Part shown: positions 1-64,000 of the stretch, piece after piece | Layout of the letters: each line of letters opens with the position of its first letter | Position numbering within the stretch: the stretch's first letter is position 1 | NCBI GenBank assembly: GCA_016840465.1 | Contig: JAEOSH010000006.1 | Location: 2,886 to 66,885, forward strand | Origin: Candidatus Baldrarchaeum yapensis | Lineage (GTDB): Archaea > Asgardarchaeota > Baldrarchaeia > Baldrarchaeales > Baldrarchaeaceae | Direction of reading: 5' to 3' | DNA length: 64,000 bases | Notes under the pieces: generated by a model | What the model saw: only the letters and a program-made list of their open reading frames with translations | Told to the model about the DNA's origin: nothing | The model's database searches: none | Position numbers and translations under genes: made by a program

Positions 1-57
1 AACAGAGATTTGCCAGATCCTGCAAATTAACTTTTTAAACCTAAACCTATTTTTCTT

Positions 58-732
58 ATGATCAAATTAGTCGAGGAGATGAGAGTGCTACCAGCAGGCT
101 TTATAGTAAAAGTTATCGCAATAACGTCTTCGGGTGCGCTTTCTCCTGGCCCATTGACTGCGTCAACAATAGGTGTTGGCACGAAGGACGGGTGGAAATC
201 CGGCTTCATGGTAAGCGTTGGTCACACAATTGTCGAATTTCCGCTCACGTTACTCATAGCATTAGGTTTGATTTCCTTCATGAATGTTCTCTATGTTAGG
301 ACTGTAGTAAGCCTTGCCGGCGGTGGTATTCTTCTCCTCCTGGCGTATCTTATGGGTAGGGACATTTTTGCGCCAGAGATATCGGAAAGCGGAAGTATGG
401 GGATAAAAATAGAATCGCCACTTGCGGTAGGGGTGCTTTTGTCCGCATTCAATCCACATTTCATAGTGTGGTGGATTTTCGTGGGAGGATCACTTGTGAT
501 AGAGGCATACACCTATACGGGCATGTATGGCGTTGTTCTGATGTACATATTTCATGTATGGATGGACTATGCCTTCCTCATGGCGGTGGCTCACGCCTCG
601 TTTAAAGGTAGGGAGATTCTCAAATCTAAAGGATACAAGGTGCTACTCGGAATAATAGTCGCTGTATTGGTGATATTCGGAGTAGATTTGATATTTTATG
701 GTCTAACAGGGTCACGAATCCTTCCGCTATGA
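58..732 (+). CDS. LysE/RhtB-type translocator-like membrane protein
   Basis: About 6 predicted TM helices in 224 aa. The N-terminal 'SPGPLTASTIGVGTKDGWKSGFMVSVGHTIVEF' resembles the conserved LysE-family N-terminal motif. The start may be an internal Met near position 79. Confidence 0.45.
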   Translation: MIKLVEEMRVLPAGFIVKVIAITSSGALSPGPLTASTIGVGTKDGWKSGFMVSVGHTIVEFPLTLLIALGLISFMNVLYVRTVVSLAGGGILLLLAYLMGRDIFAPEISESGSMGIKIESPLAVGVLLSAFNPHFIVWWIFVGGSLVIEAYTYTGMYGVVLMYIFHVWMDYAFLMAVAHASFKGREILKSKGYKVLLGIIVAVLVIFGVDLIFYGLTGSRILPL

Positions 733-2616
733 TCACATAAAATGTTTCACTGCGATCATACGAATGAGATCACCCGCCTCCTCAGCCATGTCCGCACTCA
801 TCTCCATAGATTCAACGAACTCCCACACCATCAAGTACTCTGATATTTTCATAACGTCGCTCAGGATTCTCATTTTCCTCAAAAGAGAATGATGGAGGTC
901 GTCAAGGTTCCGCTCAGTTTCTTCGATATCTTTCACAATATCAAGGGTGACCTCTGGGTTTTCCCTTAGCGCTATAAAGGCATCTCTGACGAGCCTGCAT
1001 ATCCTCCTCACGCCACTGGCGAAACTTACGAAATCCTCCTTTATTTCGGGAGGTACAGCGTATGGATCTACAAGGGTAAGTCTTCTGCTTCCCCCTATCA
1101 GGTATCCGGCAATTCTATCTACAACATCGGTTAGATTAACGAAGTCGCCGCGGTCTGGTGGCTCCAAAACGCTCTCAGACAGCCTTCTCATGATTTCTCT
1201 CTTTATCATATCGGCAGTTTCCTCCATTTTCTTTGCGGAGGCAATTTCTTCAATCATAGAATGCATATCGCATTGGGCAAAGAACGTAACCGCGGACTCC
1301 ACTTTCTCAGCGACCTTCTCCACTGTGAGGATGTGATTCACCGATAGGGAAAAGGTTGGCCACCCAGGCCTCGTCTCTTTAACTCTCAATGAGAAGGCAA
1401 TCATTCCCACAATTAAAGATACGGATATCAGTAAAAGGCTCGCCCTAAATCCAGCGGGGTCGTAAATTCCCCAGAAATCTATCAGGAATCCGAGTATTAA
1501 TGGTCCCAATAACCATCCCATATCTCTAAATGACCTATATAGGCCGAGAGCTGCACCCCGGTAGTGAGGTGCAGCGACATCCATCGAAATTACGGGCAAC
1601 ACAGGGTAATAGAGCCCCATTCCTAGTCCCGTACTCACAACTGCAATGAGAACAAACGGAAGGCTCGGTGGCGAGAATGCTACGGCTATTAGAGAAATGG
1701 CATTAATCAGAAGCCCTAACATACATGGGATCTTTCTACCAATCGCATCTGCAATCTTTCCACCAATGGGCATCATTAATGCCCATGCAAGTGTCAAACT
1801 CCCCGCTACGATCCCTATCTCAAAAAGTGATAGACCTAAGAAATTGTGAAGAAAAATAGGTAAGAATGCCCACATGAACCCGTCTCCGAACTTTGCAAGA
1901 TGTCCGATTGCATATACTGTCATCAACCTTCTATTTTTTAGTATTCTGGACGAGAATGAGGCGATCTGCGATCTTCTTGAGTGCCCTCCGAAGCCCCTCG
2001 TTTCCCTCATAGTGAGCGAGACAACAAGAAAAAATAGAGACGTTATCGCTGCGAAGTATAATGCAACTCTTATTGAGAACTGTTGCGAAATAAAGCCGGC
2101 AGATATGGCCCCTATTCCTAACCCTATATACACCGAGAACTCCATTTTCCCTATTGACTCTCCTTTTTCCTCCGTCCCAGCAATGTCTCCTAATGCGGTC
2201 ATTGCAGCCACAAGAGACATTCCAGCACCAGTTCCCAAAAGTATACTTCCGAATAAGAGCTGAAAATAGGATGTAGAAACCGCGATAACAAAAGATCCGA
2301 TCGCTGAAAGCAAACTTCCAATAACAAACACACTCTTTCTTCCCATAAAATCTGTTAAAATCCCACTAGGCAGTCCAATAATTGCTTCAAATGCTGCAAA
2401 TAGTGCTATTATAATCCCTATTTGGAGTCCTATGGATACGAATTCACTGGCGTATATTGAAAGTATCGCGCGCTGGACACCTATCGCTATTCCCAAGAGG
2501 AAAATGGCAAGGAATATCAGGGCGGATGTGACAGCGAGGGGTTTGTAGAACTTTTCTCTTGATCTATTAACATCATAAACAGACGTTTTATTGTCGTAAA
2601 CCACAAAAACCACCAT
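733..2616 (-). CDS. MFS transporter fused to a C-terminal DUF47/PhoU-like (Pit-accessory-type) cytoplasmic domain
   Basis: The N-terminal ~400 aa has ~12 hydrophobic helices and an MFS-like 'LTDFMGRKS' loop. The C-terminal ~210 aa is a charged helical domain resembling DUF47 (phosphate-transport-regulator-like). Confidence 0.55.
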   Translation of the reverse strand: MVVFVVYDNKTSVYDVNRSREKFYKPLAVTSALIFLAIFLLGIAIGVQRAILSIYASEFVSIGLQIGIIIALFAAFEAIIGLPSGILTDFMGRKSVFVIGSLLSAIGSFVIAVSTSYFQLLFGSILLGTGAGMSLVAAMTALGDIAGTEEKGESIGKMEFSVYIGLGIGAISAGFISQQFSIRVALYFAAITSLFFLVVSLTMRETRGFGGHSRRSQIASFSSRILKNRRLMTVYAIGHLAKFGDGFMWAFLPIFLHNFLGLSLFEIGIVAGSLTLAWALMMPIGGKIADAIGRKIPCMLGLLINAISLIAVAFSPPSLPFVLIAVVSTGLGMGLYYPVLPVISMDVAAPHYRGAALGLYRSFRDMGWLLGPLILGFLIDFWGIYDPAGFRASLLLISVSLIVGMIAFSLRVKETRPGWPTFSLSVNHILTVEKVAEKVESAVTFFAQCDMHSMIEEIASAKKMEETADMIKREIMRRLSESVLEPPDRGDFVNLTDVVDRIAGYLIGGSRRLTLVDPYAVPPEIKEDFVSFASGVRRICRLVRDAFIALRENPEVTLDIVKDIEETERNLDDLHHSLLRKMRILSDVMKISEYLMVWEFVESMEMSADMAEEAGDLIRMIAVKHFM

Positions 2617-2766
2617 GTTTTCATACGGTGTCTAATACTGTTTCTACATCTACAGACGTTAAGAAATACTCTTCGGCTATAAATGGATAATTAAATAGTC
2701 GCTCGGTTAGATGGTGTGAAATTATCTGTACCTTATACAAGGTTACTAGATACCTCTACATTTCCG

Positions 2767-3018
2767 TCATTGAGTGTAAAATGCCAAAAATCTTCCTATC
2801 CTCGTAGGCATGGGTCTAACAACCTCCATAACCCCAGAAACGGGATCATATCTTCGTGGAACCAAAAAGCCATATGGTATCTTTCTCACCTTAAATGCAC
2901 ATCCATTATCCTCGAGTTTTTGGTTTACCTCGGGAATAATGTTATGGAGAGCCTCGACGTTTTCTATTTGAGCATTTAAATTCATATCTGTCGAAAACCT
3001 TTGGAAATCATACGGCAA
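2767..3018 (-). CDS. hypothetical small protein (83 aa)
   Basis: ORF only. It lies tandem to the 3054-3245 ORF on the same strand, so the two could be one gene split by an error. Confidence 0.2.
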   Translation of the reverse strand: MPYDFQRFSTDMNLNAQIENVEALHNIIPEVNQKLEDNGCAFKVRKIPYGFLVPRRYDPVSGVMEVVRPMPTRIGRFLAFYTQ

Positions 3019-3053
3019 ATATGATTGAACGCAAGAGTCTCTCTTCCATAAAA

Positions 3054-3245
3054 CTAGCGTCTTGAACCTGAAATTACAACAAGAGTATCAGCTTGCAATA
3101 TTGACAATTCTACATGCTCTAACGACACTATGCCAGAAATCTCGGAACATTTACGCAGTACTGGTGGATGTAGCACTTCTGGATCCCACACTTTGAGTAT
3201 TCTTCGTATCTTCACCTCATCATCTGTTGAAAGAGGAAACTTCAT
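3054..3245 (-). CDS. hypothetical small protein (63 aa)
   Basis: ORF only, in an intergenic position between the MFS gene and a membrane-protein gene. Confidence 0.2.
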   Translation of the reverse strand: MKFPLSTDDEVKIRRILKVWDPEVLHPPVLRKCSEISGIVSLEHVELSILQADTLVVISGSRR

Positions 3246-3380
3246 TAAAAATCATTGTTCCATTTTTGGAATGCACCAATAAATTGTTTCTTTTAAGGGG
3301 TTACATACTTTCGATACTCTCTCAACTGTTTGTTAGTAATCGTTAAAAGCAACTTCCCAGTCACTTTGAGAGGGAGTACC

Positions 3381-4034
3381 ATGAATGCTGGTGATGAACG
3401 CAGCCTTTTGGTAATAAAAGTATCTCTGGCTGCGATCTTTGGAGCACTTGCCATACTTTTCACGAGAGTCTTTGTCCCGTTACCCTTCGGAAACCCCAAC
3501 TTGGGGTCAACACCCGTTACGCTGGCAGCCGTGTTCTGTCCATTGTCAGTGGGAATGTTAACTGGCATCATCAAGGGAATAGGCGCTTCCATATGGACCG
3601 GGCAGGCCTTTATAGAGATGCCCGCGGGCATAGGAGATGCGATGATGGCGGCGTTCATATACTCACTTAAAAGGTCACGCATTGTCAAGCAATCGAAGCT
3701 CCCTGATAATGTGAAACTCGCAATATGCGCAACTTTGGGACAGTTGAGCAGATACATATTCACGTCTGGTATGATAGCGCTTTACATCGGACTTGCGGCA
3801 TCCTACGGTTTCGATGAGGCGGCAAAGGAAAAATTTCTGCAAATAGCAGCAAAATACTCTGGCCTTATGGGAATGACTCTACACCCCGTACTCCTAAACA
3901 TAGTAGTGGTTTGGCTGGCAATATTCGTGGCAGTGACGATATCAATAATCGTAAACGCAATAATTTCCTGTGCTATCATAGTGAGTGCGGGAAGATCAAT
4001 TAAAAGGATGCTATCCCAGTTCGGGATCGAGTAA
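3381..4034 (+). CDS. polytopic membrane protein, possibly an ECF-type substrate-capture (S) component
   Basis: Hydrophobic helices and a Gly-rich 'GIIKGIGASIWTGQAFIEMPAGIGDAMMAAF' segment. The internal Met at 3381 is preceded by a GAGAGGGAG RBS-like sequence (track ORF starts at 3330). It lies next to cobN. Confidence 0.4.
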   Translation: MNAGDERSLLVIKVSLAAIFGALAILFTRVFVPLPFGNPNLGSTPVTLAAVFCPLSVGMLTGIIKGIGASIWTGQAFIEMPAGIGDAMMAAFIYSLKRSRIVKQSKLPDNVKLAICATLGQLSRYIFTSGMIALYIGLAASYGFDEAAKEKFLQIAAKYSGLMGMTLHPVLLNIVVVWLAIFVAVTISIIVNAIISCAIIVSAGRSIKRMLSQFGIE

Positions 4035-4061
4035 GAACATATCCATGCTGAAGATAAAAAG

Positions 4062-7000
4062 TTAGGAAAACTTATCCTCTAATAATGCCTCAATTTCTTG
4101 GTATCTCTTCCTCAATTTCTCTATTGTTTCACTTGATGCTCTCCAATAACCCCTTGAATGAGCCTCTAATAATCTTCCGACTATCTTCTGAAACGCCCAC
4201 GGATTTTCCCTCTTTATCCTGTCGGAAACTTCTCGATCAAAGACTATTCTCTCGGCAACCTTATCCCACATCCAGTCCTGAACGCCACCTACCGTCGCTG
4301 CAAGTCCCAGTAGGTATTCCACCCTATCTGCAATCTTTGTTGACCCATTAAAGCCATGTTTGAGCATTTCATCTAGCCAACGCGGATTTAGAAGCCGCGT
4401 GGCTACGCCCCTCCTTATTGCCTCGTCGACATGCTCAACTTTCACTCTTTCTCTCGTACTATCCGCAACTAGAACTAGGGGTTTCTCACCTCTTACCTTC
4501 TCAACGCTCTTCGTCAATCCGCCTAAGAACTCATAATAGTGGTCGAGGTCGGTAATTTCGTAATCGATGCTGTCTCGAATCTGCGCAACTAGGTCCACTC
4601 TAGAGATAAGTTTATTGAAAACATCATTTGCGTCTTTCCCTCTGATGTATTCCCCGTACCCGAATCTCATACTTTCCATATATGCATTCACAAGATCCGC
4701 CTCGCTCCTCCAAGACCCGCTTTCAATGAGTGTGGTCAGCGTAGTTGCATATTCGCCCTCAGGTGGGCCGAATATCCTAATTATCGCATCCTCTCCCAAT
4801 TTCTTATCCTCGAGCGTGTGGGCCTTTACGTAATTTAACTCCGGAGGCTCATCCAAGCTTGCAACTAATTTGAACGCTCTATCAAGAAGTTCAACTATGT
4901 TGTAAAACGTGTCCCTGAAAATTCCACAAATGGTGACAAGAACGTCTATTCGAGGTCTTCCCAATTCCTCTAATGGTATTACTTCCAAGTCACGGATGTA
5001 TATCGACTTCCAGATAGGCCTCACTCCCAATAACCTGAAAATGGCGGCAACGGTCTCCCCTCCCGTCTTCATTGTCTCAAAGCCCCAAAGCACAACACTA
5101 ACAACCTTAGGATAACGGCCATACTTCTCATAATACCTCCTAATGTACTCCTCCGCAATTCGCGCACCGCGCTCCATTGCCACTTCCGTTGGTATATTCG
5201 TGGGGTCAAGCTGGAATACATTGCGCCCGGTTGGAAAGACCTCAGGCGATCGTATAGGATCCCCACCGGGTCCCGGAAGGATGTATTCTCCATTTAATGC
5301 GCGCAGTACGCCTTCAATTTCAGATGACTCTAATACTCTTTCCTTTACTGATTTGGCGTACTCCAATGATGTCCTCATCTCGTTTTTATCGACTCTTCCA
5401 AGTTTAAAACTCTTAATGAGATCGTTTAACGATCTCTGCTCAAAGACGTACATCTTGATAATGTTACGAACGACTTTTTCGATAGCATCCAAAATGTCAG
5501 AATATCTCCTTCCATCAGGTGTCATCAGAGAGGGCTTTTCAAGCAAATCATAGTAATTAAAGCCCATGGACTCAGCAATTATCCTATGGAGGCTCTTAAT
5601 GGTCCCTCTATCGTATCTTGCAACATAAGTCAGATAATCCAAGAGATCGTCCTCGGAAGGCGTCTCGCCAAGCACATGTAGTCCTTTCGGCACCAATGCT
5701 CTTTTATACTCGTAAATTCTGTCATGAATTTTGTCAATGCTATCTCCTAAACCGTATTTTCTTCCCACATCGATGATCTTTTTCGCAATCGTTGCAGCCT
5801 TCTCCTTATCGTATTGTAATGTGTCATGATATTGGTTAAGAAGCCTTTCCAGTTCCAAAATGAAATCATGAGAGCCACTCACCATAACTGGAGGACTACT
5901 ATGTCCTATAATGACCGCATAACTCCTATGCTTTGCAATGGCAGCCTCCGACGAATTGACGACATGGTAGATGTAAATGTTCGGTAGGTCCCCTAGTAGC
6001 AAATCCGGAAAACACTCTTCAGATAGCCCTGCATCCTTCCCCGGCAAAAACTCTAAGGTCCCATGAGTGCCGAAATGTACGACCGCATCTGCTCGAAACT
6101 CCTTCTCTAACCATTTATAAAACGCAATATACTGATGATGCGGCGGCAGATCTCGACTGTGGTATATTTTTGAGGGGTCCTCGTGTACACCTCTCGAAGG
6201 TTGTACTCCTATGAACACATTTCCTAAAATGATCCCCGGAATTATTATCGTGTCTTGGAACACCATTATCTTACCTGGAGGCTCTCCCCATGCCTCTAGA
6301 ACTCTTTTTCGTACATTCTCGGGCAATTCATTAAACCACTTTATGTATTTTTGCTTATCCACTTTAGGCAATCTTCGGAGCGCATCAGCTGTCTGGACCC
6401 ATTCTCCGGAATTTACTGCTCCGCTTCTCAACATCAACTCCTTTAATTCGTCTGCACTTGGAATCTTATCAATAAAGTACCCATGCTCTCTCATCGAAGA
6501 GAGCAGTTTGGATATGCTGGCAAACACGTCGAGATATGCAACCTTTCCGAGGTTTTCCTCGCCGGGCGGATAATTGAATATTATTATGGCAATTTTCTTA
6601 TCCTTGTTCGGCTTTCTCTTTAAGTGAACCCATTTTAGAACTCTTCGTGCCAATTTCCTAATTCTGTCCTCTATTGCTATGTACTCCTCAAGAACAACTC
6701 CCTCCTTCTTAAAATGAACGGGAGCATGTGTAACATGTGGTTCTATTCGCCCATCCAATTCGGGCAAAATTACCGACGTTACCATCTCTATTGGAGGAAC
6801 CCCTGCGCGGGACTCTTTCCATTTCTCTGCAGTTACCGATGATAAATGAATCCCGTGAAGAACGGGCACATTCAACTTTGTCAGCACATCAAATGTAAAT
6901 CTGTGATCCCCACCTACAGGGCCTCCCGCGAACCTGAACCAAAGCAGATCAACTAAAGCATCGATAACGGGTCTGCCATTTCTCAGAAAGTACTTCTCGA

Positions 7001-7826
7001 TCGCAAGATAATACCTCAGATCCTCACAAAAGACTGGTATTACTCCAAGTCCAAGGCGCTCAATCTCCTCGGCGAGGAGCTTAGCGGCGGGTAGAGATTG
7101 ATCATAGTGGTGCCCTCCATAAAACAATATCCCGACAAGAGGTCTATTCCCATGTCTGTACTGCTTGAGGTACTCTTCTGTTGAATCGTATATTTGGCCA
7201 GTGTGGAAGTCCTCTATCCCCATAGGCGGCATAACTTTTGGCTCCGGTATCTCAACATCTATCTTCACTTTGCCATACTCCTTTAACAATAACAGCAGCA
7301 TCGCAACGTAGTTTTCTTCTGAGGGATGCTCATGGCACTTCAATACAAATGCGAAGTTTCGAGCATGCCTAAAGATACCTATAGGAATCTTAGAACCTAA
7401 TTTCTCAAACCTCTCCCTCATTTTAACTATTTTGCCGTAATCTATCTCTCCTCTTCCGAATATTTTCCTGAGAATGGGCTTTTCTCGTAAAGACATAAAC
7501 CTGTCGAGAGAAAAACTTCCCATCCTAGTCAATCTTATCAGCTCAGGCGAGCCACCAACTAGAGTTATTATCGTTTTGTCTTTGGAATTTTTCAATGTTT
7601 CAACTAGCAATTTGCTGGTCCTATCTCCGCCTCTAACGTCAATTAACACTATATCGGCGGATAGCAACTCGTTGACCACCTTATCAGAAGAAAACGCCCC
7701 AGTCTCGATATCATATGCGTTGAAGAACGAAAAGTCCAGTTTTCCACCAGTTATTTTATTAACTTTTTTAACGGCTTCCAAAAGCGCGGGCCGAAACTGA
7801 TACCCTATCATCACAACCTTTACCAT
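4062..7826 (-). CDS. cobN: cobaltochelatase CobN / Mg-chelatase H-subunit family protein
   Basis: A single 1254-aa ORF, the size and architecture typical of CobN/ChlH. It is divergently paired with a ChlD-like AAA+/vWA gene. Confidence 0.85.
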   Translation of the reverse strand: MVKVVMIGYQFRPALLEAVKKVNKITGGKLDFSFFNAYDIETGAFSSDKVVNELLSADIVLIDVRGGDRTSKLLVETLKNSKDKTIITLVGGSPELIRLTRMGSFSLDRFMSLREKPILRKIFGRGEIDYGKIVKMRERFEKLGSKIPIGIFRHARNFAFVLKCHEHPSEENYVAMLLLLLKEYGKVKIDVEIPEPKVMPPMGIEDFHTGQIYDSTEEYLKQYRHGNRPLVGILFYGGHHYDQSLPAAKLLAEEIERLGLGVIPVFCEDLRYYLAIEKYFLRNGRPVIDALVDLLWFRFAGGPVGGDHRFTFDVLTKLNVPVLHGIHLSSVTAEKWKESRAGVPPIEMVTSVILPELDGRIEPHVTHAPVHFKKEGVVLEEYIAIEDRIRKLARRVLKWVHLKRKPNKDKKIAIIIFNYPPGEENLGKVAYLDVFASISKLLSSMREHGYFIDKIPSADELKELMLRSGAVNSGEWVQTADALRRLPKVDKQKYIKWFNELPENVRKRVLEAWGEPPGKIMVFQDTIIIPGIILGNVFIGVQPSRGVHEDPSKIYHSRDLPPHHQYIAFYKWLEKEFRADAVVHFGTHGTLEFLPGKDAGLSEECFPDLLLGDLPNIYIYHVVNSSEAAIAKHRSYAVIIGHSSPPVMVSGSHDFILELERLLNQYHDTLQYDKEKAATIAKKIIDVGRKYGLGDSIDKIHDRIYEYKRALVPKGLHVLGETPSEDDLLDYLTYVARYDRGTIKSLHRIIAESMGFNYYDLLEKPSLMTPDGRRYSDILDAIEKVVRNIIKMYVFEQRSLNDLIKSFKLGRVDKNEMRTSLEYAKSVKERVLESSEIEGVLRALNGEYILPGPGGDPIRSPEVFPTGRNVFQLDPTNIPTEVAMERGARIAEEYIRRYYEKYGRYPKVVSVVLWGFETMKTGGETVAAIFRLLGVRPIWKSIYIRDLEVIPLEELGRPRIDVLVTICGIFRDTFYNIVELLDRAFKLVASLDEPPELNYVKAHTLEDKKLGEDAIIRIFGPPEGEYATTLTTLIESGSWRSEADLVNAYMESMRFGYGEYIRGKDANDVFNKLISRVDLVAQIRDSIDYEITDLDHYYEFLGGLTKSVEKVRGEKPLVLVADSTRERVKVEHVDEAIRRGVATRLLNPRWLDEMLKHGFNGSTKIADRVEYLLGLAATVGGVQDWMWDKVAERIVFDREVSDRIKRENPWAFQKIVGRLLEAHSRGYWRASSETIEKLRKRYQEIEALLEDKFS

Positions 7827-7863
7827 TTAGCAACACCTGCCTGCTCTTACACCATCCGGTAAC

Positions 7864-7871
7864 ACTTATAT
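7864..7871 (+). promoter_or_regulatory. candidate TATA box for the ChlD-like gene, in the divergent cobN/chlD intergenic region
   Basis: 'TTATATAT' lies ~50 nt upstream of the ATG at 7920 in a 93-bp divergent intergenic region. Confidence 0.25.
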
Positions 7872-7919
7872 ATCACTTTTTATTACCCCGATGAGAGGAA
7901 AAAGATCACGGGAGCCGCG

Positions 7920-9920
7920 ATGCCCCACCACGTCAGGCGTTTCGTATTTCCGTTCACCGCGATAGTTGGACAGGAAAAGATGAAGAAAGCGCTCATTCTC
8001 AATGCAATAAACCCAAGAATAGGAGGAGTCCTGATAAGGGGTCAGAAAGGAACCGCAAAATCGACCGCTGTAAGAGCGCTTGCCGACCTCTTACCCGAAA
8101 TATATGTTGTTGAAGGATGTCCGTTCAACTGTAATCCGTTCGATCCCGCCGAGATGTGTGATATCTGCTACGAAAAGTATGAGCGGAGTGAGCAGCTACC
8201 CGCGGTGAAGAGAAAGGTAAGAATTGTGAACTTGCCATTAAATGCCACGGCGGACAGAGTTGTAGGATCACTGGATATAAAGAGAGCAATTAAAGAGGGA
8301 ATAAAGGCTTTAGAACCGGGGCTCCTCGCCGAAGCAAATCGAGGTATCCTTTATATTGATGAAGTAAATCTTCTAGACGACTACGTTGCAGATATACTCC
8401 TAGATGCCGCGGCAAGCGGGGTCAATGTCGTAGAGCGTGAAGGAATATCGGTCGCCCATCCGGCGAAGTTCATTCTCATCGGAACAATGAATCCCGAAGA
8501 GGGCGAACTCCGTCCACAACTCCTTGACAGATTCGGACTACAGGTAGAAGTAGAGGAAATAAGGGACCCCCGACTTAGAGTAGAAATCATAAGAAGGGTC
8601 GAAGAGTTCGAAAACGATCCTTTAAGCTTCCTGAAGAAGTATGAGCATAAACAGAGAGATCTGAGAGATAAAATAGAAAGAGCGCGCGAACTTCTGAAAA
8701 ATGTTGAGATAAGTGAAGATCTCCTCCTAGCAATCGCAGAAATCTGTATAAAACTCGAAGTTGCAAGCCACAGAGCCGAGATAACAGTTACAAGAACAGC
8801 AAAAACTATAGCTGCTTTCGATGGAAGGAAAAATGTGCGCGAGGAGGATATCATTGAAGCCTTGGAACTTGCTCTTCCTCACAGATTAAGAAAACGACCG
8901 TTTGAAAGACCGCAAATAAGGCAAGAGGATATAGAAAAGGTTTCTGAGGAAGTCTTTGGCTCTAAAAAGCTAAGATCAAGAAAGGATTTTGATAGCAACA
9001 ATGACGACCAGGATGAAAAGACTAAGAGAAATTCCAATAATGATCGAAATTTTATCGTATTTGACATTGGAAGTGAACCGACGATAATCCTCCCAGGCAA
9101 CACACCTCTGTGCTCGGGGCCCCGTGTCAGGCGTACAGGAAGAAGATTAAAAGCTAAGGGGAACGGCAAGCGAGGTGTATACGTGTCTTACACAATTCCA
9201 AGGAATGGGGATGTTGACGATATAGCAATAGATGCCACGATAAGAGCCGCCGCGCTAAAAAGTCCCGAAAGGCGCAAATATCGTAATGACGTTGCTGTAA
9301 TCATCGAGGATGAGGACATAAGAGAGAAAATCAGACGGCAAAAACTTCGTTCGCTGATACTTTTAGTCGTAGACGCAAGTGGGTCCATGGCTGCTCTTCG
9401 GAGGATGGAGGCAGCAAAGGGTGCGGCAATGGCAATACTGAGAGATGCATATATCCATAGGGACAAGGTTTGCTTCATAGAATTCCACGGAACCGACGCA
9501 CAAGTGCTCTTACCGCCAACAGACAACCTAGAACTGGCCGCTGAAATTCTAAAGGAGTTACCAACTGGCGGAAAAACTCCCCTTTCCGCTGGGATTGCGA
9601 AGGCGATAGAGGTCATAGAATTGGAGAGCAGAAAGTACGATCTGAGGCCCATAGTAATCATAATAACCGATGGCAAGGCAAATGTCCCATTAGGCATTGG
9701 CAGTAGCATCAAGTGGGAAATAATGACCCTTTCCAGACGATTAAAAGAATTAGGGGCTATCACTGTAGTTGTTGATACCTCACCTCCTCAAATGGACATC
9801 ATGGGGATTCCCAGATACATCAACGAAATTGTGGAAGCAGCATCGGCAAAACTCGTAAAACTTCCCGAACCTTCCGAATCCGCATTATATCAACTCATAA
9901 CCGGAATATCGCGAATGTAG
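7920..9920 (+). CDS. chelatase ChlD/BchD-like subunit (AAA+ ATPase, charged linker, C-terminal vWA domain)
   Basis: N-terminal AAA+ with 'GQKGTAKST' P-loop and '[10 protein letters not shown]' Walker B. An acidic/charged linker '[16 protein letters not shown]' follows. The C-terminal vWA has the MIDAS motif 'LVVDASGSM'. Confidence 0.85.
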
Positions 9921-9930
9921 CACAAAGAAT

Positions 9931-10452
9931 TTATGAACGGTTCTTTGATGGTCTTTGTCCATATCGTTCGTAATGCACAACACTTTCCAGAGGCTTTCTG
10001 TGAGGAGCCTTTGGCCTTTCGTCCGGATATCCGAGCGGGATAACTGTAAGCAGATGTAAATCTTTAGGGATCCCCAAAATTTCTTTTGCTCGCTCCCTGT
10101 CCATTGTCCCAATCCAGCAAGTTCCTAGCCCCAGTGCGTGAGCCGCCAGAAGCAAGTTTTGAACAGCACATGCTCCATCAACCATGTGAAACGCGGGCGA
10201 TTTCCTAGGGTCAGTAACTACTGCTATTACGACTGGCGCCTCAGCAATAAACCACCCAAACGGTGCCAGCTCGGCGAGTTTTCTCTTAGTGTCTTCATTT
10301 CTTATAATTATAAACTCCCATGGCTGGCGGTTCTTGCTGCTTGGCGCCCATATCGCCGCCTCGATAACTTTAAGCACTAGATCATCGCTTATTGGTTCCT
10401 TCTTGTACTTTCTTATAGATCTTCGCTCCTTAATAGCTTCAAAGACGTCCAT
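9931..10452 (-). CDS. nitroreductase-family NAD(P)H:FMN oxidoreductase
   Basis: 'IKERRSIRKY', 'PSSKNRQPWEF' and 'GACAVQNLLLAAHALGLGTCWI' are classic nitroreductase motifs. Confidence 0.8.
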   Translation of the reverse strand: MDVFEAIKERRSIRKYKKEPISDDLVLKVIEAAIWAPSSKNRQPWEFIIIRNEDTKRKLAELAPFGWFIAEAPVVIAVVTDPRKSPAFHMVDGACAVQNLLLAAHALGLGTCWIGTMDRERAKEILGIPKDLHLLTVIPLGYPDERPKAPHRKPLESVVHYERYGQRPSKNRS

Positions 10453-10595
10453 GCTTCAAACCTCCTTTATGCTCTTTACATGGTAGGGCCAAGTGAAAAA
10501 TCGCCCTTGACACGTGAAAAACCTCTCTAAAACGCTAACGCTTCTGGCATCAGGTATTAAGCAGCATACTACTTCATATAAGGGCGAACACATGA

Positions 10596-10982
10596 GTGGT
10601 GATCTTGATGACAAAATTAAGAATCACGATAGATAGGAAGAACCGTGTAATCTGTGGAAATTGTGAGAGCGTATGTTCTGAAGTATTCGAACTATCTCCC
10701 GATGATGAAAAATCCCAAATTGTTGAACAATTCAGAGACGGCGGTGATTCGTCAACCGGTATGGTCGATGAAACCCTTGAGCAATGCGTCAGGACAGCAG
10801 CAGACGAGTGCCCTATGAGCATTATAGAAGTAATGGAAAATTGGACTAAAGAACTGTTTATCATCACCAACCTCCGTTCTCCACATAAACTTTTTAAACT
10901 TCGGGATAAGAAGGTCCTCAGCTGGCCGATTCCTTATCATGCGCTTAAGATCATTTCATCTACTCAATTTGAACTACTATAA
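10596..10982 (+). CDS. small mono-cluster [4Fe-4S] ferredoxin (Pyrococcus-Fd type) with a C-terminal extension
   Basis: 'ITIDRKNRVICGNCESVCSEVFEL…CVRTAADECPMSIIEV' gives a CxxCxxxC…CP pattern. The likely start is the internal Met ('MTKLRITIDR'). Confidence 0.55.
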   Translation: MVILMTKLRITIDRKNRVICGNCESVCSEVFELSPDDEKSQIVEQFRDGGDSSTGMVDETLEQCVRTAADECPMSIIEVMENWTKELFIITNLRSPHKLFKLRDKKVLSWPIPYHALKIISSTQFELL

Positions 10983-11084
10983 TATTGGTATGCCGAGAAC
11001 AAGCCATAATTATTTATGTGAGATTTAATACTGGAAATCTGGGAACCTTTCATCAATTCATCAATAACCTCCATAGGGTCGGGC

Positions 11085-11721
11085 ATGCGGAGAGATTGCA
11101 AAGTAATATCAATATCGGGAAAAGGAGGGGTCGGAAAGTCCACAATCGCGACACTTATGCTAAGGTCTATTTTAAAGATGAAGAATGATGCCAGTATATT
11201 GATCATCGACGCAGATTCGGCCTCTACACTTGCACACATGCTATGCCTCCCGGCAGAAAAGACGCTCGCGGACATCTTAGATTCAAAACTCCGAGATTTA
11301 CCCCATCTGATGAACCGTTATTGTTGGAGATGGAACTAATCGACGCCATTATTACTGGTAAGGGTTTTGACTTGTTGATTATGGGTATGATTGAAAGAGA
11401 GGGGTGCTTTTGTCCAATAAATGCCGCTCTAAGGTTTTCGCTTAACGCACTGACAAGGTACTACGATCTCATAATTATGGACATGGAAGCTGACTTAGAA
11501 CATCCAATTCGCAGAACAAGTCATGATGTTGATGTTCTTGTCATAGTCACCGACCTCTCAAAAATGAGTATGGAAACTGTAAGGATGAGAAAGTGCCGGA
11601 GTTTGATAAACCACCGGAAGGGTATGTTATTGTCACTTCTTATAGAATTCTCTGCAACGGCTGTATGAGGTGTGTGAAAGCCTGTCCTAAGGGAGCAATA
11701 ACCGTAATAATGCCGAAGTGA
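11085..11721 (+). pseudogene. CooC/MinD-family P-loop ATPase with C-terminal 4Fe-4S ferredoxin motif, disrupted by at least two frameshifts
   Basis: Frame A has 'ISGKGGVGKST…IIDAD' (Walker A). Frame B, from about 11300, has 'GFDLLIMGMIEREGCFCPINAAL' (CooC CxC signature). Frame C, from about 11600, has 'KVPEFDKPPEGYVIVTSYRILCNGCMRCVKACPKGAITV'. The track shows two overlapping ORFs in different frames (11085-11339 and 11243-11668). Confidence 0.6.
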
Positions 11722-11802
11722 TGAGTTTTGATGAATAAATATTCGCTGTCCCTAATAATTGCAGCGTGGTTCAATGCTTAAGGATATCTGACATTAAGGG
11801 GC

Positions 11803-12390
11803 GTGGAACTACCGGGGAAAAACCTTAAAATGGATGTCGTTGCAATCCGCCCTATTGTCCGTGAACTAAAAAGAAGATTAAAACATGGAGTACCACCTAT
11901 TGGAATTTTACGTCATCTGATGGATGGACAGTTCCATACCACAGAGGATCTCGCAAGAAAGGCGGGCATGGATGCGGAGGTGATTTCTAAAATTTTATCG
12001 CAGAAAACCGATAGTGGATGGATAGAACGCATTAATAAAAATGGGAGAACGCTCTGGAGGATTAAGGACTATAGAGTACCAGCAAAGGAAGTCATTTTCG
12101 TATGTTGTGATTATAGAAACCTGAATAAAATGGTACAAAAATTACAGCAGTGCACGACGTGCTGTAATAAACTTTACGCGGCGTTTCCATATGACATCGA
12201 TAAGGAAACGACCGAAGCGCTAGGAAGAATGGGTATAGGCGTCTTAGTAATAAACCATAAGACGGGCGCCGTGAGGGAGGTGCAACCGCTGTTTCCTAGA
12301 AACTCCAAAGATATTAACATCGTAATGACGGTGTGCGAGATAGTAATCGCGGAGAATATTAGGCAAATGGCCCCAGCGCTTCTAGTTTAA
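11803..12390 (+). CDS. hypothetical protein with an N-terminal winged-helix-like segment and a Cys cluster (CC…CxxCC)
   Basis: 'TTEDLARKAGMDAEVISKIL…RTLWRIKD' is wHTH-like, followed by 'FVCCDYRN…QQCTTCCNK'. It lies 18 nt upstream of sfsA. Confidence 0.35.
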   Translation: MELPGKNLKMDVVAIRPIVRELKRRLKHGVPPIGILRHLMDGQFHTTEDLARKAGMDAEVISKILSQKTDSGWIERINKNGRTLWRIKDYRVPAKEVIFVCCDYRNLNKMVQKLQQCTTCCNKLYAAFPYDIDKETTEALGRMGIGVLVINHKTGAVREVQPLFPRNSKDINIVMTVCEIVIAENIRQMAPALLV

Positions 12391-12407
12391 GATAACGTGG
12401 TGGTAAC

Positions 12408-13121
12408 GTGATACTGTTCGAGGTAAAACAACCGTTGGTCGATGCTGTGTTTAGACGTAGAATAAGCAGGTTCATGGCAGAAGTACAAGTTGGAGACGAG
12501 ATTGTAACCGCTCATATCGGGAATTCCGGAAGGTTATCTGATGTTTTGATACCCGGTGCACCTGCACTCCTAAAAACTGTCACTCGCCCTGGAAGAAAAT
12601 CGCGTTTTGATATGATAGCGGTGAAACCCAGAGGATCTTGGATACTGGTAGACACTCATATGCACGGGGATATCGCAGAGAAAATTGTAGATTACGAGTT
12701 GGTACCCGAACTTTCGGGATATGAGATTCTGAAACGTGAAGTGAAGGTCGGGTCGCTGAAAATAGATTTTTTGCTCAAAAAGGAGGATACTTTGTGTTAC
12801 ATGGAGGTGAAGGGATGTACGCACCTCAAAAGCGGAAACGTGGGTGTCTTTCCCGATGCACCCACCATACGCGGTAGGCGTCATGTTAAATATCTCCTTA
12901 AGGCAGTAAAGGAAGGGATCGCCGCCACTATTACTTTCTTGGTATTCAGAGAAGAAGCCGAGAGTTTTTCGCCAAATTGGGATGTGGATCCGGAGTTCTC
13001 ACATCTGCTAAAAACTGCTTACGAAAACGGAGTTTTAATAGTAGCGTGTAAAATATTATTTGATGGGAGGAGAGTATGTTTCGAGAAAACACTTCCCATA
13101 AACCTAGATGAACAGAAATGA
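12408..13121 (+). CDS. sfsA: SfsA-family protein (sugar fermentation stimulation protein A homolog)
   Basis: 237 aa with 'VFRRRISRFMAEV', 'AHIGNSGRL' and 'SLKIDFLL', length and motif layout typical of SfsA. Confidence 0.7.
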   Translation: MILFEVKQPLVDAVFRRRISRFMAEVQVGDEIVTAHIGNSGRLSDVLIPGAPALLKTVTRPGRKSRFDMIAVKPRGSWILVDTHMHGDIAEKIVDYELVPELSGYEILKREVKVGSLKIDFLLKKEDTLCYMEVKGCTHLKSGNVGVFPDAPTIRGRRHVKYLLKAVKEGIAATITFLVFREEAESFSPNWDVDPEFSHLLKTAYENGVLIVACKILFDGRRVCFEKTLPINLDEQK

Positions 13122-13125
13122 GCGT

Positions 13126-13917
13126 TTAAGACAAATGGACTCGCTCCGGATATGTGTATAGGTTCATTCTATTTTCTCTCGCAAAGCATATTAGCGTCAC
13201 TCCTGTTCTTTCGGCAGTAATTACACCGGAAAGCAAAGGCGCGGAAACGGACACGAGTATTGGGATTCCGGCCATGGCCACCTTCATAACCATATCGGCA
13301 TTCTGCCTTCCCGAGCTTATCAACACACTTTTAGAGAAATCTGTCTTCAGGAAGACACCGGCACCAATAACCTTATCAACAGCATTATATCGTCCTGCAT
13401 CTTCCGAAAAGGCAACTAACTTGTTATCTGAGAATAGGGCGGCACAATGGGTGCCACCCGTTTCTTTAAAGATCTTGGCGTCCATACTGAGCACCTCCAC
13501 CATTTTCATAATCATATTCGCGCTAATCATGTAATTAGATTTCACAAACGGATTCCCTAATTCTTTTAAAATCTCTGAAACATACTCCTCGGTGGTATGT
13601 ACATGATTTGAAAGATCAACCGCAGAAGCCGAAAGATCAATTTTTAGTGAGGTTTTTATGTCAACAAAAGACCCATTCAGCGAAATCTCGAGAATATCAT
13701 TGGGTGATTTCAGAATCCCTCTCGTTAACAGCCATCCTATCGCTAACTCCTTTACCTGAAGTGGAGTTGCAATGAGCATCCCTAAAACCTTCCCATTGAC
13801 TCTTATGAAGACAGGCTGGTCCACTACCACAATCTCCTCAACGTCGTATACCGCATTTTTCGAAAGGTCTATCCTCTTAGCCCGAACTCTCCGTAAATAT
13901 GAAGTAAACGCTCTCAT
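13126..13917 (-). CDS. fdhD: FdhD/NarQ-family sulfurtransferase (formate dehydrogenase accessory protein)
   Basis: 263 aa with 'LQVKELAIGWLLTRGIL' and 'TGGTHCAALF', consistent with FdhD-family motifs. Confidence 0.6.
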   Translation of the reverse strand: MRAFTSYLRRVRAKRIDLSKNAVYDVEEIVVVDQPVFIRVNGKVLGMLIATPLQVKELAIGWLLTRGILKSPNDILEISLNGSFVDIKTSLKIDLSASAVDLSNHVHTTEEYVSEILKELGNPFVKSNYMISANMIMKMVEVLSMDAKIFKETGGTHCAALFSDNKLVAFSEDAGRYNAVDKVIGAGVFLKTDFSKSVLISSGRQNADMVMKVAMAGIPILVSVSAPLLSGVITAERTGVTLICFARENRMNLYTYPERVHLS

Positions 13918-13943
13918 AAATGCTCACCCGCTAACTCACCGGG

Positions 13944-14531
13944 TTATTTAAGTTTCTCCTCTAAAAATTGTTTAATTGCAACCAAAGTATCAAGGATTCG
14001 CTCCTCTACAGATTTTCTGCGCTCCTTCGTCAGAACGCCGATTCTCTCCAAAATCATGTCTCTTATTTGATCAGCATTGCACACCTGGAATAACGTCACC
14101 TCGGCCTTTGGAACGCCCATGGCCGCGGTGTGTACACATACGTTATAAAGCCCAAACCTTCTCTGTAGAGGTCCCTGCGTTATTTGTACGAGATGTATCT
14201 TCGCAAAACTCACCTTACTGATCTTCCTCCAGAAAACACCATACTCGGCAACTACGCCCTCCTCATCGATCGCGAACCGGACCGACTCGTAGAACTTCGG
14301 AATCCACCATAAGGAATATCCCACTGCTGCAACTATCACGGCGTTGATTATCATCATAGCAATAAATGCACCGATATCAGCTAACGAAACTATAATTAGG
14401 GGTATATCCCATGGCAGAACAAACGTGATCATGAACAAGAGAACATACGTCCTATAAAGGCTCTTCATCCTCGAGTCGGGTTTGAACTCGATAACTTTAC
14501 TCCCGGAACTCACGCTCATTCTCTTCACCAA
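13944..14531 (-). CDS. membrane-flanked bacterial-type PH domain protein (YdbS/YdbT-like)
   Basis: Two N-terminal TM helices are followed by a ~100-aa soluble domain. The architecture matches the bPH_2 (DUF304) family. It appears co-operonic with fdhD. Confidence 0.45.
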   Translation of the reverse strand: MVKRMSVSSGSKVIEFKPDSRMKSLYRTYVLLFMITFVLPWDIPLIIVSLADIGAFIAMMIINAVIVAAVGYSLWWIPKFYESVRFAIDEEGVVAEYGVFWRKISKVSFAKIHLVQITQGPLQRRFGLYNVCVHTAAMGVPKAEVTLFQVCNADQIRDMILERIGVLTKERRKSVEERILDTLVAIKQFLEEKLK

Positions 14532-14622
14532 TCTTTAGTAAAAATAAGAAGCTTTAAACATTGGTTAACGTATGAAGGAACGGAAGCAAGCTATGTAACT
14601 AATTCGAGTATCATTAAGTTGT

Positions 14623-15057
14623 ATGGGAAACTTTGTGAAAAATAAGGTGTTAACCTTGGGATTTGCCAAAGCGAAGTTCAAGATTTCGGGTAGCAAGGGG
14701 AGTGTTGAAGGTAATGCATTAGTTGATAGTGGTGCTTGGTATACGGTAATTGATGAGGAAATTGCGGAAAGAATAGGTGTGAGGTACACGGGGTTGACAA
14801 TTACGTTAACCTCGTTTTCTGGGCATAAAGTTCCATGCCGAGAAGCCATTGTTGAGTTTATAACAATTGAGGAGAAAACTGCACCATCGGAGTTAATAGC
14901 AGTGTGTAAAATACCTCAACAGGTCAAAAAACTACTCGTAAGACAAAATGTTGAAGATTGGATAGTTATCGGAGTGCATACACTCGAAAGGCTGGGGTAT
15001 GCCGTTGATGTAGTCTCTCACAGATTGGTGGAGTCTCCTGGAACTCTAATGATATAA
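14623..15057 (+). CDS. retropepsin-like (clan AA) aspartic protease
   Basis: 'NALVDSGAWYTVI' contains the D(S/T)GA catalytic motif in a ~140-aa single-domain protein, suggesting a homodimeric pepsin-like fold. Confidence 0.55.
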   Translation: MGNFVKNKVLTLGFAKAKFKISGSKGSVEGNALVDSGAWYTVIDEEIAERIGVRYTGLTITLTSFSGHKVPCREAIVEFITIEEKTAPSELIAVCKIPQQVKKLLVRQNVEDWIVIGVHTLERLGYAVDVVSHRLVESPGTLMI

Positions 15058-15071
15058 TTTCTCCGAGAATT

Positions 15072-16154
15072 TCACGCAATATTCTTCTCACTTATAAGCT
15101 TTTCAAACAGGTCTATAAACATCCTTGCGATTTTCTTCGGATCTCTCTCCTTTACGAAATTTCTCGCTTTTTCAAGGGCCTCCCTTGTTCTCTCGCCCAT
15201 ATTTAAGGCGTCTACAAGCAACTCCTTCAACTCGGCTCTATTGGTATACTTTAAAACCTCGCCGTTGAATGGCTCAAAGGACTCCGAAATTTTAGGAACC
15301 AGTAAAGGCCTCAATGTGCCTATAAACTGATAAACGGCGGTGGAGGTCACCGCAGTCGGGAAGGGTGGCGCCATTATTTTGTGTAATATTATCGCGTCGG
15401 ATGCAAAAGCATATTCGTCTAACTCCTGGTTCGTAAGCGGTCCTGTTTTCCGGATCTCCGTCTGAGGATACTTCCACTTGAAGTCCTTGTTTGTAATTAC
15501 TAGGAAGTAGGTATCTTCCAGATCTTTATCCGGTAGGGCTGGAAGATATGGCATATACCCTCCTCTGGCATATACAAGGACGAGCTTCTTGTCTAATGGG
15601 AGCCCAAGCTTCTTACGGCATTCCTCTTTGTCACCCCTCCTCTCGGGATAGCATGGAAACGGTATGTAGTGCGCCTTATCGCCATAGATTTTCTTAATGA
15701 ACCATTCCTGTGTCTTCTCTATGTAAACAACGGCATCCCAGTCAAACGCATAAAACTCCGGAGGCTGTGGCGGTGGGTCGCCATAAATCGTGCTCTCATG
15801 CATTATGTGCACAACAACCTTTGCCTTCCTCTTTATTATCGGGAAGATCAACGCAAGATTCTTCATCGGCAACATCTTAAGATCCTCTACGACAAATATA
15901 TCATAATCCTCTAAGAGGAACGGCCTAGGATCCAGAAAGTTCGTCTTCACCGAAGTTCCGAAACACCTTGTAACATAAGGCTCATCCTCACCTATTATCA
16001 CAGTCCCATGGAAGTCCTCCTTTATGAAGGTAAACACCCTGACCTCATAACCCATGTCGATCCATGTTTTAACGATGGGCTCCGCGTGCATGAACACTCC
16101 AGAATCCACATTCCACGCCGTCATTATTGCAATACGCCGGAGTTCCATGCTCAC
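15072..16154 (-). CDS. glycosyltransferase-like protein (GT-B/GT4-like N-terminus)
   Basis: 'IAIMTAWNVDSGVFMHAEPIVKTWIDMGYEVRVFT' resembles the GT4 N-terminal Rossmann fold. The remainder is a weak match. Confidence 0.35.
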   Translation of the reverse strand: MSMELRRIAIMTAWNVDSGVFMHAEPIVKTWIDMGYEVRVFTFIKEDFHGTVIIGEDEPYVTRCFGTSVKTNFLDPRPFLLEDYDIFVVEDLKMLPMKNLALIFPIIKRKAKVVVHIMHESTIYGDPPPQPPEFYAFDWDAVVYIEKTQEWFIKKIYGDKAHYIPFPCYPERRGDKEECRKKLGLPLDKKLVLVYARGGYMPYLPALPDKDLEDTYFLVITNKDFKWKYPQTEIRKTGPLTNQELDEYAFASDAIILHKIMAPPFPTAVTSTAVYQFIGTLRPLLVPKISESFEPFNGEVLKYTNRAELKELLVDALNMGERTREALEKARNFVKERDPKKIARMFIDLFEKLISEKNIA

Positions 16155-16535
16155 TCCTCCTGCGGCACTTCGATATTAAGCAACACTTCCAATATTAAAT
16201 TAGTTGATCGGTACGCCGTACACGCATATCCACGAAAAACCACTTTAAAAGTAGAAGAATTACTACTGATGGTCAAGGAGTAGAATAAAAATAATGATGT
16301 CCTCGTCGAAAATCCATAAAGCACCGCATAGGGGAGAAATCGTAAAAATAGTTCCTAAGCGAAAGTCTTGGATGTACGTACTGGCATCTCGTAATTTTTG
16401 AAATAAGCGAACTTTGAGTCGGAAATTTGCTCGCACCCGAATACTTTCTGTTATCTCTCTCCACGTACAGATAATATTCCCAAGCGTACTCCTAATTAGG
16501 AAATATTTATTTTTCGCAATAAATCAGACTAAAAG

Positions 16536-17804
16536 ATGAAGATTTCTCTGCTCGAAAGAGGGAGGCAAGTGGTACTTGATCCAATAAAGACGTGTCAGGT
16601 CGTGGAGCAGAAGCTTAATAACCTGAAGATGAGGGTTAGGACACGTAGGGAAGCGGACCTTTTAGAGGCTATTCGGTTCACTCGCTCAATGAACGACGTG
16701 AGGAGGGTTATAGAGAGCGATACAAGCATAAGTAAGAGGTTCCAAGAGTACGTTCTGCCAGTCGAGCAGGTACTCTTTAAAAGGATAACGGCGGACCCTG
16801 TAAACCCGCTACCTCGAAACGTTCCGCACGTTCGATTGATTGAGAATGTGGAGGAAATACCAGTTATAGGATGCGATACCAGCGAGATAAGACCTTCTGC
16901 ACATTATCTTCCTTTATTTATGCTAATAAACGTTGGAGTATTTGCAATGGGAGCAGAAGAGGGAGAATATTTCTCAGAGAGTGATCCTCACTTTTATACG
17001 TGGGAAGAGCTGACGGCACTGCATCCTCGCAGACTGAGGACTACCCTTAGAATAGACAGTCGGCGCATAGAAGCCCAATGTGAAACTATACTATCGGTGG
17101 TGGACAGAATAAGGGAGTCTGGGAACAGCAAGAGCATCATAGTGTTACTCGATGAAACACTATCCTTAGGCTATCTCGTTGGAAGATCGGCAGAAACTAG
17201 GGAGGAAACGGTAACAGCATTACTTGAAATGATGGGAGAGTTGAAGAAAAAGAATTGCATTCCCGTGGGCGTCTTTTATACAATGAGTGCTGCGCTGACG
17301 GTATCCCTCATCCGGGGAGTTATGTGTAGGAACAAGCCCTCGTGTAGCGTATGCATAGAAGGCGCCCGTTCAGGAGGTAATATTAAAGACCTACCGTGTG
17401 AAAAGTACATGATGCGCGACGTGAAACTCGTGGACTTGCTACTCGATCCGGGATGTAGAACCTTCTGCTTTGAAGTAAAAAATGTGATAACAAGAGCCTT
17501 CTCTTATACCGTGCTTGCCTTCTACCTAAAAGTGTGGAAAAATGACGTACTGAGAGTGGAAATTCCGCAATGGGCATCTGATAAAGTTAATGAGATAGCG
17601 TCCGTAGTTTACTTGCAGTCGATAATGGGCGCAGGATATCCGTACGTGCTCGAGAGGGCTCATGAATACGCTGTTATAAGGTCAGGGGAGAGAGACTGGT
17701 TCATTTCTATGATCTCGCGCGTCCTTCGTGACATCCTCCACATCGACCTTCGGATGAGCCGCAAGGAGATAATGAAAAAGATGCTCGGTGGAGGAGTTGT
17801 ATGA
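16536..17804 (+). CDS. nurA: NurA-like 5'-3' nuclease (DSB end resection)
   Basis: 422 aa with 'IGCDTSEI' as a candidate catalytic Asp motif and a C-terminal 'GYPYVLERAHEYA' (Y…H motif). It is first in an operon with herA, mre11 and rad50, overlapping the next ORF by 4 nt. Confidence 0.6.
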   Translation: MKISLLERGRQVVLDPIKTCQVVEQKLNNLKMRVRTRREADLLEAIRFTRSMNDVRRVIESDTSISKRFQEYVLPVEQVLFKRITADPVNPLPRNVPHVRLIENVEEIPVIGCDTSEIRPSAHYLPLFMLINVGVFAMGAEEGEYFSESDPHFYTWEELTALHPRRLRTTLRIDSRRIEAQCETILSVVDRIRESGNSKSIIVLLDETLSLGYLVGRSAETREETVTALLEMMGELKKKNCIPVGVFYTMSAALTVSLIRGVMCRNKPSCSVCIEGARSGGNIKDLPCEKYMMRDVKLVDLLLDPGCRTFCFEVKNVITRAFSYTVLAFYLKVWKNDVLRVEIPQWASDKVNEIASVVYLQSIMGAGYPYVLERAHEYAVIRSGERDWFISMISRVLRDILHIDLRMSRKEIMKKMLGGGVV

Positions 17805-18457
17805 GCATTTTTGACATGTTAAGAGCCAAGTACTCCAAGCCGGAAATGGCATTCGGGGAGGTAATAGAATCTTCAACAGTGAAATTCGATGTCTGCGCAT
17901 ATGATCATGAGCATACGCCGCAACACGGCGCATTTGTTCTTGTAAATTGTGACCACATACTGGTCATGGGTGTCGTGATACACTCCGAGATGCGTGCGGC
18001 TCCCGGCCTTCCCCGAATCCCTCAGAGACTCAGAATGACCCGTGATGAACTGAGAAGACGGTATCCTGATCTCAGGGACAATATTCTTGACATTTATACG
18101 GCGGTTGTCGTGGGATATTGTTCACGATCCGGCGTCGTACAAAGTCTTCCTCCCGAGAAGCCCCGCATCCACGACCTCGCCTTCATTTTAGATAAGGATC
18201 ACATAATAGAATTTCTAAACCCACACGGCGAGTGCATTGAAATGAACTATCTCCCCCTCCTAACCGTGCCCGTTGCTGCACCCGAAGTTCCCTTCGTCAT
18301 AGAACGTCACCTCAGATTTCTTGCCGAAATCTTAGATCAAAGCTTCCGATCGGAACTATTTAGGGCGCTCTGTACATCGGTTAATGAACATTTTAAAGGT
18401 GATGCGGCAGCTATGTTGCTAAAAATAGGAAGGAAAACCCTATTGGAGGGGGTATAA
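17801..18457 (+). CDS. uncharacterised 218-aa protein inside the nurA–herA–mre11–rad50 operon
   Basis: Its start overlaps the nurA stop (ATGA) and its stop overlaps the herA start (TAATG). There are no recognisable catalytic motifs, and the N-terminus is beta-rich ('EVIESSTVKFDVCAYD…GAFVLVNCDHILVMGVVIH'). Confidence 0.5.
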   Translation: MSIFDMLRAKYSKPEMAFGEVIESSTVKFDVCAYDHEHTPQHGAFVLVNCDHILVMGVVIHSEMRAAPGLPRIPQRLRMTRDELRRRYPDLRDNILDIYTAVVVGYCSRSGVVQSLPPEKPRIHDLAFILDKDHIIEFLNPHGECIEMNYLPLLTVPVAAPEVPFVIERHLRFLAEILDQSFRSELFRALCTSVNEHFKGDAAAMLLKIGRKTLLEGV

Positions 18458-20223
18458 TGAAATTAGAGGAAGAAAAGGACCCCACATTCGCATTCGTCGT
18501 ACAAGGCTCCTTAGATAAGGGAGTTATCGCGCAGCTAAGACGCGGATATCTAAGTGAGGATGTCCAATGTTCTTCTCTTACCACGATCAAGGGACGCAAC
18601 TTTCTCTTCCTAGGGCTCATCTCAAATATCGAGGTTTCTCGAAAGAGCGTCGTAGATGAAACTGTTAGGCATGAAGGTATCGATAAAAGCGCCGATGAGG
18701 TGGAAAGAGAAGCCGTATTGCACGGGTTGATAAACACAGGTGAGGGTCGCCCAGAAATCAGAATAATACCAATAGCTGTGGCGAGGGAAATCGATGGACG
18801 AGTATGTGTGGAGGGCGCGGATACGATACCATACTACATGGCAGAGGTTAAGGTTCCCGATGAGAGCGAAATAAAGGCGTTCTACACCCCGCAAAGGGGT
18901 GAAGGATTCGTAATAGGATATCCCAAGAGCCCAATAGCAAGCCAACAGATATCATCCGGTGTGCTCATGGATCTTGAGGTGCTGGTTCGTGGGACCTTCG
19001 GAATATTCGGAAAAAGTGGGACAGGTAAAACTTTCTTGGGAAACTATCTCGCGTCTGGAATTGTACTATGGAACAAAAAGAATCTCTTCTCCAAGAAGGT
19101 AAAACTCCTAATATTTGACATGCACTCGGAATATGGAACCCAACTTTTCAGCTCCAGGGGAGATACTTACGGTCCAGGAGTTGCAAAAGCATTTCCCGAG
19201 GAGTTCCTAGTATTTTCCCCGGATCACCAATTTGCAAAGGAGCATTCTCTCGAACCCTTGCAGATAAATGCCGGGAATATAACAATAGAAGATCTGGCAG
19301 CAACAGCTGAAGCCTTAGGATTATCAGAAGCATATCTGAGCCACTTGGAAACGTTCAGGCGGATAGCAGAGGATATATTGGATAAATACCGGAGAGAAGC
19401 AAGTAACAGGGGGATTACCAACTGGTTCCAGTTCATAACATCACTCGACGACGAACTTGGTCCTTCATTAACGAATCCACTAGAAGAGAGACTGAGAAGC
19501 ATATCACCAGGTGCAAAATTCGCCTATACCAGCGGAAGGAGCAGGCTTCGGAGATTGAAGAGATACGAGTTCATAAACTGGTTCGGAACGGGAGCAGACT
19601 CAGTAGACACAATAATATCCGAGTTGCTTGATGGAAAACGCAGCGTTGTAATATCGTTTGGAAGATACGGGGATGATAGAACTGCATACATGTTCATAGC
19701 AAACATAGTTGCGCGCAGATTATGGAGAGAATGCGTCGATAGAATAATGAGCGGAAGAGAGCTCCACTACAGGGTTGTAATTTTTATAGAGGAGGCGCAC
19801 AAGTTCCTAGGACCGGATGTCTACTACATGAGCCCGTTCGGCGATATTGCTAGGGAATTGAGAAAACGCGGCGTTATTCTCTGCGTTATCGATCAAACTC
19901 CATCGCAGATATGTGATGACGTTCGTGGAATGTTATGGAACAAATTTGTGATGTGTCTCGAGAACGAAAAGGACATAGAGGCCGCATCTATAGGATTACC
20001 CTTCCCACATCTCTTTAAACCGGTAATCCAGCGCCTACAGCGGCAGGAAGTGCTCGTATTTGGCGAGGCAATAAACGTCCCGGCTGTTGTTAAGGTTCCC
20101 GAATATAAGGAGAGAATTAAGGAAATGAGAGCCCAGTATCTTGAAATAAAGGCAAAGGAAGCGGAAGAAGAAAAGGTGCGGGAAAAAGCATTCGAAGAAC
20201 TCACGGGGCTACCGGTGGGATGA
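18457..20223 (+). CDS. herA: HerA-family hexameric DNA helicase/translocase
   Basis: 588 aa with Walker A 'FGIFGKSGTGKTFL', Walker B 'VVIFIEEAHKF' and a FtsK/HerA-type ATPase core. It lies immediately upstream of mre11. Confidence 0.85.
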   Translation: MKLEEEKDPTFAFVVQGSLDKGVIAQLRRGYLSEDVQCSSLTTIKGRNFLFLGLISNIEVSRKSVVDETVRHEGIDKSADEVEREAVLHGLINTGEGRPEIRIIPIAVAREIDGRVCVEGADTIPYYMAEVKVPDESEIKAFYTPQRGEGFVIGYPKSPIASQQISSGVLMDLEVLVRGTFGIFGKSGTGKTFLGNYLASGIVLWNKKNLFSKKVKLLIFDMHSEYGTQLFSSRGDTYGPGVAKAFPEEFLVFSPDHQFAKEHSLEPLQINAGNITIEDLAATAEALGLSEAYLSHLETFRRIAEDILDKYRREASNRGITNWFQFITSLDDELGPSLTNPLEERLRSISPGAKFAYTSGRSRLRRLKRYEFINWFGTGADSVDTIISELLDGKRSVVISFGRYGDDRTAYMFIANIVARRLWRECVDRIMSGRELHYRVVIFIEEAHKFLGPDVYYMSPFGDIARELRKRGVILCVIDQTPSQICDDVRGMLWNKFVMCLENEKDIEAASIGLPFPHLFKPVIQRLQRQEVLVFGEAINVPAVVKVPEYKERIKEMRAQYLEIKAKEAEEEKVREKAFEELTGLPVG

Positions 20224-20227
20224 GTTC

Positions 20228-21457
20228 ATGGGGTTAAAGATGGTACATACCGGAGATATACATCTGGGAGCCGTAATACGTGGAATGACGTCCGGAACTG
20301 AGGTTTATAAGCGTCGAATAATGGATTTTCTCGAAAACCTGAAAAGAATCGCGGAGTTTTCCGTAAAAAATGAATGCGACTTTTTGTTGATCTCCGGGGA
20401 TATATTCCACTCTCTGCACCCCAGCGCATTCATCCTCGACGAATTCGCGAAAATTCTGAGATTTGTTTCGAATAAAGGCGTAAAGGTCGTTGCAATTCCT
20501 GGAAATCACGACATGCCAAAGACCGCAGGCGTACCGTCCTATCTTGATGCAATATTTGACGCAGGCGTACCCAACTTCTACTACTTCTCACGCGCCGGAA
20601 CGATAACTTTGAGCGGAAGAGATCCCACACGCACGGTAAAATTCATTTGCATACCATATCTTCCGCCGCAAATTGAAAGACAAAAGATGGAGGAAGCATT
20701 AGAAAGATTTGTCAAAAGAGAGGCATCTGACAGAGAAAACTCCGATTACATAGTTGTGTTATCGCACATTTTGGTACATGGTGCAATTCTAGACGCCTAC
20801 GGCAGAAGAATGAAGGAAATGGGAGATGTAGAGTTTTCCACCTCCGCCCTTCTCACGAGTGAAGTAAGCTACGTGGCCCTTGGACATGTGCATCAACACC
20901 AGGAAGTCGCAAAGAAGGTTGTATACTGCGGATCGATAGAAAGAGTCGATTTCGGTGAGGAAGAGGGAGATAAGGGTTTCTATCTAGTAGAGGAAAGGTG
21001 CGGGGATCTTGAGTACGAGTTCATAAAGCTACAAACACGGCCACTAATCACGATTCCTGGGAGAAGATCCGGAATAGGTGGTGAGTATTTGAATCTTGCG
21101 GTCAGCGATCAACCATCCCGCGCGTTGCTTGAGTTTCTGAAAAATGCAAGAATAGAATCCGAATCGATAGTCAGAATAAGGTACCTGATACGGAGTGATC
21201 AAGTGCTTAACCTCAAACCCATAGAGGAGTTCCTAGAAGAGGTAAAGAGAGTCATGCATTATATACTTGACCCGACATATATCACAATTATTAGCCATAA
21301 TGAAGTATATGAAGACATTGCGGCGAAATCCCTGAGAGAATATTTCATAGAATATATTGACGCCCAAAATTTGCCACCAGAGATAAATAAAGAGAAATTG
21401 AAGGAGTTAGGTCTTGAATACATACAAAGGAAGATAGAAGAGGAGGAATACGGATGA
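20228..21457 (+). CDS. mre11: Mre11 DNA double-strand break repair nuclease
   Basis: Calcineurin-like phosphoesterase motifs 'HTGDIHLG', 'LISGDIFH', 'IPGNHD' and 'ALGHVHQ'. It overlaps rad50 by 4 nt. Confidence 0.9.
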   Translation: MGLKMVHTGDIHLGAVIRGMTSGTEVYKRRIMDFLENLKRIAEFSVKNECDFLLISGDIFHSLHPSAFILDEFAKILRFVSNKGVKVVAIPGNHDMPKTAGVPSYLDAIFDAGVPNFYYFSRAGTITLSGRDPTRTVKFICIPYLPPQIERQKMEEALERFVKREASDRENSDYIVVLSHILVHGAILDAYGRRMKEMGDVEFSTSALLTSEVSYVALGHVHQHQEVAKKVVYCGSIERVDFGEEEGDKGFYLVEERCGDLEYEFIKLQTRPLITIPGRRSGIGGEYLNLAVSDQPSRALLEFLKNARIESESIVRIRYLIRSDQVLNLKPIEEFLEEVKRVMHYILDPTYITIISHNEVYEDIAAKSLREYFIEYIDAQNLPPEINKEKLKELGLEYIQRKIEEEEYG

Positions 21458-23946
21458 ATAGTTGGGGATTTGTGCCAGAGAAACTCATTGCCGAGAACTT
21501 CATAACTTACGATAGATTAGAACTGGATTTCACAAAACTGGGAAGAAGAGTCGCCGTACACGGTCCCACAGGTGCGGGTAAAACAACAGCATTCGTGGAT
21601 GCCCTTACTTTCGCCTTATTTGGTGCAGCATACGAGAAATCTGGAGCCCAGTTCAGGGAAAAACTTGCAAAGGAGGCCGGAAGACCGGTAAAGGTAGAGT
21701 TGACATTCAGAGTTGGGGGTGAACGGTATAAAGTTATGAGAATGATAGATAGCAACGGTAAGTACATAAGGGTTGAATTAAGGAGATTGGAAGAGGGCGC
21801 AAAGCCAATAACGTCGCTGAGAGAGGTCAATCAGAGGATAGAGAAACTACTGGGCATGAATTATAAAATATTTCTCAACACGGTCGCAGTAAGGCAGGGC
21901 AATGTTGCTGAACTCCTACATGGCCTTACACCCTCGGAGTTCAGGCAAATGCTCCTCTTAGCTTTTGGAATCGATTTCAGAAAGATACAGGATGCAGTTA
22001 AGGATGACTACAGACAGGCAGAAGTCGAATACTCGAAAATAACTTCTAGGATAGAAGACTTGCGGAAAAAAATAAAGGAGAAAGACAAGGTTTTGAGAGA
22101 CCTGAACAACCTGAGAAAGGAACTCACGAAACTAAATGAAGATATCTCAAAAGTAAGAAGCAAACTCCAAGAAGTAGAACAAAAGCTTCAGGCGGTACAT
22201 GAGAAATTATCCTCCGCACGTCAGGAGTATAAACTTATGGAAAAGGAGTATCAGAACCTCCAGGATAAAAGGAGGCACCTCGAAGAAAAAATGTCGGATA
22301 GAGAGAGGTTTATGAGGGAATTAAGCAAGTTATCCGAAATTGAGGAAGAATTGAAATTGCTAAGAGAGTCGATATCAAAACTGCGAAAAGCGACCGGAAT
22401 CCTTGCTACCATTAAGGAGAAGAGAAGAGCTCTGAGCCGATATGAAAGAGAGTTGAGGGAGTTGGAAAGAAAGGAGAAGGAACTAAATGGGCTGAGAAAA
22501 CGAATTGAAGATTTGTCATGTGAAATATCAGCTTTAGAAAGCACGGTTAAAAAGATTGAGGATATCGAAAGGAAAATAGACGAGAAAAAAGAACTAAAGA
22601 ACAAACTTAGTGGAAAGAGGGAATATCTGGAGAGAAATTTAGCTGAAATAAAGGAAATGAAACAAAGATCATCAAACGGGGCAATAAAATGTCCGCTTTG
22701 TCTCTCCGAATTGTCCCCACAGAAAGTTGAGGAGGTCATGAGAAGCATAACTCATACACTCACGGAACTAAGAAACCAATTGGAATCGATAAGCAGAGAA
22801 TTAGAAGAGCTATCTAGAGAGCGCGAAACTGTTAAGAAAGCTGAGGAAAAGCTAAATACGCTGTACAAAATGCTTATGAGATACGAGGGGCAAGCAAAGT
22901 CTCTTAGCGAATTTGTAAAAAAGAAGGTTGATTTGCAGGGCGAAAGGGAAAAATGTGGACAGGAATTAAAGAAAATGGAGGAAGAACTCTCGAAACTTAT
23001 AGAGGGGATATGCTCTTACGATGAGGTCGAACAAAAGCTTGCAGAATTAGAAGCAAAGGAGCGGGCTCTCGAAGAGAAAGTCAGAAAGATAGCGGAAAGC
23101 AGAGGAAGAATATCAGAGTTGGAAAAGGAGATAGAGAGGTTAAAAAACGAGATTAGAGAATTGGAGCCTCTAATTTCAGAAGAAATGCTGAGAAGAAAGA
23201 AGATCGAGTTAGATGAATTAATGAAAATGGAAGATGAGTTAAAAAGGCGCAAAAAGGAAATAGAGTCAGAACTCGAGGGCCTGCAGGACAGAATGATAAA
23301 GGTCAGCGCGGACGTTAAAGCACTCGAAAGTAAGTTGAAAGAAATAAAAGATGCCGAAAATGAAATAAAAAGTCTCGAAATAGAGGAAAGAAAAGCACGA
23401 GAAAAACTCATTATGCTCAAAGTATTAAAGGAGAAGGTATTTCATGATCAAGGATTCCCGATGTTCCTACTAAGTCGCTTCATTACTAGACTTCAGGATT
23501 ACGCGAACTATTACCTCAGTAGCATTCTTCCAAATTATCAGATCCGCCTCAAGAGGGTAAAAGAGGGAAGACAAGAGAAAATAAGAGCAACGGTCATGGA
23601 TATTTCAAGGGGATATGATCGCCCGTTATATACATACTCCGGCGGTGAAACCGCGATCCTGGGATTTGTACTGAGATTAGCACTAGCAAAAACATTACTA
23701 GAGGTAAAAGGTGCTAAATCGCCGAGAATTCTGATTTTAGATGAGGGATTTAGCTCTGCTAGCGAGGAATATCGTGCCCAATTGATGAAGTTATTAGCAA
23801 CGCTATCCCAAGAGTTCGAAAATATTATTGTCATTTCACACGTTCCTGACATAAAGTTCAGCGAAATATTCGATAGAATTCTCGAAGTTCAGAGAGACAG
23901 AAGTGGAAGTCGCATAAGGGACGTCACCACATCGGTGAAATCGTAG
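21454..23946 (+). CDS. rad50: Rad50 ATPase (SMC-like, with zinc-hook)
   Basis: N-terminal Walker A '[10 protein letters not shown]', a long heptad-rich coiled coil with a central 'CPLC' zinc hook (about 22689-22700), and C-terminal signature/Walker B '[11 protein letters not shown]…LILDEGF'. Confidence 0.9.
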
Positions 23947-24005
23947 AATGGCAAATATATGGTAATAATTGCGATAAGAACTGGAAGGCAAAAGAGAAGG
24001 TCGTT

Positions 24006-24868
24006 TTGGAGCAACTAGGAAAAGTCATTAAGGGAAAGCAATATAAGGAATATGCAAAGCATCTGGTGGCAGGCATGAACGAGGATGAACTGTCAGAAAA
24101 GATATTTTCTGCGGCAAAGATAATAGTTAAATCAAAGAGAGTTGTTGCGCTCACTGGCGCGGGGATATCCGTTGAGAGCGGGATTCCTGATTTTAGGGGT
24201 CCTGTTGGACTCTGGAGAGTTTGCAACCCGATATAGCATCCATACACTATTTTCTCCCAAACCCCGAAGGATTTTGGAAAATGGCCAAAAGCTTGGCAAA
24301 AACCCTCTTTAACGCAAAGCCCAATCCCGCGCACATAGCTCTCGCCGAACTAGAGAAAATGGGAAAGCTTCGATGCATAATAACTCAGAACATAGATTCT
24401 CTTCACCAAAAAGCCGGAAGTAAAAATGTCATAGAAATTCATGGAACTGCTCGAACGGCCACTTGCCTCAGTTGCGGGAAAAAGTTTCGGGATGCGGACA
24501 TACTGAAAATGCTGGATGAAGGGCTCTTGGTTCCGGTTTGCGACAGATGCGGAGGGTTGATAAAAGTAGATGCAGTCTTCTTTGGTGAAAATCTCCCTCG
24601 GGACGCCCTTTCAAGGGCCATGGATGAAAGCATACATTGTGACGCAATGTTAGTCGTGGGTTCTTCTTTAGTCGTTTATCCGGCGGCATATATATCTTCC
24701 TCAATTGGCAAAGGAGCACGGGCAAACATAATTGTGGTGAACTTAGAGCCTACATGGTTCGATAGAATTGCGGATGTTGTAATACATGGTAAGGCCGGAG
24801 AAATCCTGCCCGAGCTCGTTGCAAAAGTCAAAGAGTTGTTGCTATCGGATAATAGCAACACAAGATGA
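24006..24868 (+). pseudogene. Sir2-family NAD-dependent protein deacylase (CobB-like), split by a frameshift near 24220-24240
   Basis: The 24006-24236 ORF has '[24 protein letters not shown]'. A different frame, 24221-24868, continues 'PNPAHIALAELEKMG…IITQNIDSLHQKAGS…IEIHG…CLSCGKKF…CDRCGG'. The whole is colinear with the intact paralog at 54643-55449. Confidence 0.6.
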
Positions 24869-24944
24869 CGGTAAAAGGTCGTCTCTTCGTCCTACTCGAT
24901 AATTTTTATCGACGTGAGATTTTCATCACCACTAGGATTAAAAA

Positions 24945-25772
24945 ATGAAGAATCCACATCATCAGCGGGAGGTGAAATTGGAACCGATAAGTTTGTTGAT
25001 CTGTTTCTTGCTCGGTATTGTTACAGGAACGGTGGCCGCCTTTTTCGGCATAGGCGGCGGGATCCTCTTCGTACCCATATTGGTGCTCATCTTTCATTTA
25101 AAGCAACAAGAAGCATCCGGTACGTCCTTATTAGCAATTTTTTTCACTTCAACATCCGCATCCATCGCTTACTTCAGGCAAAGGAGAGTACTTGTGAAAG
25201 TCGGCATATTCTTAGAGTCACTGACAATCCCAGGTGCCATAATTGGTGCGCTCTTCTCAAGTCAAGTTCCTGAGAAGACTCTGAGAATTCTCTTCGTAAT
25301 CGGCGCGTTCCTAGTAGGAATAAACATGATAGTGAGAGGGAGACCAGCCCTTCTTCGAGAATTGCAAAGTGATATGGACGACCCTTCTCGGGCAATAAGC
25401 GTATACGAAATTAAGAAGACGCGAGTCCTCGCGGCCGGAGTTTTTTCCTTTCTTGCTGGCATGGTTGCCGGGGCAATCGGTATAGGAGGTGGCGTCATAA
25501 AAGTTCCAATAATGTATTACCTGCTAGGCATCCCAATACATTTCGCCGTCGCAACATCCAGTTTCATGATAATGTTAACCTCGGCGGTTGCTGTACTTAC
25601 ACATTTCGAGTTACAACAAGTCGTACCCGAGCTGGGGATAACTCTTGGAATTGGTGCAATACTTGGCGCTCAACTGGGTGCGCGGATAGGCAGGCGGGTT
25701 AAAGCCGCGGTACTAAGGAGACTCTTCGGCGTAATTTTGCTTATAGTCGGAGCAAGAATGTTGCTCCTGTGA
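24945..25772 (+). CDS. TSUP/TauE-SafE family (DUF81) anion exporter-like membrane protein
   Basis: Two internal repeats, each with 'FGIGGGILFVP' / 'AIGIGGGVIKVP' glycine motifs, across ~8 TM helices. Confidence 0.7.
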   Translation: MKNPHHQREVKLEPISLLICFLLGIVTGTVAAFFGIGGGILFVPILVLIFHLKQQEASGTSLLAIFFTSTSASIAYFRQRRVLVKVGIFLESLTIPGAIIGALFSSQVPEKTLRILFVIGAFLVGINMIVRGRPALLRELQSDMDDPSRAISVYEIKKTRVLAAGVFSFLAGMVAGAIGIGGGVIKVPIMYYLLGIPIHFAVATSSFMIMLTSAVAVLTHFELQQVVPELGITLGIGAILGAQLGARIGRRVKAAVLRRLFGVILLIVGARMLLL

Positions 25773-25847
25773 GGTAAACTCAGTATCGGGTTGCTAAAAA
25801 CCGCGCAGAGCGGTTCGATGAATGGCATCATGTTATAAAAAATCGAT

Positions 25848-26717
25848 TTGAGGAGCTTGAATCGAAATACGATGAATGCTACCGGTTCGATCAACGGGAG
25901 AAAATGCCAGCAGAAAAAAACTAAAATTTTGAGATTGACTGTAATGACACCAAAATATGTGAGGTATGAGGGATTGAGGGTCTGGGTCTCAGCATTCGTC
26001 CTACTTATATTGCTATTCCCGGCACTTATGACATTAATTGCCAGTACCGCTTATGCGCAACCAATTTACCAAACGATAAGTGCAACTTCCGGAGGTGTTT
26101 ACATAGAAGTCCTAGTATTTTCTCGGACACCAGCTTACGAGGGTCAGCATTTCTCCGTCAACCTATATCTTCAAAATTTAATCGTGTTTTCGCCCGAATG
26201 TACAAATATCACGTTACTGCCATCCCCACAAGAAAAATCGATGGAAATCGTAATGATGTCATACGGCAGTTCGGCAACGGCTTCTCAGGTAATGGAAGGG
26301 TCTCCTGAGGAGAAATACAGTGACGTGTATGTTGAGAACGAGGACGAGATCTTTACTACTACGGGTGTAAGCATCAGAAGAAGAGTGTTTAATGCGAGTC
26401 AGCCCATTATCGAAAAGGAACTAGGAGAGTTCTGGGGAATGGTAAGACATGGAACCGTAGGCAAGCAGATAAAACTGCATATCGACCTCTTATTTGAAGT
26501 GAGATATAAGAACGGCTCATCCACCATCCTAGAGGTAAAGAACGGGGATCCTATAACGATAATCGTGATGCCGGGATCGGTAACGATCCCAATGGAACTC
26601 ATAATCTTCTTTGCAACGGTTTCCATTCTCATGATACTATTCCCGATCGTAGTTTTAGTCATTAACAGGTGGAGAATGAAAAGGATAAAGGAGAGGAGGT
26701 TATTGTATGCACAGTAA
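25848..26717 (+). CDS. membrane-anchored extracytoplasmic protein (N-terminal signal/anchor, C-terminal TM plus basic tail)
   Basis: Hydrophobic 'VWVSAFVLLILLFPALMTLIASTAYAQ' near the N-terminus. The middle domain is rich in NxS/T sequons. It ends with the TM 'LIIFFATVSILMILFPIVVLVI' followed by 'NRWRMKRIKERR'. The probable start is the internal Met near 25944. Confidence 0.45.
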   Translation: MRSLNRNTMNATGSINGRKCQQKKTKILRLTVMTPKYVRYEGLRVWVSAFVLLILLFPALMTLIASTAYAQPIYQTISATSGGVYIEVLVFSRTPAYEGQHFSVNLYLQNLIVFSPECTNITLLPSPQEKSMEIVMMSYGSSATASQVMEGSPEEKYSDVYVENEDEIFTTTGVSIRRRVFNASQPIIEKELGEFWGMVRHGTVGKQIKLHIDLLFEVRYKNGSSTILEVKNGDPITIIVMPGSVTIPMELIIFFATVSILMILFPIVVLVINRWRMKRIKERRLLYAQ

Positions 26718-27444
26718 TGAGCTAAGATGTGGAGGGATGCTTGTATTAGTAGTAATAATGATGGTTATAGCCTTCATTCCGCTCACCATCGTGGACGCTT
26801 ACGGTGCAAGCAATAATGTGGTACTGGCATATAAGGGCGAGGTCGGGAGGCCCGTTGAAGGTAAAAACATAACAACGTACCCCGCTCACGCATACATTAC
26901 GATAAAGATGCAAGCAAATGGCACAATATTAGTCGAGGAGGTATCGGAAGGAATTCCTCCGGCAATATTGATGATCACCAAGAAGATATATTTGGTAGAG
27001 AGCAATAGCAGAAAGATAGTTGGTACGGAAGAGTATGTACTTTGGTGGATCGATCCTCACGGCCTGAAAAATGGGGATAAGGTCAAGATACTGAATTTCA
27101 CGTTCGAGGTTGTGGGAACATCAAGTTATTTCGTCATGAACATGCTAAGGAGAGTAGTTGAACTTCGGCATATTGACGAAAATGGTACAAAGTATGCGGC
27201 TAAATATGATGAGAAAAGCGGGGTTCTAATAGAATATAGGATCAAGAATTACGCGGAAAATTATTCTCTAGTCATTATACTGGAGTCGGCGTACGGGGTT
27301 GAATTGAGCGTTGATATTCTGTACTATGTGATGCTTGCCCTTCCGTTCATTATTGTTCCGGCGATAATAACTTATTTCATCACAAGGCCGCGCCTTCCGA
27401 AAGTGGGAGGGATAAGAAGTGAAGGAGGCGGTGATAAAGGTTGA
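26707..27444 (+). CDS. membrane-anchored extracytoplasmic protein (paralogous architecture to the previous ORF)
   Basis: N-terminal hydrophobic 'MLVLVVIMMVIAFIPLTIVDAYG', several NxS/T sequons, and a C-terminal TM 'ILYYVMLALPFIIVPAIITYFI' plus basic tail. It overlaps its neighbours, indicating an operon. Confidence 0.45.
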   Translation: MHSNELRCGGMLVLVVIMMVIAFIPLTIVDAYGASNNVVLAYKGEVGRPVEGKNITTYPAHAYITIKMQANGTILVEEVSEGIPPAILMITKKIYLVESNSRKIVGTEEYVLWWIDPHGLKNGDKVKILNFTFEVVGTSSYFVMNMLRRVVELRHIDENGTKYAAKYDEKSGVLIEYRIKNYAENYSLVIILESAYGVELSVDILYYVMLALPFIIVPAIITYFITRPRLPKVGGIRSEGGGDKG

Positions 27445-28360
27445 AGGTTTGGTGAAATTCTACGGGAAGATAAGGGCACTTGCTGGAGTGACATTTGAGG
27501 TAGAGCATGGGACGTGTTTCGGCTATCTTGGACCCAATGGGGCTGGGAAGACTACGACTATAAGAATTCTCCTAGGGTTAATAAAACAGGACGCAGGCAG
27601 GGCATTTATTCTTGGAGAGAAAGCAGGATCGAGGAAGGCTCTAAGAAGGGTGGGTTACCTCCCAGAAAGACCCGGATTTTACGATCATTGGACTCTCCTT
27701 GACTATATGAGGTATATAGGAACTCTTTATGGAATGGCCCTACGAGAGGCTAAGAGAAGGGCTGAAGAACTCTTAGAGTGGATAAAATTGGGCGATTGGG
27801 CATACGAAAAAATAGGTAATCTTAGTGCGGGCATGCGCCAAAGACTCGCTTTCGCGCAGGCCTTCATTAACGACCCAGACTTGCTGATACTTGACGAACC
27901 CACATCAAATTTGGACCCAATGGCGCGCATCGAAATTCTTGATAAGATAAAGTCCGCGGTCAGGGAGGGGAGAACAGTCCTGTTCTCGAGCCATGTTCTT
28001 CCCGAGGTGGAAAGAGTTTCCGACCATATAGTGATTATCCACCGCGGGCTAATACTCGCCCAAGGGAGAATCGAAGACCTGCGGAGACTTCCTAACACCT
28101 ACAGCATAAAAACCGATAATCCTCAAATCTTAGTAAATGAATTAAAGAACCTGTCCTACGTGAAAAATGTAAGTATAAAAGATAGAGAGACGTTGTTTGT
28201 GGAAGTTGAGGATGTCAGCAGATTCGAAGGAGAGATTGCGAGAATTATCGCCAAATGCGGAGTTAAATTGAAGCGTTTTGAACCCGTAGGTGAATCCCTC
28301 GAAAACATTTATGTTAGAATTGTACGCGAGGGAGGGATTCCGGTTGGTGGACAGAGATGA
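27419..28360 (+). CDS. ABC transporter ATP-binding protein (ABC-2/CcmA-like exporter type)
   Basis: Walker A 'GPNGAGKTTT', Q-loop, signature 'LSAGMRQRL', Walker B 'LLILDEPTSNLD' and H-loop 'SSHVL'. It has a GTG start. Confidence 0.85.
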   Translation: MKEAVIKVEGLVKFYGKIRALAGVTFEVEHGTCFGYLGPNGAGKTTTIRILLGLIKQDAGRAFILGEKAGSRKALRRVGYLPERPGFYDHWTLLDYMRYIGTLYGMALREAKRRAEELLEWIKLGDWAYEKIGNLSAGMRQRLAFAQAFINDPDLLILDEPTSNLDPMARIEILDKIKSAVREGRTVLFSSHVLPEVERVSDHIVIIHRGLILAQGRIEDLRRLPNTYSIKTDNPQILVNELKNLSYVKNVSIKDRETLFVEVEDVSRFEGEIARIIAKCGVKLKRFEPVGESLENIYVRIVREGGIPVGGQR

Positions 28361-28405
28361 ACTTAAAAACAAAATTGAAGTGTTTGGCAGGTTACTTTTG
28401 GAGGA

Positions 28406-29261
28406 AATGAGGATCTCGTATAGAAGCAAGAGGTTTTACATATACCTCATCCTATTCTTGCTTCCGCCGCTTTTCATGAGCCTGTGGTACTTCATCTTCC
28501 AGTATCACATCGACATTCAGACAATCGACCTGAAAATATTCATGCAGGGAGAAGGAGCCAAGGAGGACATACTGACCGAAAGAGTGAATATCGTAAAGGG
28601 AATGAGGGGAATAAGTTCCGGGCTTTACATGAGTGGCCTGATGGGGCTCCTTATAGCGGTGATTTCATCCGAATGGGTTGCAGGTGAGCGGCATAGTGGA
28701 ATGCACAACATAACTTTTTCGAAATTCATGAGCAGGAGCGGGATACTTCTTGCAAGGTACATCGCGTTCCTCATACACAGCGCCATTTTCGTAACCATAG
28801 CGATACTATGGGTGGGGGTGCTAGTATTGACGCCGTTAATAAATGTAGGCCTGTTCTTTGAAGCATTTAGCAAGACGGCCAACATACTGCTGATAATGAT
28901 AGGTGTAACCATTCTATGCATACTGGCATACACGTCCCTAGCAACTCTCTTCTCAGTGCTGTCTCCGCGGCCAATGATAGCGATCATCATGATGCTAATC
29001 TACACAATGGTGATTGTCAGCATTGTCAGCGTAATCGCCTTAATATTTGGACAACAAAACCCAGCTCTTTATAATCTCATGTACCTCTCATTAAGCAACG
29101 ACGGAAGCGTCGTAATGGAACACTTCATCCTCGGCGAGGAATTCTGGAAATCATACATAATTCCGCAGGACCCGTACGTTGCGCTATCGGTGCTGATCGC
29201 TGTATCGGTAGGTGGGCTTGTACTGGCATGCCTGTTGTTGGAGACTAGGGAATTTTCATAA
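28406..29261 (+). CDS. ABC-2 family transporter permease
   Basis: Six hydrophobic helices with the first periplasmic loop after TM1, the typical ABC-2 topology. The ATG at about 28406 follows 'GGAGGA' (track ORF opens at 28290; an ATG at about 28310 is also possible). Confidence 0.55.
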
Positions 29262-29326
29262 GTCACTGAAAGCTAAGTACATTTCAAGGGCAGTGTGCAC
29301 AATGACATTTTATCCGGTGATACGAG

Positions 29327-31354
29327 GTGCCAATACTTTTCTTTATTGCTACTCACATGATGCTACTGCTCTTCGTAGTCCCAGTACTCATTCCGAAAAC
29401 CTTCGGAATTCCCCCCTTAACTATAAAATTTTGGCGTAGAATCTTTCTATCTACTGCTATCCTCCTTGAGGTTCTTGTGAACATACAACTTTTACCACTT
29501 TACATATGGCATGATGCCCCCTACGGTTCGCCAGAGTTGATCCTCAGATCTTCATTTTTGTTGCTTCTTTCACTCTCTCTCATGAAGTTTTCCTTCTCTA
29601 AGTATTACTCCGAAAAATTAGAAATCGCGGAAATGGCAAGACGTGAGGTTTTATTCCGAAAAATAAGTCCGTTCATTGTGTGGGGGGCCGTGGGATCGAT
29701 AGTATTCATAATTCTGGCATTTGTCGTGGTATCGTTATTGCTTATTCCGGCGTACATGTGTTACTACTTCCTCGTATTCATAAGAACACTATTTGCTCCC
29801 GACATAATATCAAAATTTGCTCCATTGCGTAAAAAGACAATAATGCAAGTGGTGTCGATGTTCTTCCTCATATATTTCGCCATAATTTCGACATTAGTTA
29901 TATTTCCGCCTTACTGGCAAGCACAACACTTTAATAATACGGTTAAAATTGAAAGATCGTCACCTTTTACTTCAGAAGTATCTCCCGCAATGGTTCGCCT
30001 GATCGACAAGAATCTTGCCACGTCTATCATGAGCAGGTACATTTCGGAGTTCGGTTCAAACGCAAATCTTGGAACGCCTCATATAGCCAAAAATGGCAAC
30101 TCTATTGTGTGGATAGCACCTGTTTACCCGGCTAATGTCTTTGCTCAGAACTACATAATTGGATTCATAATCATAAAAGCGAATGATCCTATGAGCCCTC
30201 CCGTGATTTTAAAGGAAAAATTCTACGTTGGTGATCTGCTTTACGGCGGTCACAATGTGCACATTAAGAACTTCTTAGAAGATACTACGGTGAGCCGTTC
30301 AAGCGCGTACTTCGCGTTTGATAAGGATGGCAAAATAGTTCTGGTGGTATTAAGAGTCCGTATGACACCGTTGACCTATGAGATCCCAGGAGAGGTCTTA
30401 ATATACGACCGTAACGGAAAAGTTATCGGAAGATATGATATTACAAACGCGCCCGACTGGGTACCGCAGGTTTATGACCAGAAACTCGTCGAAGCAACAG
30501 TCCACAATATTGGCCAGTATTATAGAGGGAATAAAGTGGATCCATTTGCCGGGGGGCTTCTTACAATACCCGCGTCAGAAGACCGATTCGAAATTACGGA
30601 ATCCCCTCAGAACATCATAAATCCCGACACAAATTGCGTTGAAACGATAATTTATGTTCATCCTCTCGGTAATGATAGAACTCTGGCAGGGATTTTCCGT
30701 ATATTCAAGGGCGGCATATACTTTTACGACTTCAGAATGCTCAGTTTAATTAGCGCTAGGGTTGCACATGATTATGCCGAATCCCTTTTTCCCAAACCAG
30801 CGGTAGGAGAATATTTCGCAACTGCGGGGATGCTTTATCCCGTTAAACATCCCCTCACCGGAGAAGCTGTGTGGACATGGTTTGTCCCAATTTATTGGAG
30901 GAAAAACGCGACTATATTACTAAGAGGCCTCGTTCTAATAAACGCTCACAACATGAGTTACTTTTATTACGGCATCATCAGGGAGAACGAACATGGTTGC
31001 GAGTTCGTTGCGCGAGTTCTTGAAGGTTACAAAAGAGTGTTGAAGCAGGCCATTAAATACGAATATATCATTAATTATGCGAACGAAACCCACATTTCTG
31101 GATACTTTAGAGTTTTGAACGTATCGAGGTATGTAAGTGGAGGGGAAACCCACATAGTCCTCTGGATAAACTACGAAAACGTATCCTTCGTTGAGGCAAC
31201 TGCAAGTGACCTTAAGAACAAAACCGCGTGGTATGAACTTTTGTTTACGCGCCCCGGTGATGTTGTCCTCATAACCGCGGAGAAAGCAGATGGATACTGG
31301 GTCCTTAGAGAATTCGATAACCTTGAGATAACACCGGAAGGACGCGTGCATTAG
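29327..31354 (+). CDS. large polytopic membrane protein with a ~480-aa extracytoplasmic C-terminal domain
   Basis: About 6 N-terminal TM helices, then a soluble domain with several N-glycosylation sequons. It is last in the ABC-2 operon. Confidence 0.45.
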   Translation: MPILFFIATHMMLLLFVVPVLIPKTFGIPPLTIKFWRRIFLSTAILLEVLVNIQLLPLYIWHDAPYGSPELILRSSFLLLLSLSLMKFSFSKYYSEKLEIAEMARREVLFRKISPFIVWGAVGSIVFIILAFVVVSLLLIPAYMCYYFLVFIRTLFAPDIISKFAPLRKKTIMQVVSMFFLIYFAIISTLVIFPPYWQAQHFNNTVKIERSSPFTSEVSPAMVRLIDKNLATSIMSRYISEFGSNANLGTPHIAKNGNSIVWIAPVYPANVFAQNYIIGFIIIKANDPMSPPVILKEKFYVGDLLYGGHNVHIKNFLEDTTVSRSSAYFAFDKDGKIVLVVLRVRMTPLTYEIPGEVLIYDRNGKVIGRYDITNAPDWVPQVYDQKLVEATVHNIGQYYRGNKVDPFAGGLLTIPASEDRFEITESPQNIINPDTNCVETIIYVHPLGNDRTLAGIFRIFKGGIYFYDFRMLSLISARVAHDYAESLFPKPAVGEYFATAGMLYPVKHPLTGEAVWTWFVPIYWRKNATILLRGLVLINAHNMSYFYYGIIRENEHGCEFVARVLEGYKRVLKQAIKYEYIINYANETHISGYFRVLNVSRYVSGGETHIVLWINYENVSFVEATASDLKNKTAWYELLFTRPGDVVLITAEKADGYWVLREFDNLEITPEGRVH

Positions 31355-32310
31355 ATCAAAAGTTTAAGGAAGTTCCTCAGCGCGCTTATATCCCCATATA
31401 TAAACAGCACGTCACCCTCTTTTACACATATGTTTCGATCCCACAACCATTCGCTTCCTCTTCGCACAGATAACACTTTTACACCTGTCTGATTTTCAAT
31501 GTCAGCAATCTTCAATCCGTTAATTTTGGCATGCCTGTGAATCTTGATCACGAAAGGTTTCGGAAATTCCGATATTATGTCAGTAAAACACCCGAGTATG
31601 TATTCTATTACGGCGATTTTGCTCGTGCTGAGAATCTCGTCGGCAAATCCCCCTTTCTTCAAAATTTCCGCAATGTCATCGTTATAGATTCTAACGATGA
31701 TCTTCGCGTTTGGATTCAATTTTCTGATGCGCTCTGCAATCACCGGATTTACGTAATCATCATTAATCGATATAATGACCGCTCGTGCGTGTTCCACATT
31801 CGCTTCTCTTAAGACAGATGTGAGAGAGGCGTCGCCGAATATCACCGGTACACCCTTACTGATCAAATTGCTCACAAATTCGTTATGTTCCCTATCTCTC
31901 GGAAGTACTATTAGCACAAACGGTATTCCTAACTCGAGAAGTGCACTGACAACTCTACGCCCCAAGTGACCACATCCTATCACAACTATATGATCACGCA
32001 TGTGCTGTGCCCTTATTCTGGCTTTTTCATCGTAGTGCAATGTTCGAATTTCAACAAATGCCATTATAGGAGACATTTCTATCAGAAATATTATTAGGAG
32101 GCAAACACACTCCCCGATCGTGTGAGGCTCGTAGTTTAAAGAGAGAAACAGAACCAGGTTCTCGAATGTAAGCTCGACTCCAGAAGATAATGCTACCACC
32201 ACGAACAGCACTGCCAATGTTGAGAAATATATCAATGCGGTTCTTATTAGTCTGAGAAAGTAGAGAATCTCAAGGATTAAAATGTAAATATTCCTTAGGA
32301 GGCTCTTCAT
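31351..32310 (-). CDS. membrane protein with cytoplasmic TrkA-N (RCK, Rossmann) and TrkA-C domains
   Basis: 'IVVIGCGHLGRRVVSALLELGIPFVLIV' is an NAD-binding RCK motif. A C-terminal TrkA-C-like domain is present, as are 3-4 N-terminal TM helices. There is no TVGYG selectivity filter. Confidence 0.6.
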   Translation of the reverse strand: MKSLLRNIYILILEILYFLRLIRTALIYFSTLAVLFVVVALSSGVELTFENLVLFLSLNYEPHTIGECVCLLIIFLIEMSPIMAFVEIRTLHYDEKARIRAQHMRDHIVVIGCGHLGRRVVSALLELGIPFVLIVLPRDREHNEFVSNLISKGVPVIFGDASLTSVLREANVEHARAVIISINDDYVNPVIAERIRKLNPNAKIIVRIYNDDIAEILKKGGFADEILSTSKIAVIEYILGCFTDIISEFPKPFVIKIHRHAKINGLKIADIENQTGVKVLSVRRGSEWLWDRNICVKEGDVLFIYGDISALRNFLKLLI

Positions 32311-32343
32311 GTGTACCCCCTGTTGGACATGGAAACGTTTCGA

Positions 32344-33066
32344 TCATCCTATTATCTTCTTTGGGTGGTAGCAATTCCCCCATATAAGAAGCGCCCTATT
32401 AACCTTATAAAATGGTCCGCTTGCAAGATTCTCATCGTACATTTTCAAAAACAGCCTTCTGACAATATTCGTCCCACTAACATAAGGGCTGATCGCGCCT
32501 GCGCCCTTAAGTTCAAGAATTAATGTACCTGCATAGGATCGCGGCAGACCCGAGAGTTCACATCCTTTCACTATCGCGTTTGCCGATATTAAACCAAATA
32601 CCGAATTTTTGATAGCGTACTCAAATATTCGTGGCACATAACTGGCAAATTTATCTCCAATATCATCAAAATACCATACCAGTGCATCCCGGCAATCTAA
32701 GTACCCCTCGGTAATAAGTAACCTCAGAAGGTATCTGATAATCTTAGGCATTGAAAATCGTTCGTTTACAGAACACCTAAATGCCACATTTTCCCACTCA
32801 AGGCAGTCTCCTGAAATTCTCTCTTCGCTGAAGAAAGCGTTCCATTCCCATCCCAGGAAGATGATGGTATTAAATGCCTGAAGGACATTAAATTGTGAAA
32901 CATTTTTGCGCACTTCCGTTAAGATTTGACCTGCGGTTAATGTTCCATTTTTCACAAAAAGATTGAGAACCTTGGCGAAAGTCACCTTAATGGGTTCTTC
33001 CTCCTCGCTCAAATACTTCCTGCAGATTTCATTGTATATGATCTGGTGATTGTTTGAGGTCACCAC
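32344..33066 (-). CDS. hypothetical protein (240 aa), possibly a helical-repeat protein
   Basis: ORF only, upstream of and co-oriented with the RCK-domain gene. The Trp-rich helical sequence gives a weak resemblance to HEAT-like DNA-alkylation-repair proteins. Confidence 0.3.
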   Translation of the reverse strand: MVTSNNHQIIYNEICRKYLSEEEEPIKVTFAKVLNLFVKNGTLTAGQILTEVRKNVSQFNVLQAFNTIIFLGWEWNAFFSEERISGDCLEWENVAFRCSVNERFSMPKIIRYLLRLLITEGYLDCRDALVWYFDDIGDKFASYVPRIFEYAIKNSVFGLISANAIVKGCELSGLPRSYAGTLILELKGAGAISPYVSGTNIVRRLFLKMYDENLASGPFYKVNRALLIWGNCYHPKKIIG

Positions 33067-33300
33067 TATTCACCAAGCTGGGTTAATCATCGGCAAATTC
33101 TCATCTAATAACCAATTGAACAAAAATAAATCTCTTGTTTAAAGACTAATCTTCATGGAAATCGCAAATCTGCCATATGAGTTCTCTCGAACTACCTCCT
33201 AACACCGTGCAACATTCTTAGATGGAATTATATGTCAAAAGACGGGAAAAATTATTATGACCGGCGCTAACAGGTGGTTAAAGGAGGCCAATGGCGGTAA

Positions 33301-35640
33301 ATGTACATAACCGATAATATTGCCAAATTGGAAGGACTGTTGAGAAAGTGGGGTATTTCCGAGTTAAGGGAGGTACAACGCAAGGCCATAGACATGGGGC
33401 TACTCAGAGGAGAAAGTTTGATTGTATGTGCGCCAAGTGGCAGTGGTAAGACGTTAATCGGAGAGATAGCACTTGCTCTTAATGCAAATGATGGGATGGG
33501 CGTATATTTAGTGCCCTTTAAGGCTCTTGCTGACGAAAAATTTGAGGATTTCAGGAAGAAGTTTGATTGGAAGAAAGTGGGAATAACGACTGGTGATTAT
33601 GACGTAGTTCCTGAAAGTCTTAGAAACTATGACATTTTAGTCACAACATATGAAAGATTCGACAGTATACTCAGAGCGGATCCTCCCTGGTTGCGAGAAA
33701 TAAAGGTCGTAGTTGTCGATGAAATACACATGATCGGGGACAAAAATAGGGGTCCTCGACTTGAAAGTCTCCTTTTCCGCCTCTCCTCGAAATTAAAAGA
33801 ATTTCAGTTAATAGGTTTAAGCGCTACTATTGCGAATCCGGAAGAAATTGCCGAGTGGCTGGGTTGTAAACTTGTAATGAGCAACAAACGCCCAGTTCCT
33901 CTCAAGTATCAGGTAGTTCTCTGTAAAAACAAAAGAAAGGAGATACTTGAATTATCGAGGAGATGTTTGGAGGAGGGAGGGCAGGCGCTTATCTTTGTTC
34001 TAACTAGGAGAGAGGCGGAAGACGTGGCGGTGATGCTGTCCGAAGTCAGTGAGGAATTTCTGAGTACAGATGATAGAAAAACTCTCGAAAATATTGCTAA
34101 AGACTTAGAAAAGGAGGATATGCCATCGATCTCAAAGAGGCTTGCGATGATTTTGCGGCTCGGCGCGGCGTTTCATCATGCCGGTCTTCCTCATAGGGAT
34201 AGATCCTTAGTTGAGAAATTATTTAGGGATAAGGTGCTTAAGCTGTTGTCTTGTACAACAACGTTGAGTGCAGGGGTGAATTTACCCGCTCGGTACGTGA
34301 TACTAAAAGATGTCACTAGAAAGAGAGGAAAGAAGATATCAACAGCGTTAGGGGCCAACGAGTTTCACCAAATATTAGGCAGGGCCGGCCGTCCCGGCTT
34401 TGATGACATAGGGATAGGTGTGGTATTAAGTTCGTCTCATAGGGAATTGCAATACATAAAGAGAAGGTACTTTTCCGGTGATGGGTTGGATCCAGTATAC
34501 GACAATGTTTTAAGTGCCATGATGCACTTTGATGCGCTTACAGAGCAGGTGCTTCTGCGAATTTTCGAGGAAGAACCCACGAGTATAGACTCTCTAGTGC
34601 AGTACTTCTCTGGGACATTCTGGGGTTGGAAAGTCGGCGGTCGCGAGGCGATTTCAAGAATTTTTTACTCAGAAGCAAAGGACGTTCTCAGAGGACTTAA
34701 GGAGATTTGTATGGATGCCCGCACATTGGAAGTTGACATTTTAGAATTCAACGGCATTTCTGTAAAGGCTCGGGTGCAAAGCGAGTCCTCATCGAAATGG
34801 TATAGGGTTCAAATAGATGCAAGCGGTAATGCGCAGTGTTCATGTCCCGATTTCAAGTTTAGGAGGAGAAAAGAAGGAGAACTCTGTAAGCATCTTGCAA
34901 CTCTAGTAAGATACATTGTTGAAGAGGGGATCGGCGACGCAATACCAGTGGTGCTCGATTATATTCGTATTACAAGAAATGTTGAGGTATCTCCGATATC
35001 TTACTTAAGGATCGGGGGCTTCATCTCATCTTCCCGTGATGGAACCCTTCATTGCACGAAGTTCGGAAAAACCACAATACTCCTCTATATAAAGCCAAAA
35101 ACTGCGCTGTTCCTTAGAGGTGGAATTATTCGCGTCGGAGATCCTTTAGAGAAATATCTTATTGAACTAGCCATACATGCTGCTCACTTAGAGGATAACG
35201 AGAAAATCGGGCCGCGCAGAATGAAAAGGTACGTGGATGCACTGCTTATGTGGATAGATGAATATCGAGAATCGGAGATTTGCGATAGTTGTAAAATAGA
35301 TCCGGGAGATTTCCAAATGCTCAGGGATAGAGCAACATGGATGATGCATTCGATCTCCATACTGGCATCACTCTTTAATAGGGGGAACGTTGCAGAGACC
35401 GCAAGAAAACTGGAGGAGAGGTTGAAACACGGCGTCAGGGAGGAGTTATTGCCAATATTAAGAATGAGAGTCGAGGGCCTCGGTAGGGTGAGGGCAAGGA
35501 TACTTTTCAATGCAGGGTTCAAAACCCCGGAGGATCTCAAGAATGCAACCTTAGAGACTCTTACAAGGTTGCCGAGCATAGGCAAGAATCTCGCGAGCAG
35601 AATACTCAGCCGATTGAAGCATAATACCATGGAACATTGA
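33301..35640 (+). CDS. Ski2/Hel308-like superfamily-2 DNA helicase with an embedded SWIM zinc finger and C-terminal HhH
   Basis: Motif I 'CAPSGSGKT', motif II 'DEIHMIGD', motif VI 'QILGRAGRPGFD', the SWIM pattern 'CSCPDFKFRRRKEGELCKH' (CxCx14CxH) and a C-terminal 'LTRLPSIGKNLASRIL' helix-hairpin-helix. Confidence 0.8.
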   Translation: MYITDNIAKLEGLLRKWGISELREVQRKAIDMGLLRGESLIVCAPSGSGKTLIGEIALALNANDGMGVYLVPFKALADEKFEDFRKKFDWKKVGITTGDYDVVPESLRNYDILVTTYERFDSILRADPPWLREIKVVVVDEIHMIGDKNRGPRLESLLFRLSSKLKEFQLIGLSATIANPEEIAEWLGCKLVMSNKRPVPLKYQVVLCKNKRKEILELSRRCLEEGGQALIFVLTRREAEDVAVMLSEVSEEFLSTDDRKTLENIAKDLEKEDMPSISKRLAMILRLGAAFHHAGLPHRDRSLVEKLFRDKVLKLLSCTTTLSAGVNLPARYVILKDVTRKRGKKISTALGANEFHQILGRAGRPGFDDIGIGVVLSSSHRELQYIKRRYFSGDGLDPVYDNVLSAMMHFDALTEQVLLRIFEEEPTSIDSLVQYFSGTFWGWKVGGREAISRIFYSEAKDVLRGLKEICMDARTLEVDILEFNGISVKARVQSESSSKWYRVQIDASGNAQCSCPDFKFRRRKEGELCKHLATLVRYIVEEGIGDAIPVVLDYIRITRNVEVSPISYLRIGGFISSSRDGTLHCTKFGKTTILLYIKPKTALFLRGGIIRVGDPLEKYLIELAIHAAHLEDNEKIGPRRMKRYVDALLMWIDEYRESEICDSCKIDPGDFQMLRDRATWMMHSISILASLFNRGNVAETARKLEERLKHGVREELLPILRMRVEGLGRVRARILFNAGFKTPEDLKNATLETLTRLPSIGKNLASRILSRLKHNTMEH

Positions 35641-35683
35641 AATTAAGTGAAAATGCCATTTGTAGTTGATATTTTCGTAATTT

Positions 35684-37195
35684 ATGGCCCAAGAAAGAGA
35701 AATAATGGAAACTCACCTGAATTCTCAGCACCTTTATTTCACGGGATCGGATAGTATTGATGATGTTACGAAGCGATCAATCCGTGCGGTGAGAGTAACA
35801 ATGGACAAGTTAAGAGAGGTTCTTGACAAAATGTTTCATGCAAAATCCATAGCGATAATAGGGGCCTCTCCTCGCCCTGGAAGCGTTGGGAACCTTTTCC
35901 TAAAAAGATTAATGGATTTCGGATATTCAGGAAAACTATTCCCGGTGAATCCCCGATATCAGGAGATATACGGGTTGAAGTGCTATCCCAGCGTAAGGGA
36001 AATACCAGAGGAAGTGGATCTAGCAATAATAACAATACCTGCAAATCTTGTTCTCAGAGCCGTCAAAGAGTGTGCGGAAAAGGGAGTGCCTGGAGTGGTT
36101 ATAGTCAGTGGAGGATTTAAGGAATTGGGAGAAGAGGGAAGAAGACTGGAGGAAGAATTGACGAGGATAGCGAAAGAAACGGGGATCAGAATAATCGGCC
36201 CCAATTGCATGGGGATATACTGCCCGTCGTCTCAGATAACATTTCACGATAAGTTTCCAAAAGAAAGCGGGGATATAGGTTTCATTTCGCATAGCGGAGG
36301 CCTGTGTGAGCTATTTGTTCTGATGATGGGGGAAAGAGGCCTCGCGATGAGTAAGGTCATAAGTTGCGGAAACGAGTGTGATTTGAAGTTTGTAGATTTT
36401 CTAGAATATCTCGAGGACGACGAAGAGACACGTGTAATAACCGGATATGTGGAGCAAATACGAGAGGGAAGACGGTTTCTCGAGGTTGCGAAGAGAGTGA
36501 CTAAAAAGAAGCCAGTGATAATATGGAAGGCCGGAAGGGGATCCGCGGGTCAGCGGGCCATCTTCTCTCACACTGGTGCACTCGGCGGATCCGATAAAAT
36601 CTATAATGCCGTATTCAAACAGGTTGGTGTTCTGAGAGTCAATTGTCTAGAGGAGATTATCGACTTAGCTATGACATTCCATTGCTTATCCCCCAGAAAA
36701 GTGAGAAATGTTGCAGTGATTACTGGACCTGGAGGTTTGGGAGTTGCAATGGTCGATGCCTTCGAGTCCGCAGGCCTTCAGGTGCCTGAATTTTCAAAGG
36801 AAACGCAAGATCGCCTTAAGAAAATAATGCCACCCGTAGCGGGAGTAAAGAACCCTGCGGATCTGACTCTTGCGATTTTCGAGGATATAGATTTGACACG
36901 AAAGGCCATTGAAATAATCAAAGAAGATGACAGGATTGACGCAATTGCGGTCGGAATAGCGGGCGCGATAGCATACCTATCTCCTGACGCGGTCAACAGA
37001 ATACTAGGTGGAGTCTTAGAGGCATCAAAGGAGTCCGAAAAACCCGTTGTTGCCGTATGGCCTCATGTTGGCCGGCTATGGAGTTACGTTAGAGAATTCG
37101 TCAGATCAGGGGTTCCTGTATACACTTTCCCTGAAGACGCAGCAAGAGGGCTTAGAGCGCTTGACTGGTACTATACCCGTACATCTGCAAAATAG
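35684..37195 (+). CDS. NDP-forming acyl-CoA synthetase alpha subunit (acetate–CoA ligase [ADP-forming]-like, CoA-binding plus ligase-CoA domains)
   Basis: 'SIAIIGASPRPGSVGN', 'GVPGVVIVSGGF', 'IGPNCMGI' and the phosphohistidine-region 'ISHSGG'. The probable start is an internal Met near 35800. Confidence 0.75.
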   Translation: MAQEREIMETHLNSQHLYFTGSDSIDDVTKRSIRAVRVTMDKLREVLDKMFHAKSIAIIGASPRPGSVGNLFLKRLMDFGYSGKLFPVNPRYQEIYGLKCYPSVREIPEEVDLAIITIPANLVLRAVKECAEKGVPGVVIVSGGFKELGEEGRRLEEELTRIAKETGIRIIGPNCMGIYCPSSQITFHDKFPKESGDIGFISHSGGLCELFVLMMGERGLAMSKVISCGNECDLKFVDFLEYLEDDEETRVITGYVEQIREGRRFLEVAKRVTKKKPVIIWKAGRGSAGQRAIFSHTGALGGSDKIYNAVFKQVGVLRVNCLEEIIDLAMTFHCLSPRKVRNVAVITGPGGLGVAMVDAFESAGLQVPEFSKETQDRLKKIMPPVAGVKNPADLTLAIFEDIDLTRKAIEIIKEDDRIDAIAVGIAGAIAYLSPDAVNRILGGVLEASKESEKPVVAVWPHVGRLWSYVREFVRSGVPVYTFPEDAARGLRALDWYYTRTSAK

Positions 37196-37240
37196 TCGAA
37201 AGTTCCTCTTACACCCCTGTTTCTCAATTACGAAGAACGA

Positions 37241-37284
37241 ATTTCATAAACTCATAAGTTTATAAACTTATGAGTTTATGAAAT
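37241..37284. promoter_or_regulatory. 44-bp perfect palindrome centred on a TTTATAAA TATA-like box, about 15 nt upstream of the ATPase-nuclease gene
   Basis: Read directly: ATTTCATAAACTCATAAGTTTA|TAAACTTATGAGTTTATGAAAT. The central 8 nt are TTTATAAA. Confidence 0.5.
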
Positions 37285-37298
37285 CTTGGTGTTAAACG

Positions 37299-38885
37299 TT
37301 GTCCTACCTGTTACCAGTGACGGGCGAGGACTTCTTCGATCGGGAGCGAGAACTGGAGATCTTGGAAAGTGGGAAGAATATAGCACTTATAGGACCTAGA
37401 AAGTCGGGAAAGACATCTATAATATTTGAATTTGTACGAAGACATCCCGAGAAGAGAATTGCTTACGTGTATGTTCTTTTCCAGGAAGACATCAATAGCT
37501 TAATTTCAAGAATGGCAAGATCGGTGCTAATGGTAATACTAAGAGTAAGGGATGAAGTGCCGGCGCTTGATGATCTGATATCCGCAGCTATGGACAAGGT
37601 GCCGGAAATATCGGCTCTCCTATATAATCTTATGCGACATATCAGGAAGCAAAGACATGAGGAGGCTCTCGAGGCATTAGCTAATGTTTGCGAGAAAACC
37701 GGAACCGTAATCGCCATAGATGAGTTTCAGAACGTTTTTCAATTAGAGAAGTTCGTAGATATTCTGCGCATGATCTTACTCAAGTATAGAAAGGTACAAT
37801 GGATAATAACTGGATCCAGCATAGGAATCATGAAGGAACTGCTCATGGAACCATCATCTCCCCTTTTTGGGCACTTTGAGGTCGTATGGGTCGGCGCATT
37901 TGATATGCCCACGGCTTCAGAGTTTCTGGAGTTCTTACTAAGGCGTACCCAATTTTCGATGCCACCCGATGTGAAACAATACATTCTTGCAATTTCAGGA
38001 GGCTTCCCATTCTACATCTCAATCATTGTCTCAAAGTCCGTAGAGAAAGCCAAAACCAAACGAAAAGGGAAAATAGTCCCTTGGAGCGATGTCATGGAAA
38101 CCTTAGAGGAAGAATTGTGCCATCCGGAGGGCACTCTGTACAGGCATTTTATAGAAACTCTAGAGAAGGGTATGAAACGAAGAAATGTGGGGAAATATAT
38201 AGACGTACTTTACTGGATCGCAAAAGGAGCGTCAGATTTAACGACCATATCCAAAAACACAGGATTCAGCCCGCAGCACTGTCTGAAAATACTCAGATTT
38301 CTCGAAAAAAGCATGTTAATAGAGAGAGTGGGGGATAGTTACTTTCTGAAGGACCCTCTCATGGACATATGGCTCAAGAGAATATATGAGTTGATGAGCC
38401 GAGAATACTCCCCGGTAAGGGACTTTACACAAATAAAACTGATGTTAAAAGAGTATTTGGACGAATTGAGAAAGCAGATTTCGATAGGTGCGGAGGCAAG
38501 GATCAGAGAATTGCTTAGAGCATTCGATGGAAGAAGGAAGATACCAATAGCTGGAGAAATTGTAAGGACCCCAACATTTCAAATGGTGTCGAGGATTACA
38601 TGGAATGGTAATGAAATAGATGTTCTCGCAATCGGGTCCGAGGTGTGGGTTTTAGAAGTAAAAACCGGGTCTGTGAAATATGAAGATCTGAAAACCTTCG
38701 CTAGGAAAATAGATGACGCGATAAAATCCGGAGTTATTAAGCGTGTTGACAGAAGAATACTCGCATGCCTCGGTGATATTAAAGAGAATCTGGTAACAGA
38801 AGCAGATAAGCTCGGTATCAAGATTTGGAGAAAAGAGGAGATTAACAAAGCCATGCGGATTTTCGGTTATTATCCATTCCTGTAA
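37299..38885 (+). CDS. Arch-ATPase (Orc/Cdc6-related AAA+) fused to a C-terminal DUF234-type PD-(D/E)xK nuclease-like domain
   Basis: Walker A 'LIGPRKSGKTSI', Walker B 'VIAIDEFQ', and a C-terminal 'NEIDVLAIGSEVWVLEVKTG' (D…ExK). It has a non-ATG (TTG/GTG) start and is paralogous to the 60475-61896 gene. Confidence 0.75.
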   Translation: MSYLLPVTGEDFFDRERELEILESGKNIALIGPRKSGKTSIIFEFVRRHPEKRIAYVYVLFQEDINSLISRMARSVLMVILRVRDEVPALDDLISAAMDKVPEISALLYNLMRHIRKQRHEEALEALANVCEKTGTVIAIDEFQNVFQLEKFVDILRMILLKYRKVQWIITGSSIGIMKELLMEPSSPLFGHFEVVWVGAFDMPTASEFLEFLLRRTQFSMPPDVKQYILAISGGFPFYISIIVSKSVEKAKTKRKGKIVPWSDVMETLEEELCHPEGTLYRHFIETLEKGMKRRNVGKYIDVLYWIAKGASDLTTISKNTGFSPQHCLKILRFLEKSMLIERVGDSYFLKDPLMDIWLKRIYELMSREYSPVRDFTQIKLMLKEYLDELRKQISIGAEARIRELLRAFDGRRKIPIAGEIVRTPTFQMVSRITWNGNEIDVLAIGSEVWVLEVKTGSVKYEDLKTFARKIDDAIKSGVIKRVDRRILACLGDIKENLVTEADKLGIKIWRKEEINKAMRIFGYYPFL

Positions 38886-38888
38886 TGA

Positions 38889-40061
38889 TTACTTGCGGGC
38901 GACGATAATTACGCTTGCCACGGAAAATGGCCCGCCCAGATTGTGCGCAAACCCTATTTCAGCATCTTTGACCTGTAACCCTTCTGCTCTGCCTAAAACC
39001 TGTCGTGTGAGTTCTACAACCATTCTACAGCCTGTCGCTCCAATTGGATGCCCGAAACACTTGAGTCCCCCATCAGGGTTTATAGGAAAGTCCCCGTGAA
39101 TGGTCGTAACTTCCTCTCTTATGAGATCAGCACCCTCTCCAGGTTTACACAACCTCATATCTTGATAGTCCAACAGCTCCGTTATTGTAAAACAGTCATG
39201 CACAATACCAAAATCTAGTTCTTTACGCGGATCTTCAATCCCTGCCATCTTGTAAGCCATATCAGCAGCCTTTCTCGTCGATGGGAAGCCTAGGAAATCA
39301 AAATTCGGATCAAGCCACGGTGTTGCTGTTTCGACGGCAAGTCCTAGCCCCTTTATAACAGCATACTCATCACCTACCAACTTCCTAGCAATTTCGGGCC
39401 TTGTTAGAACGACGGCGGCAGCACCATCCGAAACCGCGCAACAATCGTACAACCCCAATGGATATGCAATTATGGGAGCCTTAAGCGCGGTTTCTATATC
39501 TATCTTCCTGCGAAAGTGCGCCTTGGGATGATAATAACCATTATAGTGGTTTTTAACCGCAACCTTTGCTAGGTCTTCTTTTGTCCAACCCCATACCTTA
39601 AACGCTCTGACCGCGCAAAGTGCAAACATTGCAGGAGCAGATAGACGCGGTAATACCGGTTGCGGATTCATTTCACCGACGCCAGGTAATCCTCTTGCTC
39701 CTTGATCGAGAATTTTCTCCACACCGCAAGCAATAACTATGTCATACAGCCCTGATGCAACTGCAATAGCAGCATTCCGAATAGCGTCCATTCCCGAAGC
39801 ACAATAGTTCTCTACTCTCGTAACTGGCTTGCCGAAGATCTTAAGGGGCTCGGAAAACGCAGTACCGCCAACTCCACTGAAAGTGTAGAACGTTGCAACC
39901 CATATCCCGTCAACGTCCTTAACAGGGTCTATATTAGCCTCGTTACACGCCTCATGTACCGCCTCTACTAACAAATCCTCAGCATCCTTATCCCATATCT
40001 CTCCAAACTTCGTGACACCTGTACCTATAATCGCAACTTTATCCTTCAAACTGCCAATCAC
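38889..40061 (-). CDS. archaeal thiolase (acetyl-CoA C-acetyltransferase, SCP-x-type)
   Basis: 'VAIIGTGVTKFG', 'VENYCASGMDAI' (active-site Cys), 'GHPIGATGCRM' and 'CVSDGAAAVVL'. It is co-operonic with HMG-CoA synthase. Confidence 0.85.
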   Translation of the reverse strand: MIGSLKDKVAIIGTGVTKFGEIWDKDAEDLLVEAVHEACNEANIDPVKDVDGIWVATFYTFSGVGGTAFSEPLKIFGKPVTRVENYCASGMDAIRNAAIAVASGLYDIVIACGVEKILDQGARGLPGVGEMNPQPVLPRLSAPAMFALCAVRAFKVWGWTKEDLAKVAVKNHYNGYYHPKAHFRRKIDIETALKAPIIAYPLGLYDCCAVSDGAAAVVLTRPEIARKLVGDEYAVIKGLGLAVETATPWLDPNFDFLGFPSTRKAADMAYKMAGIEDPRKELDFGIVHDCFTITELLDYQDMRLCKPGEGADLIREEVTTIHGDFPINPDGGLKCFGHPIGATGCRMVVELTRQVLGRAEGLQVKDAEIGFAHNLGGPFSVASVIIVARK

Positions 40062-40065
40062 CCTA

Positions 40066-41493
40066 TCACCCCCTCACCGGACGCGCTTTCCAGTAATAAA
40101 ATCTATAATCCGATTTCTGGTGAATAAGCCTAAATGTAACTTCCACCGGCATATCAACATCCAACTCTCCCATAAGAACATCAGTTACCTCCAGTAGTAC
40201 ACGTGTTCCATCTTCAAGATCTATCACAGCCTTTATTCCGGGATATACGCCGTCTCCGGGATAGCCCCCAGGTCCTAAGAGAAAATCATACGTATACGTG
40301 AATATTTTCCCCCTTCTTGCAAGTTTAACAATCTCATACTTGTCCTTTGCGCCGCAAATCCTGCAAACACGGGCAACAGGGTATGTAATTCTTCCGCACT
40401 CCTTGCATTTCATCCCGTAAAACGGCAATTCGAAGATCTCATCTCTCCAATAAGTTACCACCGACGCCTTGGCAGGCTCGGGCCACCTGCGATCTCTAAG
40501 CCTCTTAAAGTCCATATACAGCTCATACGTCGGTAATAACTTTTTAGATCTTATGTGCCCCTTAACCCCACGTCTTTTCTCATTGATGCTCTCTATTTCA
40601 TCTGTAACTTCTACATAAAAAGCCTCACATCCGTCCCCATACCCGGCACACAATATTCTATCACCGGGTTTTGCATCCTCCAGCGCCGCGGCAAGTAATA
40701 GCAATGCATGAGCGGCACCGGTGACTCCTACATCAGCAAATAGAAAGTCCTGAAGTTGGCTTTTCACATCAATGCCAATCGCAGATGCAGCTCTCACGTA
40801 CTGCCTGGGATCGTTTGCGTAAAATGCAATCTTGGAGAAATCTTTCAAACAGAGTCCGGCTTTCTCTAACAGCGCCTTAATCGTTTCACTGAGAACTCTA
40901 ACATAAACAACATTATCCGCTCTTGGGTCGAATTGCATAACGTACCTATCCTCAGACCTCCTCCATGTTCCAAGAATGGGCTCATTCAGCACATGAAACT
41001 CTTTAACTTCTGCAATTCCACGCTCTTTCCCCAATAAAAACGCCACTCCTGCATCACCATATATCTGCTCCTGTGCAGAGCCCGGAACCGGCAACCGACA
41101 ATCCGCAACAGTTACTAATACCCTTTTGCATCTCCCGGACTTTATAGCGTCCACCGCAGCCCTTATAGCCGTGATCCCGCACCTCAACGAAGATGTAAAA
41201 TCCGCAACCGACACATCTCTCCTCAAATCGAGCGCAGATGCTATTATTGTCGCGTTTTGCTTCTCTATGTAGGGAGGTGTAGTCGTCGCAAAATGCAACG
41301 CGTCTACGCCCCTTACGTCCAAATCAGAAATGCAATCTAGCCCCGCCTCGACCGCCATGGTGATGCTGTCTTCGTCCCAGCCCGCTACCGCTCTTTCGCC
41401 GCCCATTGATGGAATGCCGGTGGCTCTGGAAAGTTCGGTTCTACTTATCCTCCATATCGGAATATATGCGCCATAGGAAAGAATACCTACCAT
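40066..41493 (-). CDS. HMG-CoA synthase fused to a C-terminal DUF35 (Zn-ribbon/OB-fold) domain
   Basis: N-terminal 'VGILSYGAYIPIWRI…GWDEDSITMA…DCR' is HMGCS-like. The C-terminal 'CKECGRITYPVARVCRICG' Zn ribbon and OB fold resemble DUF35. The start is taken at the internal Met with a GGGG RBS (track ORF extends to 41571). Confidence 0.8.
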   Translation of the reverse strand: MVGILSYGAYIPIWRISRTELSRATGIPSMGGERAVAGWDEDSITMAVEAGLDCISDLDVRGVDALHFATTTPPYIEKQNATIIASALDLRRDVSVADFTSSLRCGITAIRAAVDAIKSGRCKRVLVTVADCRLPVPGSAQEQIYGDAGVAFLLGKERGIAEVKEFHVLNEPILGTWRRSEDRYVMQFDPRADNVVYVRVLSETIKALLEKAGLCLKDFSKIAFYANDPRQYVRAASAIGIDVKSQLQDFLFADVGVTGAAHALLLLAAALEDAKPGDRILCAGYGDGCEAFYVEVTDEIESINEKRRGVKGHIRSKKLLPTYELYMDFKRLRDRRWPEPAKASVVTYWRDEIFELPFYGMKCKECGRITYPVARVCRICGAKDKYEIVKLARRGKIFTYTYDFLLGPGGYPGDGVYPGIKAVIDLEDGTRVLLEVTDVLMGELDVDMPVEVTFRLIHQKSDYRFYYWKARPVRG

Positions 41494-41742
41494 GACAACC
41501 CCTCTCATCCATACATCGCCAGAAGACGAATATTTAAACATTTTCAGTTGACATGTGGTCTTAAATGGCAATAATGAAAAAATTTCCGGACAATATTTAC
41601 AATTCTTGCGGGCAAATCTCCGATGCTGTGAAATATCGAGGTAAAAATGGGGACATCTGAGATAAAAATTAAGTAATCGTAGAACAATAACTCCCTACTC
41701 ACAAAATTTCCGTCACGAGAAAAGATCTACGGAGCGATCACT

Positions 41743-42906
41743 GTGAAAGACAACGAAGGTATATTCCCATTGTATATCGGGCTCGCACTCGACTCCCTGG
41801 CTTGGAGCATCCTATGGATATTTACCCCGTTACACGTATTTCTACTTGGGGGTTCGTTGTTCATCATTGGAGTGATCTGTGCGCTTCCGCCTTTCGCATC
41901 CGTGGTAACGACACCAATCTGGGGGCATCTATCCGATAAAACGGGAGTAAGAAAGCCCTTCATAATACTGGGAACCGCGACATCGGGGCTCCTAGCACTA
42001 TTATACGCAATACTGACAGAACCCTTCCACTTCCTAGTACTCACACTTGCCATAATACCGTTTAATGTTGCATACTTCCCCGCAACATACGCTCTTCTCA
42101 CCGAAAGAGTGGAAATGAGGGGTGAGAGCCTCGGAAAGTGTGAGGCCTACACATCAGCGGGGTGGCTCATAGGAAGTCTCGTGGGGGGACTATGCGCCGA
42201 ATCCATGAACCTACAAGCAATCTTCATTATAGCGTCCGCCTCCGCAACCCTAGGTACACTGATAATACTATTCGGCCTCGAAGAACATCCAAAAAAGAGA
42301 AAACACAAAAACACCGAAAACATGACTTTCAAAGAAATACTAACCAGACCCCAGATGAAAACCCTATTCGCATTGCTGCTGATCATCTACACAGGAACAG
42401 CATCTTTTTCAACATTCTTCTCAATTTACTTCACCGAGACGATTGGGGGCAATTACGCACTTTTAGGAATTTCAAACGCACTTGCCACACTCTTCGGCAG
42501 TATCGTGTCTGTACCCTTAGGAAAAGCCGCAGACAAGATAGGAAGAAAGCCTATCATCCTATACAGCACTTTAGGATACGTGATACTATTCATACTTCTC
42601 ATAATCGTTCGTGATCCATACGCCGTTGCACTATTATGGGCAATACCTTTCTATGTTGGGATATATGTGGGCTTTGGAGCAATGGTCTCGGATATCACCT
42701 CAGAAGAGGAAAGAGCCCGAGGGATGTCAATATTAAGTATCTCGGTTAGCATAGGAAGTGGCTTAGGCGCAATAATAGGCGGCGCCTTGGGCCAGAATTT
42801 TGGCATCGACAAAAACCTGTACTTTGCAACACTCCTATCCTTATCTGCATTCCTGCTATGTACTACAATCTTAGAGGAAACATTAAAAACCCGTGCCGCC
42901 AGTTGA
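41743..42906 (+). CDS. MFS transporter
   Basis: 12 predicted TM helices with 'GHLSDKTGVRKP' and 'GKAADKIGRKP' loop motifs, the duplicated MFS signature. Confidence 0.75.
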   Translation: MKDNEGIFPLYIGLALDSLAWSILWIFTPLHVFLLGGSLFIIGVICALPPFASVVTTPIWGHLSDKTGVRKPFIILGTATSGLLALLYAILTEPFHFLVLTLAIIPFNVAYFPATYALLTERVEMRGESLGKCEAYTSAGWLIGSLVGGLCAESMNLQAIFIIASASATLGTLIILFGLEEHPKKRKHKNTENMTFKEILTRPQMKTLFALLLIIYTGTASFSTFFSIYFTETIGGNYALLGISNALATLFGSIVSVPLGKAADKIGRKPIILYSTLGYVILFILLIIVRDPYAVALLWAIPFYVGIYVGFGAMVSDITSEEERARGMSILSISVSIGSGLGAIIGGALGQNFGIDKNLYFATLLSLSAFLLCTTILEETLKTRAAS

Positions 42907-43113
42907 TGATCCTTCAAATTCAAAATTATCGCGAAGCCCCCTGCACAACTTAAAGCAAAATGTTCATCTGCTAATAAAATGTAAATGTATTAGAATCTGT
43001 ATTGCTAACCCTCAACTTCTAACAAGAATCGACTTGGTGAGGTTGTTGATTTCCGATAATGTAAAAAGCAGAATCGAAACATCAAGAACGAAACAAAAAG
43101 AGAATTTTCCGGT

Positions 43114-43942
43114 ATGGAATTTCCCATTAAAACTCAAAGGGAGATCATATGTCAACTTTCTGAACTCATGGAAGAAGACGATTCCATCTACACTTCGGAT
43201 GAATATGCAAGGAGAAGGGGCTTCGAAGCAGCAGTTGTCCCACCATCAATAATATTGTCCCTGCTGTCGTTGAAATTAAGGGACGCATTTTTAAAATACA
43301 TGCAAAAACTGATGGGATGGGGGCGAAGGGATTAATACATGTAGGATCAAACGTTGAGTTCCACAAACCACTCATCGCGGACAAGGAGTATAAGGTACTT
43401 ATGAAACTCAAGAACTTAAACGAAAAATTTTGAAAGAAGGGAACTTACCTGCTAATGTCTCTCGAAATATCAATTTTCGATGAAAAAGAAGAGATCATGT
43501 TGCGTGATGACCATAAGTTCTTCATTAAAATAGAGTGATGGGGAAAGCCTATGGAAAGGGGATCTTATAAGGAAATAAGGGTCGGAACATCAATTCCCCC
43601 GCTTAAAGTTACAATCGACAGGGATAAGTTGCTCAGGTACTGTGAAGTGACAAGAGAGGTAAACCCTATACATTTTGACGAAAATGCAGCAAAAATGCTC
43701 GGATTTGATGATATAGTTGTACAGGGAATTTTCACAATCGGCTTTTCCCGAAGATGCTTACTAGGTGGCTAGGAAGTCCGACATGTCTGAGAAGGATTGA
43801 AGTTCGCTTCACAGCACCGGTATATGCGGGAGATACCATCATCTTTCATGGTATTGTCAAAAATATTCTGCAAGAGAAAGGAAAGACCCTGTTAGAATGT
43901 GAAATATGGGCGGAAAAGGAGAGCGGCAAGAGGGTCATTTGA
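43114..43942 (+). pseudogene. degraded MaoC-like (R-specific enoyl-CoA hydratase, hot-dog fold) gene pair, broken by multiple frameshifts and stops
   Basis: Four ORF fragments in different frames. One is 'SIYTSDEYARRRGFEAAVVPPS' with 'HVGSNVEFHKPLIADKEYK' (N-terminal hot-dog). The other is 'EVNPIHFDENAAKMLGFDDIVVQGIFTIGF' with 'RFTAPVYAGDTIIFHG' (catalytic MaoC hot-dog). Confidence 0.5.
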
Positions 43943-44072
43943 GGGCGACGCGGAAGTGCTACTGGAAAAGCCTTGATGTAAGACCTATTGTATGCGTGAA
44001 AGTAATCCTCCAATGTACAAATAGTGCGAGAAATCTTGCATCACTTAGGGAATCCCTTAAAACTAAAAGTTC

Positions 44073-45359
44073 ATGAGAATTACTCGACAGCGAAGGTGTT
44101 CCATACTCAAAGGTAGTGGTACCATGGGGGCCGGAGATTTTAGAAGTGTGGAAGAACTCCTAAAGGCACATGGCAAACCTCCTAGAGAAGTATATCTCGA
44201 TTGTGAGAATTCTCCTTGGGTCCCTCCCGAAGTCATTGACGCGATGCTTCCGTACTTTAATACCATCGGATATGGAAACCCCTTGATAACACATAAGGCC
44301 GGTTGGGAAGCTTATGAGGCGTATAGAAGGGCCCTCATACAAATAGCTCGCCCGATAAATGCCGATCCCCAGCAATTCATCATCACCCACAGCGGGACTG
44401 AAGCAAACAATCTCGCAATCAAGGGGTATGTTCTCGCAAACAAAGATAAGGGAAGGAAAATAGTTGTATCGGAAATAGAGCATTTAAGCGTAATTTTCAC
44501 AGCGGAGTACCTTAAAAACTGCGGATTTGAGGTCGTTAAGGTTCCGGTCGACGCAGAGGGTTTCATAGATCTCGAAAAACTGGCGGATATTGTCGATAGA
44601 GAAACCATTCTCGTGAGTATTATGTTGGTCAATCACGAAATAGGGACAATAGAACCCCTCAGGGAGGCCGTGGAAGTAGTAAAGGACAAAAACCCTGATG
44701 TGGTCTTCCACACGGATGCTGCGGATGCGTACGGCAAAATAAAATTTGACGTGGAGAAACTTGGAGTTGATATGGTTTCACTAAGCGCCCGCAAAATTTA
44801 TGGGCCAAGAGGAGTAGGTGCGCTTTATGTAAGAGAGGGAATAAGGTTGGAAAAACTGATACATGGCCAAATAAGTATAGAGGAATTATGGCCGGGGGTC
44901 GAGAACGTACCGCTGGTTATGGGTTTCGCAAAAGCAAGTGAACTTATATTCAAAGATTTTGACAGGAACGTCAGCCACATGAGAAAACTAAGGGACATGC
45001 TCATAGACGGCATATTATCATCAATCCCGTACACTTTCCTTAATGGGCCAAAGGGGGATAGAAGAGCGCCGGATAACGTTAACATAAGCTTTCTCTACTG
45101 CGAAGGCGAGGCCATGGTGATAGAGTTAAGCACGCACGGAGTTTATGTATCCAGTGGAAGCGCGTGTGCAAGCCGAATGTTGGAACCAAGTCACGTTCTC
45201 CTCGCCATAGGGCGAAAATTTGAAGAAGTGCACGGAAGTCTGCTGATGAAGGTGACGCCATATCACACAGTTGAAGATATAAAGTACGTATTAGAAGTAT
45301 TGCCGAAGGCGGTAGAAAGAATAAGGAGTATAAGTGCACTTAAGCCCGAAGGTGATTGA
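44073..45359 (+). CDS. iscS: cysteine desulfurase (class V aminotransferase, IscS/NifS-like)
   Basis: 'HSGTEANNLAIKG', the PLP-Lys region 'SLSARKIYGPRGVGALYV' and the catalytic loop 'SSGSACAS'. It is followed directly by iscU. Confidence 0.85.
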   Translation: MRITRQRRCSILKGSGTMGAGDFRSVEELLKAHGKPPREVYLDCENSPWVPPEVIDAMLPYFNTIGYGNPLITHKAGWEAYEAYRRALIQIARPINADPQQFIITHSGTEANNLAIKGYVLANKDKGRKIVVSEIEHLSVIFTAEYLKNCGFEVVKVPVDAEGFIDLEKLADIVDRETILVSIMLVNHEIGTIEPLREAVEVVKDKNPDVVFHTDAADAYGKIKFDVEKLGVDMVSLSARKIYGPRGVGALYVREGIRLEKLIHGQISIEELWPGVENVPLVMGFAKASELIFKDFDRNVSHMRKLRDMLIDGILSSIPYTFLNGPKGDRRAPDNVNISFLYCEGEAMVIELSTHGVYVSSGSACASRMLEPSHVLLAIGRKFEEVHGSLLMKVTPYHTVEDIKYVLEVLPKAVERIRSISALKPEGD

Positions 45360-45875
45360 ATGCCAACGAAAAGGATCCCACTTCCCTATAGCCCAAAGGT
45401 GTTAGAATACTTCAGAAACCCCAAAAATTTGGGCCCGCTCGAAGATGCAAGCGTTGTTGCGATGGCAGGTAGTCCCGCGTGCGGCGATATGATCGCAATA
45501 TACCTCAAAGTCAACGACGAAAGCGAAATCATAGAAAAAGCAACATTCGAAAGCTACGGGTGTGCAGCCAACATAGCGGCAGCGAGTGTCATGACAGAAA
45601 TGATAACGGGCAAGACGCTAAAGGAAGCTTGGAATCTTACATGGAAGGACTTGTCCGATGCATTGGGCGGCCTCCCCTCTATAAAGTTTCACTGTGGAAT
45701 ACTCGCGGTTGGGGCTTTACGCAGAGCAATAAGAGAGTACTATAGGAAAAAGGGTAAAAATCCCGACTGGTTGCCTGAGGATCTTACAAAAGAAGAAAAA
45801 ATGGCGCTCGAGGAGGAAGAACTGGTAAAACGGTTGCAAAAACGATACGAGAGAATGCTGAAACGGGGTGAATGA
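45360..45875 (+). CDS. iscU: IscU/NifU-type Fe–S cluster scaffold protein with a C-terminal extension
   Basis: 'AGSPACGDMI', 'FESYGCAANIAAAS' and 'KFHCGILA' give the three conserved Cys contexts. Confidence 0.8.
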   Translation: MPTKRIPLPYSPKVLEYFRNPKNLGPLEDASVVAMAGSPACGDMIAIYLKVNDESEIIEKATFESYGCAANIAAASVMTEMITGKTLKEAWNLTWKDLSDALGGLPSIKFHCGILAVGALRRAIREYYRKKGKNPDWLPEDLTKEEKMALEEEELVKRLQKRYERMLKRGE

Positions 45876-45878
45876 CAA

Positions 45879-46151
45879 GTGGGCCTAGTGGACGAGTTTG
45901 TGAAGAATTACACGAAGAGTTGTACTGCGGAAACGACGTATACCGTTACGCTCAAGTGGGACAAGATTGATGACGCCTATCGGAGAATCTTAAGTAAGGG
46001 TAAGGTTATTTCAAAGATGCCCATGTTAACCCGCGTCGTCTACGAAGGTGTGGAGATAACGCTTTTCAGAACGGGAAAAATGGTTATTAAAAAACTTGGT
46101 GATCGCGATATAAGGGAATTTTTGGAGAATCTTCTCTCGGATAGCGGCTGA
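45879..46151 (+). CDS. hypothetical small protein (90 aa)
   Basis: ORF only, 4 nt downstream of iscU, so possibly co-transcribed. Confidence 0.3.
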   Translation: MGLVDEFVKNYTKSCTAETTYTVTLKWDKIDDAYRRILSKGKVISKMPMLTRVVYEGVEITLFRTGKMVIKKLGDRDIREFLENLLSDSG

Positions 46152-46194
46152 CTTTTCAAGAAATCATTAAATTATCCGTGGCGACTATTTCTCA

Positions 46195-47025
46195 GTGGGG
46201 AGAAGTATGTGTGACTGGTGCATTAAGCACGGAGAAGGTAAACTATGGTATTTAAACGCGAAAAACTACGCCAGAAAAATGTATCGAGAGAGAAAAAGAG
46301 CGGAACTTACCGGAAAGGTGGAATTTGATCCGCTCAAATTAATAATGGAGCAGCTTGAGAACGCACTTAAGTATTACGGCACCGAACGCTGGCCAACCAT
46401 AAAAAAGCAAATAGAAAACTTCTGCCACGCGGTGCACTTTGGCCAGGTGGTGCCACTTGAAGACCTAAAAGCGATCCTTGACATCGCATGGCCTATTGCG
46501 AGAATAACATGCGCATGTAGACGCATGGTTTATGGACTTGAAGATGAAGAGAACTTCTACTGTTTCGGGATAGGCGTCGGGATGTATAAGTGGGAGCGCT
46601 GGCCCGAAAATTACAGAGGTGGTGTGGAGTTCATATCCCCCGATGAGGCCAAGAGGCTTGTGGAGGAGTTCAACAAAAAGGGACTTGTGCACACAATTTG
46701 GGTTTTCGGAACTCCCTACATAGGAGGAATATGCAACTGTGAATACCCCGTTTGTCTCGGAATAAGAAACCGTGTGGACTACGGGATCAAAATATTACTA
46801 AAGGGACATTACGTAGCGGTTCTGGATCCGGAAAAGTGCAACGGTTGTAGAAGATGTGTAGCGAGATGCCAATTCGGGGCGATAAAATACTCCCCCAGCA
46901 TGAATAAAGTTGTCATAGATATGAAGAAGTGCTTCGGATGCGGGTTGTGTGTCACCGCCTGTCCTCGTGGAGCAATCAGACTTGAAAGGAGAGAGAAGTT
47001 CCCAGCAATAGCGAATGACTGGTAG
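46195..47025 (+). CDS. Fe–S protein with an N-terminal Cys-rich domain and a C-terminal 2x[4Fe-4S] ferredoxin domain
   Basis: 'CNGCRRCVARCQFGAI' and 'CFGCGLCVTACPRGAI', plus N-terminal CDWC, CAC and CNC motifs. Confidence 0.5.
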   Translation: MGRSMCDWCIKHGEGKLWYLNAKNYARKMYRERKRAELTGKVEFDPLKLIMEQLENALKYYGTERWPTIKKQIENFCHAVHFGQVVPLEDLKAILDIAWPIARITCACRRMVYGLEDEENFYCFGIGVGMYKWERWPENYRGGVEFISPDEAKRLVEEFNKKGLVHTIWVFGTPYIGGICNCEYPVCLGIRNRVDYGIKILLKGHYVAVLDPEKCNGCRRCVARCQFGAIKYSPSMNKVVIDMKKCFGCGLCVTACPRGAIRLERREKFPAIANDW

Positions 47026-47265
47026 GTGAACCGGATGCCGATAAGGATAGAAGTGGACACCGAGAAATGTGGAAACGCAATGGAGTGCAAGATTTGTCTC
47101 AGAGTTTGTCCTCAGAGAGTTTTTATGATGTTCCCAAGCACCTATGAGAAGTACAAGTTATCAGAGAGGTTTTATATACGCCCGGTCCATGCAGTTGCCT
47201 GCGTGCTTTGTAATTTATGTGTGGAAAAATGTCCTAAGGGCGCAATAAGGATAATAACGCAGTAG
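47026..47265 (+). CDS. 2x[4Fe-4S] ferredoxin
   Basis: 'CGNAMECKICLRVCP' and 'CVLCNLCVEKCPKGAI'. Its start abuts the stop of the preceding gene. Confidence 0.65.
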   Translation: MNRMPIRIEVDTEKCGNAMECKICLRVCPQRVFMMFPSTYEKYKLSERFYIRPVHAVACVLCNLCVEKCPKGAIRIITQ

Positions 47266-47847
47266 GTGAGACATATGACCACAGAGGGGGAATTATACGA
47301 CTATTATCTGCCGGATGAGTTATTAGCCACAATAAGGGAAAAATTCGACGTGAAAACTCTGGTGAGGGAACTTGTGGAAAAATGCAGAGGAAAAGACCCA
47401 ACGGAGATCGAAAAACTGGCATCTCAAATTTTAGGCGAAAGGTTGAAGGAATCCATTAAGGCGGCGATAGAGGTGGGGGAAAAGGTACTGGACAGGACCG
47501 CAGAGTGGATTTACAAGGTGGCCCAGAAGACCGGAATAAGGTTTCCGAGTGTACCTCAAAGATTCATAGAAGCCCATTTTATGGCAGCAAGAAAAAATGA
47601 TAAATATGAAATACGCGCCAGTACACCATCTTTTATGGAATTTGAAGTCAAAAGATGTGAAATTTTTGATTTGCTGAGAAAATCTCTTGGCGATGATGCA
47701 ATGAGGTCAATGCCTTGTCGCTATGGATGCATATTAGCATCAAAAACGTTATTCGAAGCGCTAAAATTTGATGTAGAGATACTAAGACATTCTGAGATGT
47801 CCAAGGACGGAAAATGCAGAATAGAAATTAAGTTGAAGAGTGGTTAA
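47266..47847 (+). CDS. hypothetical protein (193 aa), third gene of the Fe–S cassette
   Basis: ORF only. Its start abuts the ferredoxin stop. Confidence 0.35.
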   Translation: MRHMTTEGELYDYYLPDELLATIREKFDVKTLVRELVEKCRGKDPTEIEKLASQILGERLKESIKAAIEVGEKVLDRTAEWIYKVAQKTGIRFPSVPQRFIEAHFMAARKNDKYEIRASTPSFMEFEVKRCEIFDLLRKSLGDDAMRSMPCRYGCILASKTLFEALKFDVEILRHSEMSKDGKCRIEIKLKSG

Positions 47848-47869
47848 AAAGAAAGGAGCAAATAACAAT

Positions 47870-49510
47870 TTACTCCAACTTTAGTGTCTTGTACTGCTCT
47901 ATAAGTTTCATTACATCTATTTTTCCGGTTCCGGTTTTTGGAAGTGACTCAACGAATATGAATCTATCAGGTATCCACCACTTCGCGACTTTGCCCTCTT
48001 CCGACAGTTTCAGCATGAAATTCCTCATCTCATCCTCAGTTATCTTATCTTTATATTCGGGCTTCGGAACTATTACTGCAATAGGCCTTTCTCCCCATTT
48101 CTCGTGAGGTACGGGAATCACCGCTACCTCAGAAACCGCAGGATGTGTGCTTAGCAGGTCTTCTAATATCAATGGAGATATCCATTCTCCTCCACTCTTT
48201 ATCACGAACTTCAATCTTCCAACTATCTGTATGTATCCATCCTCGTCCCAGACACCAACGTCACCCGTATGCAGCCATCCGTCCTTCCATAACTCTCTCG
48301 TCTTTTCAGGGTCCTTATAATACTCGCGTGTGCACCATGGTGCCCGTACTACAATCTCTCCGACAGTCTTTCCATCTTTAGGTACTTCTTCTCCCTTCTC
48401 ATTCACAACCCTTACCTTTACTAATGGGAATGGAATTCCCGTCTTAAGTGTGACTTCAAATTTCTTATCCTCCGGCCATTCAAGCATGTGTTCCTTATAT
48501 CCGGCAATTGTGAGTGCTGGGCACGTTTCAGAGAGTCCGTATGCGGAAATTACCTTCATTCCCAGTTCTCTAGCCCGCTTGGCTAATCCTCTTGGAAGGG
48601 CTGCACCTCCAATTATCATTTTCAGTCTTGAGAACACGTCTCTATATTCTTCGGCTTTTGGATGATAAACTAGCGCATGTAGGATTGTTGGTACGCCATA
48701 TGTATAGGTGACGCCTTCCTTTCGCATAAGCTCGAGTATTAAGTCCCATTCGTATCTACCAGGTAAAACGAACTTTACTCCCATAAAGGCCGCGGTGTAT
48801 GGCATACCCCAAGAGTGTACATGGAAGAACGGTACAAGTGGCATTACTACATCTTGAGAAGTCAGATTAAATTCTCCGGGGAAGAGCGACGCAAGTCCAA
48901 GAGCCAACGAATGTAACGTTATTTGTCTGTGCGTGAAGATGACTCCCTTTGGAAGTCCCGTGGTTCCTGATGTGTAGAAGAGTGTAGCATCGGTGTTTTC
49001 ATCCAAATCAGGGAATTCATAGTCAGGCGATGCTTCCTTAACAAGTGATTCATAATCATAAGCGGGTTCTAGCTTAGTTTCCGGAAACGTTCCAGTATCC
49101 GATGTAATTATAAATGCTTTCAGGCTCTTGGGAAGCATATCCTTTACTCTTTCGACTATTGGCAGGAATTCGTCCCTTATTACAAGAACATCATCCTCGG
49201 CATGCTTCATGGTATACAGGAGGTGTTCTGGGGGCAAACGCAGGTTTATGGTGTGGAGTATAGCGCCCATCATAGGAACCGCAAAGTACAACTCAAGGTA
49301 CCTATGTGTGTCCCAGTCGAGTACTGCTACTTTCGTCCCTCTTTTAACCCCGATCTCCTCGAGTGCGTTTGCAAGTCTCTTTATTCTCTCGTAAAACTGG
49401 GACCAAGTATACCTAACAAGGTCTCTATATACAACCTCTTTATTTGGTGCCCGATTAATACCCCACTCGAGGAGGTTTTTTATTATCAACTGGTAGTTGT
49501 ACGCACTCAA
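47870..49510 (-). CDS. AMP-forming acyl-CoA synthetase (fatty-acid–CoA ligase family)
   Basis: 'LFYTSGTTGLPKGV' (AMP-binding motif), 'WHTGD' and a C-terminal 'GKI' lysine region. Confidence 0.85.
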   Translation of the reverse strand: MSAYNYQLIIKNLLEWGINRAPNKEVVYRDLVRYTWSQFYERIKRLANALEEIGVKRGTKVAVLDWDTHRYLELYFAVPMMGAILHTINLRLPPEHLLYTMKHAEDDVLVIRDEFLPIVERVKDMLPKSLKAFIITSDTGTFPETKLEPAYDYESLVKEASPDYEFPDLDENTDATLFYTSGTTGLPKGVIFTHRQITLHSLALGLASLFPGEFNLTSQDVVMPLVPFFHVHSWGMPYTAAFMGVKFVLPGRYEWDLILELMRKEGVTYTYGVPTILHALVYHPKAEEYRDVFSRLKMIIGGAALPRGLAKRARELGMKVISAYGLSETCPALTIAGYKEHMLEWPEDKKFEVTLKTGIPFPLVKVRVVNEKGEEVPKDGKTVGEIVVRAPWCTREYYKDPEKTRELWKDGWLHTGDVGVWDEDGYIQIVGRLKFVIKSGGEWISPLILEDLLSTHPAVSEVAVIPVPHEKWGERPIAVIVPKPEYKDKITEDEMRNFMLKLSEEGKVAKWWIPDRFIFVESLPKTGTGKIDVMKLIEQYKTLKLE

Positions 49511-49645
49511 GCGAACTCCCTCACTCTGTGATTCATGACGATGTAAAGCTAATTATGAATTATAAATTTTCCGGGGAAAACATAATATACGGATTTAGCT
49601 AACGCCATGCGATCTACAACATAATATTGTCGAAGAACTATCAAT

Positions 49646-50071
49646 CTACTGGAGGAAGTCTTTGAGCACCTCTCGTATTCTTTCTGCGTACTTCTCTCTT
49701 TCTTCAAGGCTTATCTTCTCCCTATTGACAATCTTGAGACTAACACCCCTATATCTGGGTATTACGTGGAAGTGGAAGTGAAATACCTCCTGCCCACCAC
49801 CCCTCTCATTCGTCTGGAAGAAACTCAATCCATCAGCGTTAAGAGCCTTACGCGCGGCCATTCCTATTCTTTTCGCCATTACAATGACATATGCGAGAAG
49901 GTCATCAGGAACCTCATATATATTCTCATAATGTTGCTTTGTCACAACAAGCAGATGACCGGGTGATGCTGGTGCCATGTCCATAAATGCAACTATTTTA
50001 TCGTCTTCGTAGACGAATGCAGCCTCCGCCTCTTTCCTTACTATTTTACAGAAGATGCAACCCTCCGACAA
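49646..50071 (-). CDS. HIT-family nucleotide hydrolase
   Basis: 'CIFCKI' and the histidine triad 'HFHFHVIP'. Confidence 0.8.
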   Translation of the reverse strand: MSEGCIFCKIVRKEAEAAFVYEDDKIVAFMDMAPASPGHLLVVTKQHYENIYEVPDDLLAYVIVMAKRIGMAARKALNADGLSFFQTNERGGGQEVFHFHFHVIPRYRGVSLKIVNREKISLEEREKYAERIREVLKDFLQ

Positions 50072-50092
50072 CTACATCACCCGCACAAAATC

Positions 50093-50938
50093 CTAAACGT
50101 ACTTAGAAAGATCCCTTAAAAACCCAACCTTTCTCACGCAACCGTGAAACGTCCATTCGTGATTCCCGTACTTCCTTTTCTCTAATTCTGTAGCAAACTC
50201 TTCCTCTTCATCCTTTAATTCTGACTCTACAAATTCTACATTAAGCGCATCGGAAAATCCCCGTATTAATGCTTTAAGCACAGTATCCGTGTCAACATCT
50301 ACCCCTAAGTCCTTAAGCGATACTATGCTTTTCTTCAAATCGTCTAAAGTCGTCCCACTGGGGACTTTTATGACCTCATACCAATCTTCGGGCCTGAAGC
50401 CGATAAGCAAAGTTCCGTGTTGCAACAAAGCTTTATGAAGTCTTCGCTGCGCACTTCCCGAAATTTTTCTCCCTTGCACCTTAATATCGCTTTGTGCTTC
50501 TCTGAAATAGCAAAGAGCATATTTCCTTGTACCACTAAAGCGTGTTCCATGAGATGCATTGATACCTAACCTTTTGAGTGCACTTATTATTCCCCTCGTA
50601 ATAAAAGTAGCAGAACCGACCACATCATTAGGCATACATGGAAAGTCTAACGGCAGAATCACACTATATGTGATTTCGAGATCCTCTGCATGTAAAAGCG
50701 CTCCTCCGCCGGTTGGTCTTCTAACGAGTTCAAAACCCTTCAATCTTATTTTTTCAATATTCACGGAATCCTCTAACTTTTGATGAAAACCTATGCTCAC
50801 AGTACTCGGTCTCCACATGTAAAACCTAATGATCGGCATGTGCTTTTCTGGTTGATAGAGTAAGAGAAGGGCTTCATCGACCGCCATGTTCCTTCGTCCC
50901 GGCATTTTGTCATGTACTATAAGCCGAGCTTTCAGCAT
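50093..50938 (-). CDS. lplA: lipoate–protein ligase A (catalytic BPL/LplA/LipB domain)
   Basis: 'RRPTGGGALLHAEDLEITYSVIL' and 'GRKISGSAQRR' are characteristic of LplA. Confidence 0.75.
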   Translation of the reverse strand: MLKARLIVHDKMPGRRNMAVDEALLLLYQPEKHMPIIRFYMWRPSTVSIGFHQKLEDSVNIEKIRLKGFELVRRPTGGGALLHAEDLEITYSVILPLDFPCMPNDVVGSATFITRGIISALKRLGINASHGTRFSGTRKYALCYFREAQSDIKVQGRKISGSAQRRLHKALLQHGTLLIGFRPEDWYEVIKVPSGTTLDDLKKSIVSLKDLGVDVDTDTVLKALIRGFSDALNVEFVESELKDEEEEFATELEKRKYGNHEWTFHGCVRKVGFLRDLSKYV

Positions 50939-50978
50939 CTTATCACCGTAAACTGATGCGAAAGCAATCGTCGGGAAA

Positions 50979-52370
50979 TTAAACGATCTCGAGCAATTTT
51001 AAATCTAGATACTCATGCTGGGGATCAAAATAAGCATTGTATATCGGTGTCCTAGGTCTTGTTCCGTAAAGGAACACGTATCCGTGCCTATAAAAGACCC
51101 TTATTCCTCGATCCGCCATGTCTCTGAATATTTTCCTCGATTTAGAACTCTCATGTGCGAATGCAACTATTATATCATTCATTTTCCTGCCCTCGGATAG
51201 TATCCTCGTGCCCGCACGGACACCATCTTCCATGCCAAACGTGTGTTCGAGAGCGTCGATCGAGAACATGATGGCCACATGAGGACTACGAACTTTCGCT
51301 CTCTCCGTAATGAACGCTCGCACAAACATCTCAACATCTTCAACATCCAAGGACATCATATTCACACGATCATAAATGCTCTTTCCGAAAATCAATTCAA
51401 GTTGACGCAATGGGAACTCCTTGTCGACATACTCGGGTGGTATGTATATTACGTCTATATTGCGTGATAGAAAACCTCTCATGTGAACCTCGGTGAGGGC
51501 GGTGAGAACACCAACCGGGACATAAGGTCCTATTTCGTAAAATAGAAAGTTCCCGTATCTGAATAGTCCTATTGCTCTATCCAACGATAGTGATCCTGTT
51601 GTGCACCTCTCGTGCGGAATCTTCATCTTAGAAAGTACGTCTACGATCCTTTTCCCCTTTTCCTTTATTTCGCTCATACTTGGATATTTAAATCGTGTCA
51701 GCATCTCGAACCTTCCGCCACTAAGCGTAAACGCAACAACTGGATTGTTTATCTTAACGGATCTTAACTTTTCAATGACCATCTCGCGATACATGCGCCC
51801 ATTTATTAACTCGTACGTAAGACTTACAACTCCATCAGCGAGGTAATCGAGTTTCGAACTTTTCATCCGTTCGGTTATTATAACGGTCTTGATGTTCGAT
51901 TTCCTTGCAAAATCGGAAAACACGTGCATGAATTCTATCTCAGAAACCTTTATGGCATCACATATTGCATCCAGCGAGTCTATGACTACTAAGGAGCGAT
52001 CAACATGAGCAGTTCCACCGATTTTCGTATACAACCCTCTCAGAAAGTCAGGAAATGATGAAAACTCTAAAGCCTCATACATGCTATGTGCTCGAGGGAA
52101 CGGCGTGCGTACGGCATCTATGATGTTCTCGGGCGGAAGATATTCGCTTATATGAGGATATTGGCTCAATACAACGTCCGGGTCGACTCTCGTTGAGAGA
52201 TAATAACCATATCCTCTTTCAGCAAACTCTAATAGGCACTCCATCGAGAAAAGTGTCTTCCCAGATCCGGCCTTACCTTTAACAAGCAGAATATTGTTCC
52301 CCTTTACAGAAAAGAACCGTCTTATCTCCTCTGGCACCCTACTCATCTGATTCCCCATCCTTCCGACCAT
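50979..52370 (-). CDS. KaiC/RecA-superfamily ATPase with an intact first P-loop domain and a degenerate second RecA-like domain
   Basis: Domain 1 has 'LLVKGKAGSGKTLFSMECL' and 'LVVIDSLD'. The C-terminal half has the same fold signature ('IGLFRYGNFLFYEIGP') without a Walker A. Confidence 0.55.
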   Translation of the reverse strand: MVGRMGNQMSRVPEEIRRFFSVKGNNILLVKGKAGSGKTLFSMECLLEFAERGYGYYLSTRVDPDVVLSQYPHISEYLPPENIIDAVRTPFPRAHSMYEALEFSSFPDFLRGLYTKIGGTAHVDRSLVVIDSLDAICDAIKVSEIEFMHVFSDFARKSNIKTVIITERMKSSKLDYLADGVVSLTYELINGRMYREMVIEKLRSVKINNPVVAFTLSGGRFEMLTRFKYPSMSEIKEKGKRIVDVLSKMKIPHERCTTGSLSLDRAIGLFRYGNFLFYEIGPYVPVGVLTALTEVHMRGFLSRNIDVIYIPPEYVDKEFPLRQLELIFGKSIYDRVNMMSLDVEDVEMFVRAFITERAKVRSPHVAIMFSIDALEHTFGMEDGVRAGTRILSEGRKMNDIIVAFAHESSKSRKIFRDMADRGIRVFYRHGYVFLYGTRPRTPIYNAYFDPQHEYLDLKLLEIV

Positions 52371-52672
52371 AACAGATGCGTATCGTCAAATTCTGAAACG
52401 ACCCGTAAATAAATATTGTTCGTGGAAATTTAGATTTTACTGGGAGAATAATACTCTGTTGCAGAGAACGGCCAGCATTGATCCGTACCACCGAGATGTT
52501 TTAGAAAACGCCGGATCCTGACTTTTCGAAATATTAAGGCCGAGTACGGAGTTGTAATAGCAATTACGAGAGAATGTACACGAATGAGGGAAATTTGTAA
52601 AACTGTTGTCAAGTGCATATAAATTGGGTAACAAGAAAGTGTGAATTCCCCTTGAGATAAATTAAAAAATTA

Positions 52673-53476
52673 ATGTCTCAACTTATAACGACATCTCTCT
52701 TTACTGAAGGAGAGGAGTCGGGATTGCCAATTGCGATCCTCATACTCCATTCAAACGGCATCCTTCTATTTGACCGCATATATGGCGAAATGCAAATTGG
52801 AAAGAGAAAGGAACTGTTCTCGGGACTCATCTCTGCAATCGTGTCCTTTATGAAAGAATTAACATCGTCCGAAATAAAATACCTCATGACGGAGGATCAT
52901 GAAATATTCATTGCCCGCGGAGACAGCATTGTTGTCGCTTTAGTCGCTTATGGAAAATATGATAAGAAAACTCTCGAAAAAGTGTTACGAGAACTTGTAG
53001 ATAGTTTTGTTAAACGTTATAGCCATGCGGCATCGCTAGAGGGACTCGTAGAATTATCGGTATTCAGAAAGTTCTCAGAAGAAGTTGACGCTATTTTCCT
53101 AAGAAACGGTCTTATATCGGAGAAAGACATAGTTGCAATAAGGACGCGCGAGATTCTTGAAAGAGTGTCCAAAGGCGAACTATCGCCGGACCAAGCAATG
53201 GGCCTGATTTCCGATATAAAGGAGAACGTGAAATTTTATCGCGTATACGCACCGTCAACACCACACGTCCTCAAAAATGCAGTAATAAGAATGTCAACGG
53301 ATCCTGTGACGGTCACAATTTTAGAAAACATAGGGCGCGGAATGAGTGTCATCGAAATGACCGACGCTTTGAAAAAATCCGGATATAATGTAACCCCTGA
53401 TCGCATACTTGAGATACTTGAAAGCTTAAGGGCTAGGGGAATTGTGAAACTCGATAAGTACAGAATCCCGGCATAA
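52673..53476 (+). CDS. hypothetical protein: N-terminal roadblock/longin-like alpha/beta domain, C-terminal winged-helix-like domain
   Basis: Alternating β ('IAILILHSNGILLF', 'IFIARGDSIVVALVAY') and helix segments at the N-terminus, with a C-terminal 'MSVIEMTDALKKSGYNVTPDRILEILESLRARGIV'. It is divergent from the KaiC-like gene. Confidence 0.35.
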   Translation: MSQLITTSLFTEGEESGLPIAILILHSNGILLFDRIYGEMQIGKRKELFSGLISAIVSFMKELTSSEIKYLMTEDHEIFIARGDSIVVALVAYGKYDKKTLEKVLRELVDSFVKRYSHAASLEGLVELSVFRKFSEEVDAIFLRNGLISEKDIVAIRTREILERVSKGELSPDQAMGLISDIKENVKFYRVYAPSTPHVLKNAVIRMSTDPVTVTILENIGRGMSVIEMTDALKKSGYNVTPDRILEILESLRARGIVKLDKYRIPA

Positions 53477-53628
53477 AAAGATAGGAGCGAGAATCTCTAA
53501 ACAAAATTACTATGAGTATTAAGATCCGATGTCAGTAGTCGAGGTATTCATCATCAGGTCAGAGGGTAGTCCCTAGCCATCATCCGCATCTAATGGTATA
53601 ATTGCAGAAAATAAACTTAATGGTGAAG

Positions 53629-54384
53629 TCATAGTAACAAATCACCCCGACGATATTCCTCAATATCACCAATGATTCCCTTTACTCTTTCGAGTCTCTC
53701 CTTCATCTGGAGGATTCCACTGTCAACGTTAACCCTCAAACTTCTTCTTAAAACTGAAGATACTACCTCCACTCCTCCCAGAAAGCTTTTTATCTCATGA
53801 TATGCTTTTTCGGCTGACCTCTTATCAAGAGATCCAGAAGCTATTCTGACCATCAACATATCTATGAGCTTGTCTATTTTCTTTATCCGCGACTCCAGTT
53901 GTTCTTTGAACATGTTCCGAATTATTTTATGCATCCAGTCCTCTAGTGGTCTCAGCTTTGAAAGTTTGAAACACTTTCCCCCCTCACTCTTTATGAGCAT
54001 GACTATCTCTCCTGGAGTTACTATCTTGGGGTGCATTCTCTTCTTCACATATGCGAACAGGTATGTGGACTTTGCGATTCTTATTGCGGGTGCATACCAC
54101 ATCATTCTCTGGAGGCGTTTTCTCAGTTTAACATTAGATTGGGGCAGATCAGAATACGTCACAAGACTGAGACTTCCAACGTTAACGTCATCGCCGCTGA
54201 CATGGGGTTTTTCAACGCTCCTGAATTTCTTAAGAACAATATAGGAGTTTTCTGGGAGCACGATGTCACCCTTCGGGACGATCCACACCCGCCGCCCTAT
54301 TCTTCGCGCTCCTTTGATCTCAAGCAACTTCTGTATCCGTTGCCTTCGGGAGGAACTCCCATCGATCAGAATTACTATCTGCAC
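53629..54384 (-). CDS. hypothetical protein (251 aa)
   Basis: ORF only. It is basic and helical, with no motifs recognised. Confidence 0.3.
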   Translation of the reverse strand: MQIVILIDGSSSRRQRIQKLLEIKGARRIGRRVWIVPKGDIVLPENSYIVLKKFRSVEKPHVSGDDVNVGSLSLVTYSDLPQSNVKLRKRLQRMMWYAPAIRIAKSTYLFAYVKKRMHPKIVTPGEIVMLIKSEGGKCFKLSKLRPLEDWMHKIIRNMFKEQLESRIKKIDKLIDMLMVRIASGSLDKRSAEKAYHEIKSFLGGVEVVSSVLRRSLRVNVDSGILQMKERLERVKGIIGDIEEYRRGDLLL

Positions 54385-54642
54385 ATCATCACCCGGCTCA
54401 TACTCTCATCATGCACAAGCATCTGTCACTATTAGCACTTTGTACTTAATGCGTATTATTTCCTGCCATCTAAAAATATTATCTTGGGTATATAGTCTAC
54501 AGATGGGCACTCATTACCACTTATGAATAAAGAAGGTAGGCGGTCATCGATATTGCTCCACTGACTATTGTTCTCAATAATAGTTATTGTCGTTTCAGGG
54601 GATTGCTTTTTTAATCCTTCTATGGAAACTTATTTCTAGAGC

Positions 54643-55449
54643 GTGATGCAGATGAGCGGTGAAAGGGAACTCATGGAGGCTGTGAGATCCGCTGCGGAAC
54701 TCATAGTATCATCGGAGTACGTAATTGCCCTCACAGGTGCTGGAATTTCTGTGGAAAGTGGAATACCTCCATTTAGGGGTCCCGGTGGAATATGGACAAA
54801 GTACGGTGAGCCACCGCCAGATCAGTATCAGGAGTTTCTTCGGGATCCAAAGGGTTGGTGGGAGAGGAGGTTAAAGAGAGAGCTAGAAGGGCCGACAGGT
54901 GAGATGGTGAGAAAAATTTACGAGGCGAAGCCGAATCTTGCGCATAAGGCTCTTGCCGAGTTAGAAGAAATGGGAATATTAAAATCGATAATTACGCAAA
55001 ACATAGACGGTCTGCATCAAAAGGCCGGGAGCAAAAACGTGATAGAGATCCATGGCAACATTTACAAACTCAGGTGCATTTCGTGTAATGCCAGATTTGA
55101 TAGAGACAAGTTTGAGATAAAAGAACTTCCACCGCTGTGTCCCAATTGTGGTGGATTGGTAAAACCAGACGTAGTATACTTCGGGGAACCCATTCCACCG
55201 GATATGCTAAATGCGTCCCTCCTAGAGGTATATAAGTGCGACTGCATGCTCGTCGTTGGAACATCCGCAGTCGTCTACCCAGCCGCAGGTTTTCCGATAG
55301 CCGCAAAAAGACGCGGGGCCTTTCTTATAGAAGTGAATCCGTATGAAACCTCAATATCACATATATGCGATGTGGTCTTGAGAGAGGCCGCAGGAAAAGC
55401 TCTACCACTGGTCGTCCAGGAGGTTAGGCGTTTGCTTGCCAGAAGGTGA
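54643..55449 (+). CDS. cobB: Sir2-family NAD-dependent protein deacylase (intact)
   Basis: '[23 protein letters not shown]', 'ITQNIDGLHQKAGS', 'IEIHG' and a Zn ribbon 'CISCNARF…CPNCGG'. Confidence 0.85.
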   Translation: MMQMSGERELMEAVRSAAELIVSSEYVIALTGAGISVESGIPPFRGPGGIWTKYGEPPPDQYQEFLRDPKGWWERRLKRELEGPTGEMVRKIYEAKPNLAHKALAELEEMGILKSIITQNIDGLHQKAGSKNVIEIHGNIYKLRCISCNARFDRDKFEIKELPPLCPNCGGLVKPDVVYFGEPIPPDMLNASLLEVYKCDCMLVVGTSAVVYPAAGFPIAAKRRGAFLIEVNPYETSISHICDVVLREAAGKALPLVVQEVRRLLARR

Positions 55450-56831
55450 AATCTATGGGTCAAGTGAAGATAACGTTCTACGGCGGTGTTGGTGAAATAG
55501 GCGGAAATAAAATACTGGTAGAAGATAAAGGATACGATGTACGGCTTCTCTTAGATTTTGGTAAATCCTTTAAAATAGCATCACAGTATTACCAATTTCC
55601 GATCGATTACCCTTCAAGCCTAGATGAGTTGCTCGATCTTGGTGCAATTCCACAGATAGAAAACCTTTATACGAGAGAGTTTTTGGCACGAAGGAATGGA
55701 GATGTCGGGGGAGAGGAGGAGCCTCCGGTTGACGCGTGTTTGATATCCCACGCACACATGGATCACGCACAATACATATCTCTCCTAAATAGAAAAATAC
55801 CGGTATATGTGAGCGAGTGCTCATACAGCATTCTCACTGCGGCAGATCAGATATGGCGAACACGGCTAGAGACAAATTTTTCCGGAATAAAATTTGAAGT
55901 ATTCAAAAATGGCCAGAAAATAAAAGTTGGAAATTTAGAGATAAAGGCTCTTTACGTCGATCATAGCATTCCTGGGGCGTCCGCGTTCATACTCTACACC
56001 AGTGAGGGGCCATTGGCGTACACGGGCGACTTCAGACTTCATGGAACTTTTGAAACTCTAACAAGCGCTTTTATTGACGCTTTGAGAATGGAGGAGAAGA
56101 TAATTGCGCTAATATTTGAATCTACGTCGATATTTCGAAGCAGGATGCAAAGTGAAAGGAACGTCGAGGACTCCGCGGGGATACTTGCAAGTGCGTGTAG
56201 AGGGCTCGTAATAGCAGATTTCTCATCAACCGATTTCTTCAGATTCCAGACATTTTACAAGGTTGCACGTAAATGTGGAAGAGAGATTGTAATTACTGAG
56301 AGGTTTGCAAAGATTGTAGAGGCAATAAACCAGTACCCCGAGTACAGGTGGCCGGGTTTAAGATCCTCCGGAGACATAAGGATAATCCCAGATGCGCAAC
56401 GGAGGGAAAGATGGAGAGAGGAGATGCGTAGAAGATTTCCCGACCTATATATAAATTGGGATGAAGTGCGCAAAAATCCACAAAAGTACATATTTTGTAC
56501 ATCTTATAACAGTGTTCGCGACCTGAGAACAATAAAACCGGAGCCAGGATCAATTTACATACTGAGTTCGAGCGAACCCTTCAATGAGGAGCGCGAACTT
56601 GCGTTTGAAAAGTTGTTAAACTGGCTGGAAAAGTTAAATGTGCCGATGTACCGTATTCACGCCAGTGGCCATGCAACACCTCACGAAATCCAACAACTTG
56701 TGCACGAGACCCGTCCTAAAGTGATAATACCAATACATACCGAGTATCCTGCCGTCATTGCAGGATTTCTGCAAGGCCTTTCCGAGAAATCTCTTATACC
56801 CGAAAAGGGAATAACATACGAAATACAATAA
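55446..56831 (+). CDS. MBL-fold/beta-CASP ribonuclease, archaeal RNase J-like
   Basis: 'CLISHAHMDHAQ' (HxHxDH), 'YTGDFR', a C-terminal His 'IPIHTE', and ~460 aa, typical of aRNase J. Confidence 0.6.
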   Translation: MKSMGQVKITFYGGVGEIGGNKILVEDKGYDVRLLLDFGKSFKIASQYYQFPIDYPSSLDELLDLGAIPQIENLYTREFLARRNGDVGGEEEPPVDACLISHAHMDHAQYISLLNRKIPVYVSECSYSILTAADQIWRTRLETNFSGIKFEVFKNGQKIKVGNLEIKALYVDHSIPGASAFILYTSEGPLAYTGDFRLHGTFETLTSAFIDALRMEEKIIALIFESTSIFRSRMQSERNVEDSAGILASACRGLVIADFSSTDFFRFQTFYKVARKCGREIVITERFAKIVEAINQYPEYRWPGLRSSGDIRIIPDAQRRERWREEMRRRFPDLYINWDEVRKNPQKYIFCTSYNSVRDLRTIKPEPGSIYILSSSEPFNEERELAFEKLLNWLEKLNVPMYRIHASGHATPHEIQQLVHETRPKVIIPIHTEYPAVIAGFLQGLSEKSLIPEKGITYEIQ

Positions 56832-56832
56832 T

Positions 56833-57120
56833 TCATCGCTTCAAATTGCCATTTAATGCTCTACTCTTTATTACCCTTACCCCCAATGGGGTTCTCTTTA
56901 GAAATATTTTCTCCCCATCGCGCTCCGCAACCACGTACATCTCATTACAGTCAAAGACCTCCTTCATCTTGTTGAACAGAGCCTCTATAAATATCGCAAG
57001 CATTCTTAGATCCTGGTCATCGGTGCTTTCTGTTATGAAGGGAAACTCTTCCACCCCATTCTTTTGTGGCTTGGATGATTTGTCCGACACCGCTGGTATC
57101 CCCAACAGATCGTTAATCAA
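56833..57120 (-). CDS. hypothetical small protein (95 aa)
   Basis: ORF only, convergent with the RNase J gene. Confidence 0.25.
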   Translation of the reverse strand: MINDLLGIPAVSDKSSKPQKNGVEEFPFITESTDDQDLRMLAIFIEALFNKMKEVFDCNEMYVVAERDGEKIFLKRTPLGVRVIKSRALNGNLKR

Positions 57121-57216
57121 TAACCCGTTATATCCATATTCCTAATTTGCTAAGGTGGCATATCTGATGTTCCACCCGCTATTGCATCATTCCATCGACA
57201 AAAAGTGTAAGGGTGA

Positions 57217-59187
57217 ATGCGGATGGTTACGGATGTTGATAGTATTTTCTCGACATTATATGGTGAAATTTCCGGGATAAGGGCGAAGGACTTCGTCTCC
57301 GAAATTTCTAGGTATCACAGAATACAGGCGTCGCCGGGATATCGAAAAGCCGCAGAATTCATCCTAGATACGCTTAAAAAGCACGGAATAGACACAAAAA
57401 TTCTGAGTTTTGAATCCAACGGGCGAAAGAAATATTTAGAGTTTCTATCCCCCATGGGCTGGGAAGCCACTCATGCAATTCTGGAAATGGTTGAACCTAG
57501 GAGAGAGAAACTCGTTGATTACACCGAACATCCGATATCTCTGGTTGCGTTTTCGGGAGGAACGCCAAAAGGTGGGGTGACAGCCGAGGTCACTTACGTG
57601 GGACCTGGTATAGAAGATAGGAATTATGACGGGATTGATGTTAAAGGGAAGTTCGTCTTGGCATATGGCGAGCCCCGTAGAGTCTTTAAAAAGGCCGTTA
57701 TTGAGCGAGGAGCCATCGGGCTTATATTTTTCAGGAGAGGGGTTGCTGAGCAGGACGCTATTCCATATAGATCCCTATGGCCGTCGGCCGACGAGATTTA
57801 CAAATTAGTCCCCGCATTCTCCGTATCTAAAAGGACAGCTGAGAGGATAATATCACTAATAGAAAGAGGAGAAAGGGTGAAAGTGAGGGCGGAGGTGAAT
57901 GTTAAGTTTTTCGAAAGTAGCCTAGACATCATTACTGCCGTCCTGCCAGGCGAGGTGGAAGAGGAAGTTGTTCTGATAGCACACTTATGTCATCCTAAAC
58001 CTTCTGCAAATGACAACGCTTCCGGGTCAGGACTGCTACTTGAGATCGCGTGCACATTAAAGAGGCTCATGGACGCGGGATTATTGAAACTTAAACGGGC
58101 GGTAAGATTTTTCTGGGTACCAGAATATACAGGAACGGCAGCCCTTCTTTCGGAGGGCATAAAAAATATTGGAAAAATCAGAGCAGTGATAAATCTTGAT
58201 ATGGTCGGAGAAGATCAGTCGCAATGCGGATCGGTTCTCTCAATAGTCAGTTCGCCAATGTCTGTCCCGTCGTTTCTAACATTCCTTATAGAATCGCTGG
58301 TGGAACGTTCCGCAAAGGAGAAATTAAAACAATTTGGCGCTGTAGATTCGTTATATTCGTTCAGGTTCAAGAGGACGCCGTTTGTTTGGGGAAGCGACCA
58401 CGAAGTTTTCTCGTGTTCGGACTTCAAAATACCATCTGTTGCGCTGATATGCTGGCCGGACAGATACTATCATTCGAGTTTCGATACTGCGGACAAGGTC
58501 GATCCGCAAATTTTGAAGCATATTGGCGCCGCAGTAGCAACAGCGACCATCATCTGCGCATCGTCATCACAAGAAATAGGCCTCTGGGTGCTACCACGTG
58601 TGATGAGAGGTATTATGAGCGTATTGGGATCCATCGAGGAGAAAGCGCTGGCAATAAAGGATCCGAAGACGTACCGCCTGATGTATGAATCACTTGATGT
58701 TTACGAAAAGTGGGCACTTGGAACCTTACACTCGATCTTGACAATGTTCGATGGTGAAGTTTTAAAGAAATGCGTTATGGAGAGCGAAACTGAAATTAAG
58801 AATGCAATTTCGAAAATCAGGAGAAGGTTTCTAATAGTAGCCGAGGGGCGGGGATGGCCCATCACGGATGTGGAACTTACAGAGGAGGAACGTGAGGCAT
58901 TAGAACGTGTCTACATCAAGAAATTCAGGGGACCTCTGCCTTTAAGATATTTGAGAGAGCACCCTAAGGATGGAAGAGCCCTATGGTATCTGAGAAAAAT
59001 AGAATCTGATGACCCGATAATTTCCCAGATATCAGAAATGCTAAACCTCATGGACGGCACAAAGTCGCTCTACGACATCTATGTGACGCTAATAGCAGAA
59101 TACGGAAAATCAAACCTGAGAGAATTGATCGAAATATGTAACGATCTCGAAGAACTGGGACTCATAGAAAAAGTTGGGAAGAAGTAG
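57217..59187 (+). CDS. Zn-dependent exopeptidase-like protein (M28/PA-domain-type, DUF4910-like) with a C-terminal helical domain
   Basis: A PA-like insert ('GKFVLAYGEP…GAIGLIFF'), 'HLCHPKPSANDNASGSG', 'DMVGE' and a 'HSSFDT' metal-ligand-like motif. Confidence 0.5.
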   Translation: MRMVTDVDSIFSTLYGEISGIRAKDFVSEISRYHRIQASPGYRKAAEFILDTLKKHGIDTKILSFESNGRKKYLEFLSPMGWEATHAILEMVEPRREKLVDYTEHPISLVAFSGGTPKGGVTAEVTYVGPGIEDRNYDGIDVKGKFVLAYGEPRRVFKKAVIERGAIGLIFFRRGVAEQDAIPYRSLWPSADEIYKLVPAFSVSKRTAERIISLIERGERVKVRAEVNVKFFESSLDIITAVLPGEVEEEVVLIAHLCHPKPSANDNASGSGLLLEIACTLKRLMDAGLLKLKRAVRFFWVPEYTGTAALLSEGIKNIGKIRAVINLDMVGEDQSQCGSVLSIVSSPMSVPSFLTFLIESLVERSAKEKLKQFGAVDSLYSFRFKRTPFVWGSDHEVFSCSDFKIPSVALICWPDRYYHSSFDTADKVDPQILKHIGAAVATATIICASSSQEIGLWVLPRVMRGIMSVLGSIEEKALAIKDPKTYRLMYESLDVYEKWALGTLHSILTMFDGEVLKKCVMESETEIKNAISKIRRRFLIVAEGRGWPITDVELTEEEREALERVYIKKFRGPLPLRYLREHPKDGRALWYLRKIESDDPIISQISEMLNLMDGTKSLYDIYVTLIAEYGKSNLRELIEICNDLEELGLIEKVGKK

Positions 59188-60123
59188 TTAGGTGGGAGAA
59201 GGAAGAATAACTCGCATGCCAACGGTGCTCAGCACAAATTTTTCCCTAAGTTCCGTTGAAATTCTACTTATGGCCTTAAAGCCGGTGCAATGCATCGGTA
59301 TTATGTAAGTTGGATCTATCTCCCTGAACATCTCGATGGTCTTATTAATCGTAGTATCTGGAGCCCCGCTCAGATGGAATCCTCCTATCACCGCATACAC
59401 CTTTTTAGTTCCCGTAATTTTTTGCGCGTGCAATATCGTATTTATTATGCCAGCGTGCGCGCATCCCGATATTACAACCAATCCCTCCTTCCTTAGGCGT
59501 ATCACTAAAGATTGGTCGTCAAGTATTTCATCCCTTACAAGTTTATCGTCCTTTATCGTATACATCACTGGAAATCCTTTCTCAAAATCGGTGGTCCGTT
59601 CAACTTCCCCTGTTGTTGTTGTTCCGGGTGCAAGTTGTACGGGGGACTTTGTTATCATCAATTTTGCCCCCAAGGACTTCAACTTCTCGGGGTCGAGTAT
59701 CATGGGTCCTCGGGTATTCCCGTTCGGAAGTATTACGTACTTTGGCAAGAAAACATCCGGATGCGCAACAAAGGTGACGGGCTTACCTATTTTCTTAAGC
59801 ACATCCTCTAACGCGCCATAGTGATCTAAATGTCCATGACTGAGAAAGAAGAAGTCGACCTCTCTGAAGTTAACGCCTAACTTCTCAGCATTATATGGGA
59901 CCCCTACTCTCGTGAGCCCTGCGTCCATGAGTATAGTTCGACATCTATCCCCCCTGAACACCTTAATTAGTAGTGAAAGTCCGTGCTCTGCAATCAACTG
60001 TTCTGAGAGCTCAGCCACGTATCTTTTCACTGGCGGAACGCTTGGAACCAGAACATCCGCGTAGTTATCCATTAAAACAAGTATTTCTACCCTATCGGCA
60101 TCTCCCAGCAACAACACCTTCAC
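59188..60123 (-). CDS. MBL-fold metallo-hydrolase
   Basis: 'FFLSHGHLDHYGAL' (HxHxDH) with downstream His/Asp ligands 'IPMHCTGF'. Confidence 0.7.
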   Translation of the reverse strand: MKVLLLGDADRVEILVLMDNYADVLVPSVPPVKRYVAELSEQLIAEHGLSLLIKVFRGDRCRTILMDAGLTRVGVPYNAEKLGVNFREVDFFFLSHGHLDHYGALEDVLKKIGKPVTFVAHPDVFLPKYVILPNGNTRGPMILDPEKLKSLGAKLMITKSPVQLAPGTTTTGEVERTTDFEKGFPVMYTIKDDKLVRDEILDDQSLVIRLRKEGLVVISGCAHAGIINTILHAQKITGTKKVYAVIGGFHLSGAPDTTINKTIEMFREIDPTYIIPMHCTGFKAISRISTELREKFVLSTVGMRVILPSPT

Positions 60124-60415
60124 CTCCTCTCAAGAAGTCAATTATTTTTGAGCATATGCTCAATTTAAAATCTCCACCCAGATGTCGCTGGTATTCAAAC
60201 TCCTGAGTCGCACATTACAAAGAATGTGTAATGCTCGGACAATCATGCACCAACAGATGTGACTCGCAATAATGAGAGCAACATGCTTAAGAATAGAATT
60301 AAAAATCGTTTTTTAAGCAATTTGACGTAAAAATTGTACGCTAAGACCGATTAAAAGGTCTGATGATTTTTGACGCAATCCGCCGCAAACAACGCATCAT
60401 TAAGAAAATGCATTT

Positions 60416-60463
60416 ATCTACTTATGAGTAGTCTACTATAAAGTAGACTACTCATAAGTAGAT
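60416..60463. promoter_or_regulatory. 48-bp inverted repeat (22-nt perfect arms, 4-nt spacer) centred on TATAAA, 11 nt upstream of the second ATPase-nuclease gene
   Basis: Read directly: ATCTACTTATGAGTAGTCTACT-ATAA-AGTAGACTACTCATAAGTAGAT. The centre reads CTATAAAG, and 'AAGGGGA' lies between the repeat and the ATG. Confidence 0.5.
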
Positions 60464-60474
60464 AAGGGGATGAC

Positions 60475-61896
60475 ATGCAGAATCACGCTTTTATCAATAG
60501 AGAGAAGGAACTCTCCGTTCTGCATGAGCGGTTTAAAACATCCCGTGCTGAGCTCATAGTGGTGTACGGAAGAAGACGCGTGGGGAAGACCACAATACTA
60601 AAGGAGTTCCTGAAAAGAGTAGGTGGAGTGTATTTCCTCGGCAGACAAGAATCGGAATTAGATCAGTTGCGCAGGTTTTCCTCGATACTTGCAAGATACT
60701 TCGGAGACAAGTTCTTAGAAAAGAGTCCATTTACGAACTGGGATGGACTTTTTGAGTACCTTGCCAGCAAGGCTGAGAATCAACGAGTAGTGGTGATATT
60801 CGATGAGTTTCCGTATATGGTTTCTAGTTGCCCTAAACTGCCATCAATATTGCAGGACTTCTGGGATAACAGATTATCATATACGAAGATCTTCATAGTA
60901 CTTTGCGGCTCCAGCATCGGAATGATGGAGGAGATAATCGGTGGTAAAAGCCCACTTTACGGTAGAAGAACCGGACAACTACGTATAGGTCCCCTTAAAT
61001 TCTCTGATGTCCGGAAGTTTTTTCCTAAGTACACATTTAGAGACCAAATAACTGTATATGCCGTTTTGGGCGGGACTCCCGCATATCTCGTCCAATTTGA
61101 TACTCAAAAGAATATCATGTCAAACATCGAGGAGAACGTACTAAGGACAGATGCATTCCTTTATCAGGACCCTCTCTTCGTGCTCAGGGAAGAAATAGAA
61201 GAACCGCGGTTCTATTTCTCAATACTTAAAGCAATAGCCTATGGCGCAACGCGTCTGTCAGACATAATTAATCTCACAGGCCTAGGGAAGGGATTGGTTT
61301 CAAAATATATTGCAACACTAATAGACCTAGATCTAATTAAGCGTGAAGTTCCTGTCACAGAGAAACACCCCGAAAAGTCCAGAAAGGGAATTTACAAAAT
61401 AAAAGACCACTTTTTCAGATTCTGGTTCCGTTTCATATATCCTCACATGGAAGAAATTGAACTTGGCGACACAAAGTTCATAATCGACACTATAGAGCGC
61501 AACCTCCAAGAGTTCGTAGCTCCTGTGTTTGAAGAAATCTGCATGGAGGCCCTTAAGATTCTTAACTTAAAAAATAAACTGCCAACTCGTTTTTTACAGT
61601 TCGGAAAATGGTGGAATAGAGGAGAAGAGATAGACATAGTTGCATTAGATCCTCGCACAAAATGCATGCTGGTCGCAGAATGTAAATGGAGCACAAAACC
61701 AGTTTCTGCATCAGAACTCGGTAGGCTTGTTGAAAAAGCAGAACTTGTGGAGTGGATGAACGACACTAGGAAAACCTTCTATGCATACTTTTCCTCGGGC
61801 GGCTTTACAAAATCAGCATATAGTGTTGCACAAGAATACAACATCTTTACATTTGATCTAGAAAAACTGGAGAAAATTTTCAGTAATAAAGTTTAG
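60475..61896 (+). CDS. Arch-ATPase (AAA+) fused to a C-terminal DUF234-type PD-(D/E)xK nuclease-like domain (paralog of 37299-38885)
   Basis: Walker A 'VVYGRRRVGKTTIL', Walker B 'VVIFDEFPY', and a C-terminal 'EEIDIVALDPRTKCMLVAECKWS' (D…ExK). Confidence 0.75.
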   Translation: MQNHAFINREKELSVLHERFKTSRAELIVVYGRRRVGKTTILKEFLKRVGGVYFLGRQESELDQLRRFSSILARYFGDKFLEKSPFTNWDGLFEYLASKAENQRVVVIFDEFPYMVSSCPKLPSILQDFWDNRLSYTKIFIVLCGSSIGMMEEIIGGKSPLYGRRTGQLRIGPLKFSDVRKFFPKYTFRDQITVYAVLGGTPAYLVQFDTQKNIMSNIEENVLRTDAFLYQDPLFVLREEIEEPRFYFSILKAIAYGATRLSDIINLTGLGKGLVSKYIATLIDLDLIKREVPVTEKHPEKSRKGIYKIKDHFFRFWFRFIYPHMEEIELGDTKFIIDTIERNLQEFVAPVFEEICMEALKILNLKNKLPTRFLQFGKWWNRGEEIDIVALDPRTKCMLVAECKWSTKPVSASELGRLVEKAELVEWMNDTRKTFYAYFSSGGFTKSAYSVAQEYNIFTFDLEKLEKIFSNKV

Positions 61897-62076
61897 AAAT
61901 CCAATGGGGAAGAAATTGCCGTAGGCGGGCCCTTCCGATGTCGTAGTATGCTTAGTCGCAATGCTACTTTAAAGGAATAGGATAAAAATCATAAGTGTGA
62001 TATTTCCCTAAAGTTCCATAAATCTGCACCGCATCCTACGCACCGATTCACGGAAAGAATCCCCGAAGTGATTCCC

Positions 62077-63525
62077 ATGAGCGATGAAAAGAAGAAAGAG
62101 GAGGCAAAATATCTGTTTAATGTCCCCAAATCGGACTTCTCGCGATGGTACGAGGAGATTTTAGAGAAGGCGGATATCATTGATAAGCGATACCCCGTAA
62201 AGGGAATGCTTGTATGGAAACCTTACGGGTTTAAGGCGTTGAAGCTTATGCGTAGAATAATGGAAGAGTTGCTGGATAAGTACGGTCATCAGGAAGCATA
62301 CTTCCCAGCGCTAATACCCGAAGAGGTATTTGAGAAGGAGAGAGACTTCCTAGAGGGTTTCAGCGGAGAAACATTTGTCGTGGAGGGGACATTAACGAAG
62401 AAGTTAGGTCGGCGTCTGCTCCTTAGACCCACGAGTGAGACCGTGATGTATTACATGTTCAGTCAGTGGATAACCTCCCATAGGGATCTACCCCTGAAAA
62501 TCTACCAAACAGTAAACGTCTTCAGATATGAAACTGAACATACGCGTCCCATAATTAGGGTTCGCGAAATAATGAACTTCATAGAGGCGCATACCGCTCA
62601 CGCAACACCAGAGGAGGCAGAGGCGCAAATAAAGGAAGGAATACAGATATATAAGAAATTCTTCGACCGCCTCTGCTTAGCATACGTGATCTTACGAACT
62701 CCCAAGTGGGATACCTTTGCTGGCGCCGAGTACAACTACGACTTCTTCACGTTAATGCCCGACGGCCGTGCGATCGAAATGGGATCCGTAATAAATCTTG
62801 GACAGAAGTTCGCAAAAGCCTTTGACATAAAATACATGAAGCCAGACGGAACGTACGAATACGTCTATCAGACGTGCTACGGAGTATCCGAGAGAGCACT
62901 TGCAATAACGATCTCGATTCACGGAGATGATAGAGGAATAATATTCCCGAGCGAGATAGCACCCATACAGGTGATAATAGTCCCCGTTATATTCAAGGGA
63001 GAGCAAGAGGACGTTATGAAAAAGTGCTTAAGGTTGCGCGATGAACTAAGTAAGCACTTCCGAGTTGAGGTGGATTTGTCCGAAAAGACTCCGGGCTATA
63101 AGTATTACTACTGGGAAATGAAGGGAGTACCTGTCAGACTGGAAATAGGCCCTAGAGAAGTCAAAAACTATGAAGTGACGGTCGTCAGAAGAGATACAGG
63201 AGAGAAAAGAAGAGTACCCGATAGCGCGCTGGTAGAGGAAATAAAAAGGACCTTGGAGGACATAGACAGAAATCTGCGTAAAAAAGCGGAAGAATTTCTA
63301 ATGAGTAGTATACGTGAAGTTTCATCACTCGAAGAGGTGCTGGCGCATATGAACGGAACACTAATAAAGGTACCATGGTGTGGTGACGATGACTGCGGGA
63401 TGAAAATAGAGGAGCGCACGGGACTTAAGGCGTTGGGTTACGATCCCGAGGAGGAATGCAAAAGAGACTGCGTGATTTGTCGAAGACCGGGAAAGTACTA
63501 CCTGTGGATTGGAAACAAATATTAA
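62077..63525 (+). CDS. proS: prolyl-tRNA synthetase (archaeal/eukaryotic type)
   Basis: Class II motifs 'LLLRPTSET', 'FRYE' and 'IRVREIM', with a C-terminal Zn-binding region ending '…YLWIGNKY'. The track ORF opens 9 nt earlier at 62068. Confidence 0.9.
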   Translation: MSDEKKKEEAKYLFNVPKSDFSRWYEEILEKADIIDKRYPVKGMLVWKPYGFKALKLMRRIMEELLDKYGHQEAYFPALIPEEVFEKERDFLEGFSGETFVVEGTLTKKLGRRLLLRPTSETVMYYMFSQWITSHRDLPLKIYQTVNVFRYETEHTRPIIRVREIMNFIEAHTAHATPEEAEAQIKEGIQIYKKFFDRLCLAYVILRTPKWDTFAGAEYNYDFFTLMPDGRAIEMGSVINLGQKFAKAFDIKYMKPDGTYEYVYQTCYGVSERALAITISIHGDDRGIIFPSEIAPIQVIIVPVIFKGEQEDVMKKCLRLRDELSKHFRVEVDLSEKTPGYKYYYWEMKGVPVRLEIGPREVKNYEVTVVRRDTGEKRRVPDSALVEEIKRTLEDIDRNLRKKAEEFLMSSIREVSSLEEVLAHMNGTLIKVPWCGDDDCGMKIEERTGLKALGYDPEEECKRDCVICRRPGKYYLWIGNKY

Positions 63526-63880
63526 CGCTAGTCCGTTGCTACCTGCATTAAGCATTACTTTTATGGGGCCACGATCACTGCCAGAATTATTGGATCCAGC
63601 AATTCATAAAATACATCAACTGGCACATTTCCACGCAAGACATACCGTTACGTAAGGTCTCCACCTTATCGCCCTAGTATTTCCTACCATATGTCAATTG
63701 GAGCACCTCGGAATCGCTACCAGTTCGTAAATAGTTTCAAAACCTCATAAAAGTATATAAACCCATTAGGGAAGTGGGATCTATCGGTAAACCCGTAAAT
63801 CACAGGTTGTTCCGACAGATACACTTCCCTGACATATTCGAGTATTAGTCCACACTTAAGCGTTCAGGGTTGATGCACCT

Positions 63881-64000
63881 ATGGAAAGGGTTTCCTGCGG
63901 GATTAAAGAAATAGACGAAATATTGGGTGGCGGTTTCCCCCGTGGCTCCCTAATCTTATTATTAGGCGACCCAGGCGCGGGCAAATTTGCCTTTTGCAAC
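63881..64000 (+). CDS. KaiC/RadB-like RecA-superfamily ATPase, N-terminal fragment truncated by the window end
   Basis: 'GIKEIDEILGGGFPRGSLILLLGDPGAGK' is the typical KaiC/RadA-like N-terminus. It continues beyond position 64000. Confidence 0.5.
   Translation, partial: MERVSCGIKEIDEILGGGFPRGSLILLLGDPGAGKFAFCN

What the first reader, a model, noticed from the sequence alone, without database searches (positions are those of the whole stretch)
17801..18457. Uncharacterised 218-aa ORF inserted between nurA and herA in a translationally coupled nurA–X–herA–mre11–rad50 operon
All five genes overlap at their start and stop codons (ATGA or TAATG junctions). Expression of X is therefore stoichiometrically tied to the end-resection machinery. 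X has no nuclease or ATPase motifs. Its N-terminus is β-rich ('EVIESSTVKFDVCAYD…GAFVLVNCDHILVMGVVIHSE') and loosely resembles the N-terminal barrel of HerA. An ATPase-less HAS-barrel-like domain is therefore speculative but possible. Either way, this is an unannotated fifth component of the archaeal double-strand-break resection complex in this lineage.
Basis: partly seen in the sequence, partly recalled or inferred. Interest (0 to 1): 0.65.

Follow-up and report, generated by a model that had tools for sequence, protein, structure and literature searches.

The report
Stand-alone HerA barrel protein beside HerA
The unnamed gene between nurA and herA encodes a real, conserved protein. It is a free-standing copy of HerA's N-terminal barrel domain plus a small helical domain, and it travels with one branch of HerA DNA motors in Asgard and other archaea and in Chloroflexi bacteria, so it is a probable undescribed accessory subunit of the DNA-end resection machine.

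Summary
ORF X (17801-18457, +, 218 aa) is real. Against an 85%-identical relative, 120 codon changes are synonymous and 32 are not. It overlaps nurA (ATGA) and herA (TAATG), each start preceded by GGAGG. The claim that all five genes overlap is wrong: herA and mre11 are separated by 4 nt.

The organism is a Baldrarchaeia (Asgard) archaeon, not Thermoplasmata.

X has no Pfam or NCBIfam hit of its own, but 14 of 40 relatives hit Pfam HAS-barrel. Its AlphaFold model (pLDDT 96) matches only the HerA N-terminal domain in the PDB. Profile comparison aligns X 15-150 with its own HerA 8-155. HerA keeps its own barrel, so X is an extra paralogue, not a split gene. X also carries a family-specific C-terminal helical domain and has no ATPase or nuclease motifs.

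NurA-X-HerA recurs in eight archaeal loci, including Njord-, Hod- and Promethearchaeota. X-HerA without NurA recurs in 29 Dehalococcoidia/SAR202 genomes. A Dependentiae branch sits beside rnhB with no HerA nearby.

Best reading: X is a HerA-binding accessory subunit acting at the barrel collar where NurA docks. Binding is inferred, not shown. I found no published description.

The parts
16536..17804 (+). nurA (422 aa), divergent NurA nuclease. Its stop overlaps the X start (ATGA).
   Evidence: Pfam NurA 2.3e-8. Homologous NurA lies directly upstream of X in L003, L048, L049, L053, L054 and L055.
17790..17794 (+). GGAGG Shine-Dalgarno-like motif 6 nt upstream of the X start codon, inside the end of nurA.
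   Evidence: Read directly from the sequence. The motif is conserved in L001.
17801..18457 (+). Gene X (218 aa): stand-alone HAS-barrel protein with a C-terminal helical domain.
   Evidence: ORF. Purifying selection. 93 family representatives. AF2 model with pLDDT 96.1 and pTM 0.91.
17855..18187 (+). HAS-barrel domain of X (residues ~19-129). Strands are 19-24, 28-33, 45-49, 54-66, 95-108, 111-113 and 126-129. A conserved helical insert spans 81-94 (TREEL..YPDL). H124 is invariant (P..P.IHDL); G19, E20, G105 and P117 are nearly invariant.
   Evidence: Alignment A2. Model. All top-50 Foldseek PDB matches are HerA, E down to 1.7e-6. hhalign to the cognate HerA N-domain gives probability 84-91%, E 1e-6 to 8e-6.
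18194..18445 (+). C-terminal helical domain of X (residues ~132-215; long helices 160-177, 180-197, 200-215). It is family-specific, with no detectable relative.
   Evidence: Model. No PDB sequence hit. No similarity to the HerA helix bundle (hhalign probability 0.4%). The PDB fold matches span only about 122-150 alignment columns.
18446..18450 (+). GGAGG Shine-Dalgarno-like motif 6 nt upstream of the herA start, inside the end of X.
   Evidence: Read directly from the sequence.
18457..20223 (+). herA (588 aa), a divergent HerA-clade ATPase with its own N-terminal HAS-barrel. Walker A GKSGTGKT starts at residue 185.
   Evidence: Pfam DUF87 1.8e-20. Walker A position. Its N-domain aligns to X. 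The Chloroflexi orthologue hits Pfam HAS-barrel at 1.3e-6.
20228..21457 (+). mre11 (409 aa). It starts 4 nt after the herA stop, with no overlap.
   Evidence: Metallophos 9.7e-15 and SbcD/Mre11 NCBIfam hits. Junction read.
21454..23946 (+). rad50 (830 aa). It overlaps mre11 by ATGA.
   Evidence: AAA_23, SbcC_Walker_B, Rad50 zinc hook and NCBIfam Rad50 hits. Junction read.

Best explanation
X is a genuine, conserved, non-catalytic accessory protein of one clade of HerA DNA translocases. It has two parts:
- a free-standing copy of the HerA N-terminal HAS-barrel (residues ~15-130), paralogous to the barrel that its own HerA still carries;
- a family-specific helical domain (residues ~132-215).

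It is translated in tandem with HerA. It most likely works by protein-protein contact with the barrel collar of the HerA hexamer. That collar is where HerA subunits contact each other laterally and where NurA docks, and the D. radiodurans cryo-EM paper calls it the putative substrate exit. In the archaeal nurA-X-herA(-mre11-rad50) operons, X would therefore sit at or beside the HerA-NurA interface. There it would act as an adaptor or regulator of assembly and of hand-over of DNA to the nuclease during 5' end resection.

Shown here: the gene is real and under purifying selection; the fold; homology to the HerA N-domain; absence of catalytic motifs; a mildly acidic character; and tight, conserved synteny with HerA in two domains of life.

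Inferred, not shown: physical binding to HerA; the oligomeric state (ring or 1:1); and any effect on resection.
For: The gene is real.
- Searches give the ORF and the junctions.
- 120 synonymous against 32 non-synonymous codon changes versus L001.
- 93 representatives.

Fold and homology.
- 14 of 40 members hit PF09378, best E 3.8e-7.
- pLDDT 96.1, pTM 0.91.
- all top-50 PDB matches are HerA, including HerA-NurA 9x1l/9x1m and S. solfataricus HerA 4d2i.
- X 15-150 aligns to HerA 8-155, probability 84-91%.
- the X HMM also hits the HerA ORFs of L003 (2.7e-6) and L004.

X is not a split gene.
- The cognate HerA retains a barrel.

Synteny.
- NurA-X-HerA is seen in the window, L001, L003, L048, L049, L053, L054 and L055.
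- X lies directly upstream of HerA in all 29 Dehalococcoidia/SAR202 loci. Where the herA start is clear, the overlap is 4 nt.
- X is absent from the more distant NurA-HerA loci of Methanocellales and Thermoproteota.

Basis for the docking logic.
- The HAS-barrel of HerA mediates NurA binding (PMC9960219).
- HAS domains contact the same domain of neighbouring subunits and bind DUF4297 (PMC11291478).

X is unlikely to bind DNA directly.
- Family pI is mostly 5-6.5.

X is not a defence or phage family.
-.
Against: - No direct evidence of binding.
- The largest branch of the wider family (Dependentiae/TM6/Babeliales) sits in a conserved rnhB-Xlike-ftsY arrangement next to a divergent LexA-like gene, with no HerA within 5-6 kb. 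HerA adjacency is therefore not universal for the family.
- In Chloroflexi there is no NurA, Mre11 or Rad50 within 6 kb. A role specifically at the NurA interface cannot be the family's common function.
- In a rough NJ tree, X-less Methanocellales HerA nests among X-linked HerAs. Either X is dispensable and can be lost, or the tree is unresolved.
Confidence: 0.7

Rival explanations
1. X is a mimic or decoy regulator rather than a structural adaptor. Because it looks like a HerA barrel, it would bind NurA, or unassembled HerA protomers, in place of a neighbouring HerA barrel. That would hold the nuclease-motor complex inactive until DNA damage.
For: - X is paralogous to the exact domain that NurA binds and that makes lateral ring contacts.
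- X is mildly acidic. The HerA face that meets the basic NurA face is described as negatively charged in bacterial NurA-HerA (PMC9960219).
- One contig has NurA next to X with no detectable HerA downstream (L056).
Against: - Chloroflexi keep X-HerA with no NurA nearby, so NurA cannot be the universal target.
- L056 is a 2x-coverage long-read contig with an evidently frameshifted nurA.
- Nothing here distinguishes inhibition from activation.
Confidence: 0.18
2. X acts independently of HerA as a small-barrel DNA-repair factor of its own, for example as an oligomeric ring acting on nucleic acid or another partner. Under this reading its position next to herA reflects co-regulation only.
For: - The Dependentiae branch is encoded beside RNase HII and a divergent LexA-like repressor, with no HerA in the fetched 5-6 kb flanks.
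Against: - 37 independent loci in two domains keep X immediately upstream of HerA, with overlapping or near-overlapping stop and start codons.
- X is specifically paralogous to the HerA N-domain.
- Its pI of 5-6.5 argues against direct nucleic-acid binding.
- HerA could still be encoded elsewhere in Dependentiae genomes; this was not testable here.
Confidence: 0.1
3. X is not a separate functional gene. It would be a spurious ORF, a lineage-specific insertion, or the N-terminal part of herA cut off by a frameshift.
For: - X has no Pfam or NCBIfam hit of its own.
- It is homologous to the HerA N-terminus.
Against: - There is a strong excess of synonymous changes.
- The family has 93 representatives and 369 profile hits.
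- The two-domain model is confident.
- The downstream HerA has a complete barrel of its own.
- The two-gene arrangement is conserved from Asgard archaea to Chloroflexi.
Confidence: 0.01

Closest known systems
N-terminal HAS-barrel domain of HerA (Pfam PF09378), as seen in S. solfataricus HerA 4D2I, T. kodakarensis HerA-NurA 9X1L/9X1M and the defence HerAs of Sir2-HerA and DUF4297-HerA
   Same: - Same fold: every one of the top 50 PDB matches is this domain.
- Detectable sequence homology through family members and profiles.
- Like its own HerA's N-domain, X has extra sequence in the middle of the barrel: a helical insert at X 81-94.
   Different: - X is a separate 218-aa polypeptide with no RecA/ATPase core, no helix bundle and no C-terminal brace.
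- It carries an unrelated C-terminal helical domain.
- It has family-specific conserved motifs (GEV, TREEL..YPDL, PP..P.IHDL) not shared with HerA.
Canonical archaeal nurA-herA-mre11-rad50 end-resection operon (Sulfolobus, Pyrococcus/Thermococcus) and bacterial NurA-HerA (Deinococcus)
   Same: - The same four genes, tightly packed on one strand.
- Direct docking of NurA on the HerA HAS-barrel ring is the established mechanism (PMC9960219).
   Different: - A fifth gene is inserted between nurA and herA.
- The X-less NurA-HerA loci of Methanocellales and Thermoproteota that I fetched have no such gene.
- I found no paper describing a fifth gene in the model-organism operons; the operons themselves were not re-examined here.
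- The HerA here is a divergent clade: NCBIfam HerA equivalogs score 35-44 bits against cut-offs of 800-970.
Two-component HerA defence systems (Sir2-HerA, DUF4297-HerA)
   Same: - A partner protein encoded next to HerA, which in the solved complexes assembles on the HAS-domain face of the hexamer (PMC11291478; PMC11514289).
   Different: - X has no effector domain and no PADLOC hit.
- Its neighbours are repair or housekeeping genes, not defence islands.
- Its partner-like module is itself a HerA barrel.
N-terminal beta-barrel crown of F1/V1/A1-ATPase subunits (my own knowledge of why the domain is called HerA-ATP Synthase barrel)
   Same: - The same barrel superfamily, forming a ring collar above a hexameric P-loop motor. 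Related but distinct barrels can share one collar.
   Different: - In rotary ATPases every barrel is fused to a nucleotide-binding domain. No free barrel subunit is known to me.
- This comparison is recalled, not tested here.

Membership tests
HAS-barrel domain (Pfam PF09378) | Sequence match to the PF09378 profile at or above its gathering score (25.2 bits) | tested here: inconclusive
   X itself gives no hit at E<=1. 14 of 40 aligned family members do hit, best E 3.8e-7. Many profile hits carry a precomputed PF09378. Membership therefore holds by transitive homology, not by direct score.
HAS-barrel domain (Pfam PF09378) | Small beta-barrel fold superposable on the N-terminal domain of solved HerA structures | tested here: met
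   The AF2 model has pLDDT 96.1. All top-50 Foldseek PDB matches are HerA chains, with about 122-150 aligned columns and E from 1.7e-6 to 1.4e-4.
HAS-barrel domain (Pfam PF09378) | Profile-profile homology to a bona fide HerA N-domain | tested here: met
   hhalign of the X family against the cognate HerA clade aligns X 15-150 to HerA 8-155, probability 83.9%, E 7.8e-6. The first half alone gives probability 90.6%, E 1.3e-6.
HerA/FtsK-type ATPase | RecA-like core with Walker A and Walker B motifs (Pfam DUF87/HerA central domain) | tested here: not met
   X has no DUF87 or AAA hit and no GxxxxGK[ST] motif in its sequence. X ends after a helical domain at residue 218. X is not a HerA.
NurA nuclease | NurA (RNase H-like) domain | tested here: not met
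   No NurA hit for X in Pfam or NCBIfam. My NurA HMM hits only the upstream gene.
NurA-HerA(-Mre11-Rad50) end-resection system | Encoded within the operon, co-oriented and tightly coupled to the core genes in several lineages | tested here: met
   NurA-X-HerA is seen in eight archaeal loci. Mre11-Rad50 follow directly in the window and in Njordarchaeum L003.
NurA-HerA(-Mre11-Rad50) end-resection system | Physical subunit of the complex and an effect on resection | not testable with these tools
No experimental data were found in the searchable literature.
Anti-phage HerA systems (PADLOC) or phage proteins (PHROGs) | Match of X to a defence or phage family model | tested here: not met
   No PADLOC hit. 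No PHROGs hit. No significant BFVD fold match.

The most novel reading that the evidence does not exclude
X assembles into its own ATPase-less barrel ring, or intercalates barrel-to-barrel, on top of the HerA hexamer. The result would be a two-tier HAS collar that gates the DNA channel and re-specifies which partner (NurA in archaea, something else in Chloroflexi) can dock. That would be a new architectural class of FtsK/HerA motor, and a fifth core subunit of the double-strand-break resection machine in Asgard archaea.
Probability: 0.25. Interest if true: 0.7.

Novelty: new variant of a known kind. Interest (0 to 1): 0.55.

Why it matters
HerA-NurA with Mre11-Rad50 is the archaeal route to resected DNA ends, and it has been studied as a four-protein system. 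A conserved fifth gene wedged between nurA and herA appears in several Asgard lineages, the closest prokaryotic relatives of eukaryotes. A conserved X-HerA pair also appears in abundant marine Chloroflexi. Together these say that one whole branch of HerA motors works with an extra subunit that biochemical models do not include.

Because X is a copy of the very domain through which HerA binds its partners, it gives a concrete, testable handle on how HerA motors choose and control partners. The practical consequence is that reconstitutions of Asgard or Chloroflexi HerA without X may be incomplete.

Tried and rejected
- **Direct family searches of X.** Pfam, NCBIfam, PADLOC, PHROGs and PDB sequence searches gave nothing. 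A PDB search with the family profile gave only noise.
- **BLASTP of X against its HerA.** Not significant. A weak X 111-192 to HerA 241-322 alignment suggested that the X C-domain might be the HerA helix bundle. I rejected this after hhalign gave probability 0.4%.
- **Split-gene idea.** Rejected, because HerA has its own barrel.
- **Apparent NurA-X fusion (P0066) as Rosetta-stone evidence.** Discounted. Its contig is a 2x long-read assembly in which nurA is split across ORFs.
- **P0084.** This is a repetitive spurious hit.
- **Iyer et al. 2004.** The paper that defined the HAS-barrel is not held in the library. I could not check whether stand-alone barrels were mentioned there.
- **Literature searches.** None found a description of such a partner.
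Full report
**1. What is in the sequence**

The window carries five co-oriented genes on the + strand:

| Gene | Coordinates |
|---|---|
| nurA | 16536..17804 |
| X | 17801..18457 |
| herA | 18457..20223 |
| mre11 | 20228..21457 |
| rad50 | 21454..23946 |

- The identities of the four flanking genes hold. Pfam gives NurA 2.3e-8, DUF87 ('Helicase HerA, central domain') 1.8e-20 and Metallophos 9.7e-15. NCBIfam gives SbcD/Mre11 and Rad50/SbcC hits.
- All of them fall far below the NCBIfam equivalog cut-offs, so the set is divergent.
- nurA/X share ATGA, X/herA share TAATG, and mre11/rad50 share ATGA.
- herA and mre11 do not overlap. herA stops at 20221-20223 and mre11 starts at 20228.
- A GGAGG lies 6 nt upstream of both the X start and the herA start.
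- X is deposited as 'hypothetical protein ACTSXJ_05210 [Candidatus Baldrarchaeia archaeon]'. Baldrarchaeia is an Asgard lineage, not Thermoplasmata.
- The same locus is present in three independent assemblies.

**2. X is a real gene**

- A homologue with 85% amino-acid identity sits in the same nurA-X-herA arrangement on another contig (L001).
- At the DNA level the two are 72% identical. 140 of the 186 differences are at third codon positions, and 120 codon changes are synonymous against 32 non-synonymous.
- An exhaustive phmmer search of 1.84 billion representatives finds 93 proteins at E<=1e-3, almost all 190-230 aa.
- A family profile finds 369 proteins in the 90%-identity clustered collection.

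**3. What X is**

- X has no hit of its own in Pfam, NCBIfam, PADLOC, PHROGs or PDB sequences.
- The family alignment (A2) shows a clear signature:
  - GEV..S at the first strand;
  - a conserved TREEL..YPDL segment;
  - VGY;
  - PP..P.IHDL, with H124 invariant;
  - G19, E20, G105 and P117 nearly invariant.
- 14 of the 40 aligned members hit Pfam HAS-barrel (PF09378), best E 3.8e-7. About a third of the listed profile hits carry a precomputed PF09378, and one is named 'HAS barrel domain' by JGI.
- AlphaFold2 with this alignment gives a very confident model: pLDDT 96.1, pTM 0.91. It shows a beta-barrel (strands between residues 19 and 129, with a helical insert at 81-94), followed by a helical domain at 132-215.
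- Foldseek against the PDB returns only HerA chains in the top 50. These include S. solfataricus HerA 4D2I, T. kodakarensis HerA-NurA 9X1L/9X1M, Sir2-HerA and DUF4297-HerA. E-values reach 1.7e-6, and the alignments span about 122-150 columns, far less than the 218-residue query.
- Profile-profile comparison aligns X 15-150 with residues 8-155 of its own HerA clade: probability 84%, E 7.8e-6. The first half alone gives probability 91%. The X HMM even picks up two HerA ORFs directly.
- The cognate HerA therefore keeps its own barrel. The Chloroflexi orthologue also hits PF09378 at 1.3e-6. X is an additional paralogue, not a detached piece of herA.
- The C-terminal helical domain matches nothing, including the HerA helix bundle.
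- X has no Walker motif, and the family is mildly acidic, with pI mostly 5-6.5. That argues against a DNA-binding role.

**4. Where X occurs**

| Lineage | Loci | Arrangement |
|---|---|---|
| Archaea | window (Baldrarchaeia), L001, Njordarchaeum L003, L048, L049, L053, Promethearchaeota MAG L054, Hodarchaeota MAG L055 | nurA-X-herA; mre11-rad50 follow in the window and L003 |
| Archaea | L002 ('crenarchaeote SCGC AAA261-N23') | contig starts at X, then herA |
| Dehalococcoidia/SAR202 | all 29 genomes recovered with the HerA query | X directly upstream of herA (4-nt overlap where the herA start is clear); no NurA, Mre11 or Rad50 within 6 kb; neighbours are fur and panC |
| Methanocellales, Thermoproteota | more distant HerA loci | nurA-herA with no X; Walker A is about 20 residues closer to the HerA N-terminus in Methanocellales |
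| Dependentiae/TM6/Babeliales | a large branch of the family | rnhB-Xlike-ftsY beside a divergent LexA-like gene; no HerA in the fetched flanks |

A rough, unbootstrapped NJ tree of the ATPase region has two features:
- It places Chloroflexi HerA with Hod-, Prometh- and Njordarchaeal HerA, suggesting inter-domain transfer of the X-herA pair.
- It nests X-less Methanocellales HerA among X-linked ones.

**5. How it most likely works**

From the literature:
- The HAS-barrel ring of HerA is the face that binds NurA, and the D. radiodurans study describes it as the putative substrate exit (PMC9960219).
- HAS domains contact the HAS domains of neighbouring subunits, and DUF4297 docks on them (PMC11291478).
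- In the S. aureus Sir2-HerA complex a loop of the HerA beta-barrel domain inserts into the Sir2 ring (PMC11514289).

A free, non-catalytic, acidic copy of that barrel is translated just ahead of HerA and kept next to it in two domains of life. It is most economically explained as a HerA-binding accessory subunit acting at this collar, either as an extra ring or adaptor, or as a barrel-mimicking regulator. In the archaeal operons that would place it at the HerA-NurA junction.

This step is inference. I also found no experimental work on such a protein. The Dependentiae branch and the NurA-less Chloroflexi pairs show that the family's common denominator is not NurA and may not always be HerA.

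**6. Comparison with what is known, and novelty**

- At the domain level X belongs with the HAS-barrel superfamily. The fold and profile tests are met. The direct Pfam score is not met by X itself.
- X is not a HerA (no ATPase core) and not a NurA.
- The operon is a variant of the classical nurA-herA-mre11-rad50 system with a fifth gene.
- I found no paper describing a stand-alone HAS-barrel partner of HerA. Databases label these proteins hypothetical, or at most 'HAS barrel domain'.
- I therefore rate it a new variant of a known kind, of moderate-to-good interest (0.55). It is a clear, testable gap in the model of archaeal end resection, especially in Asgard archaea, but its mechanism is so far only inferred.

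Noticed in passing
window 24006-24868 (+): A SIR2-family deacetylase gene just downstream of rad50 is split into two overlapping ORFs (24006..24236 and 24221..24868). The break falls right after the conserved [11 protein letters not shown] motif. The same split is called in three independent assemblies (L045-L047). It may be a real frameshift or pseudogene, or a recoding site.
   Followed up: partly
L043, L044, L050, L051, L052 (Dependentiae/TM6-type contigs): The largest branch of the X family is not next to HerA. It sits in a conserved rnhB - Xlike - ftsY arrangement, divergent from a LexA-like (HTH + Peptidase_S24) gene. This hints at an SOS/repair link without an adjacent motor.
   Followed up: partly
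L004-L029, L031, L036 (Dehalococcoidia/SAR202), around 5300-7700 in each locus: The X-herA pair is conserved with no nurA, mre11 or rad50 within 6 kb. In the one locus checked with Pfam (L025) it is flanked by fur and panC. In a rough NJ tree these bacterial HerAs group with Hod-, Prometh- and Njordarchaeal HerAs, suggesting inter-domain transfer of the pair.
   Followed up: partly
L056 3450-5167 (protein P0066): An apparent NurA + HAS-barrel fusion protein. The contig is a 2x-coverage long-read assembly with nurA split over two ORFs, so the fusion is probably a frameshift artefact. No HerA was detectable downstream.
   Followed up: yes
protein P0031 (284 aa): A family member whose barrel is followed by a long hydrophobic C-terminal region instead of the usual helical domain. 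It may be a membrane-anchored variant.
   Followed up: no
window 20220-20223: An ATGA lies at the herA stop but is out of frame with mre11. It opens only a 5-codon ORF. The real mre11 ATG is at 20228, and a second in-frame ATG at 20240 begins a more typical Mre11 N-terminus (MVHTGDIHLG).
   Followed up: yes
L030, L032-L035 (Methanocellales/Halobacteriota): In L030 the gene order is mre11-rad50-nurA-herA, and none of these loci has X. Their HerA is as similar to the window HerA in the ATPase region (about 30%) as the Chloroflexi HerAs are, but tblastn matches begin only at about window-HerA residue 111, and Walker A lies at residue 165 instead of about 185.
   Followed up: partly
window 16536 vs L047 8769: One of the three assemblies calls nurA 11 codons shorter (411 vs 422 aa), so the nurA start codon is uncertain.
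   Followed up: no

Follow-up and report, generated by a model that had tools for sequence, protein, structure and literature searches.

An ABC-2 exporter gene pair predicted to be coupled to two near-orphan anchored surface proteins in an Asgard archaeon

Introduction

ABC-2 (type V) exporters of the DrrAB/COG1131 type are the prokaryotic relatives of the eukaryotic ABCA transporters. Precedents exist for ABC modules that work with an accessory partner, i.e., GldG with GldAF, NosD with NosFY and CcmE with CcmAB. NosDFY (structure entries 7O0Y and related) is a precedent for an ABC-2 module that acts on an extracytoplasmic protein and does not pump a solute. In the LanI/LanFEG layout, anchored beta-rich binding proteins lie beside an ABC-2 pump. 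GldG lies outside the cytoplasm and is tethered by a hydrophobic segment close to either terminus. GldA, GldF and GldG have been proposed to make up one ABC transporter (PMC5682007).

Here we describe a locus within a 64,000-nt stretch of DNA (hereafter, the window) from a Candidatus Baldrarchaeia (Asgard) archaeon, not from a member of the Thermoplasmata as was originally assumed. The cell surfaces of Asgard archaea are poorly understood. The original prediction for this locus was a five-gene export or assembly system for a surface structure, or else an envelope-stress/immunity module, comprising two paralogous anchored proteins (P1 and P2), an ABC-2 ATPase and permease, and a 675-aa membrane protein. 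Our analysis makes it a modest curiosity, an ordinary ABC-2 pump with two orphan anchored surface proteins, and not a new five-part machine.

Results

Gene structure and coupling signals

All five ORFs in the window's ORF list are real, co-directional and end where they had been proposed to end (Table 1), and gene callers recovered them on three independent assemblies. The genes were thought to overlap throughout; the first four do so (P1/P2 by 11 nt, P2/ATPase by 26 nt, and ATPase/permease by 17 nt), whereas the 675-aa gene is separated from the permease gene by a 65-nt gap. Two starts needed attention: that of P1, put at 25848, is ambiguous (25872 and 25944 are also possible), and the permease begins at 28344 or 28347 rather than at ~28406. 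A strong GGAGG-type Shine-Dalgarno (SD) motif was found 7 nt before every internal start, embedded in the preceding gene.

One other contig (L009) carries the P1-P2 pair with an identical SD motif, spacing and 11-nt overlap. This contig covers the P2 homologue for 297 nt and then ends, so that the comparison is confined to P1 and the first part of P2. The supported unit is four genes (P1, P2, ATPase and permease), not five. Predicted co-transcription and translational coupling of this unit are well supported, because of the overlaps, the ribosome-binding sites spaced at 7 nt, and the conservation of the P1-P2 junction in the only other lineage. A TATA-box-like element, TTATAAAAAA, sits 30-39 nt upstream of the P1 ATG at 25872 and is a candidate operon promoter; on L009, TATTAAAA occurs ~40 nt ahead of the P1 start.

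Table 1 Features of the locus (positions in the window)
Feature	Position	Strand	Basis
TATA-box-like element TTATAAAAAA, candidate archaeal operon promoter	25833..25842	+	read from sequence
P1	25872..26717, alternative starts 25848 (TTG), 25944 (ATG)	+	ORF list, hydrophobic segments, sequons
SD site GGAGAGGAGG for P2, within P1 3' end	26690..26699	+	7 nt before ATG 26707
P2	26707..27444	+	ORF list, hydrophobic segments, sequons
SD site GGGAGGG for ATPase, within P2	27405..27411	+	7 nt before GTG 27419
ABC ATPase	27419..28360	+	PF00005, TIGR01188, PDB relatives, motifs
SD site GAGGGAGGG for permease, within ATPase gene	28328..28336	+	7 nt before TTG 28344
ABC-2 permease	28344..29261 (GTG 28347 also in frame)	+	PF12679, hydrophobic segments
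675-aa membrane protein gene	29327..31354	+	adjacent gene, 65-nt gap

The window gave no Rfam match, repeats in the locus were only trivial and short, and a scan for bacterial-type promoters and terminators returned hits at chance level. A genomic-island reading was dropped, as the locus shows no shift in GC content and the base composition carries no island signal. Genes nearby include TauE, SIR2, Rad50/Mre11, TrkA and a helicase, and the neighbourhood is free of biosynthetic, regulatory and mobile-element genes. PADLOC reported generic ATPase similarity only and no other match for the locus.

The ABC ATPase and permease

The predicted ABC-2 pair was confirmed by matches above the cut-offs for the ATPase (PF00005, E 1.7e-28, 100.3 bits versus a 25-bit cut-off) and for the permease (PF12679 ABC2_membrane_2, 34.2 bits versus a 27.2-bit cut-off). 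The ATPase translation contains Walker A (GPNGAGKT), signature (LSAGMRQR), Walker B (LLILDEPT) and H-loop (SSHV) motifs, and a C-terminal DrrA-type domain (DrrA1-3_C, E 7e-4, under cut-off). Three NCBIfam subfamily models were matched under their cut-offs, i.e., TIGR01188 drrA (E 8e-64, 215.8 bits; cut-off 312.45 bits), GldA as the second-best NCBIfam match (E 2e-62, 211.2 bits; equivalog cut-off 402.6 bits), and the lantibiotic-protection family TIGR03740 (E 4e-49, 167.2 bits; cut-off 309.75 bits). Its closest PDB relatives were the nucleotide-binding domains of ABCA7/4/1 (E 1e-56), followed by TM0544, NosF (E 4e-37) and Rv1218c. By sequence, the ATPase is of the DrrA/CcmA/ABCA-like type.

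The permease has ~6 hydrophobic segments, is of the NosY/GldF type, and found no match in NCBIfam or PDB sequences. The locus has the components of an ABC-2 (type V) exporter, a nucleotide-binding subunit and a separate ~6-TM permease adjoining the ATPase gene. When genome contigs were scanned for the synteny of this pair, the permease returned no relative and the ATPase returned remote bacterial ABC ATPases alone, which at 24-35% identity are useless for synteny.

P1 and P2 are anchored proteins known from two lineages

P1 and P2 share the foreseen architecture, with a single hydrophobic segment at each terminus and none in the intervening sequence, and are the only two of the 52 window ORFs with hydrophobic segments at the termini only. 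P1 comprises a signal/anchor, an ectodomain of ~170-175 aa, a C-terminal TM and a basic tail; P2 has the same elements around a ~170-aa ectodomain with 5 sequons. The Arg/Lys-rich tails described earlier are directly visible, as NRWRMKRIKERRLLYAQ in P1 and TRPRLPKVGGIRSEGGGDKG in P2. The claim of paralogy, by contrast, was not supported by sequence or profile comparison (BLASTP E 0.63; hhalign profile-profile probability 0.3%, E 0.19).

Neither protein matched a family in Pfam, NCBIfam, PDB, PADLOC or PHROGs. In the family searches of P1, P2 and the 675-aa protein (Pfam, NCBIfam, PADLOC, PHROGs and PDB sequences), the best non-ABC matches had E 0.01-0.1 and none was credible, in agreement with the view that the non-ABC components match no nameable family. 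Homology of P1 or P2 to S-layer, type IV pilin or substrate-binding proteins, which the original prediction had named as counter-evidence, was found in none of Pfam, NCBIfam and PDB sequences. A pilin reading was dropped, given the absent canonical class III signal and the C-terminal TM. For archaeosortase/PGF-CTERM anchoring, NCBIfam gave P1 and P2 nothing besides noise, and the sequences ahead of the TM are without PGF (...PGSVTIPMEL... and ...YGVELSVDIL...; ...SPMTLPMEL... in the P1 homologue).

A single P1 homologue was found (P0011, 41-42% identity), and P2 searched against 5.8 billion proteins returned its own cluster alone. On L009, the P1 homologue is followed directly by a partial homologue of P2 (29% identity over 95 aa, pairwise E 2e-8). 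Scanning metagenomes with the P1 alignment revealed no further P1-P2 locus, and a degenerate DNA pattern for HGTVGK[QE]IK had 3 matches, all by chance. As judged from these searches, P1 and P2 are near-orphans with two known lineages.

The signal peptide of P1 is probably cleaved between AYA and QP; cleavage is suggested because the AxA-QP site is conserved (AYA-QP in P1 versus AHA-QP in the homologue). The AF2 model of P1 (pLDDT 73) has a 12-strand beta domain at 80-90 plus a C-terminal helix, and the ectodomain is modelled with confidence as a beta-sandwich. Foldseek comparison of this model to the PDB returned nothing at E <= 1e-3, and the best TM-scores were 0.2-0.38, to assorted beta-sandwiches. 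The top match, itself weak, was the eukaryotic signal-peptidase-complex subunit SPCS3; a chain of a ribosome-Sec61-TRAP complex matched more weakly still.

P1 and P2 carry 3 and 5 sequons (1.7 and 2.9 per 100 aa), against 0.25 per 100 aa for window ORFs, so that the density in their ectodomains is 7-12 times that of the window ORFs. Both ectodomains had been called dense in sequons, which holds for P2 relative to composition-matched shuffles (p 0.003) but is marginal for P1 (p 0.09), and the cytoplasmic ATPase likewise carries 3. Two sequons of P1 and one of P2 (NGT) are conserved in the homologues. N-glycosylation of both ectodomains is likely.

P1 and P2 could also be ordinary lineage-specific surface-coat glycoproteins of Asgard archaea that are expressed from one promoter with a housekeeping drug/lipid ABC-2 exporter and do not interact with it. 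We consider this somewhat unlikely, in view of the tight coupling of the four genes by overlaps and internal SD sites at 7-nt spacing. Overlapping genes with embedded SD sites usually accompany stoichiometric co-production. Comparison of the two P1 sequences also argues against it: the TM and tail are the most conserved part, at 52-53% identity, whereas the ectodomain reaches 43-45%. Among the conserved residues of the TM and tail are a Glu, two Pro and a WR motif, and the C-terminal helix may hence be more than an anchor. Consistent with independent coat proteins, on the other hand, are the lack of similarity of P1 and P2 to any transporter accessory family, their fast evolution (42% and 29% identity to the sole homologues), as in surface proteins, and the generic beta-sandwich fold of P1. 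Asgard genomes moreover commonly encode ABC-2 (Drug Exporter-1-like) systems, most of which are uncharacterised (PMC7997004), and this too favours independent coat proteins.

Comparison with known exporter systems

The locus resembles DrrAB/COG1131-type exporters in the full ABC motif set, the DrrA-type C-terminal domain, the ABCA-like PDB relatives, and a separate six-helix ABC-2 permease gene immediately downstream of the ATPase gene. It differs in an ATPase that scores under the DrrA subfamily cut-off, a permease of the ABC2_membrane_2 (NosY/GldF) type, and two added anchored ectodomain proteins coupled upstream.

The likeness to GldAFG lies in the rank of GldA among the NCBIfam matches and in the layout of GldG, which is that of P1 and P2 provided that their signals are uncleaved. 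However, P1 and P2 are ~250 aa versus ~560 aa for GldG, and do not match ABC_transp_aux because neither has a Pfam match at E <= 1. Two different small proteins are encoded upstream here versus one large protein downstream, and the host is an archaeon without gliding machinery. NosDFY is similar in its NosY-type permease (PF12679) and in the presence of NosF among the closest solved ATPases, whereas the NosD beta-helix protein, NosL and the nitrous-oxide reductase genes are absent here: P1, P2 and the 675-aa protein have no NosD-type Pfam match, the neighbourhood lacks nos genes, and P1 is modelled as a beta-sandwich rather than a beta-helix.

The fourth comparison, with LanFEG/LanI, bears on a different function. 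By analogy with LanFEG plus LanI/LanH, the four genes might serve as a module for self-protection against, or immunity to, a membrane-active peptide or toxin. The pump would clear this agent from the membrane, and the ectodomains of the anchored proteins would bind it at the surface. Membrane-tethered beta-rich surface proteins beside an ABC-2 pump recall this layout, the ATPase resembles TIGR03740, and the distribution is narrow and patchy, as immunity genes typically show. Nevertheless, the TIGR03740 score is far under its cut-off and is exceeded by those of DrrA and GldA, there is one permease gene versus the E and G pair, and a lipobox is absent. No biosynthetic, regulatory or mobile-element genes and no lantibiotic locus are linked to the operon, and neither the generic PADLOC matches nor the base composition hint at defence or an island. 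Such a module is improbable.

The 675-aa protein belongs to a widespread family

The predicted topology of the 675-aa protein was borne out by hydrophobic segments, model and loops: ~6 N-terminal helices precede a ~480-aa beta-rich domain (AF2 pLDDT 80-90), and the alternation of K/R-rich loops fits an extracytoplasmic location of this C-terminal domain. A PDB search with the model found no fold match (TM-scores <= 0.2 to propeller-type enzymes) besides a local, OB-like match at its C-terminal end. The protein is part of an unnamed family with at least 322 representative clusters, and Pfam gave no match for any of 10 members. The family ranges over archaea (Asgard and Bathyarchaeia), bacteria and phages. 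The best BFVD match was A0A6G5YLZ4 (E 7e-22). Queries of IMG/VR and INPHARED with the window protein gave no match, and phage proteins were reached solely from a remote family member (P0099).

The 675-aa gene may be co-transcribed with the operon in this genome, because an SD-like site (GGTGAT, 29316-29321) precedes it and a terminator is not evident in the 65-nt gap. Together with the shared strand and the large sequon-rich ectodomain, this would suit one export or assembly machine of five genes for a surface structure, as originally proposed. That proposal is largely refuted by the genomic contexts and now looks highly improbable: in six of six other contexts, spanning 56% down to ~33% identity and including one closed Asgard genome, the homologue has no ABC-2, P1 or P2 neighbour. 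The family is also far broader than the two lineages of P1 and P2, with remote relatives in bacteria and in early regions of Lactobacillus and Enterococcus phages. These comparisons point to an independent member of a widespread family that is adjacent by genomic accident, not a conserved part of the system.

Discussion

We read the locus, with a probability of about one half, as a type V exporter of the DrrAB/ABCA-like kind that works with two lineage-specific glycoproteins, whose accessory role we infer. The ATPase and the six-helix ABC2_membrane_2 permease would form an ATP-driven exporter, presumably as a 2+2 complex. P1 and P2 would each be exported via the N-terminal signal, display a beta-rich ectodomain of ~170 aa, likely N-glycosylated, and be held in the membrane by the C-terminal helix with its basic cytoplasmic tail. 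In the most likely mechanism they would be stoichiometric accessory subunits on the outer face of the permease, where they would either receive the exported substrate (probably hydrophobic or amphipathic) or be moved by the ATPase cycle. The tie between P1/P2 and the transporter is predicted co-transcription only, and we infer their physical association, the direction of transport and the substrate.

A bolder version of this reading, which we regard as unlikely, is that P1 and P2 would form a heteromeric, glycosylated extracytoplasmic module docked on the permease via their conserved C-terminal helices and driven mechanically by ATP hydrolysis, i.e., a Baldrarchaeia-specific mechanotransducing ABC machine that would shape or maintain the Asgard cell surface. 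It would be like NosDFY and GldAFG in logic, though unrelated in sequence. If it were true, the weak matches of P1 to SPCS3 and the Sec61-TRAP complex would merit a second look in Asgard archaea.

The wider impact of the locus is limited, because P1 and P2 are known in two lineages only and the substrate cannot be inferred. The family of the 675-aa protein, membrane-anchored ectodomain proteins without a Pfam model, is a by-product of more general use. Should P1 and P2 indeed prove to be accessory subunits of the exporter, they would be a sequence-unrelated addition to the few ABC-2 modules with anchored extracytoplasmic partners, and the first such case in an Asgard archaeon.

Operon structure and translational coupling

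The five co-directional open reading frames (ORFs) of the original prediction are present in the region with the predicted ends, and the same five genes were called on three independent assemblies (ENA ERZ650341, GCA_029856505.1, and SRR14699971). GC content stays level throughout the locus. The first four genes, i.e., those for the surface-anchored proteins P1 and P2, an ABC ATPase, and an ABC-2 permease, overlap by 11 nt (P1/P2), 26 nt (P2/ATPase), and 17 nt (ATPase/permease), and a strong Shine-Dalgarno motif precedes every internal start from P2 through the permease. The overlaps, together with the motifs embedded at 7 nt, argue for a translationally coupled four-gene operon. The predicted overlap of all five genes holds for these four, as the gene for the 675-aa membrane protein (gene 5) follows after a 65-nt gap.

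Features of the exporter locus, its flanks, and additional gene 5 family loci
Feature	Position	Strand	Remark
HerA (DUF87), Mre11 (Metallophos), Rad50 (830 aa, SbcC-type) DNA-repair cluster	18457-23946	+	directly upstream, same strand
SIR2-family deacetylase, ORF 1	24006-24236	+	76 aa
SIR2-family deacetylase, ORF 2	24221-24868	+	215 aa, different frame
TATA-like TTATAAAAAA	25833-25842	+	5' of P1
P1	possible starts 25848 (TTG), 25872 (ATG, gene callers' choice), 25944 (ATG); end 26717	+	
Shine-Dalgarno GGAGAGGAGG for P2	26690-26699	+	within P1, exactly 7 nt before start
P2	26707-27444	+	
Shine-Dalgarno GGGAGGG for ATPase	27405-27411	+	within P2, exactly 7 nt before start
ABC ATPase	27419-28360	+	
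Shine-Dalgarno GAGGGAGGG for permease	28328-28336	+	within ATPase gene, exactly 7 nt before start
ABC-2 permease	start 28344 (TTG) or 28347 (GTG); end 29261	+	
Gene 5	29327-31354	+	65-nt gap after permease gene
TrkA-N/TrkA-C (RCK) protein, membrane-anchored	31351-32310	-	convergent with gene 5, 4-nt stop-stop overlap
240-aa protein	32344-33066	-	adjoins TrkA gene
Gene 5 family locus, L031	4893-6569		side observation
Gene 5 family locus, L032	3911-5614		side observation

The ABC-2 module

The ATPase matched PF00005 (E = 1.7e-28), with a weak DrrA-type C-terminal domain. Its top NCBIfam matches, both under the curated cut-offs, were DrrA (E = 8e-64) and GldA (E = 2e-62), and the nearest solved structures were the NBDs of ABCA7, ABCA4, and ABCA1 (E about 1e-56), followed by TM0544, NosF, and Rv1218c. 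The permease, with about six hydrophobic segments, exceeded the PF12679 (ABC2_membrane_2) threshold (34.2 vs 27.2 bits) and had no relatives in the GTDB species-representative collection. The two Pfam matches bear out the predicted ABC-2 ATPase and permease pair, which on sequence grounds we assign to the ordinary type V (ABC-2) exporters. ABC-2 exporter systems are common in Asgard genomes and mostly uncharacterised (PMC7997004). Read instead as a LanFEG/LanI-like immunity module, the operon gives sub-threshold scores, has one permease gene only, and is without supporting gene context, all of which argue against that reading.

P1 and P2 are orphan proteins conserved as a pair

As predicted, P1 and P2 have a common architecture, with one hydrophobic segment at each end, a domain of ~170-175 aa between them, and a basic tail; they are alone among the 52 window ORFs in this terminal-segments-only layout. 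The end of the P1 signal (AYA|QP, and AHA|QP in its homologue) follows a pattern typical of signal-peptidase sites, which makes P1 a probable type I membrane protein. Paralogy of the two, also predicted, was undetectable by BLASTP (E = 0.63) or hhalign (probability 0.3%). The ectodomains contain 1.7 (P1) and 2.9 (P2) sequons per 100 aa, against a window ORF average of 0.25. Relative to composition-matched shuffles, P2 has a clear excess (p = 0.003) and P1 a marginal one (p = 0.09), so that the expected sequon density stands for P2 and is borderline for P1. Two sequons of P1 and one of P2 are kept in homologues; the ATPase, though cytoplasmic, also has three.

Neither protein has a family in Pfam, NCBIfam, PADLOC, or PHROGs, or a PDB sequence match, in agreement with the original prediction. 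A 5.8-billion-protein index yielded one homologue of P1 (42% identity), and for P2 its own cluster with no other homologue. The homologue of P1 comes from L009, a contig of 1,086 nt. The ORF after it is homologous to P2 (29% identity over 95 aa, E = 2e-8), with the same 11-nt overlap and an identical GGAGAGGAGG plus 7-nt spacer. This argues that P1 and P2 are conserved as a coupled pair, a conservation that covers the pair only, as the contig stops short of where ABC genes could show. Extra scans with the permease, the ATPase, the P1 alignment, and a degenerate DNA pattern found no other P1-P2 or ABC-pair relatives. Alternatively, P1 and P2 could be unrelated surface proteins merely under one promoter with the exporter. 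Conservation of P1 is 52-53% in the TM helix and tail, where a Glu, two Pro, and a WR motif are retained, and 43-45% in the ectodomain, which hints weakly at specific contacts within the membrane.

An AF2 model of P1 (25944-26717), built from two sequences, had a pLDDT of 73 (core 80-90); in it, a beta-sandwich of 12 strands is accompanied by a disordered loop and a long helix at the C-terminus. Foldseek against the PDB returned generic beta-sandwiches only, led by the human signal peptidase complex subunit SPCS3 (SPC22/23; E = 3e-3, TM 0.22-0.29), then cohesins and POLDIP2, none of which we take as evidence of homology. Further down came 8rjc_5 (E = 0.24), one chain of a ribosome-Sec61-TRAP complex. 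Both SPCS3 and 8rjc_5 match weakly (TM 0.22-0.36), and the likeliest cause is that a beta-sandwich joined to a TM helix is a generic shape; they are worth mention given the Asgard host. At NCBI, a protein identical to P2 carries the label 'Candidatus Baldrarchaeia archaeon', which makes the host an Asgard archaeon and not the member of the Thermoplasmata that had been supposed.

Gene 5 belongs to a separate, widespread family

In the model of gene 5, about six helices at the N-terminus precede a beta-rich ectodomain predicted with confidence, which matches the topology originally proposed (~6 TM helices and a large extracytoplasmic domain). The ectodomain is strongly conserved, with motifs including SEFGSN and W[YF]VP[IV]YW, and there are eight close homologues. 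Gene 5 could be co-transcribed with the four-gene operon here, because the gap before it holds an SD-like site (GGTGAT) and no recognisable terminator. ABC-2, P1, or P2 genes adjoin gene 5 homologues in none of six contexts (L004, L005, L007, L008, L026, and L027), which indicates that gene 5 is an independent gene and not a conserved part of the exporter system. This synteny contradicts the proposed five-gene machine; what stands of the dedicated system is a four-gene ABC-2 operon with orphan proteins.

When 1.84 billion representatives were searched with a profile, gene 5 fell in a family of 322 clusters. The members with names, from Bathyarchaeia, Atabeyarchaeum, Hermodarchaeota, and Njordarchaeota, are all annotated as hypothetical, a Mesorhizobium protein falls in a distant wing, and ten members contained no Pfam domain. 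The model had no convincing match among PDB folds and a full-length match to a structure in the viral database BFVD, A0A6G5YLZ4 (588 aa; E = 7e-22, TM 0.48/0.54). A remote member (P0099) reached phage sequences by tblastn (E down to 1e-31): genes annotated 'membrane associated protein' in Lactobacillus phages 521B and SAC12B, ORF25 of vB_Lcr_AB1, and a stretch of an Enterococcus phage record that lacks annotation. In two of the phage records, the homologues are surrounded by recombination, DNA-binding, and resolvase/transposase genes, and that of vB_Lcr_AB1 lies upstream of terminase genes. Aligned by hhalign, the archaeal gene 5 family and ORF25 gave a probability of 50% (E = 1.7e-4, 326 columns). 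We conclude that this is an unnamed family without a Pfam model, spanning archaea, bacteria, and phages.

Flanking genes

The split of the SIR2-family gene into two overlapping ORFs is identical in all three independent assemblies. It could stem from a real frameshift or pseudogene, from programmed frameshifting, or from a gene that is split by nature. The 240-aa protein had no match in a Pfam scan; a precomputed table gives PF27374 (AF_2141) for a 222-aa call of its gene.

Proposed function

The operon's structure, the family assignments, and the topology-type features are observed, and the reading they support best is an ABC-2 exporter of the DrrAB/ABCA-like kind with P1 and P2 as accessory subunits. 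The exporter would be co-produced with these two lineage-specific, C-terminally anchored, probably glycosylated ectodomain proteins, and we infer their association with the transporter, their glycosylation, the substrate, and the transport direction. NosD/NosFY and CcmE/CcmAB are analogues for such an arrangement. GldG/GldAF likewise provides a model for an accessory protein beside an ABC-2 module (PMC5682007). The locus would thus represent an ABC-2 exporter operon carrying orphan accessory proteins.

Follow-up and report, generated by a model that had tools for sequence, protein, structure and literature searches.

A predicted SWIM zinc-finger module nested in the winged-helix domain of a Hel308-type helicase clade from Asgard archaea

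Sequence comparison and structure prediction indicate that a SWIM zinc finger, a genuine module and a predicted zinc-binding domain, is nested within the winged-helix (WH) domain of a Hel308-type SF2 helicase encoded in a 64,000-nucleotide stretch of Candidatus Baldrarchaeum yapensis DNA (hereafter, the window). Judged from the homologs retrieved, this layout is family-wide rather than peculiar to the open reading frame at 33301..35640, and it sets apart an entire helicase clade that is known to date from Asgard archaea alone. Hel308-type helicases and SWIM fingers are both known; the nesting of a SWIM finger in a WH domain and the Asgard clade that carries it appear to be new, judged from the literature searched.

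Helicases of the Hel308/HELQ type play a central part in rescuing forks and in controlling recombination, and no known group is more closely related to eukaryotes than the Asgard archaea. With a zinc-finger module in the substrate-recognition WH domain, the repair or RNA helicase repertoire of these archaea would differ from the picture drawn from model archaea. No description of a SWIM insert in Hel308/Ski2-type or Asgard archaeal helicases was found in the literature searched, and neither PMC13623763 nor the accessible part of PMC10946056 mentions SWIM or zinc in this context.

Domain architecture of the helicase

The protein product has a 100% identical counterpart at NCBI, which comes from a Candidatus Baldrarchaeia MAG. 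Its features, numbered as positions in the window, are listed below.

33301..35640, + strand: complete open reading frame (ATG start, 779 aa), a Hel308-type SF2 helicase with an embedded, predicted SWIM module
33370..33846, + strand: RecA1 / DEAD domain, aa 24-182 (Pfam PF00270, E 2.7e-31)
33439-33453, + strand: motif I GSGKT, aa 47-51, within RecA1 (motif position)
33718-33729, + strand: motif II DEIH, aa 140-143, within RecA1 (motif position)
Within RecA1, + strand: motif III SAT, aa 174-176 (motif position)
34144..34398, + strand: RecA2 / Helicase_C core, aa 282-366 (Pfam PF00271, E 1.9e-10)
34369-34392, + strand: motif VI QILGRAGR, aa 357-364, within RecA2 (motif position)
34513..34638, + strand: winged-helix domain 3, N-terminal part, aa ~405-446 (aligns to Hjm 406-445)
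34639..34986, + strand: inserted SWIM module (predicted), aa ~447-562 (no alignment to any solved Hel308)
34801-34911, + strand: Pfam SWIM core, aa 501-537 (PF04434)
34837..34893, + strand: putative Zn-ligand signature C513-x-C515-x13-C529-x-H531 (CSCPDFKFRRRKEGELCKH, aa 513-531; Pfam PF04434, invariant columns)
34987..35058, + strand: winged-helix domain 3, C-terminal part, aa ~563-586 (AF2 secondary structure)
35059..35436, + strand: ratchet domain 4, aa ~587-712 (Pfam Helicase_dom4_arc 647-711, E 5.2e-16; Hjm 576-699)
35467..35619, + strand: helix-hairpin-helix (HhH) domain 5, aa 723-773 (Pfam HHH_5, E 1.4e-11)

The original prediction had described a 779-aa frame with standard SF2 motifs, a likeness to Hel308/Hjm and a C-terminal HhH domain, and this description stands throughout. 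The frame matches exactly in its coordinates, and every motif string that had been quoted is found in the protein: CAPSGSGKT at aa 43-51, DEIHMIGD at aa 140-147 and QILGRAGRPGFD at aa 357-368. Motifs I, II, III and VI are intact (GSGKT 47, DEIH 140, SAT 174, QILGRAGR 357), and the HhH domain, recognized by Pfam as HHH_5, aligns to the C-terminus of Hjm and Hel308. The nearest solved relatives by sequence are Hjm 2zj2 (E 2.5e-103) and Hel308 2p6r and 2va8, with E-values ranging to 3.5e-84. An AlphaFold2 (AF2) model of the full helicase (pLDDT 89.5, pTM 0.87) likewise retrieves Hjm 2zj8 in a fold search (E 7e-44, TM 0.81), followed in order by Hel308, the PolQ helicase domain and Brr2, and it superposes on both Hjm and Hel308 with a TM of ~0.8, normalised to the target. 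Pfam matches and the alignment to Hjm give the domain order RecA1, RecA2, WH, ratchet, HhH. Strict functional equivalence to Hel308 does not follow from such likeness, as the scores lie far under the NCBIfam Hel308 equivalog cutoffs (PRK02362, 483.5 vs 887; PRK00254, 415 vs 1216; helicase_Hel308, 377.7 vs 1200; PRK01172, 370 vs 891). By sequence and model, the protein is best described as a Hel308/Hjm-like, Ski2-like SF2 helicase.

The SWIM finger had been placed between the helicase core and the HhH domain, where it does lie; its position can be refined to an insertion of ~100 aa within WH domain 3. In the alignment to Hjm the WH flanks match and residues 445-646 stay unaligned. WH helix 2 and the wing (T439 to G573) lie 135 aa apart here vs 29-33 aa in canonical Hel308. 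The N-terminal part of the WH domain is predicted by AF2 to comprise helices 410-424, 429-437 and 440-445, with a conserved TFWGW at its end, and the C-terminal part a helix (565-571) and a beta-wing (575-577 / 583-585; ISYLRIGGFI...CTKFG), with L569 and G573, together with G589, conserved family-wide in alignments of homologs. The insertion site, as read from both the alignments and the model, lies after helix 2 and ahead of the helix 3/wing unit. In two Poseidoniales-type helicases (L047, L059) the same loop carries an unrelated, Cys-free insertion of ~75 aa, and in Methanothermococcus it is longer by 20-30 residues. Downstream of the WH domain, the ratchet domain retains a conserved PGD motif (G669, D670) and a ratchet-type helix (668-691, AF2); its first half is divergent, the Pfam dom4 match being limited to profile positions 61-125.

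No conserved neighbourhood or operon partner was found when the window was compared with the contexts of the homologs P0002 and P0035, which are all unrelated to one another. A NurA-HerA-Mre11-Rad50 cluster lies 9.4 kb upstream of the helicase gene, with unrelated genes between.

The inserted SWIM module

Pfam SWIM (PF04434) matches the full protein at aa 501-537 with 27.7 bits against a gathering cutoff of 19.6 (E 2e-6), and the insert by itself reaches 31.7 bits against the same cutoff. Among the insert segments of the family, PF04434 matches at E <= 1 in just 5 of 21. The four ligand positions C513, C515, C529 and H531 are invariant in 10/10 and 52/52 aligned homologs, and the motif is present in all 120 of the best 120 protein matches. 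A chance occurrence was considered and rejected: shuffling the protein 20,000 times with its composition preserved gave a match to a loose regular expression (CxCx(5-40)CxH) in only 0.2% of cases, and the ligand columns do not vary. The two ligand pairs are separated by 13 residues, inside the range of 6-16 that is typical of SWIM spacers (PMC5727457), and the stand-alone proteins retrieved by the insert profile are themselves Pfam SWIM proteins above the cutoff. Beyond the ligands, F505 and G510 are the only nearly invariant residues of the insert in family alignments, and its surface residues are poorly conserved across the family; within the module, conservation is limited to the zinc ligands and the hydrophobic core.

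Residues 462-562 are predicted to fold alone in AlphaFold2 (pLDDT 88.6, pTM 0.81). The predicted module as a whole (aa ~447-562) opens with two helices, continues through a beta-sheet of four strands (478-483, 487-493, 500-506, 511-513) and a short helix (516-520), and closes with two further helices (530-541 and 545-559). This topology fits the SWIM fold, in which beta-strands carry the CxC and a helix carries the CxH. Foldseek matches the insert model to predicted "SWIM-type" phage proteins in BFVD (E 6.5e-4, TM 0.6, RMSD 2.9), a comparison of model with model, as is all of the structural support for the fold. Foldseek against the PDB returned no significant solved neighbour of the insert (best RnlA, E 0.095), and the insert sequence profile had no match in the PDB. 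What had been proposed from the letters as a true SWIM motif is nonetheless upheld by a Pfam score above cutoff, invariant ligands, an autonomous predicted fold, and SWIM-type matches by both fold and profile; the pattern was expected to fold as a zinc finger and to be conserved among orthologs, and AlphaFold2 indeed predicts an autonomous SWIM-type domain whose ligands are invariant in the homologs aligned and whose motif recurs in 120/120 best matches.

The loop between the ligand pairs is far more variable than the ligands themselves. Here it is basic (FKFRRRKEGEL, net +2), and the net charge is +5 in the closest homolog, P0002, and +2 to +3 in Jord, Njord, Ran and the 724-aa Hod/Loki type. 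The Heimdall spacer is neutral, and that of Loki/Hermod/Hod, the largest subgroup, is acidic and aromatic (SDNFANDEFSFEF, net -2 to -5). Such a swing across clades, from +5 to -5, makes a conserved nucleic-acid-binding loop unlikely, and the variation by lineage suggests that the binding target of the module may vary by lineage too. Inside the Loki/Hermod/Hod subgroup the spacer is strongly conserved (NGISDNF...FEFCDH), pointing to selection on the module surface there; in the present lineage, the basic spacer makes DNA contact possible.

Distribution and proposed role

An intact SWIM motif was found at 31 of 80 listed loci from GTDB genomes, all 31 being Asgard or unclassified; one further locus (L024) resembles a clade member, and its contig ends before the motif position. 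None of the non-Asgard loci among the 80 (Thermoplasmata, TACK, Methanococci, DPANN and Poseidoniia) bears the insert. In an NJ tree all SWIM-bearing sequences fall into a single group, with named members from Baldr, Loki/Promethearchaeota, Hermod, Hod, Njord, Jord, Thor, Heimdall and Ran. When 1.84 billion representatives were searched with the insert profile, only 53 clusters were retrieved, nearly all of identical architecture. The module and its four ligands are kept without exception in at least nine Asgard lineages and several paralogous sublineages, at ~35% overall identity, whereas HhH domain 5 is missing from the Jord and Thor members. A one-off domain fusion in this MAG was rejected on the strength of the 120/120 best matches and the 31 GTDB loci. 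The distinct helicase subfamily suggested in the original prediction is borne out, as the helicases with a SWIM make up a single clade, whose taxonomically named members are all Asgard.

We consider it probable that the protein is an active Hel308-type helicase of this Asgard clade, with a Hel308-like motor and the SWIM module as a docking platform. The motor would most likely drive 3'-to-5' translocation on single-stranded DNA past the ratchet helix at the expense of ATP, and its substrates would be stalled forks or recombination intermediates. The SWIM module, whose role in binding nucleic acids or proteins we infer, would most likely form a zinc-stabilised, solvent-exposed, peripheral platform that brings in a partner protein or aids substrate selection. 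Analogies for such docking are the arch in the WH domain of Mtr4/Ski2 and the SWIM of Shu2/SWS1 as a protein-protein interface. The latter contacts Rad51-paralog-like subunits. It is through its SWIM that Shu2 contacts Shu1, and the Shu1-Shu2 pair fails to bind DNA (PMC5727457). With four ligands and a cleanly deletable module, the protein offers a direct handle on what recruits or regulates the helicase.

The module might instead chiefly bind nucleic acid, widening the DNA surface of the WH domain for branch points or for the duplex arms of forks and D-loops. The Hel308 WH domain has been called a substrate-recognition and DNA-binding domain (PMC13623763, citing Northall 2017), the original SWIM prediction was of DNA-binding or protein-interaction roles (quoted in PMC5727457), and the spacer is basic in several lineages, namely in this protein, P0002, Jord, Njord, Ran and the 724-aa Hod/Loki type. 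This possibility is doubtful, however, given that the loop turns acidic and aromatic in Loki/Hermod/Hod and neutral in Heimdall, that full invariance in the insert is confined to the four ligands, with F505 and G510 close behind, and that Shu2, one SWIM of solved structure, lacks DNA binding (PMC5727457). Poor family-wide conservation of surface residues, together with the tolerance of the same WH loop for unrelated insertions (L047, L059; Methanothermococcus), would also be consistent with an inert, zinc-stabilised decoration that was fixed neutrally at a permissive loop and has no specific interaction. Retention of the module and ligands in at least nine lineages at ~35% overall identity, and the strongly conserved Loki/Hermod/Hod spacer loop, render such inertness quite improbable.

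A role outside DNA repair must also be weighed, in which the clade would comprise RNA helicases akin to Brr2/ASCC3/Slh1 in ribosome or RNA quality control, the SWIM serving as an adaptor to RNA-processing or ribosome-associated factors. The helicase core scores 284 bits with SLH1, 283 with ASCC3 and 261 with Brr2 vs 286 with crenarchaeal Hel308 (PolQ, 140), the Hel308 equivalog cutoffs are missed, and a WH arch insertion characterises Mtr4 and Ski2, which are RNA helicases (PMC10946056). Yet a canonical Sulfolobales Hel308 scores alike (ASCC3 280, Brr2 253, SLH1 226), so that similarity to eukaryotic helicases is not specific to the SWIM clade, and a special affinity to eukaryotic Brr2, ASCC3, Slh1 or PolQ is unsupported. 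Moreover, the 779-aa protein has no Sec63 or arch Pfam match, its HhH domain 5 is typical of DNA-acting Hel308, Hjm and Hel308 rank first among its matches in both sequence and fold, and Asgard archaea have a separate RNA helicase, ASH-Ski2 (locus L079; PMC10946056). On balance, an RNA-directed clade is unlikely. Membership of the Brr2/ASCC3 type, with its Sec63 unit, was rejected in its own right, there being no Sec63 Pfam match at E <= 1 and the C-terminus being an HhH domain.

The docking reading can be carried further. In eukaryotes, HELQ works with BCDX2, a complex of RAD51 paralogs, and the SWIM protein SWS1/Shu2 likewise pairs with RAD51 paralogs. Conceivably, the SWIM helicase is ancestral and in most lineages the sole Asgard Hel308, its SWIM docking RadA paralogs or recombination mediators; it would then be a one-polypeptide prokaryotic precursor of the eukaryotic partnerships of HELQ with BCDX2 and of SWS1/Shu2 with RAD51 paralogs. 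We regard this as highly improbable. Hel308 is reported as 'absent' from 13/15 Lokiarchaeota genomes in a recent survey (PMC10946056), a report that this ancestral scenario, if true, would also explain. Surveys demanding contiguous COG1204 profile coverage may have missed SWIM helicases, and such missed, WH-interrupted proteins could account for the 'absence' of Hel308 in most Lokiarchaeota.

Comparison with known systems

Hel308 and Hjm (2zj2/2zj8, 2p6r, 2va8) share the five-domain order and all SF2 motifs with the present protein; the SWIM helicases differ in the WH insert (~100 aa), in the divergent first half of the ratchet domain and in forming a separate clade.

ASH-Ski2 (COG1202) is also an archaeal Ski2-like helicase with a Cys-based zinc module. 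The structure 7ujb, a DEAD/DEAH-box RNA helicase, which we take to represent ASH-Ski2, is matched by the 779-aa protein with 183 bits vs 350 bits for Hjm. ASH-Ski2 is found in Asgard archaea and has an N-terminal domain with four conserved cysteines (PMC10946056). An N-terminal zinc finger of this type, with two CxxC pairs, is present at L070 and L078, and L079 has one CxxC in its first 150 aa. In the 779-aa protein the helicase core begins at ~aa 20 and the first Cys is C43, within motif I. Membership of ASH-Ski2 was rejected because the N-terminal four-Cys domain is missing and ASH-type sequences form a clade separate from the SWIM helicases in the NJ tree.

Known hosts of SWIM (PF04434) include bacterial SNF2 ATPases, MuDR/FAR1 transposase-derived proteins, MEKK1 and Shu2/SWS1. 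The present module shares with them the CxCx13CxH pattern and the order of beta-sheet followed by helix, and it differs in its Hel308-type host and in being nested within a WH domain with two extra helices on each side. The Shu2/SWS1 motif reportedly extends to CxC...CxHxxA; here the sequence reads C529-K-H531-L-A-T, with an Ala at +2 rather than +3 that is not conserved in the family, and the insert profile matches neither Shu2 nor SWS1 among PDB chains at E <= 10. A specific affinity to the Shu2/SWS1 subfamily was thus rejected.

The arch of Mtr4/Ski2 is an adaptor and substrate-docking platform, and both of these proteins are RNA helicases that lack an HhH domain. Their arch is an insertion in the WH domain (Figure 1 legend of PMC10946056). 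The fold of the SWIM module is unrelated to the arch (stalk/KOW), with no PF13234 match and a predicted zinc finger in its place. The likeness is that of an accessory module in the WH domain of a Ski2-like helicase; the SWIM module would occupy the kind of site at which Mtr4 and Ski2 have their adaptor arch.

A Hel308-like helicase and the placement of its insert

The helicase ORF contains every motif string quoted in the original prediction, and the C-terminal helix-hairpin-helix (HhH) claimed there corresponds to Pfam HHH_5.

Features of the helicase (aa, residue positions; domains from Pfam)
33301..35640 (+), helicase ORF, ATG start, 779 aa
aa 24-182, DEAD
aa 43-51, CAPSGSGKT
aa 140-147, DEIHMIGD
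aa 282-366, Helicase_C
aa 357-368, QILGRAGRPGFD
aa 501-537, SWIM (PF04434), 27.7 bits vs gathering cutoff 19.6, E 2e-6
aa 513-531, CSCPDFKFRRRKEGELCKH, the CxC...CxH motif
aa 647-711, Helicase_dom4_arc
aa 723-773, HHH_5

In NCBI, a MAG of the Asgard group Candidatus Baldrarchaeia has an entry 100% identical to the helicase, and several samples yielded assemblies of the same contig. Among solved structures, those closest in sequence are Pyrococcus Hjm (2zj2, E 2.5e-103) and Hel308 (2p6r and 2va8). Solved Hjm/Hel308 structures align with the query in two blocks (9-444 and 647-772), leaving 445-646 unaligned; a canonical Sulfolobales Hel308 aligns with the same structures in a single unbroken block. 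The top NCBIfam matches are Hel308 equivalogs, yet their scores lie far under the cutoffs (e.g., 483.5 vs 887), marking the helicase as Hel308-like but divergent. A 52-sequence alignment gave a confident full-length AlphaFold2 model (pLDDT 89.5, pTM 0.87), which matched Hjm 2zj8 best in Foldseek (E 7e-44, target-normalised TM 0.81), with Hel308 next and the PolQ helicase domain and Brr2 after it. The predicted likeness to Hel308/Hjm is thus borne out in sequence and fold; as modelled, the protein belongs structurally with Hel308 and Hjm among the Ski2-like helicases, though it fails the curated equivalog thresholds.

The SWIM had been placed between the helicase core and the HhH. Its presence was upheld, and its placement was refined to the interior of winged-helix (WH) domain 3.

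Layout of the WH domain and insert (AlphaFold2)
aa 410-424, 429-437, 440-445, WH helices
aa 448-456, 462-470, two further helices
aa 478-483, 487-493, 500-506, 511-513, four beta-strands, the last ending at C513-x-C515
aa 516-520, short helix
aa 530-541, long helix starting at C529-x-H531
aa 545-559, further helix
aa 565-571, helix, and 575-577 / 583-585, beta-wing, completing the WH
C-terminal of the beta-wing, ratchet helices, then HhH

The conserved WH residues T439 (TFW) and G573 (GFI) span 135 aa in this helicase and 125-169 aa in every SWIM-bearing relative, vs 29-33 aa in canonical Hel308 of TACK, Thermoplasmata and DPANN. Together with the order of the WH helices, this spacing indicates that the SWIM module, as modelled, is a ~100-aa insertion within WH domain 3 rather than a core-HhH linker.

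Identity of the insert as a SWIM

The putative zinc ligands C513, C515, C529 and H531 occupy invariant alignment columns, and CxC-x(8-21)-CxH recurs at the equivalent position in 120/120 best database hits, so the motif is conserved among homologs. A loose motif regex turned up in 0.2% of 20,000 shuffles of the helicase sequence; given this rate and the invariant columns, a chance motif was rejected. Scanned alone, the insert scored higher against Pfam SWIM (31.7 bits, E 1.1e-7) than the full protein, although Pfam SWIM was detected in only 5/21 family inserts. Its ligand pairs are separated by 13 residues, a typical SWIM spacer being 6-16 (PMC5727457).

Structure prediction of residues 462-562 alone returned an autonomous fold (pLDDT 88.6, pTM 0.81), which matched models in BFVD that bear the annotation "SWIM-type domain-containing protein". 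The top match came from an uncultured Caudovirales phage (E 6.5e-4, TM 0.59/0.60, RMSD 2.9 over 82 columns), and those after it from Bacillus phage SP-15 and Rhodococcus phage Finch. Among solved structures, no match to the insert was found (best Foldseek E 0.095; PDB sequence profile empty), and a Shu2/SWS1-type SWIM was rejected as its identity from the PDB sequence profile and insert alignment. The weak end of the insert-profile matches comprises small stand-alone proteins (P0162, P0167 and P0169), each with Pfam SWIM above cutoff. Five lines—Pfam, spacer, autonomous fold, BFVD and stand-alone matches—agree that the insert is, at the level of prediction, a true SWIM, with zinc binding likewise predicted; the motif originally claimed is sustained.

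Distribution, variants and gene context

A scan of GTDB, with one genome per species, retained 80 loci. The motif is present in 31 of these, counting L073 (5941..8188, Thorarchaeota MFD04408.bin.2.157), whose SWIM-helicase gene is frameshifted (frame 0, 5941-6888; frame 1, 6749-8188), whether through misassembly or because it is a pseudogene. L024 resembles a further member, its contig ending just before the motif. Motif-bearing loci and L024 all belong to Promethearchaeota/Loki, Hermod, Jord, Thor or an unclassified "uncultured archaeon"; the names of further family members add Hod, Njord, Heimdall and Ran. No motif was found among retained loci from Thermoplasmata, Desulfurococcales, Sulfolobales, Methanothermococcus, Methanobacterium, Thermococci, Poseidoniia or DPANN. 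In a neighbour-joining tree, SWIM-bearing sequences form a single clade, apart from canonical Hel308 and from an ASH-Ski2-type clade holding Heimdall locus L079, in keeping with the distinct subfamily originally proposed. An exhaustive insert-profile search of 1.84 billion representatives returned no more than 53 clusters at E <= 1e-3. Almost every full-length match measures 690-1112 aa and has the module near residues 470-640, so its extended form is essentially confined to this helicase family.

In the long forms of Loki, Hermod and Hod (about 810-860 aa), the SWIM spacer is 19-21 residues long, rich in acidic and aromatic residues and strongly conserved (NGISDNFxxxEFxFEFCDH), and RecA2 holds a second conserved insertion between motifs V and VI, KKYxTSGxNIKNFxGxxENGDGFSYF (aa ~385-415 of homolog P0005; columns 386-410 of helicase alignment A1). 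The HhH is missing from the short forms of Jord and Thor (about 730-745 aa), a second type of 724 aa occurs in Hod and Loki MAGs, and forms of 907-1112 aa bear one more insertion. A divergent metagenomic subgroup (P0148, P0135, P0139, P0133, P0130, P0140 and P0152) combines a classic SWIM, CSCESWKYQGIRKHRLCKH, with a degenerate Walker A; P0148 has LLITYDYDEAYQ at the expected GSGKT position, and a Pfam scan of it found no DEAD domain. Judged from these sequences, the subgroup may be a catalytically dead pseudo-helicase. Hel308-type helicases of Poseidoniaceae / 'Methanobacteriota' MAGs (L047 3620-6043 and L059 6001-8364) carry a Cys-free ~75-aa insertion at the same WH position, with a spacing of 107-108 aa vs about 30 aa; in Methanothermococcus it is 52-60 aa. 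Among Hel308-like helicases, the loop joining WH helices 2 and 3 seems to be a hot spot for insertions.

Literature searches on SWIM in connection with Hel308, Ski2, Asgard archaea or helicases of archaea turned up nothing relevant. A 2024 phylogenomic survey of Ski2-like helicases in archaea (PMC10946056) and a 2026 Hel308/HELQ review (PMC13623763) make no mention of a SWIM or zinc module in Hel308. The survey, which required at least 60% contiguous COG-profile coverage, reported Hel308 missing from 13/15 Lokiarchaeota genomes (PMC10946056); this rule could have excluded Loki SWIM-type proteins, with their two insertions. Automated Pfam annotation already marks SWIM on this single protein, and databases thus contain the architecture in latent form; SWIM-in-Hel308 as a family-level feature appears undescribed.

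Genes around the helicase in the window
16536-17804 (+), NurA
18457-20223 (+), HerA/DUF87
20228-21457 (+), Mre11-like phosphoesterase
21454-23946 (+), Rad50
24006..24868 (+), SIR2-family deacetylase, two overlapping ORFs in different frames
32344..33066 (-), AF_2141 family protein (PF27374), 240 aa, divergent upstream neighbour
37299..38885 (+), archaeal ATPase (PF01637 ATPase_2), 528 aa, two genes downstream

Gene context points to no partner: the neighbourhoods in the window and around homologs P0002 and P0035 all differ, and adjacency of the AF_2141-family and ATPase_2 genes was not conserved at the homologs examined. Near P0002 and P0035 there are genes for small GTPases of the Arf/Gtr1-RagA type, which count among the Asgard eukaryotic-signature proteins (L084 11022-11939; L085 6651-7250); their positions and orientations differ, and no such gene adjoins the helicase in the window. 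A complete archaeal double-strand-break end-resection cluster (NurA to Rad50, 16536..23946) lies ~9.4 kb upstream on the same strand, separated from the helicase by unrelated SIR2, TauE, ABC transporter, membrane protein and TrkA genes. The SIR2 gene is split, with a 15-residue motif on ORF 24006-24236 and the remainder on 24221-24868. The split recurs in three independent assemblies (L081-L083), which points to a genuine frameshift or a pseudogene, or else to an assembly error common to them.

Proposed role and comparison with known helicases

Membership of the ASH-Ski2 family was rejected because the helicase lacks the N-terminal 4-Cys domain, and Brr2/ASCC3-type membership because it lacks Sec63 (Pfam). 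Against eukaryotic ASCC3, Brr2 and SLH1 it scores about 260-284 bits vs 226-280 for canonical crenarchaeal Hel308, and against PolQ 140 vs 180; by these scores, no particular eukaryotic descendant is pointed to.

The ATPase and helicase motifs are intact. The motor would translocate 3'-to-5' on single-stranded DNA, as Hel308 does, and the SWIM module would form a zinc-stabilised peripheral platform. In Shu2, which has been characterised structurally, the SWIM is a protein-protein interface with Rad51-like Shu1, and the Shu1-Shu2 pair lacks DNA binding (PMC5727457). The basic inter-ligand loop of this helicase (RRRK) makes DNA contact possible as a lineage-specific feature. Across the family, only the ligands are invariant within the insert (core residues F505 and G510 nearly so), and the net charge of the loop swings from +5 (Baldr-like) to -5 (Hod), which argues against a conserved DNA-binding surface. 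By analogy, a protein docking or adaptor role is favoured, on the unconserved loop and the precedents of the Shu2 interface and the arch. The arch of Mtr4 and Ski2 is an adaptor module. It too is an accessory module inserted in the WH domain of a Ski2-like helicase (PMC10946056).

Follow-up and report, generated by a model that had tools for sequence, protein, structure and literature searches.

A perfect 44-bp palindrome, P1, occupies positions 37241-37284 of the 64,000-nucleotide stretch of Candidatus Baldrarchaeum yapensis DNA analysed here (the window), between a gene for an acyl-CoA synthetase and a gene for an ATPase-nuclease, A1. Its letters, ATTTCATAAACTCATAAGTTTA|TAAACTTATGAGTTTATGAAAT, form two arms of 22 nt (37241-37262 and 37263-37284), which an inverted-repeat search found to be 100% complementary, with no loop, confirming the symmetry described in an earlier sequence-only reading of this DNA. 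P1 begins 46 nt past the stop codon of the upstream gene (35684-37195), whose Succ_CoA_lig, CoA_binding and Ligase_CoA_2 domains agree with the ADP-forming acyl-CoA synthetase named in that reading. Its other end is 14 nt from the TTG start codon of A1 at 37299, so that it does lie just upstream of the ATPase-nuclease gene, as had been claimed. This TTG is the sole usable start of the open reading frame, and is backed by a conserved N-terminal PVTGE motif. A1 (37299-38885, plus strand) encodes 528 amino acids, and 3 nt separate its stop codon from the end of a convergent thiolase gene.

The A1 protein comprises, in order, an AAA+ ATPase_2 domain, a winged helix (approximately residues 297-350) and a PD-(D/E)xK nuclease domain (approximately residues 410-528). 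It is a member of PF01637 (ATPase_2) by its Pfam score (59.8 bits, with a gathering cut-off of 33.2), and its GPRKSGKT and DEFQ motifs are invariant in the A1-family alignment. The nuclease motif is intact (D441...E453-V-K455), with E439, E453 and K455 invariant in the same alignment; together with the ATPase_2 domain, this D441...E453-x-K455 motif upholds the earlier description of the product as an ATPase with a PD-(D/E)xK domain. The C-terminal alpha/beta domain was modelled confidently as a beta-sheet with helices (pLDDT >90), and its similarity to other nucleases is weak, consisting of a CARF_PDDEXK match and Can2/Cdn1 fold matches. The structure model as a whole is moderate (pLDDT 75, pTM 0.40), with three helices predicted at residues 297-337, then a low-confidence stretch, and a poorly modelled wing. 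The helix-turn-helix (HTH) matches, to CasR, Csa3, MsvR and Sso10a, are weak, and homologues have precomputed Pfam matches to HTH_5, IclR and MarR. The best fold matches are to the PAB2304 ATPase and to DNA-bound Orc1/Cdc6, the latter a likeness at the level of fold only, with no Pfam match to the Cdc6/Orc family in A1 or in its paralogue A2. A Pfam search of A1 also returned no match to PF03008 (DUF234), and it is therefore not a DUF234 member at the sequence level; similarly, it matches the PDC-S27 model only partially and weakly (2.9e-5, residues 29-192), and is therefore not a member of PDC-S27 by the model test.

The sequence-only reading treated P1 as one 44-bp site, and this did not hold. 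Instead, the palindrome consists of two tandem 16-bp dyads of the form TAAAC-N6-GTTTA, enclosed by symmetric 6-nt flanks (ATTTCA and TGAAAT). Unit 1, TAAAC-TCATAA-GTTTA, spans 37247-37262, and unit 2, TAAAC-TTATGA-GTTTA, spans 37263-37278; the half-sites recur in homologues from Anaerolineae. Within each unit the half-site centres are 11 bp apart, and the 16-bp units, whose structure recurs in homologues, are of the size expected for an HTH dimer. The overall dyad axis is, as had been noted, the octamer TTTATAAA (37259-37266), which corresponds to the GTTTA|TAAAC junction of the two units. When the 22-mer arm was searched for across the window with up to 3 mismatches, the only matches were its own two arms, and none of 100 shuffles gave a match. 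Folded as single-stranded DNA, P1 reaches -18 kcal/mol (z = -10.4 relative to shuffles). A chance origin is ruled out by the shuffles and by palindrome scores across the window. An assembly artefact (a Logan contig breaks inside the palindrome) is also ruled out, because the sequence to either side is unique and coding, and homologues assembled independently share the same architecture.

At the array centre, the TATA-like octamer TTTATAAA brings P1 into apparent overlap with the core promoter, judging from the letters of the sequence. The sequence-only reading placed this candidate TATA box about 35 nt before the gene start, close to the approximately 36 nt now measured from its centre, and took this as the distance expected of a leaderless promoter. 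Archaeal TATA boxes are positioned near -26/-27, so that a spacing of 36 nt exceeds that of a leaderless mRNA by about 10 nt; therefore a leader of approximately 10 nt is predicted instead, starting at GGTG. This Shine-Dalgarno-like GGTG (37288-37291, plus strand) is 7 nt before the TTG start, and sequences of the GGTG/GGAGG type occur just upstream of many predicted gene starts in the window. Clear TATA boxes upstream of other genes in the window are too few to calibrate the distance from TATA box to start.

P1 has one counterpart in the window. Only two long perfect inverted repeats were found in the 64 kb, the other being P2 (60414-60465), which has 24-nt arms (60414-60437 and 60442-60465) and a 4-nt loop, and is the proposed operator array of A2. 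It contains three 14-bp dyads, CTACT-N4-AGTAG, at a 15-bp period between 60418 and 60461 (60418-60431, 60433-60446 and 60448-60461), of which the middle unit holds TATAAA (60437-60442), centred approximately 36 nt before the ATG. Both the unit and the 15-bp period recur in the A2 homologues L022 and L030. P2 lies in a divergent intergenic region of 351 bp, as expected from the mention of an analogous element at 60.4 kb in the sequence-only reading, and ends 10 nt before A2, the only paralogue of A1 in the window. A2 (60475-61896, plus strand, 473 aa) combines ATPase_2, a winged helix and DUF234, a PD-(D/E)xK domain, scoring 117.9 bits against PF01637 and 107 bits against PF03008 in Pfam, and has the motifs GRRRVGKT, DEF and D387...E402-C-K404. 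It is a full-length match to PADLOC PDC-S27 (2.2e-58, residues 5-451 of 473), and an identical protein has been named from a Candidatus Baldrarchaeia MAG. Both A1 and A2 are single-gene insertions among housekeeping genes. The window has just two ATPase_2 genes, and each has one of the long perfect inverted repeats upstream of it, at 14 nt (A1) and 10 nt (A2), a placement with a chance of approximately 5e-6 by a simple estimate. P1 and P2 also share an identical 10-mer core, ACTCATAAGT/ACTTATGAGT (ACTYATRAGT), and all four matches to it in the window are inside these two elements, relative to 0.28 expected; there are no further perfect units of either type in the window, making the sites local. 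The symmetry of P1 and P2 extends over 44-52 bp, beyond the needs of binding at the level of units, because the spacers within units mirror each other. A simple operator function does not explain this perfect symmetry.

Phased dyad arrays were also found at this position upstream of related genes from other phyla, including some from the other domain. The relatives of A1, which are from Anaerolineae, ANME-3 and others and are approximately 30% identical to it (27-32%), have 2-3 dyads at the core promoter, and when 16 direct-repeat lags were tried, a lag of exactly 16 was the best in 16 of 18 of their upstream regions. In the Anaerolineae relatives, TTGACA-17-TATAAT is directly followed by two copies of TAAACAC-NN-GTGTTTA, with half-sites and a TTTATAAA junction identical to those of P1. 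The relatives from ANME-3/Methanosarcinaceae have three copies of TAAGCA-N4-TGCTTA, the last of them 4 nt before the ATG, and in further clades the array consists of three TATTC-N6-GAATA dyads, or of two TATGA-N6-TCATA dyads. Bacterial homologues have clear -10 boxes, which the array either adjoins or overlaps. As the TTTATAAA junction in Anaerolineae sits downstream of a sigma-70 -10 box, it cannot be a TATA box there; it may be that this TA-rich boundary between units doubles as a TATA box in Baldrarchaeum. A1 and the Anaerolineae proteins alone have in common a 'TG[FY]SPQ' motif that opens the presumed recognition helix, and they alone have in common the TAAAC/GTTTA half-sites, at an identity (32%) no higher than that of A1 to other clades; this correspondence comprises two clades only.

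The family of A2, defined by PF01637 and DUF234 and corresponding to the PADLOC candidate PDC-S27, is larger than that of A1, and was sampled as 66 metagenomic loci for palindrome scores and 70 upstream regions for repeat lags. A palindrome score of at least 10 was found in the 75 nt upstream of 32% of the loci, while shuffles reached it in 0.6% of cases and other ORFs in 2.9% (an enrichment with Mann-Whitney p ~1e-17), and strong direct repeats had a lag of exactly 15 in 13 of 14 cases. Among pairs of A2-family proteins 30-60% identical, 181 of 1768 shared a 10-mer in the promoter-proximal region, whereas only 8 of 1768 did so in the distal region. In Thermococcales, a 59%-identical homologue and haloarchaeal plasmid copies, two units directly follow a TATA-like motif centred approximately 36-40 nt before the ATG, and these archaeal arrays end 1-13 nt before it. 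The ACT-N4-AGT core is general in the closest A2 relatives of other organisms. Comparing the identity of the HTH segment with the sharing of upstream 8-mers across the A2 family gave no HTH-specific signal of covariation, by a crude metric confounded by AT-rich promoter elements. Of the viral sequences in IMG/VR, none matched a P1-type double unit, and one matched the P2-type double unit, a 5.5-kb contig without an ATPase gene on which at least six tandem CTACT-N4-AGTAG units at a 15-bp period form an iteron-like array, a match at about chance level.

These arrays accompany genes with very different surroundings. Gene neighbourhoods differ completely between homologous loci, and of approximately 80 of them, at most four have a flanking ORF family in common. 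Whatever precedes it, the array holds a constant position with respect to the start of the following gene. No small HTH gene adjoins A1 or A2, and a conserved partner regulator gene was sought among the approximately 80 loci, with none found. Plasmids often carry members of the family (166 records), homologues occur near toxin-antitoxin modules, a methyltransferase and TraG, and at one locus (L002) there are homologous ORFs to either side. Within the 64 kb, a further copy of the arm or unit was found neither 3' of A1 or A2 nor elsewhere, and the arm was confined to the promoter in 18 of 20 homologous loci. Flanking or dispersed copies being absent from the window, and those loci having the arm at the promoter only, a terminal inverted repeat or a dispersed repeat of the REP/MITE type was rejected.

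The comparative evidence therefore assigns P1 to A1, the gene downstream of it, as a putative protein-binding element close to the promoter, and the apparent operator array is conserved with this gene across lineages. Its most likely binder is the product of A1 itself, given the absence of a conserved partner gene and the presence of a winged helix. Of the earlier proposal that P1 is a repressor operator, or a site for the encoded protein, the comparisons between homologues thus favour an element of A1 with its own product as the likeliest ligand, while the single site gave way to an array. We infer the binding agent, the repression and the use of the TATA box. On balance, P1 is probably an autoregulatory operator array, bound by the winged helix of A1 so as to occlude the promoter. 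Dimers of A1 would bind each dyad through this domain, with half-site centres 11 bp, or about one helical turn, apart, and adjacent dimers could contact one another along the phased array, possibly aided by AAA+ oligomerisation. The occupied array would block access of TBP/TFB or RNA polymerase, and with its promoter blocked the A1 gene would therefore repress itself, and a nuclease that could do harm would be held at a low set point. P2, with its three 14-bp dyads at a 15-bp period, may have the same role for A2. In bacteria, where arrays abut or overlap the -10 box, they would also cover +1, and the array could be a portable module, exchanged between the two domains together with its gene.

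Several other explanations would account for part of these data. The array might be the working site of the protein, instead of or besides being a site of regulation, either for loading and assembly on phased repeats in the manner of Orc1/Cdc6, or as a copy of a motif or cruciform recognised by the nuclease, which would occupy the promoter only incidentally. The dyad elements bound by Orc1/Cdc6 are adjacent to its own gene, and the top fold matches include Orc1/Cdc6 on origin DNA; moreover, the strict 15/16-bp phasing of two, three or more units suits a helical oligomer, the perfect symmetry over 44-52 bp could extrude a cruciform, the nuclease motif of A1 is intact, and the viral contig has its long series of CTACT-N4-AGTAG units. 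However, in both domains the array is always between the core promoter and the start codon, which regulation predicts, and a loading or target site does not require. Additionally, the single viral match is about that expected by chance for 20 specified bases, Cdc6/Orc Pfam matches are absent, and many arrays of the family are not globally palindromic, meaning the cruciform is not conserved. Hence this explanation is unlikely. It is somewhat more doubtful still that a separate host transcription factor binds the ACTYATRAGT core and co-regulates both ATPase-nuclease genes. The concentration of all four window matches to ACTCATAAGT/ACTTATGAGT within P1 and P2, rather than the 0.28 expected, is what such a factor would produce, and this common core could instead reflect a third-party factor or cross-regulation. 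Yet clade-specific arrays accompany the gene across phyla and two domains without a conserved neighbour, such that each transfer would require a host factor to be recruited anew; nor is there a small HTH gene beside A1 or A2, and the ACT-N4-AGT core is not particular to this host, but general in the closest relatives of A2 in other organisms.

Two further alternatives are less likely still. As an RNA or DNA hairpin, it could be a terminator or 3'-end stabiliser of the acyl-CoA synthetase gene, or a structure of the 5' UTR, since it follows the upstream stop codon by 46 nt, folds far better than shuffles (z = -10), and is flagged by a lenient terminator scan for its T-rich tail, CTTGGTGTTA. However, only four G-C pairs are present in the stem, and CTTGGTGTTA has no oligo-T run; an intrinsic terminator is ruled out by a stem that is not G+C-rich and by the lack of a T tract, in line with the sequence-only reading, which had judged P1 unlikely to be a terminator. 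Furthermore, P2 follows no gene, homologues conserve phased short dyads, often as three units or direct repeats, rather than one long hairpin, the array tracks the downstream start whatever lies upstream, GGTG and the start codon are outside the hairpin, and there is no Rfam match, making any hairpin function highly improbable. Slightly less credible again is that P1 marks the end or recombination site of a mobile element carrying the ATPase gene. That A1 and A2 are single-gene insertions among housekeeping genes would fit such an element, as would the 166 plasmid records, the toxin-antitoxin modules, methyltransferase and TraG near homologues, and the homologous ORFs on both sides at L002. 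Nevertheless, the arm or unit is not duplicated 3' of either gene or elsewhere in the 64 kb, the arm is promoter-only in 18 of 20 homologous loci, and the 3 nt between the A1 stop codon and the end of the convergent thiolase gene leave no room for a right end. Copies in contexts such as element termini, which the sequence-only reading had named as pointing to a mobile-element end, were not found within the window.

An autoregulatory operator is an ordinary kind of element, and the self-operator explanation of P1 leaves room for a more elaborate and rather improbable one, in which the array is a platform where an Orc/STAND-like AAA+/winged-helix/nuclease protein assembles and is held inactive, until competing DNA titrates it off the promoter. 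Were this the case, one polypeptide would act as both sequence-specific sensor and effector, and the competing DNA could be, for example, an invader with similar repeats, or an altered DNA topology. Titration would then lift the repression of the gene and, at the same time, permit ATP-dependent nuclease activity. The shared ACTCATAAGT core would cross-wire A1 and A2, and an uncharacterised archaeal family of 'defence candidates', among the most abundant of its kind, would use a self-operator set point that is portable between Bacteria and Archaea.

The family concerned is that of the 'archaeal ATPases', PF01637 ATPase_2/PF03008 DUF234 (COG1672; PDB 2fna SSO1545 and 2qen PAB2304), which includes PDC-S27. 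A2 is a full-length member, whereas A1 is a divergent member of its ATPase_2 part. The architecture of the family is an ATPase with a PD-(D/E)xK nuclease (PMC3424549; PMC12988326), and PDC-S27, a candidate defence system without an assigned function, is among the ten most prevalent systems detected, with 3,503 in Archaea and 4,562 in Bacteria (PMC12988326). The literature found on DUF234, PF01637, COG1672, PDC-S27, SSO1545 and PAB2304 consists only of fold surveys, structural-genomics mentions and defence censuses, with no description of a cis-element, autoregulation or other regulation of PF01637, DUF234 or PDC-S27 genes. Hence the upstream dyad array is new information on the PF01637/DUF234 family, for which no earlier description was found. 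The clade-specific, strictly phased arrays at the genes' own promoters imply that these proteins may be sequence-specific DNA binders, and supply specific DNA for testing a large uncharacterised family. They also suggest how a single cis-regulatory module can persist through transfer from one domain to the other, as TA...TA unit boundaries create TATA-like junctions in archaeal hosts, and the bacterial array is on the -10/+1 region.

The closest characterised fold match to the AAA+ and winged-helix part is Orc1/Cdc6 (PDB 2qby). Unlike it, A1 and A2 carry an extra nuclease domain, and have no Pfam Cdc6/Orc match; the family has several paralogues per genome, each with its own array, and is also found in Bacteria. 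Whereas origin recognition boxes flank an unwinding element, these arrays are between the promoter and the start codon. In their arrangement, they resemble the C-boxes of restriction-modification systems, the operators of controller (C) proteins, in which two adjacent dyads overlap the protein's own promoter. By this analogy, adjacent dyad sites immediately upstream of, and overlapping, the regulator's own promoter would set the level of a potentially lethal nuclease, and would travel with a mobile, defence-type gene. However, the C protein is a separate small HTH protein, whereas the winged helix of A1 and A2 is fused inside the ATPase-nuclease; their units are of 14-16 bp, at a strict 15/16-bp period and often three in number, without any sequence relationship to C-boxes, and the module appears to work in both Archaea and Bacteria. 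Regulators of the BrxR/CapW type, with wHTH-WYL architecture, similarly bind palindromes upstream of defence operons. So does RptR, which is likewise a defence-island repressor (PMC12255303). What is shared is a winged-helix or HTH protein on inverted repeats at the promoters of anti-phage genes, repressing them until triggered. Yet BrxR/CapW and RptR are dedicated regulators encoded beside their effectors, whereas no separate regulator gene is conserved near the A1/A2 family, in which regulator and effector therefore appear to be one polypeptide.

The palindrome P1 (37241-37284), which lies upstream of the ATPase/winged-helix/PD-(D/E)xK nuclease gene A1, is 44 bp long and perfect, with no loop (ATTTCATAAACTCATAAGTTTA followed directly by TAAACTTATGAGTTTATGAAAT), as the sequence-only reading had described it. 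Its 22-mer arm has no match with up to three mismatches elsewhere in the 64-kb window, and 0 of 100 dinucleotide-preserving shuffles gave one; as single-stranded DNA, P1 folds at -18 kcal/mol (z = -10.4). It is composed of two abutting 16-bp dyads, TAAAC-TCATAA-GTTTA (37247-37262) and TAAAC-TTATGA-GTTTA (37263-37278), flanked by ATTTCA on the left and TGAAAT on the right, such that the central octamer TTTATAAA is the mere junction of GTTTA with TAAAC. A Logan contig with the same gene, SRR14699971_231500, starts within P1 (L001 position 1 corresponds to window 37255), this assembly having broken at the perfect palindrome.

P1 occupies a 103-nt spacer between an ADP-forming acyl-CoA synthetase-type gene (35684-37195) and A1 (37299-38885, 528 aa). 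The open frame of A1 starts at 37296, meaning the TTG at 37299 is the sole start retaining the N-terminal PVTGE...FDRE motif that is invariant among homologues; P1 ends 14 nt before this codon and is centred approximately 36 nt before it, with GGTG (37288-37291) in between. The protein matches Pfam ATPase_2 (PF01637) above threshold, with Walker A and B motifs both intact, plus a D441...E453-x-K455 nuclease motif that is invariant. Its AlphaFold model (mean pLDDT 75) contains an AAA+ module, a confident C-terminal alpha/beta domain, and three helices at 297-337 with a wing of poor model quality after them; the top Foldseek matches were the PAB2304 Walker-type ATPase (2qen) and origin-DNA-bound Orc1/Cdc6 (2qby), with Can2/Cdn1 nucleases lower down the list.

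The only other long perfect inverted repeat in the 64 kb is P2, the second element noticed at 60.4 kb, with 24-nt arms (60414-60437/60442-60465) and a 4-nt loop. It comprises three CTACT-N4-AGTAG units with a 15-bp period (60418-31, 60433-46, 60448-61), the middle one containing TATAAA, with its centre about 36 nt before the ATG of A2 (60475-61896, 473 aa, ATPase_2 and DUF234), a paralogue 23% identical to A1 that starts 10 nt after P2. A2 has a full-length match to the PADLOC model PDC-S27 (2e-58), to which A1 shows partial, weak matches only, and an A2-identical protein carries a label assigning it to a Candidatus Baldrarchaeia MAG. When all ORFs were searched with phmmer, no further gene of either type appeared in the window; hence its longest perfect palindromes are those of the two paralogues, for which the chance probability is roughly estimated at 5e-6. 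Both elements contain the 10-mer ACTCATAAGT/ACTTATGAGT (37250-37259, 37266-37275, 60420-60429, 60450-60459), and all four window matches to ACTYATRAGT, against 0.28 expected, fall inside them. P1 therefore fits the A1-type frame TAAAC-N6-GTTTA as well as the A2-type core ACT-N4-AGT, and the shared 10-mer may point to cross-regulation of the paralogues. The global symmetry of P1 and P2 is perfect, their intra-unit spacers mirroring one another while single units are imperfect palindromes; this exceeds the needs of unit-level binding and is absent in many homologues, palindrome homogenisation and a genuinely two-fold complex being possible origins.

Such arrays, of two or three short inverted-repeat units in tandem, recur at the promoters of relatives. 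Those of A1, collected from species-representative genomes and by exact look-up, share only 27-35% identity with it (E <= 1e-30 for 45 cluster representatives, E <= 1e-10 for 321), and nearly all of their loci carry an array at the P1-equivalent position. The best direct-repeat lag was exactly 16 in 16 of 18 upstream regions, among the 16 lags tried (9-24). In three Anaerolineae, TAAACAC-NN-GTGTTTA occurs twice, immediately 3' of TTGACA-17-TATAAT, with half-sites and the TTTATAAA junction identical to those of P1. ANME-3/Methanosarcinaceae have three copies of TAAGCA-N4-TGCTTA that end 4 nt before ATG, with junctions TTATAA and TTATAT; L101, L103 and L104 have three of TATTC-N6-GAATA just 3' of a -10 box, which L103 and L104 show clearly; L013 and L100 have two of TATGA-N6-TCATA abutting the upstream side of the RBS, in L100 just 3' of TATAAT; and a Rhodocyclaceae locus (L018) has a perfect 32-bp palindrome upstream of the start.

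For the A2 family, 80 metagenomic loci were fetched, 63-70 of which, depending on the test, had enough upstream sequence; loci of Thermococcus and Pyrococcus, a homologue at 59% identity and three copies on haloarchaeal plasmids were inspected as well. Palindrome scores of at least 8 in the 75 nt upstream were found at 56% of loci, versus 9.7% of shuffles and 7.2% of other ORFs from the same loci, and scores of at least 10 at 32%, versus 0.6% and 2.9% (Mann-Whitney p ~1e-17). The lag was exactly 15 in 13 of 14 strong direct repeats, a preference absent from distal and shuffled controls. Pairs at 30-60% identity shared a 10-mer in 181/1768 cases between -70 and -8, versus 8/1768 between -170 and -108, part of this excess reflecting the more AT-rich proximal regions. 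Motif type tracks protein clade: the closest relatives have CTACT, ATACT or TTACT-N4-AGTAx (L022 and L030 sharing the identical CTACT-N4-AGTAG), a gut-bacterial clade has TTATCATAA repeats, and other members have TAATC...GATTA. In Thermococcales, two units ending 6 nt before ATG come straight after the BRE/TATA-like motif cgaaaatcTTAAATA, and in three haloarchaeal genera TTTAAG-type motifs precede a conserved 15-bp-lag repeat reaching ATG. The family is present on 166 PLSDB plasmids; the plasmid copies from Natronomonas, Haloferax and Natrialba (L109, L110, L111) share a near-identical block about 40 nt upstream of the ATG, AAGTCATTATCgnAGTAATCATTAtcnAGaGT-ATG, beyond which their upstream sequences all differ. 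At least six tandem copies of CCTACTGACTAGTAG, with the CTACT-N4-AGTAG unit and 15-bp period of P2, occupy an intergenic region (L099 2717-2815) of a 5.5-kb viral contig (IMGVR_UViG_3300042868_010780) on which no ATPase_2 gene was found; this array looks like iterons, the single match being at about chance level.

The comparative evidence makes it very probable that P1 is a conserved protein-binding regulatory element of A1. In bacterial members the first unit adjoins or overlaps the -10 hexamer, meaning that the array spans +1, and an array over -10/+1 is in the classic position of a repressor. In Thermococcales and haloarchaea it fills the stretch from the TATA-like motif to the start codon, the position from which repressors in archaea prevent RNA polymerase from being recruited. 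These positions led us to propose autorepression, in which occupancy of the array would occlude the promoter, and the gene would thereby maintain a set point for an ATPase-nuclease that is potentially toxic; that P1 is bound by the product of A1 itself in this way is a likely reading. The original suggestion of an operator, possibly bound by the gene's own product, gains strong comparative support, refined to two phased 16-bp dyads. The octamer proposed as a TATA box does lie at the centre of the array, but it is the unit junction, and the same junction in Anaerolineae shows that it arises from the operator design itself. The TATA-like octamers at the centres of P1 and P2 both lie some 36 nt upstream of the start codon, a distance close to that in archaeal homologues (36-40 nt), which tips the balance modestly towards TTTATAAA as a candidate TATA box. 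Transcription would then start near 37287-37290, giving a leader of about 10 nt rather than the leaderless mRNA originally envisaged.

The identity of the putative binder is narrowed by gene context. ORF families flanking the gene recur in at most 4 of about 80 loci, and its surroundings vary from housekeeping genes in the window to, at other loci, toxin-antitoxin modules, methyltransferases or genes for conjugation, implying that a single gene took the array along with it, across phyla and between Bacteria and Archaea. The only candidate DNA-binding domain co-moving with the array is the winged helix of the protein itself; it weakly matches CasR, Csa3, MsvR and Sso10a, and homologues have precomputed Pfam HTH_5, IclR and MarR matches. 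The half-sites are 11 bp apart, centre to centre, a spacing compatible with an HTH dimer. Only A1 and the Anaerolineae proteins have TG[FY]SPQ where the presumed recognition helix begins, and only they have TAAAC/GTTTA half-sites; their overall identity of 32% is no higher than that of A1 to clades with different half-sites, and the correspondence is suggestive. A crude regression across the A2 family detected no HTH-specific signal, leaving covariation unproven. Among A1-family loci elsewhere, mobile or defence-type neighbours include VapBC, a HicA-type toxin gene, and N6/N4 methyltransferase or TraG/TrwB (L101 3729-4318; L103 1188-1591, 5080-5593; L100 1-1234), and in L002 homologous ORFs (1684-2862, 5755-6930) flank the gene on both sides.

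A working or loading site of an AAA+ oligomer resembling Orc, or else a nuclease target or a cruciform, would also fit the strict phasing and the globally perfect symmetry of P1 and P2, but consistent promoter placement, and the absence of global symmetry from many homologues, make this unlikely. A third-party host factor recognising the core shared by P1 and P2 is slightly less probable again, being at odds with portability across domains. A terminator, initially judged unlikely, is very improbable, as is an RNA hairpin: the stem is AT-rich and lacks a T run, no gene precedes P2, the hairpin is not conserved, and there is no Rfam match. Least probable of all is a mobile-element end, as no second copies were found in the 64 kb.

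The window also carries thiolase and ProRS genes alongside the acyl-CoA synthetase gene. A plus-strand operon (16536-23946) encodes NurA, a 218-aa ORF, HerA, and Mre11-like and Rad50-like proteins, the Rad50 coiled-coil region accounting for the strong purine skew of the 22-24 kb stretch (GC skew 0.27, AT skew 0.33). A plus-strand Hel308-type DEAD/DEAH helicase gene (33301-35640), with archaeal helicase domain 4 and HHH, has a SWIM zinc-finger match at residues 501-537. The roughly 1.2 kb at 42907-44072 lacks a long ORF, gene calls on the matching Logan contig giving only two 73-aa ORFs there (43114-43335, 43551-43772), one with a MaoC dehydratase match, and may represent a gene that has been split or has decayed. 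A CobN/Mg-chelatase large-subunit gene (4062-7826, minus strand) and a ChlI/ChlD-like AAA+-VWA gene (7920-9920, plus strand) diverge from a common 93-bp intergenic region.

In the literature searched, DUF234 and COG1672 feature only in surveys of the PD-(D/E)xK fold (PMC3424549; PMC1913061). SSO1545 and PAB2304 are structural-genomics entries, and no description of a cis-element or regulation of DUF234/COG1672-type genes was found in the literature. P1 would be an ordinary autoregulatory operator in kind; the family-wide, domain-portable array appears previously undescribed, and gives experiments a direct way into a very large family whose function is unknown. The closest mechanistic analogues are the C-protein/C-box control of restriction-modification systems and the BrxR/CapW/RptR-type repressors of defence islands, and among characterised structures the nearest analogue is Orc1/Cdc6 with its origin boxes; A1 and A2 belong to none of these families.
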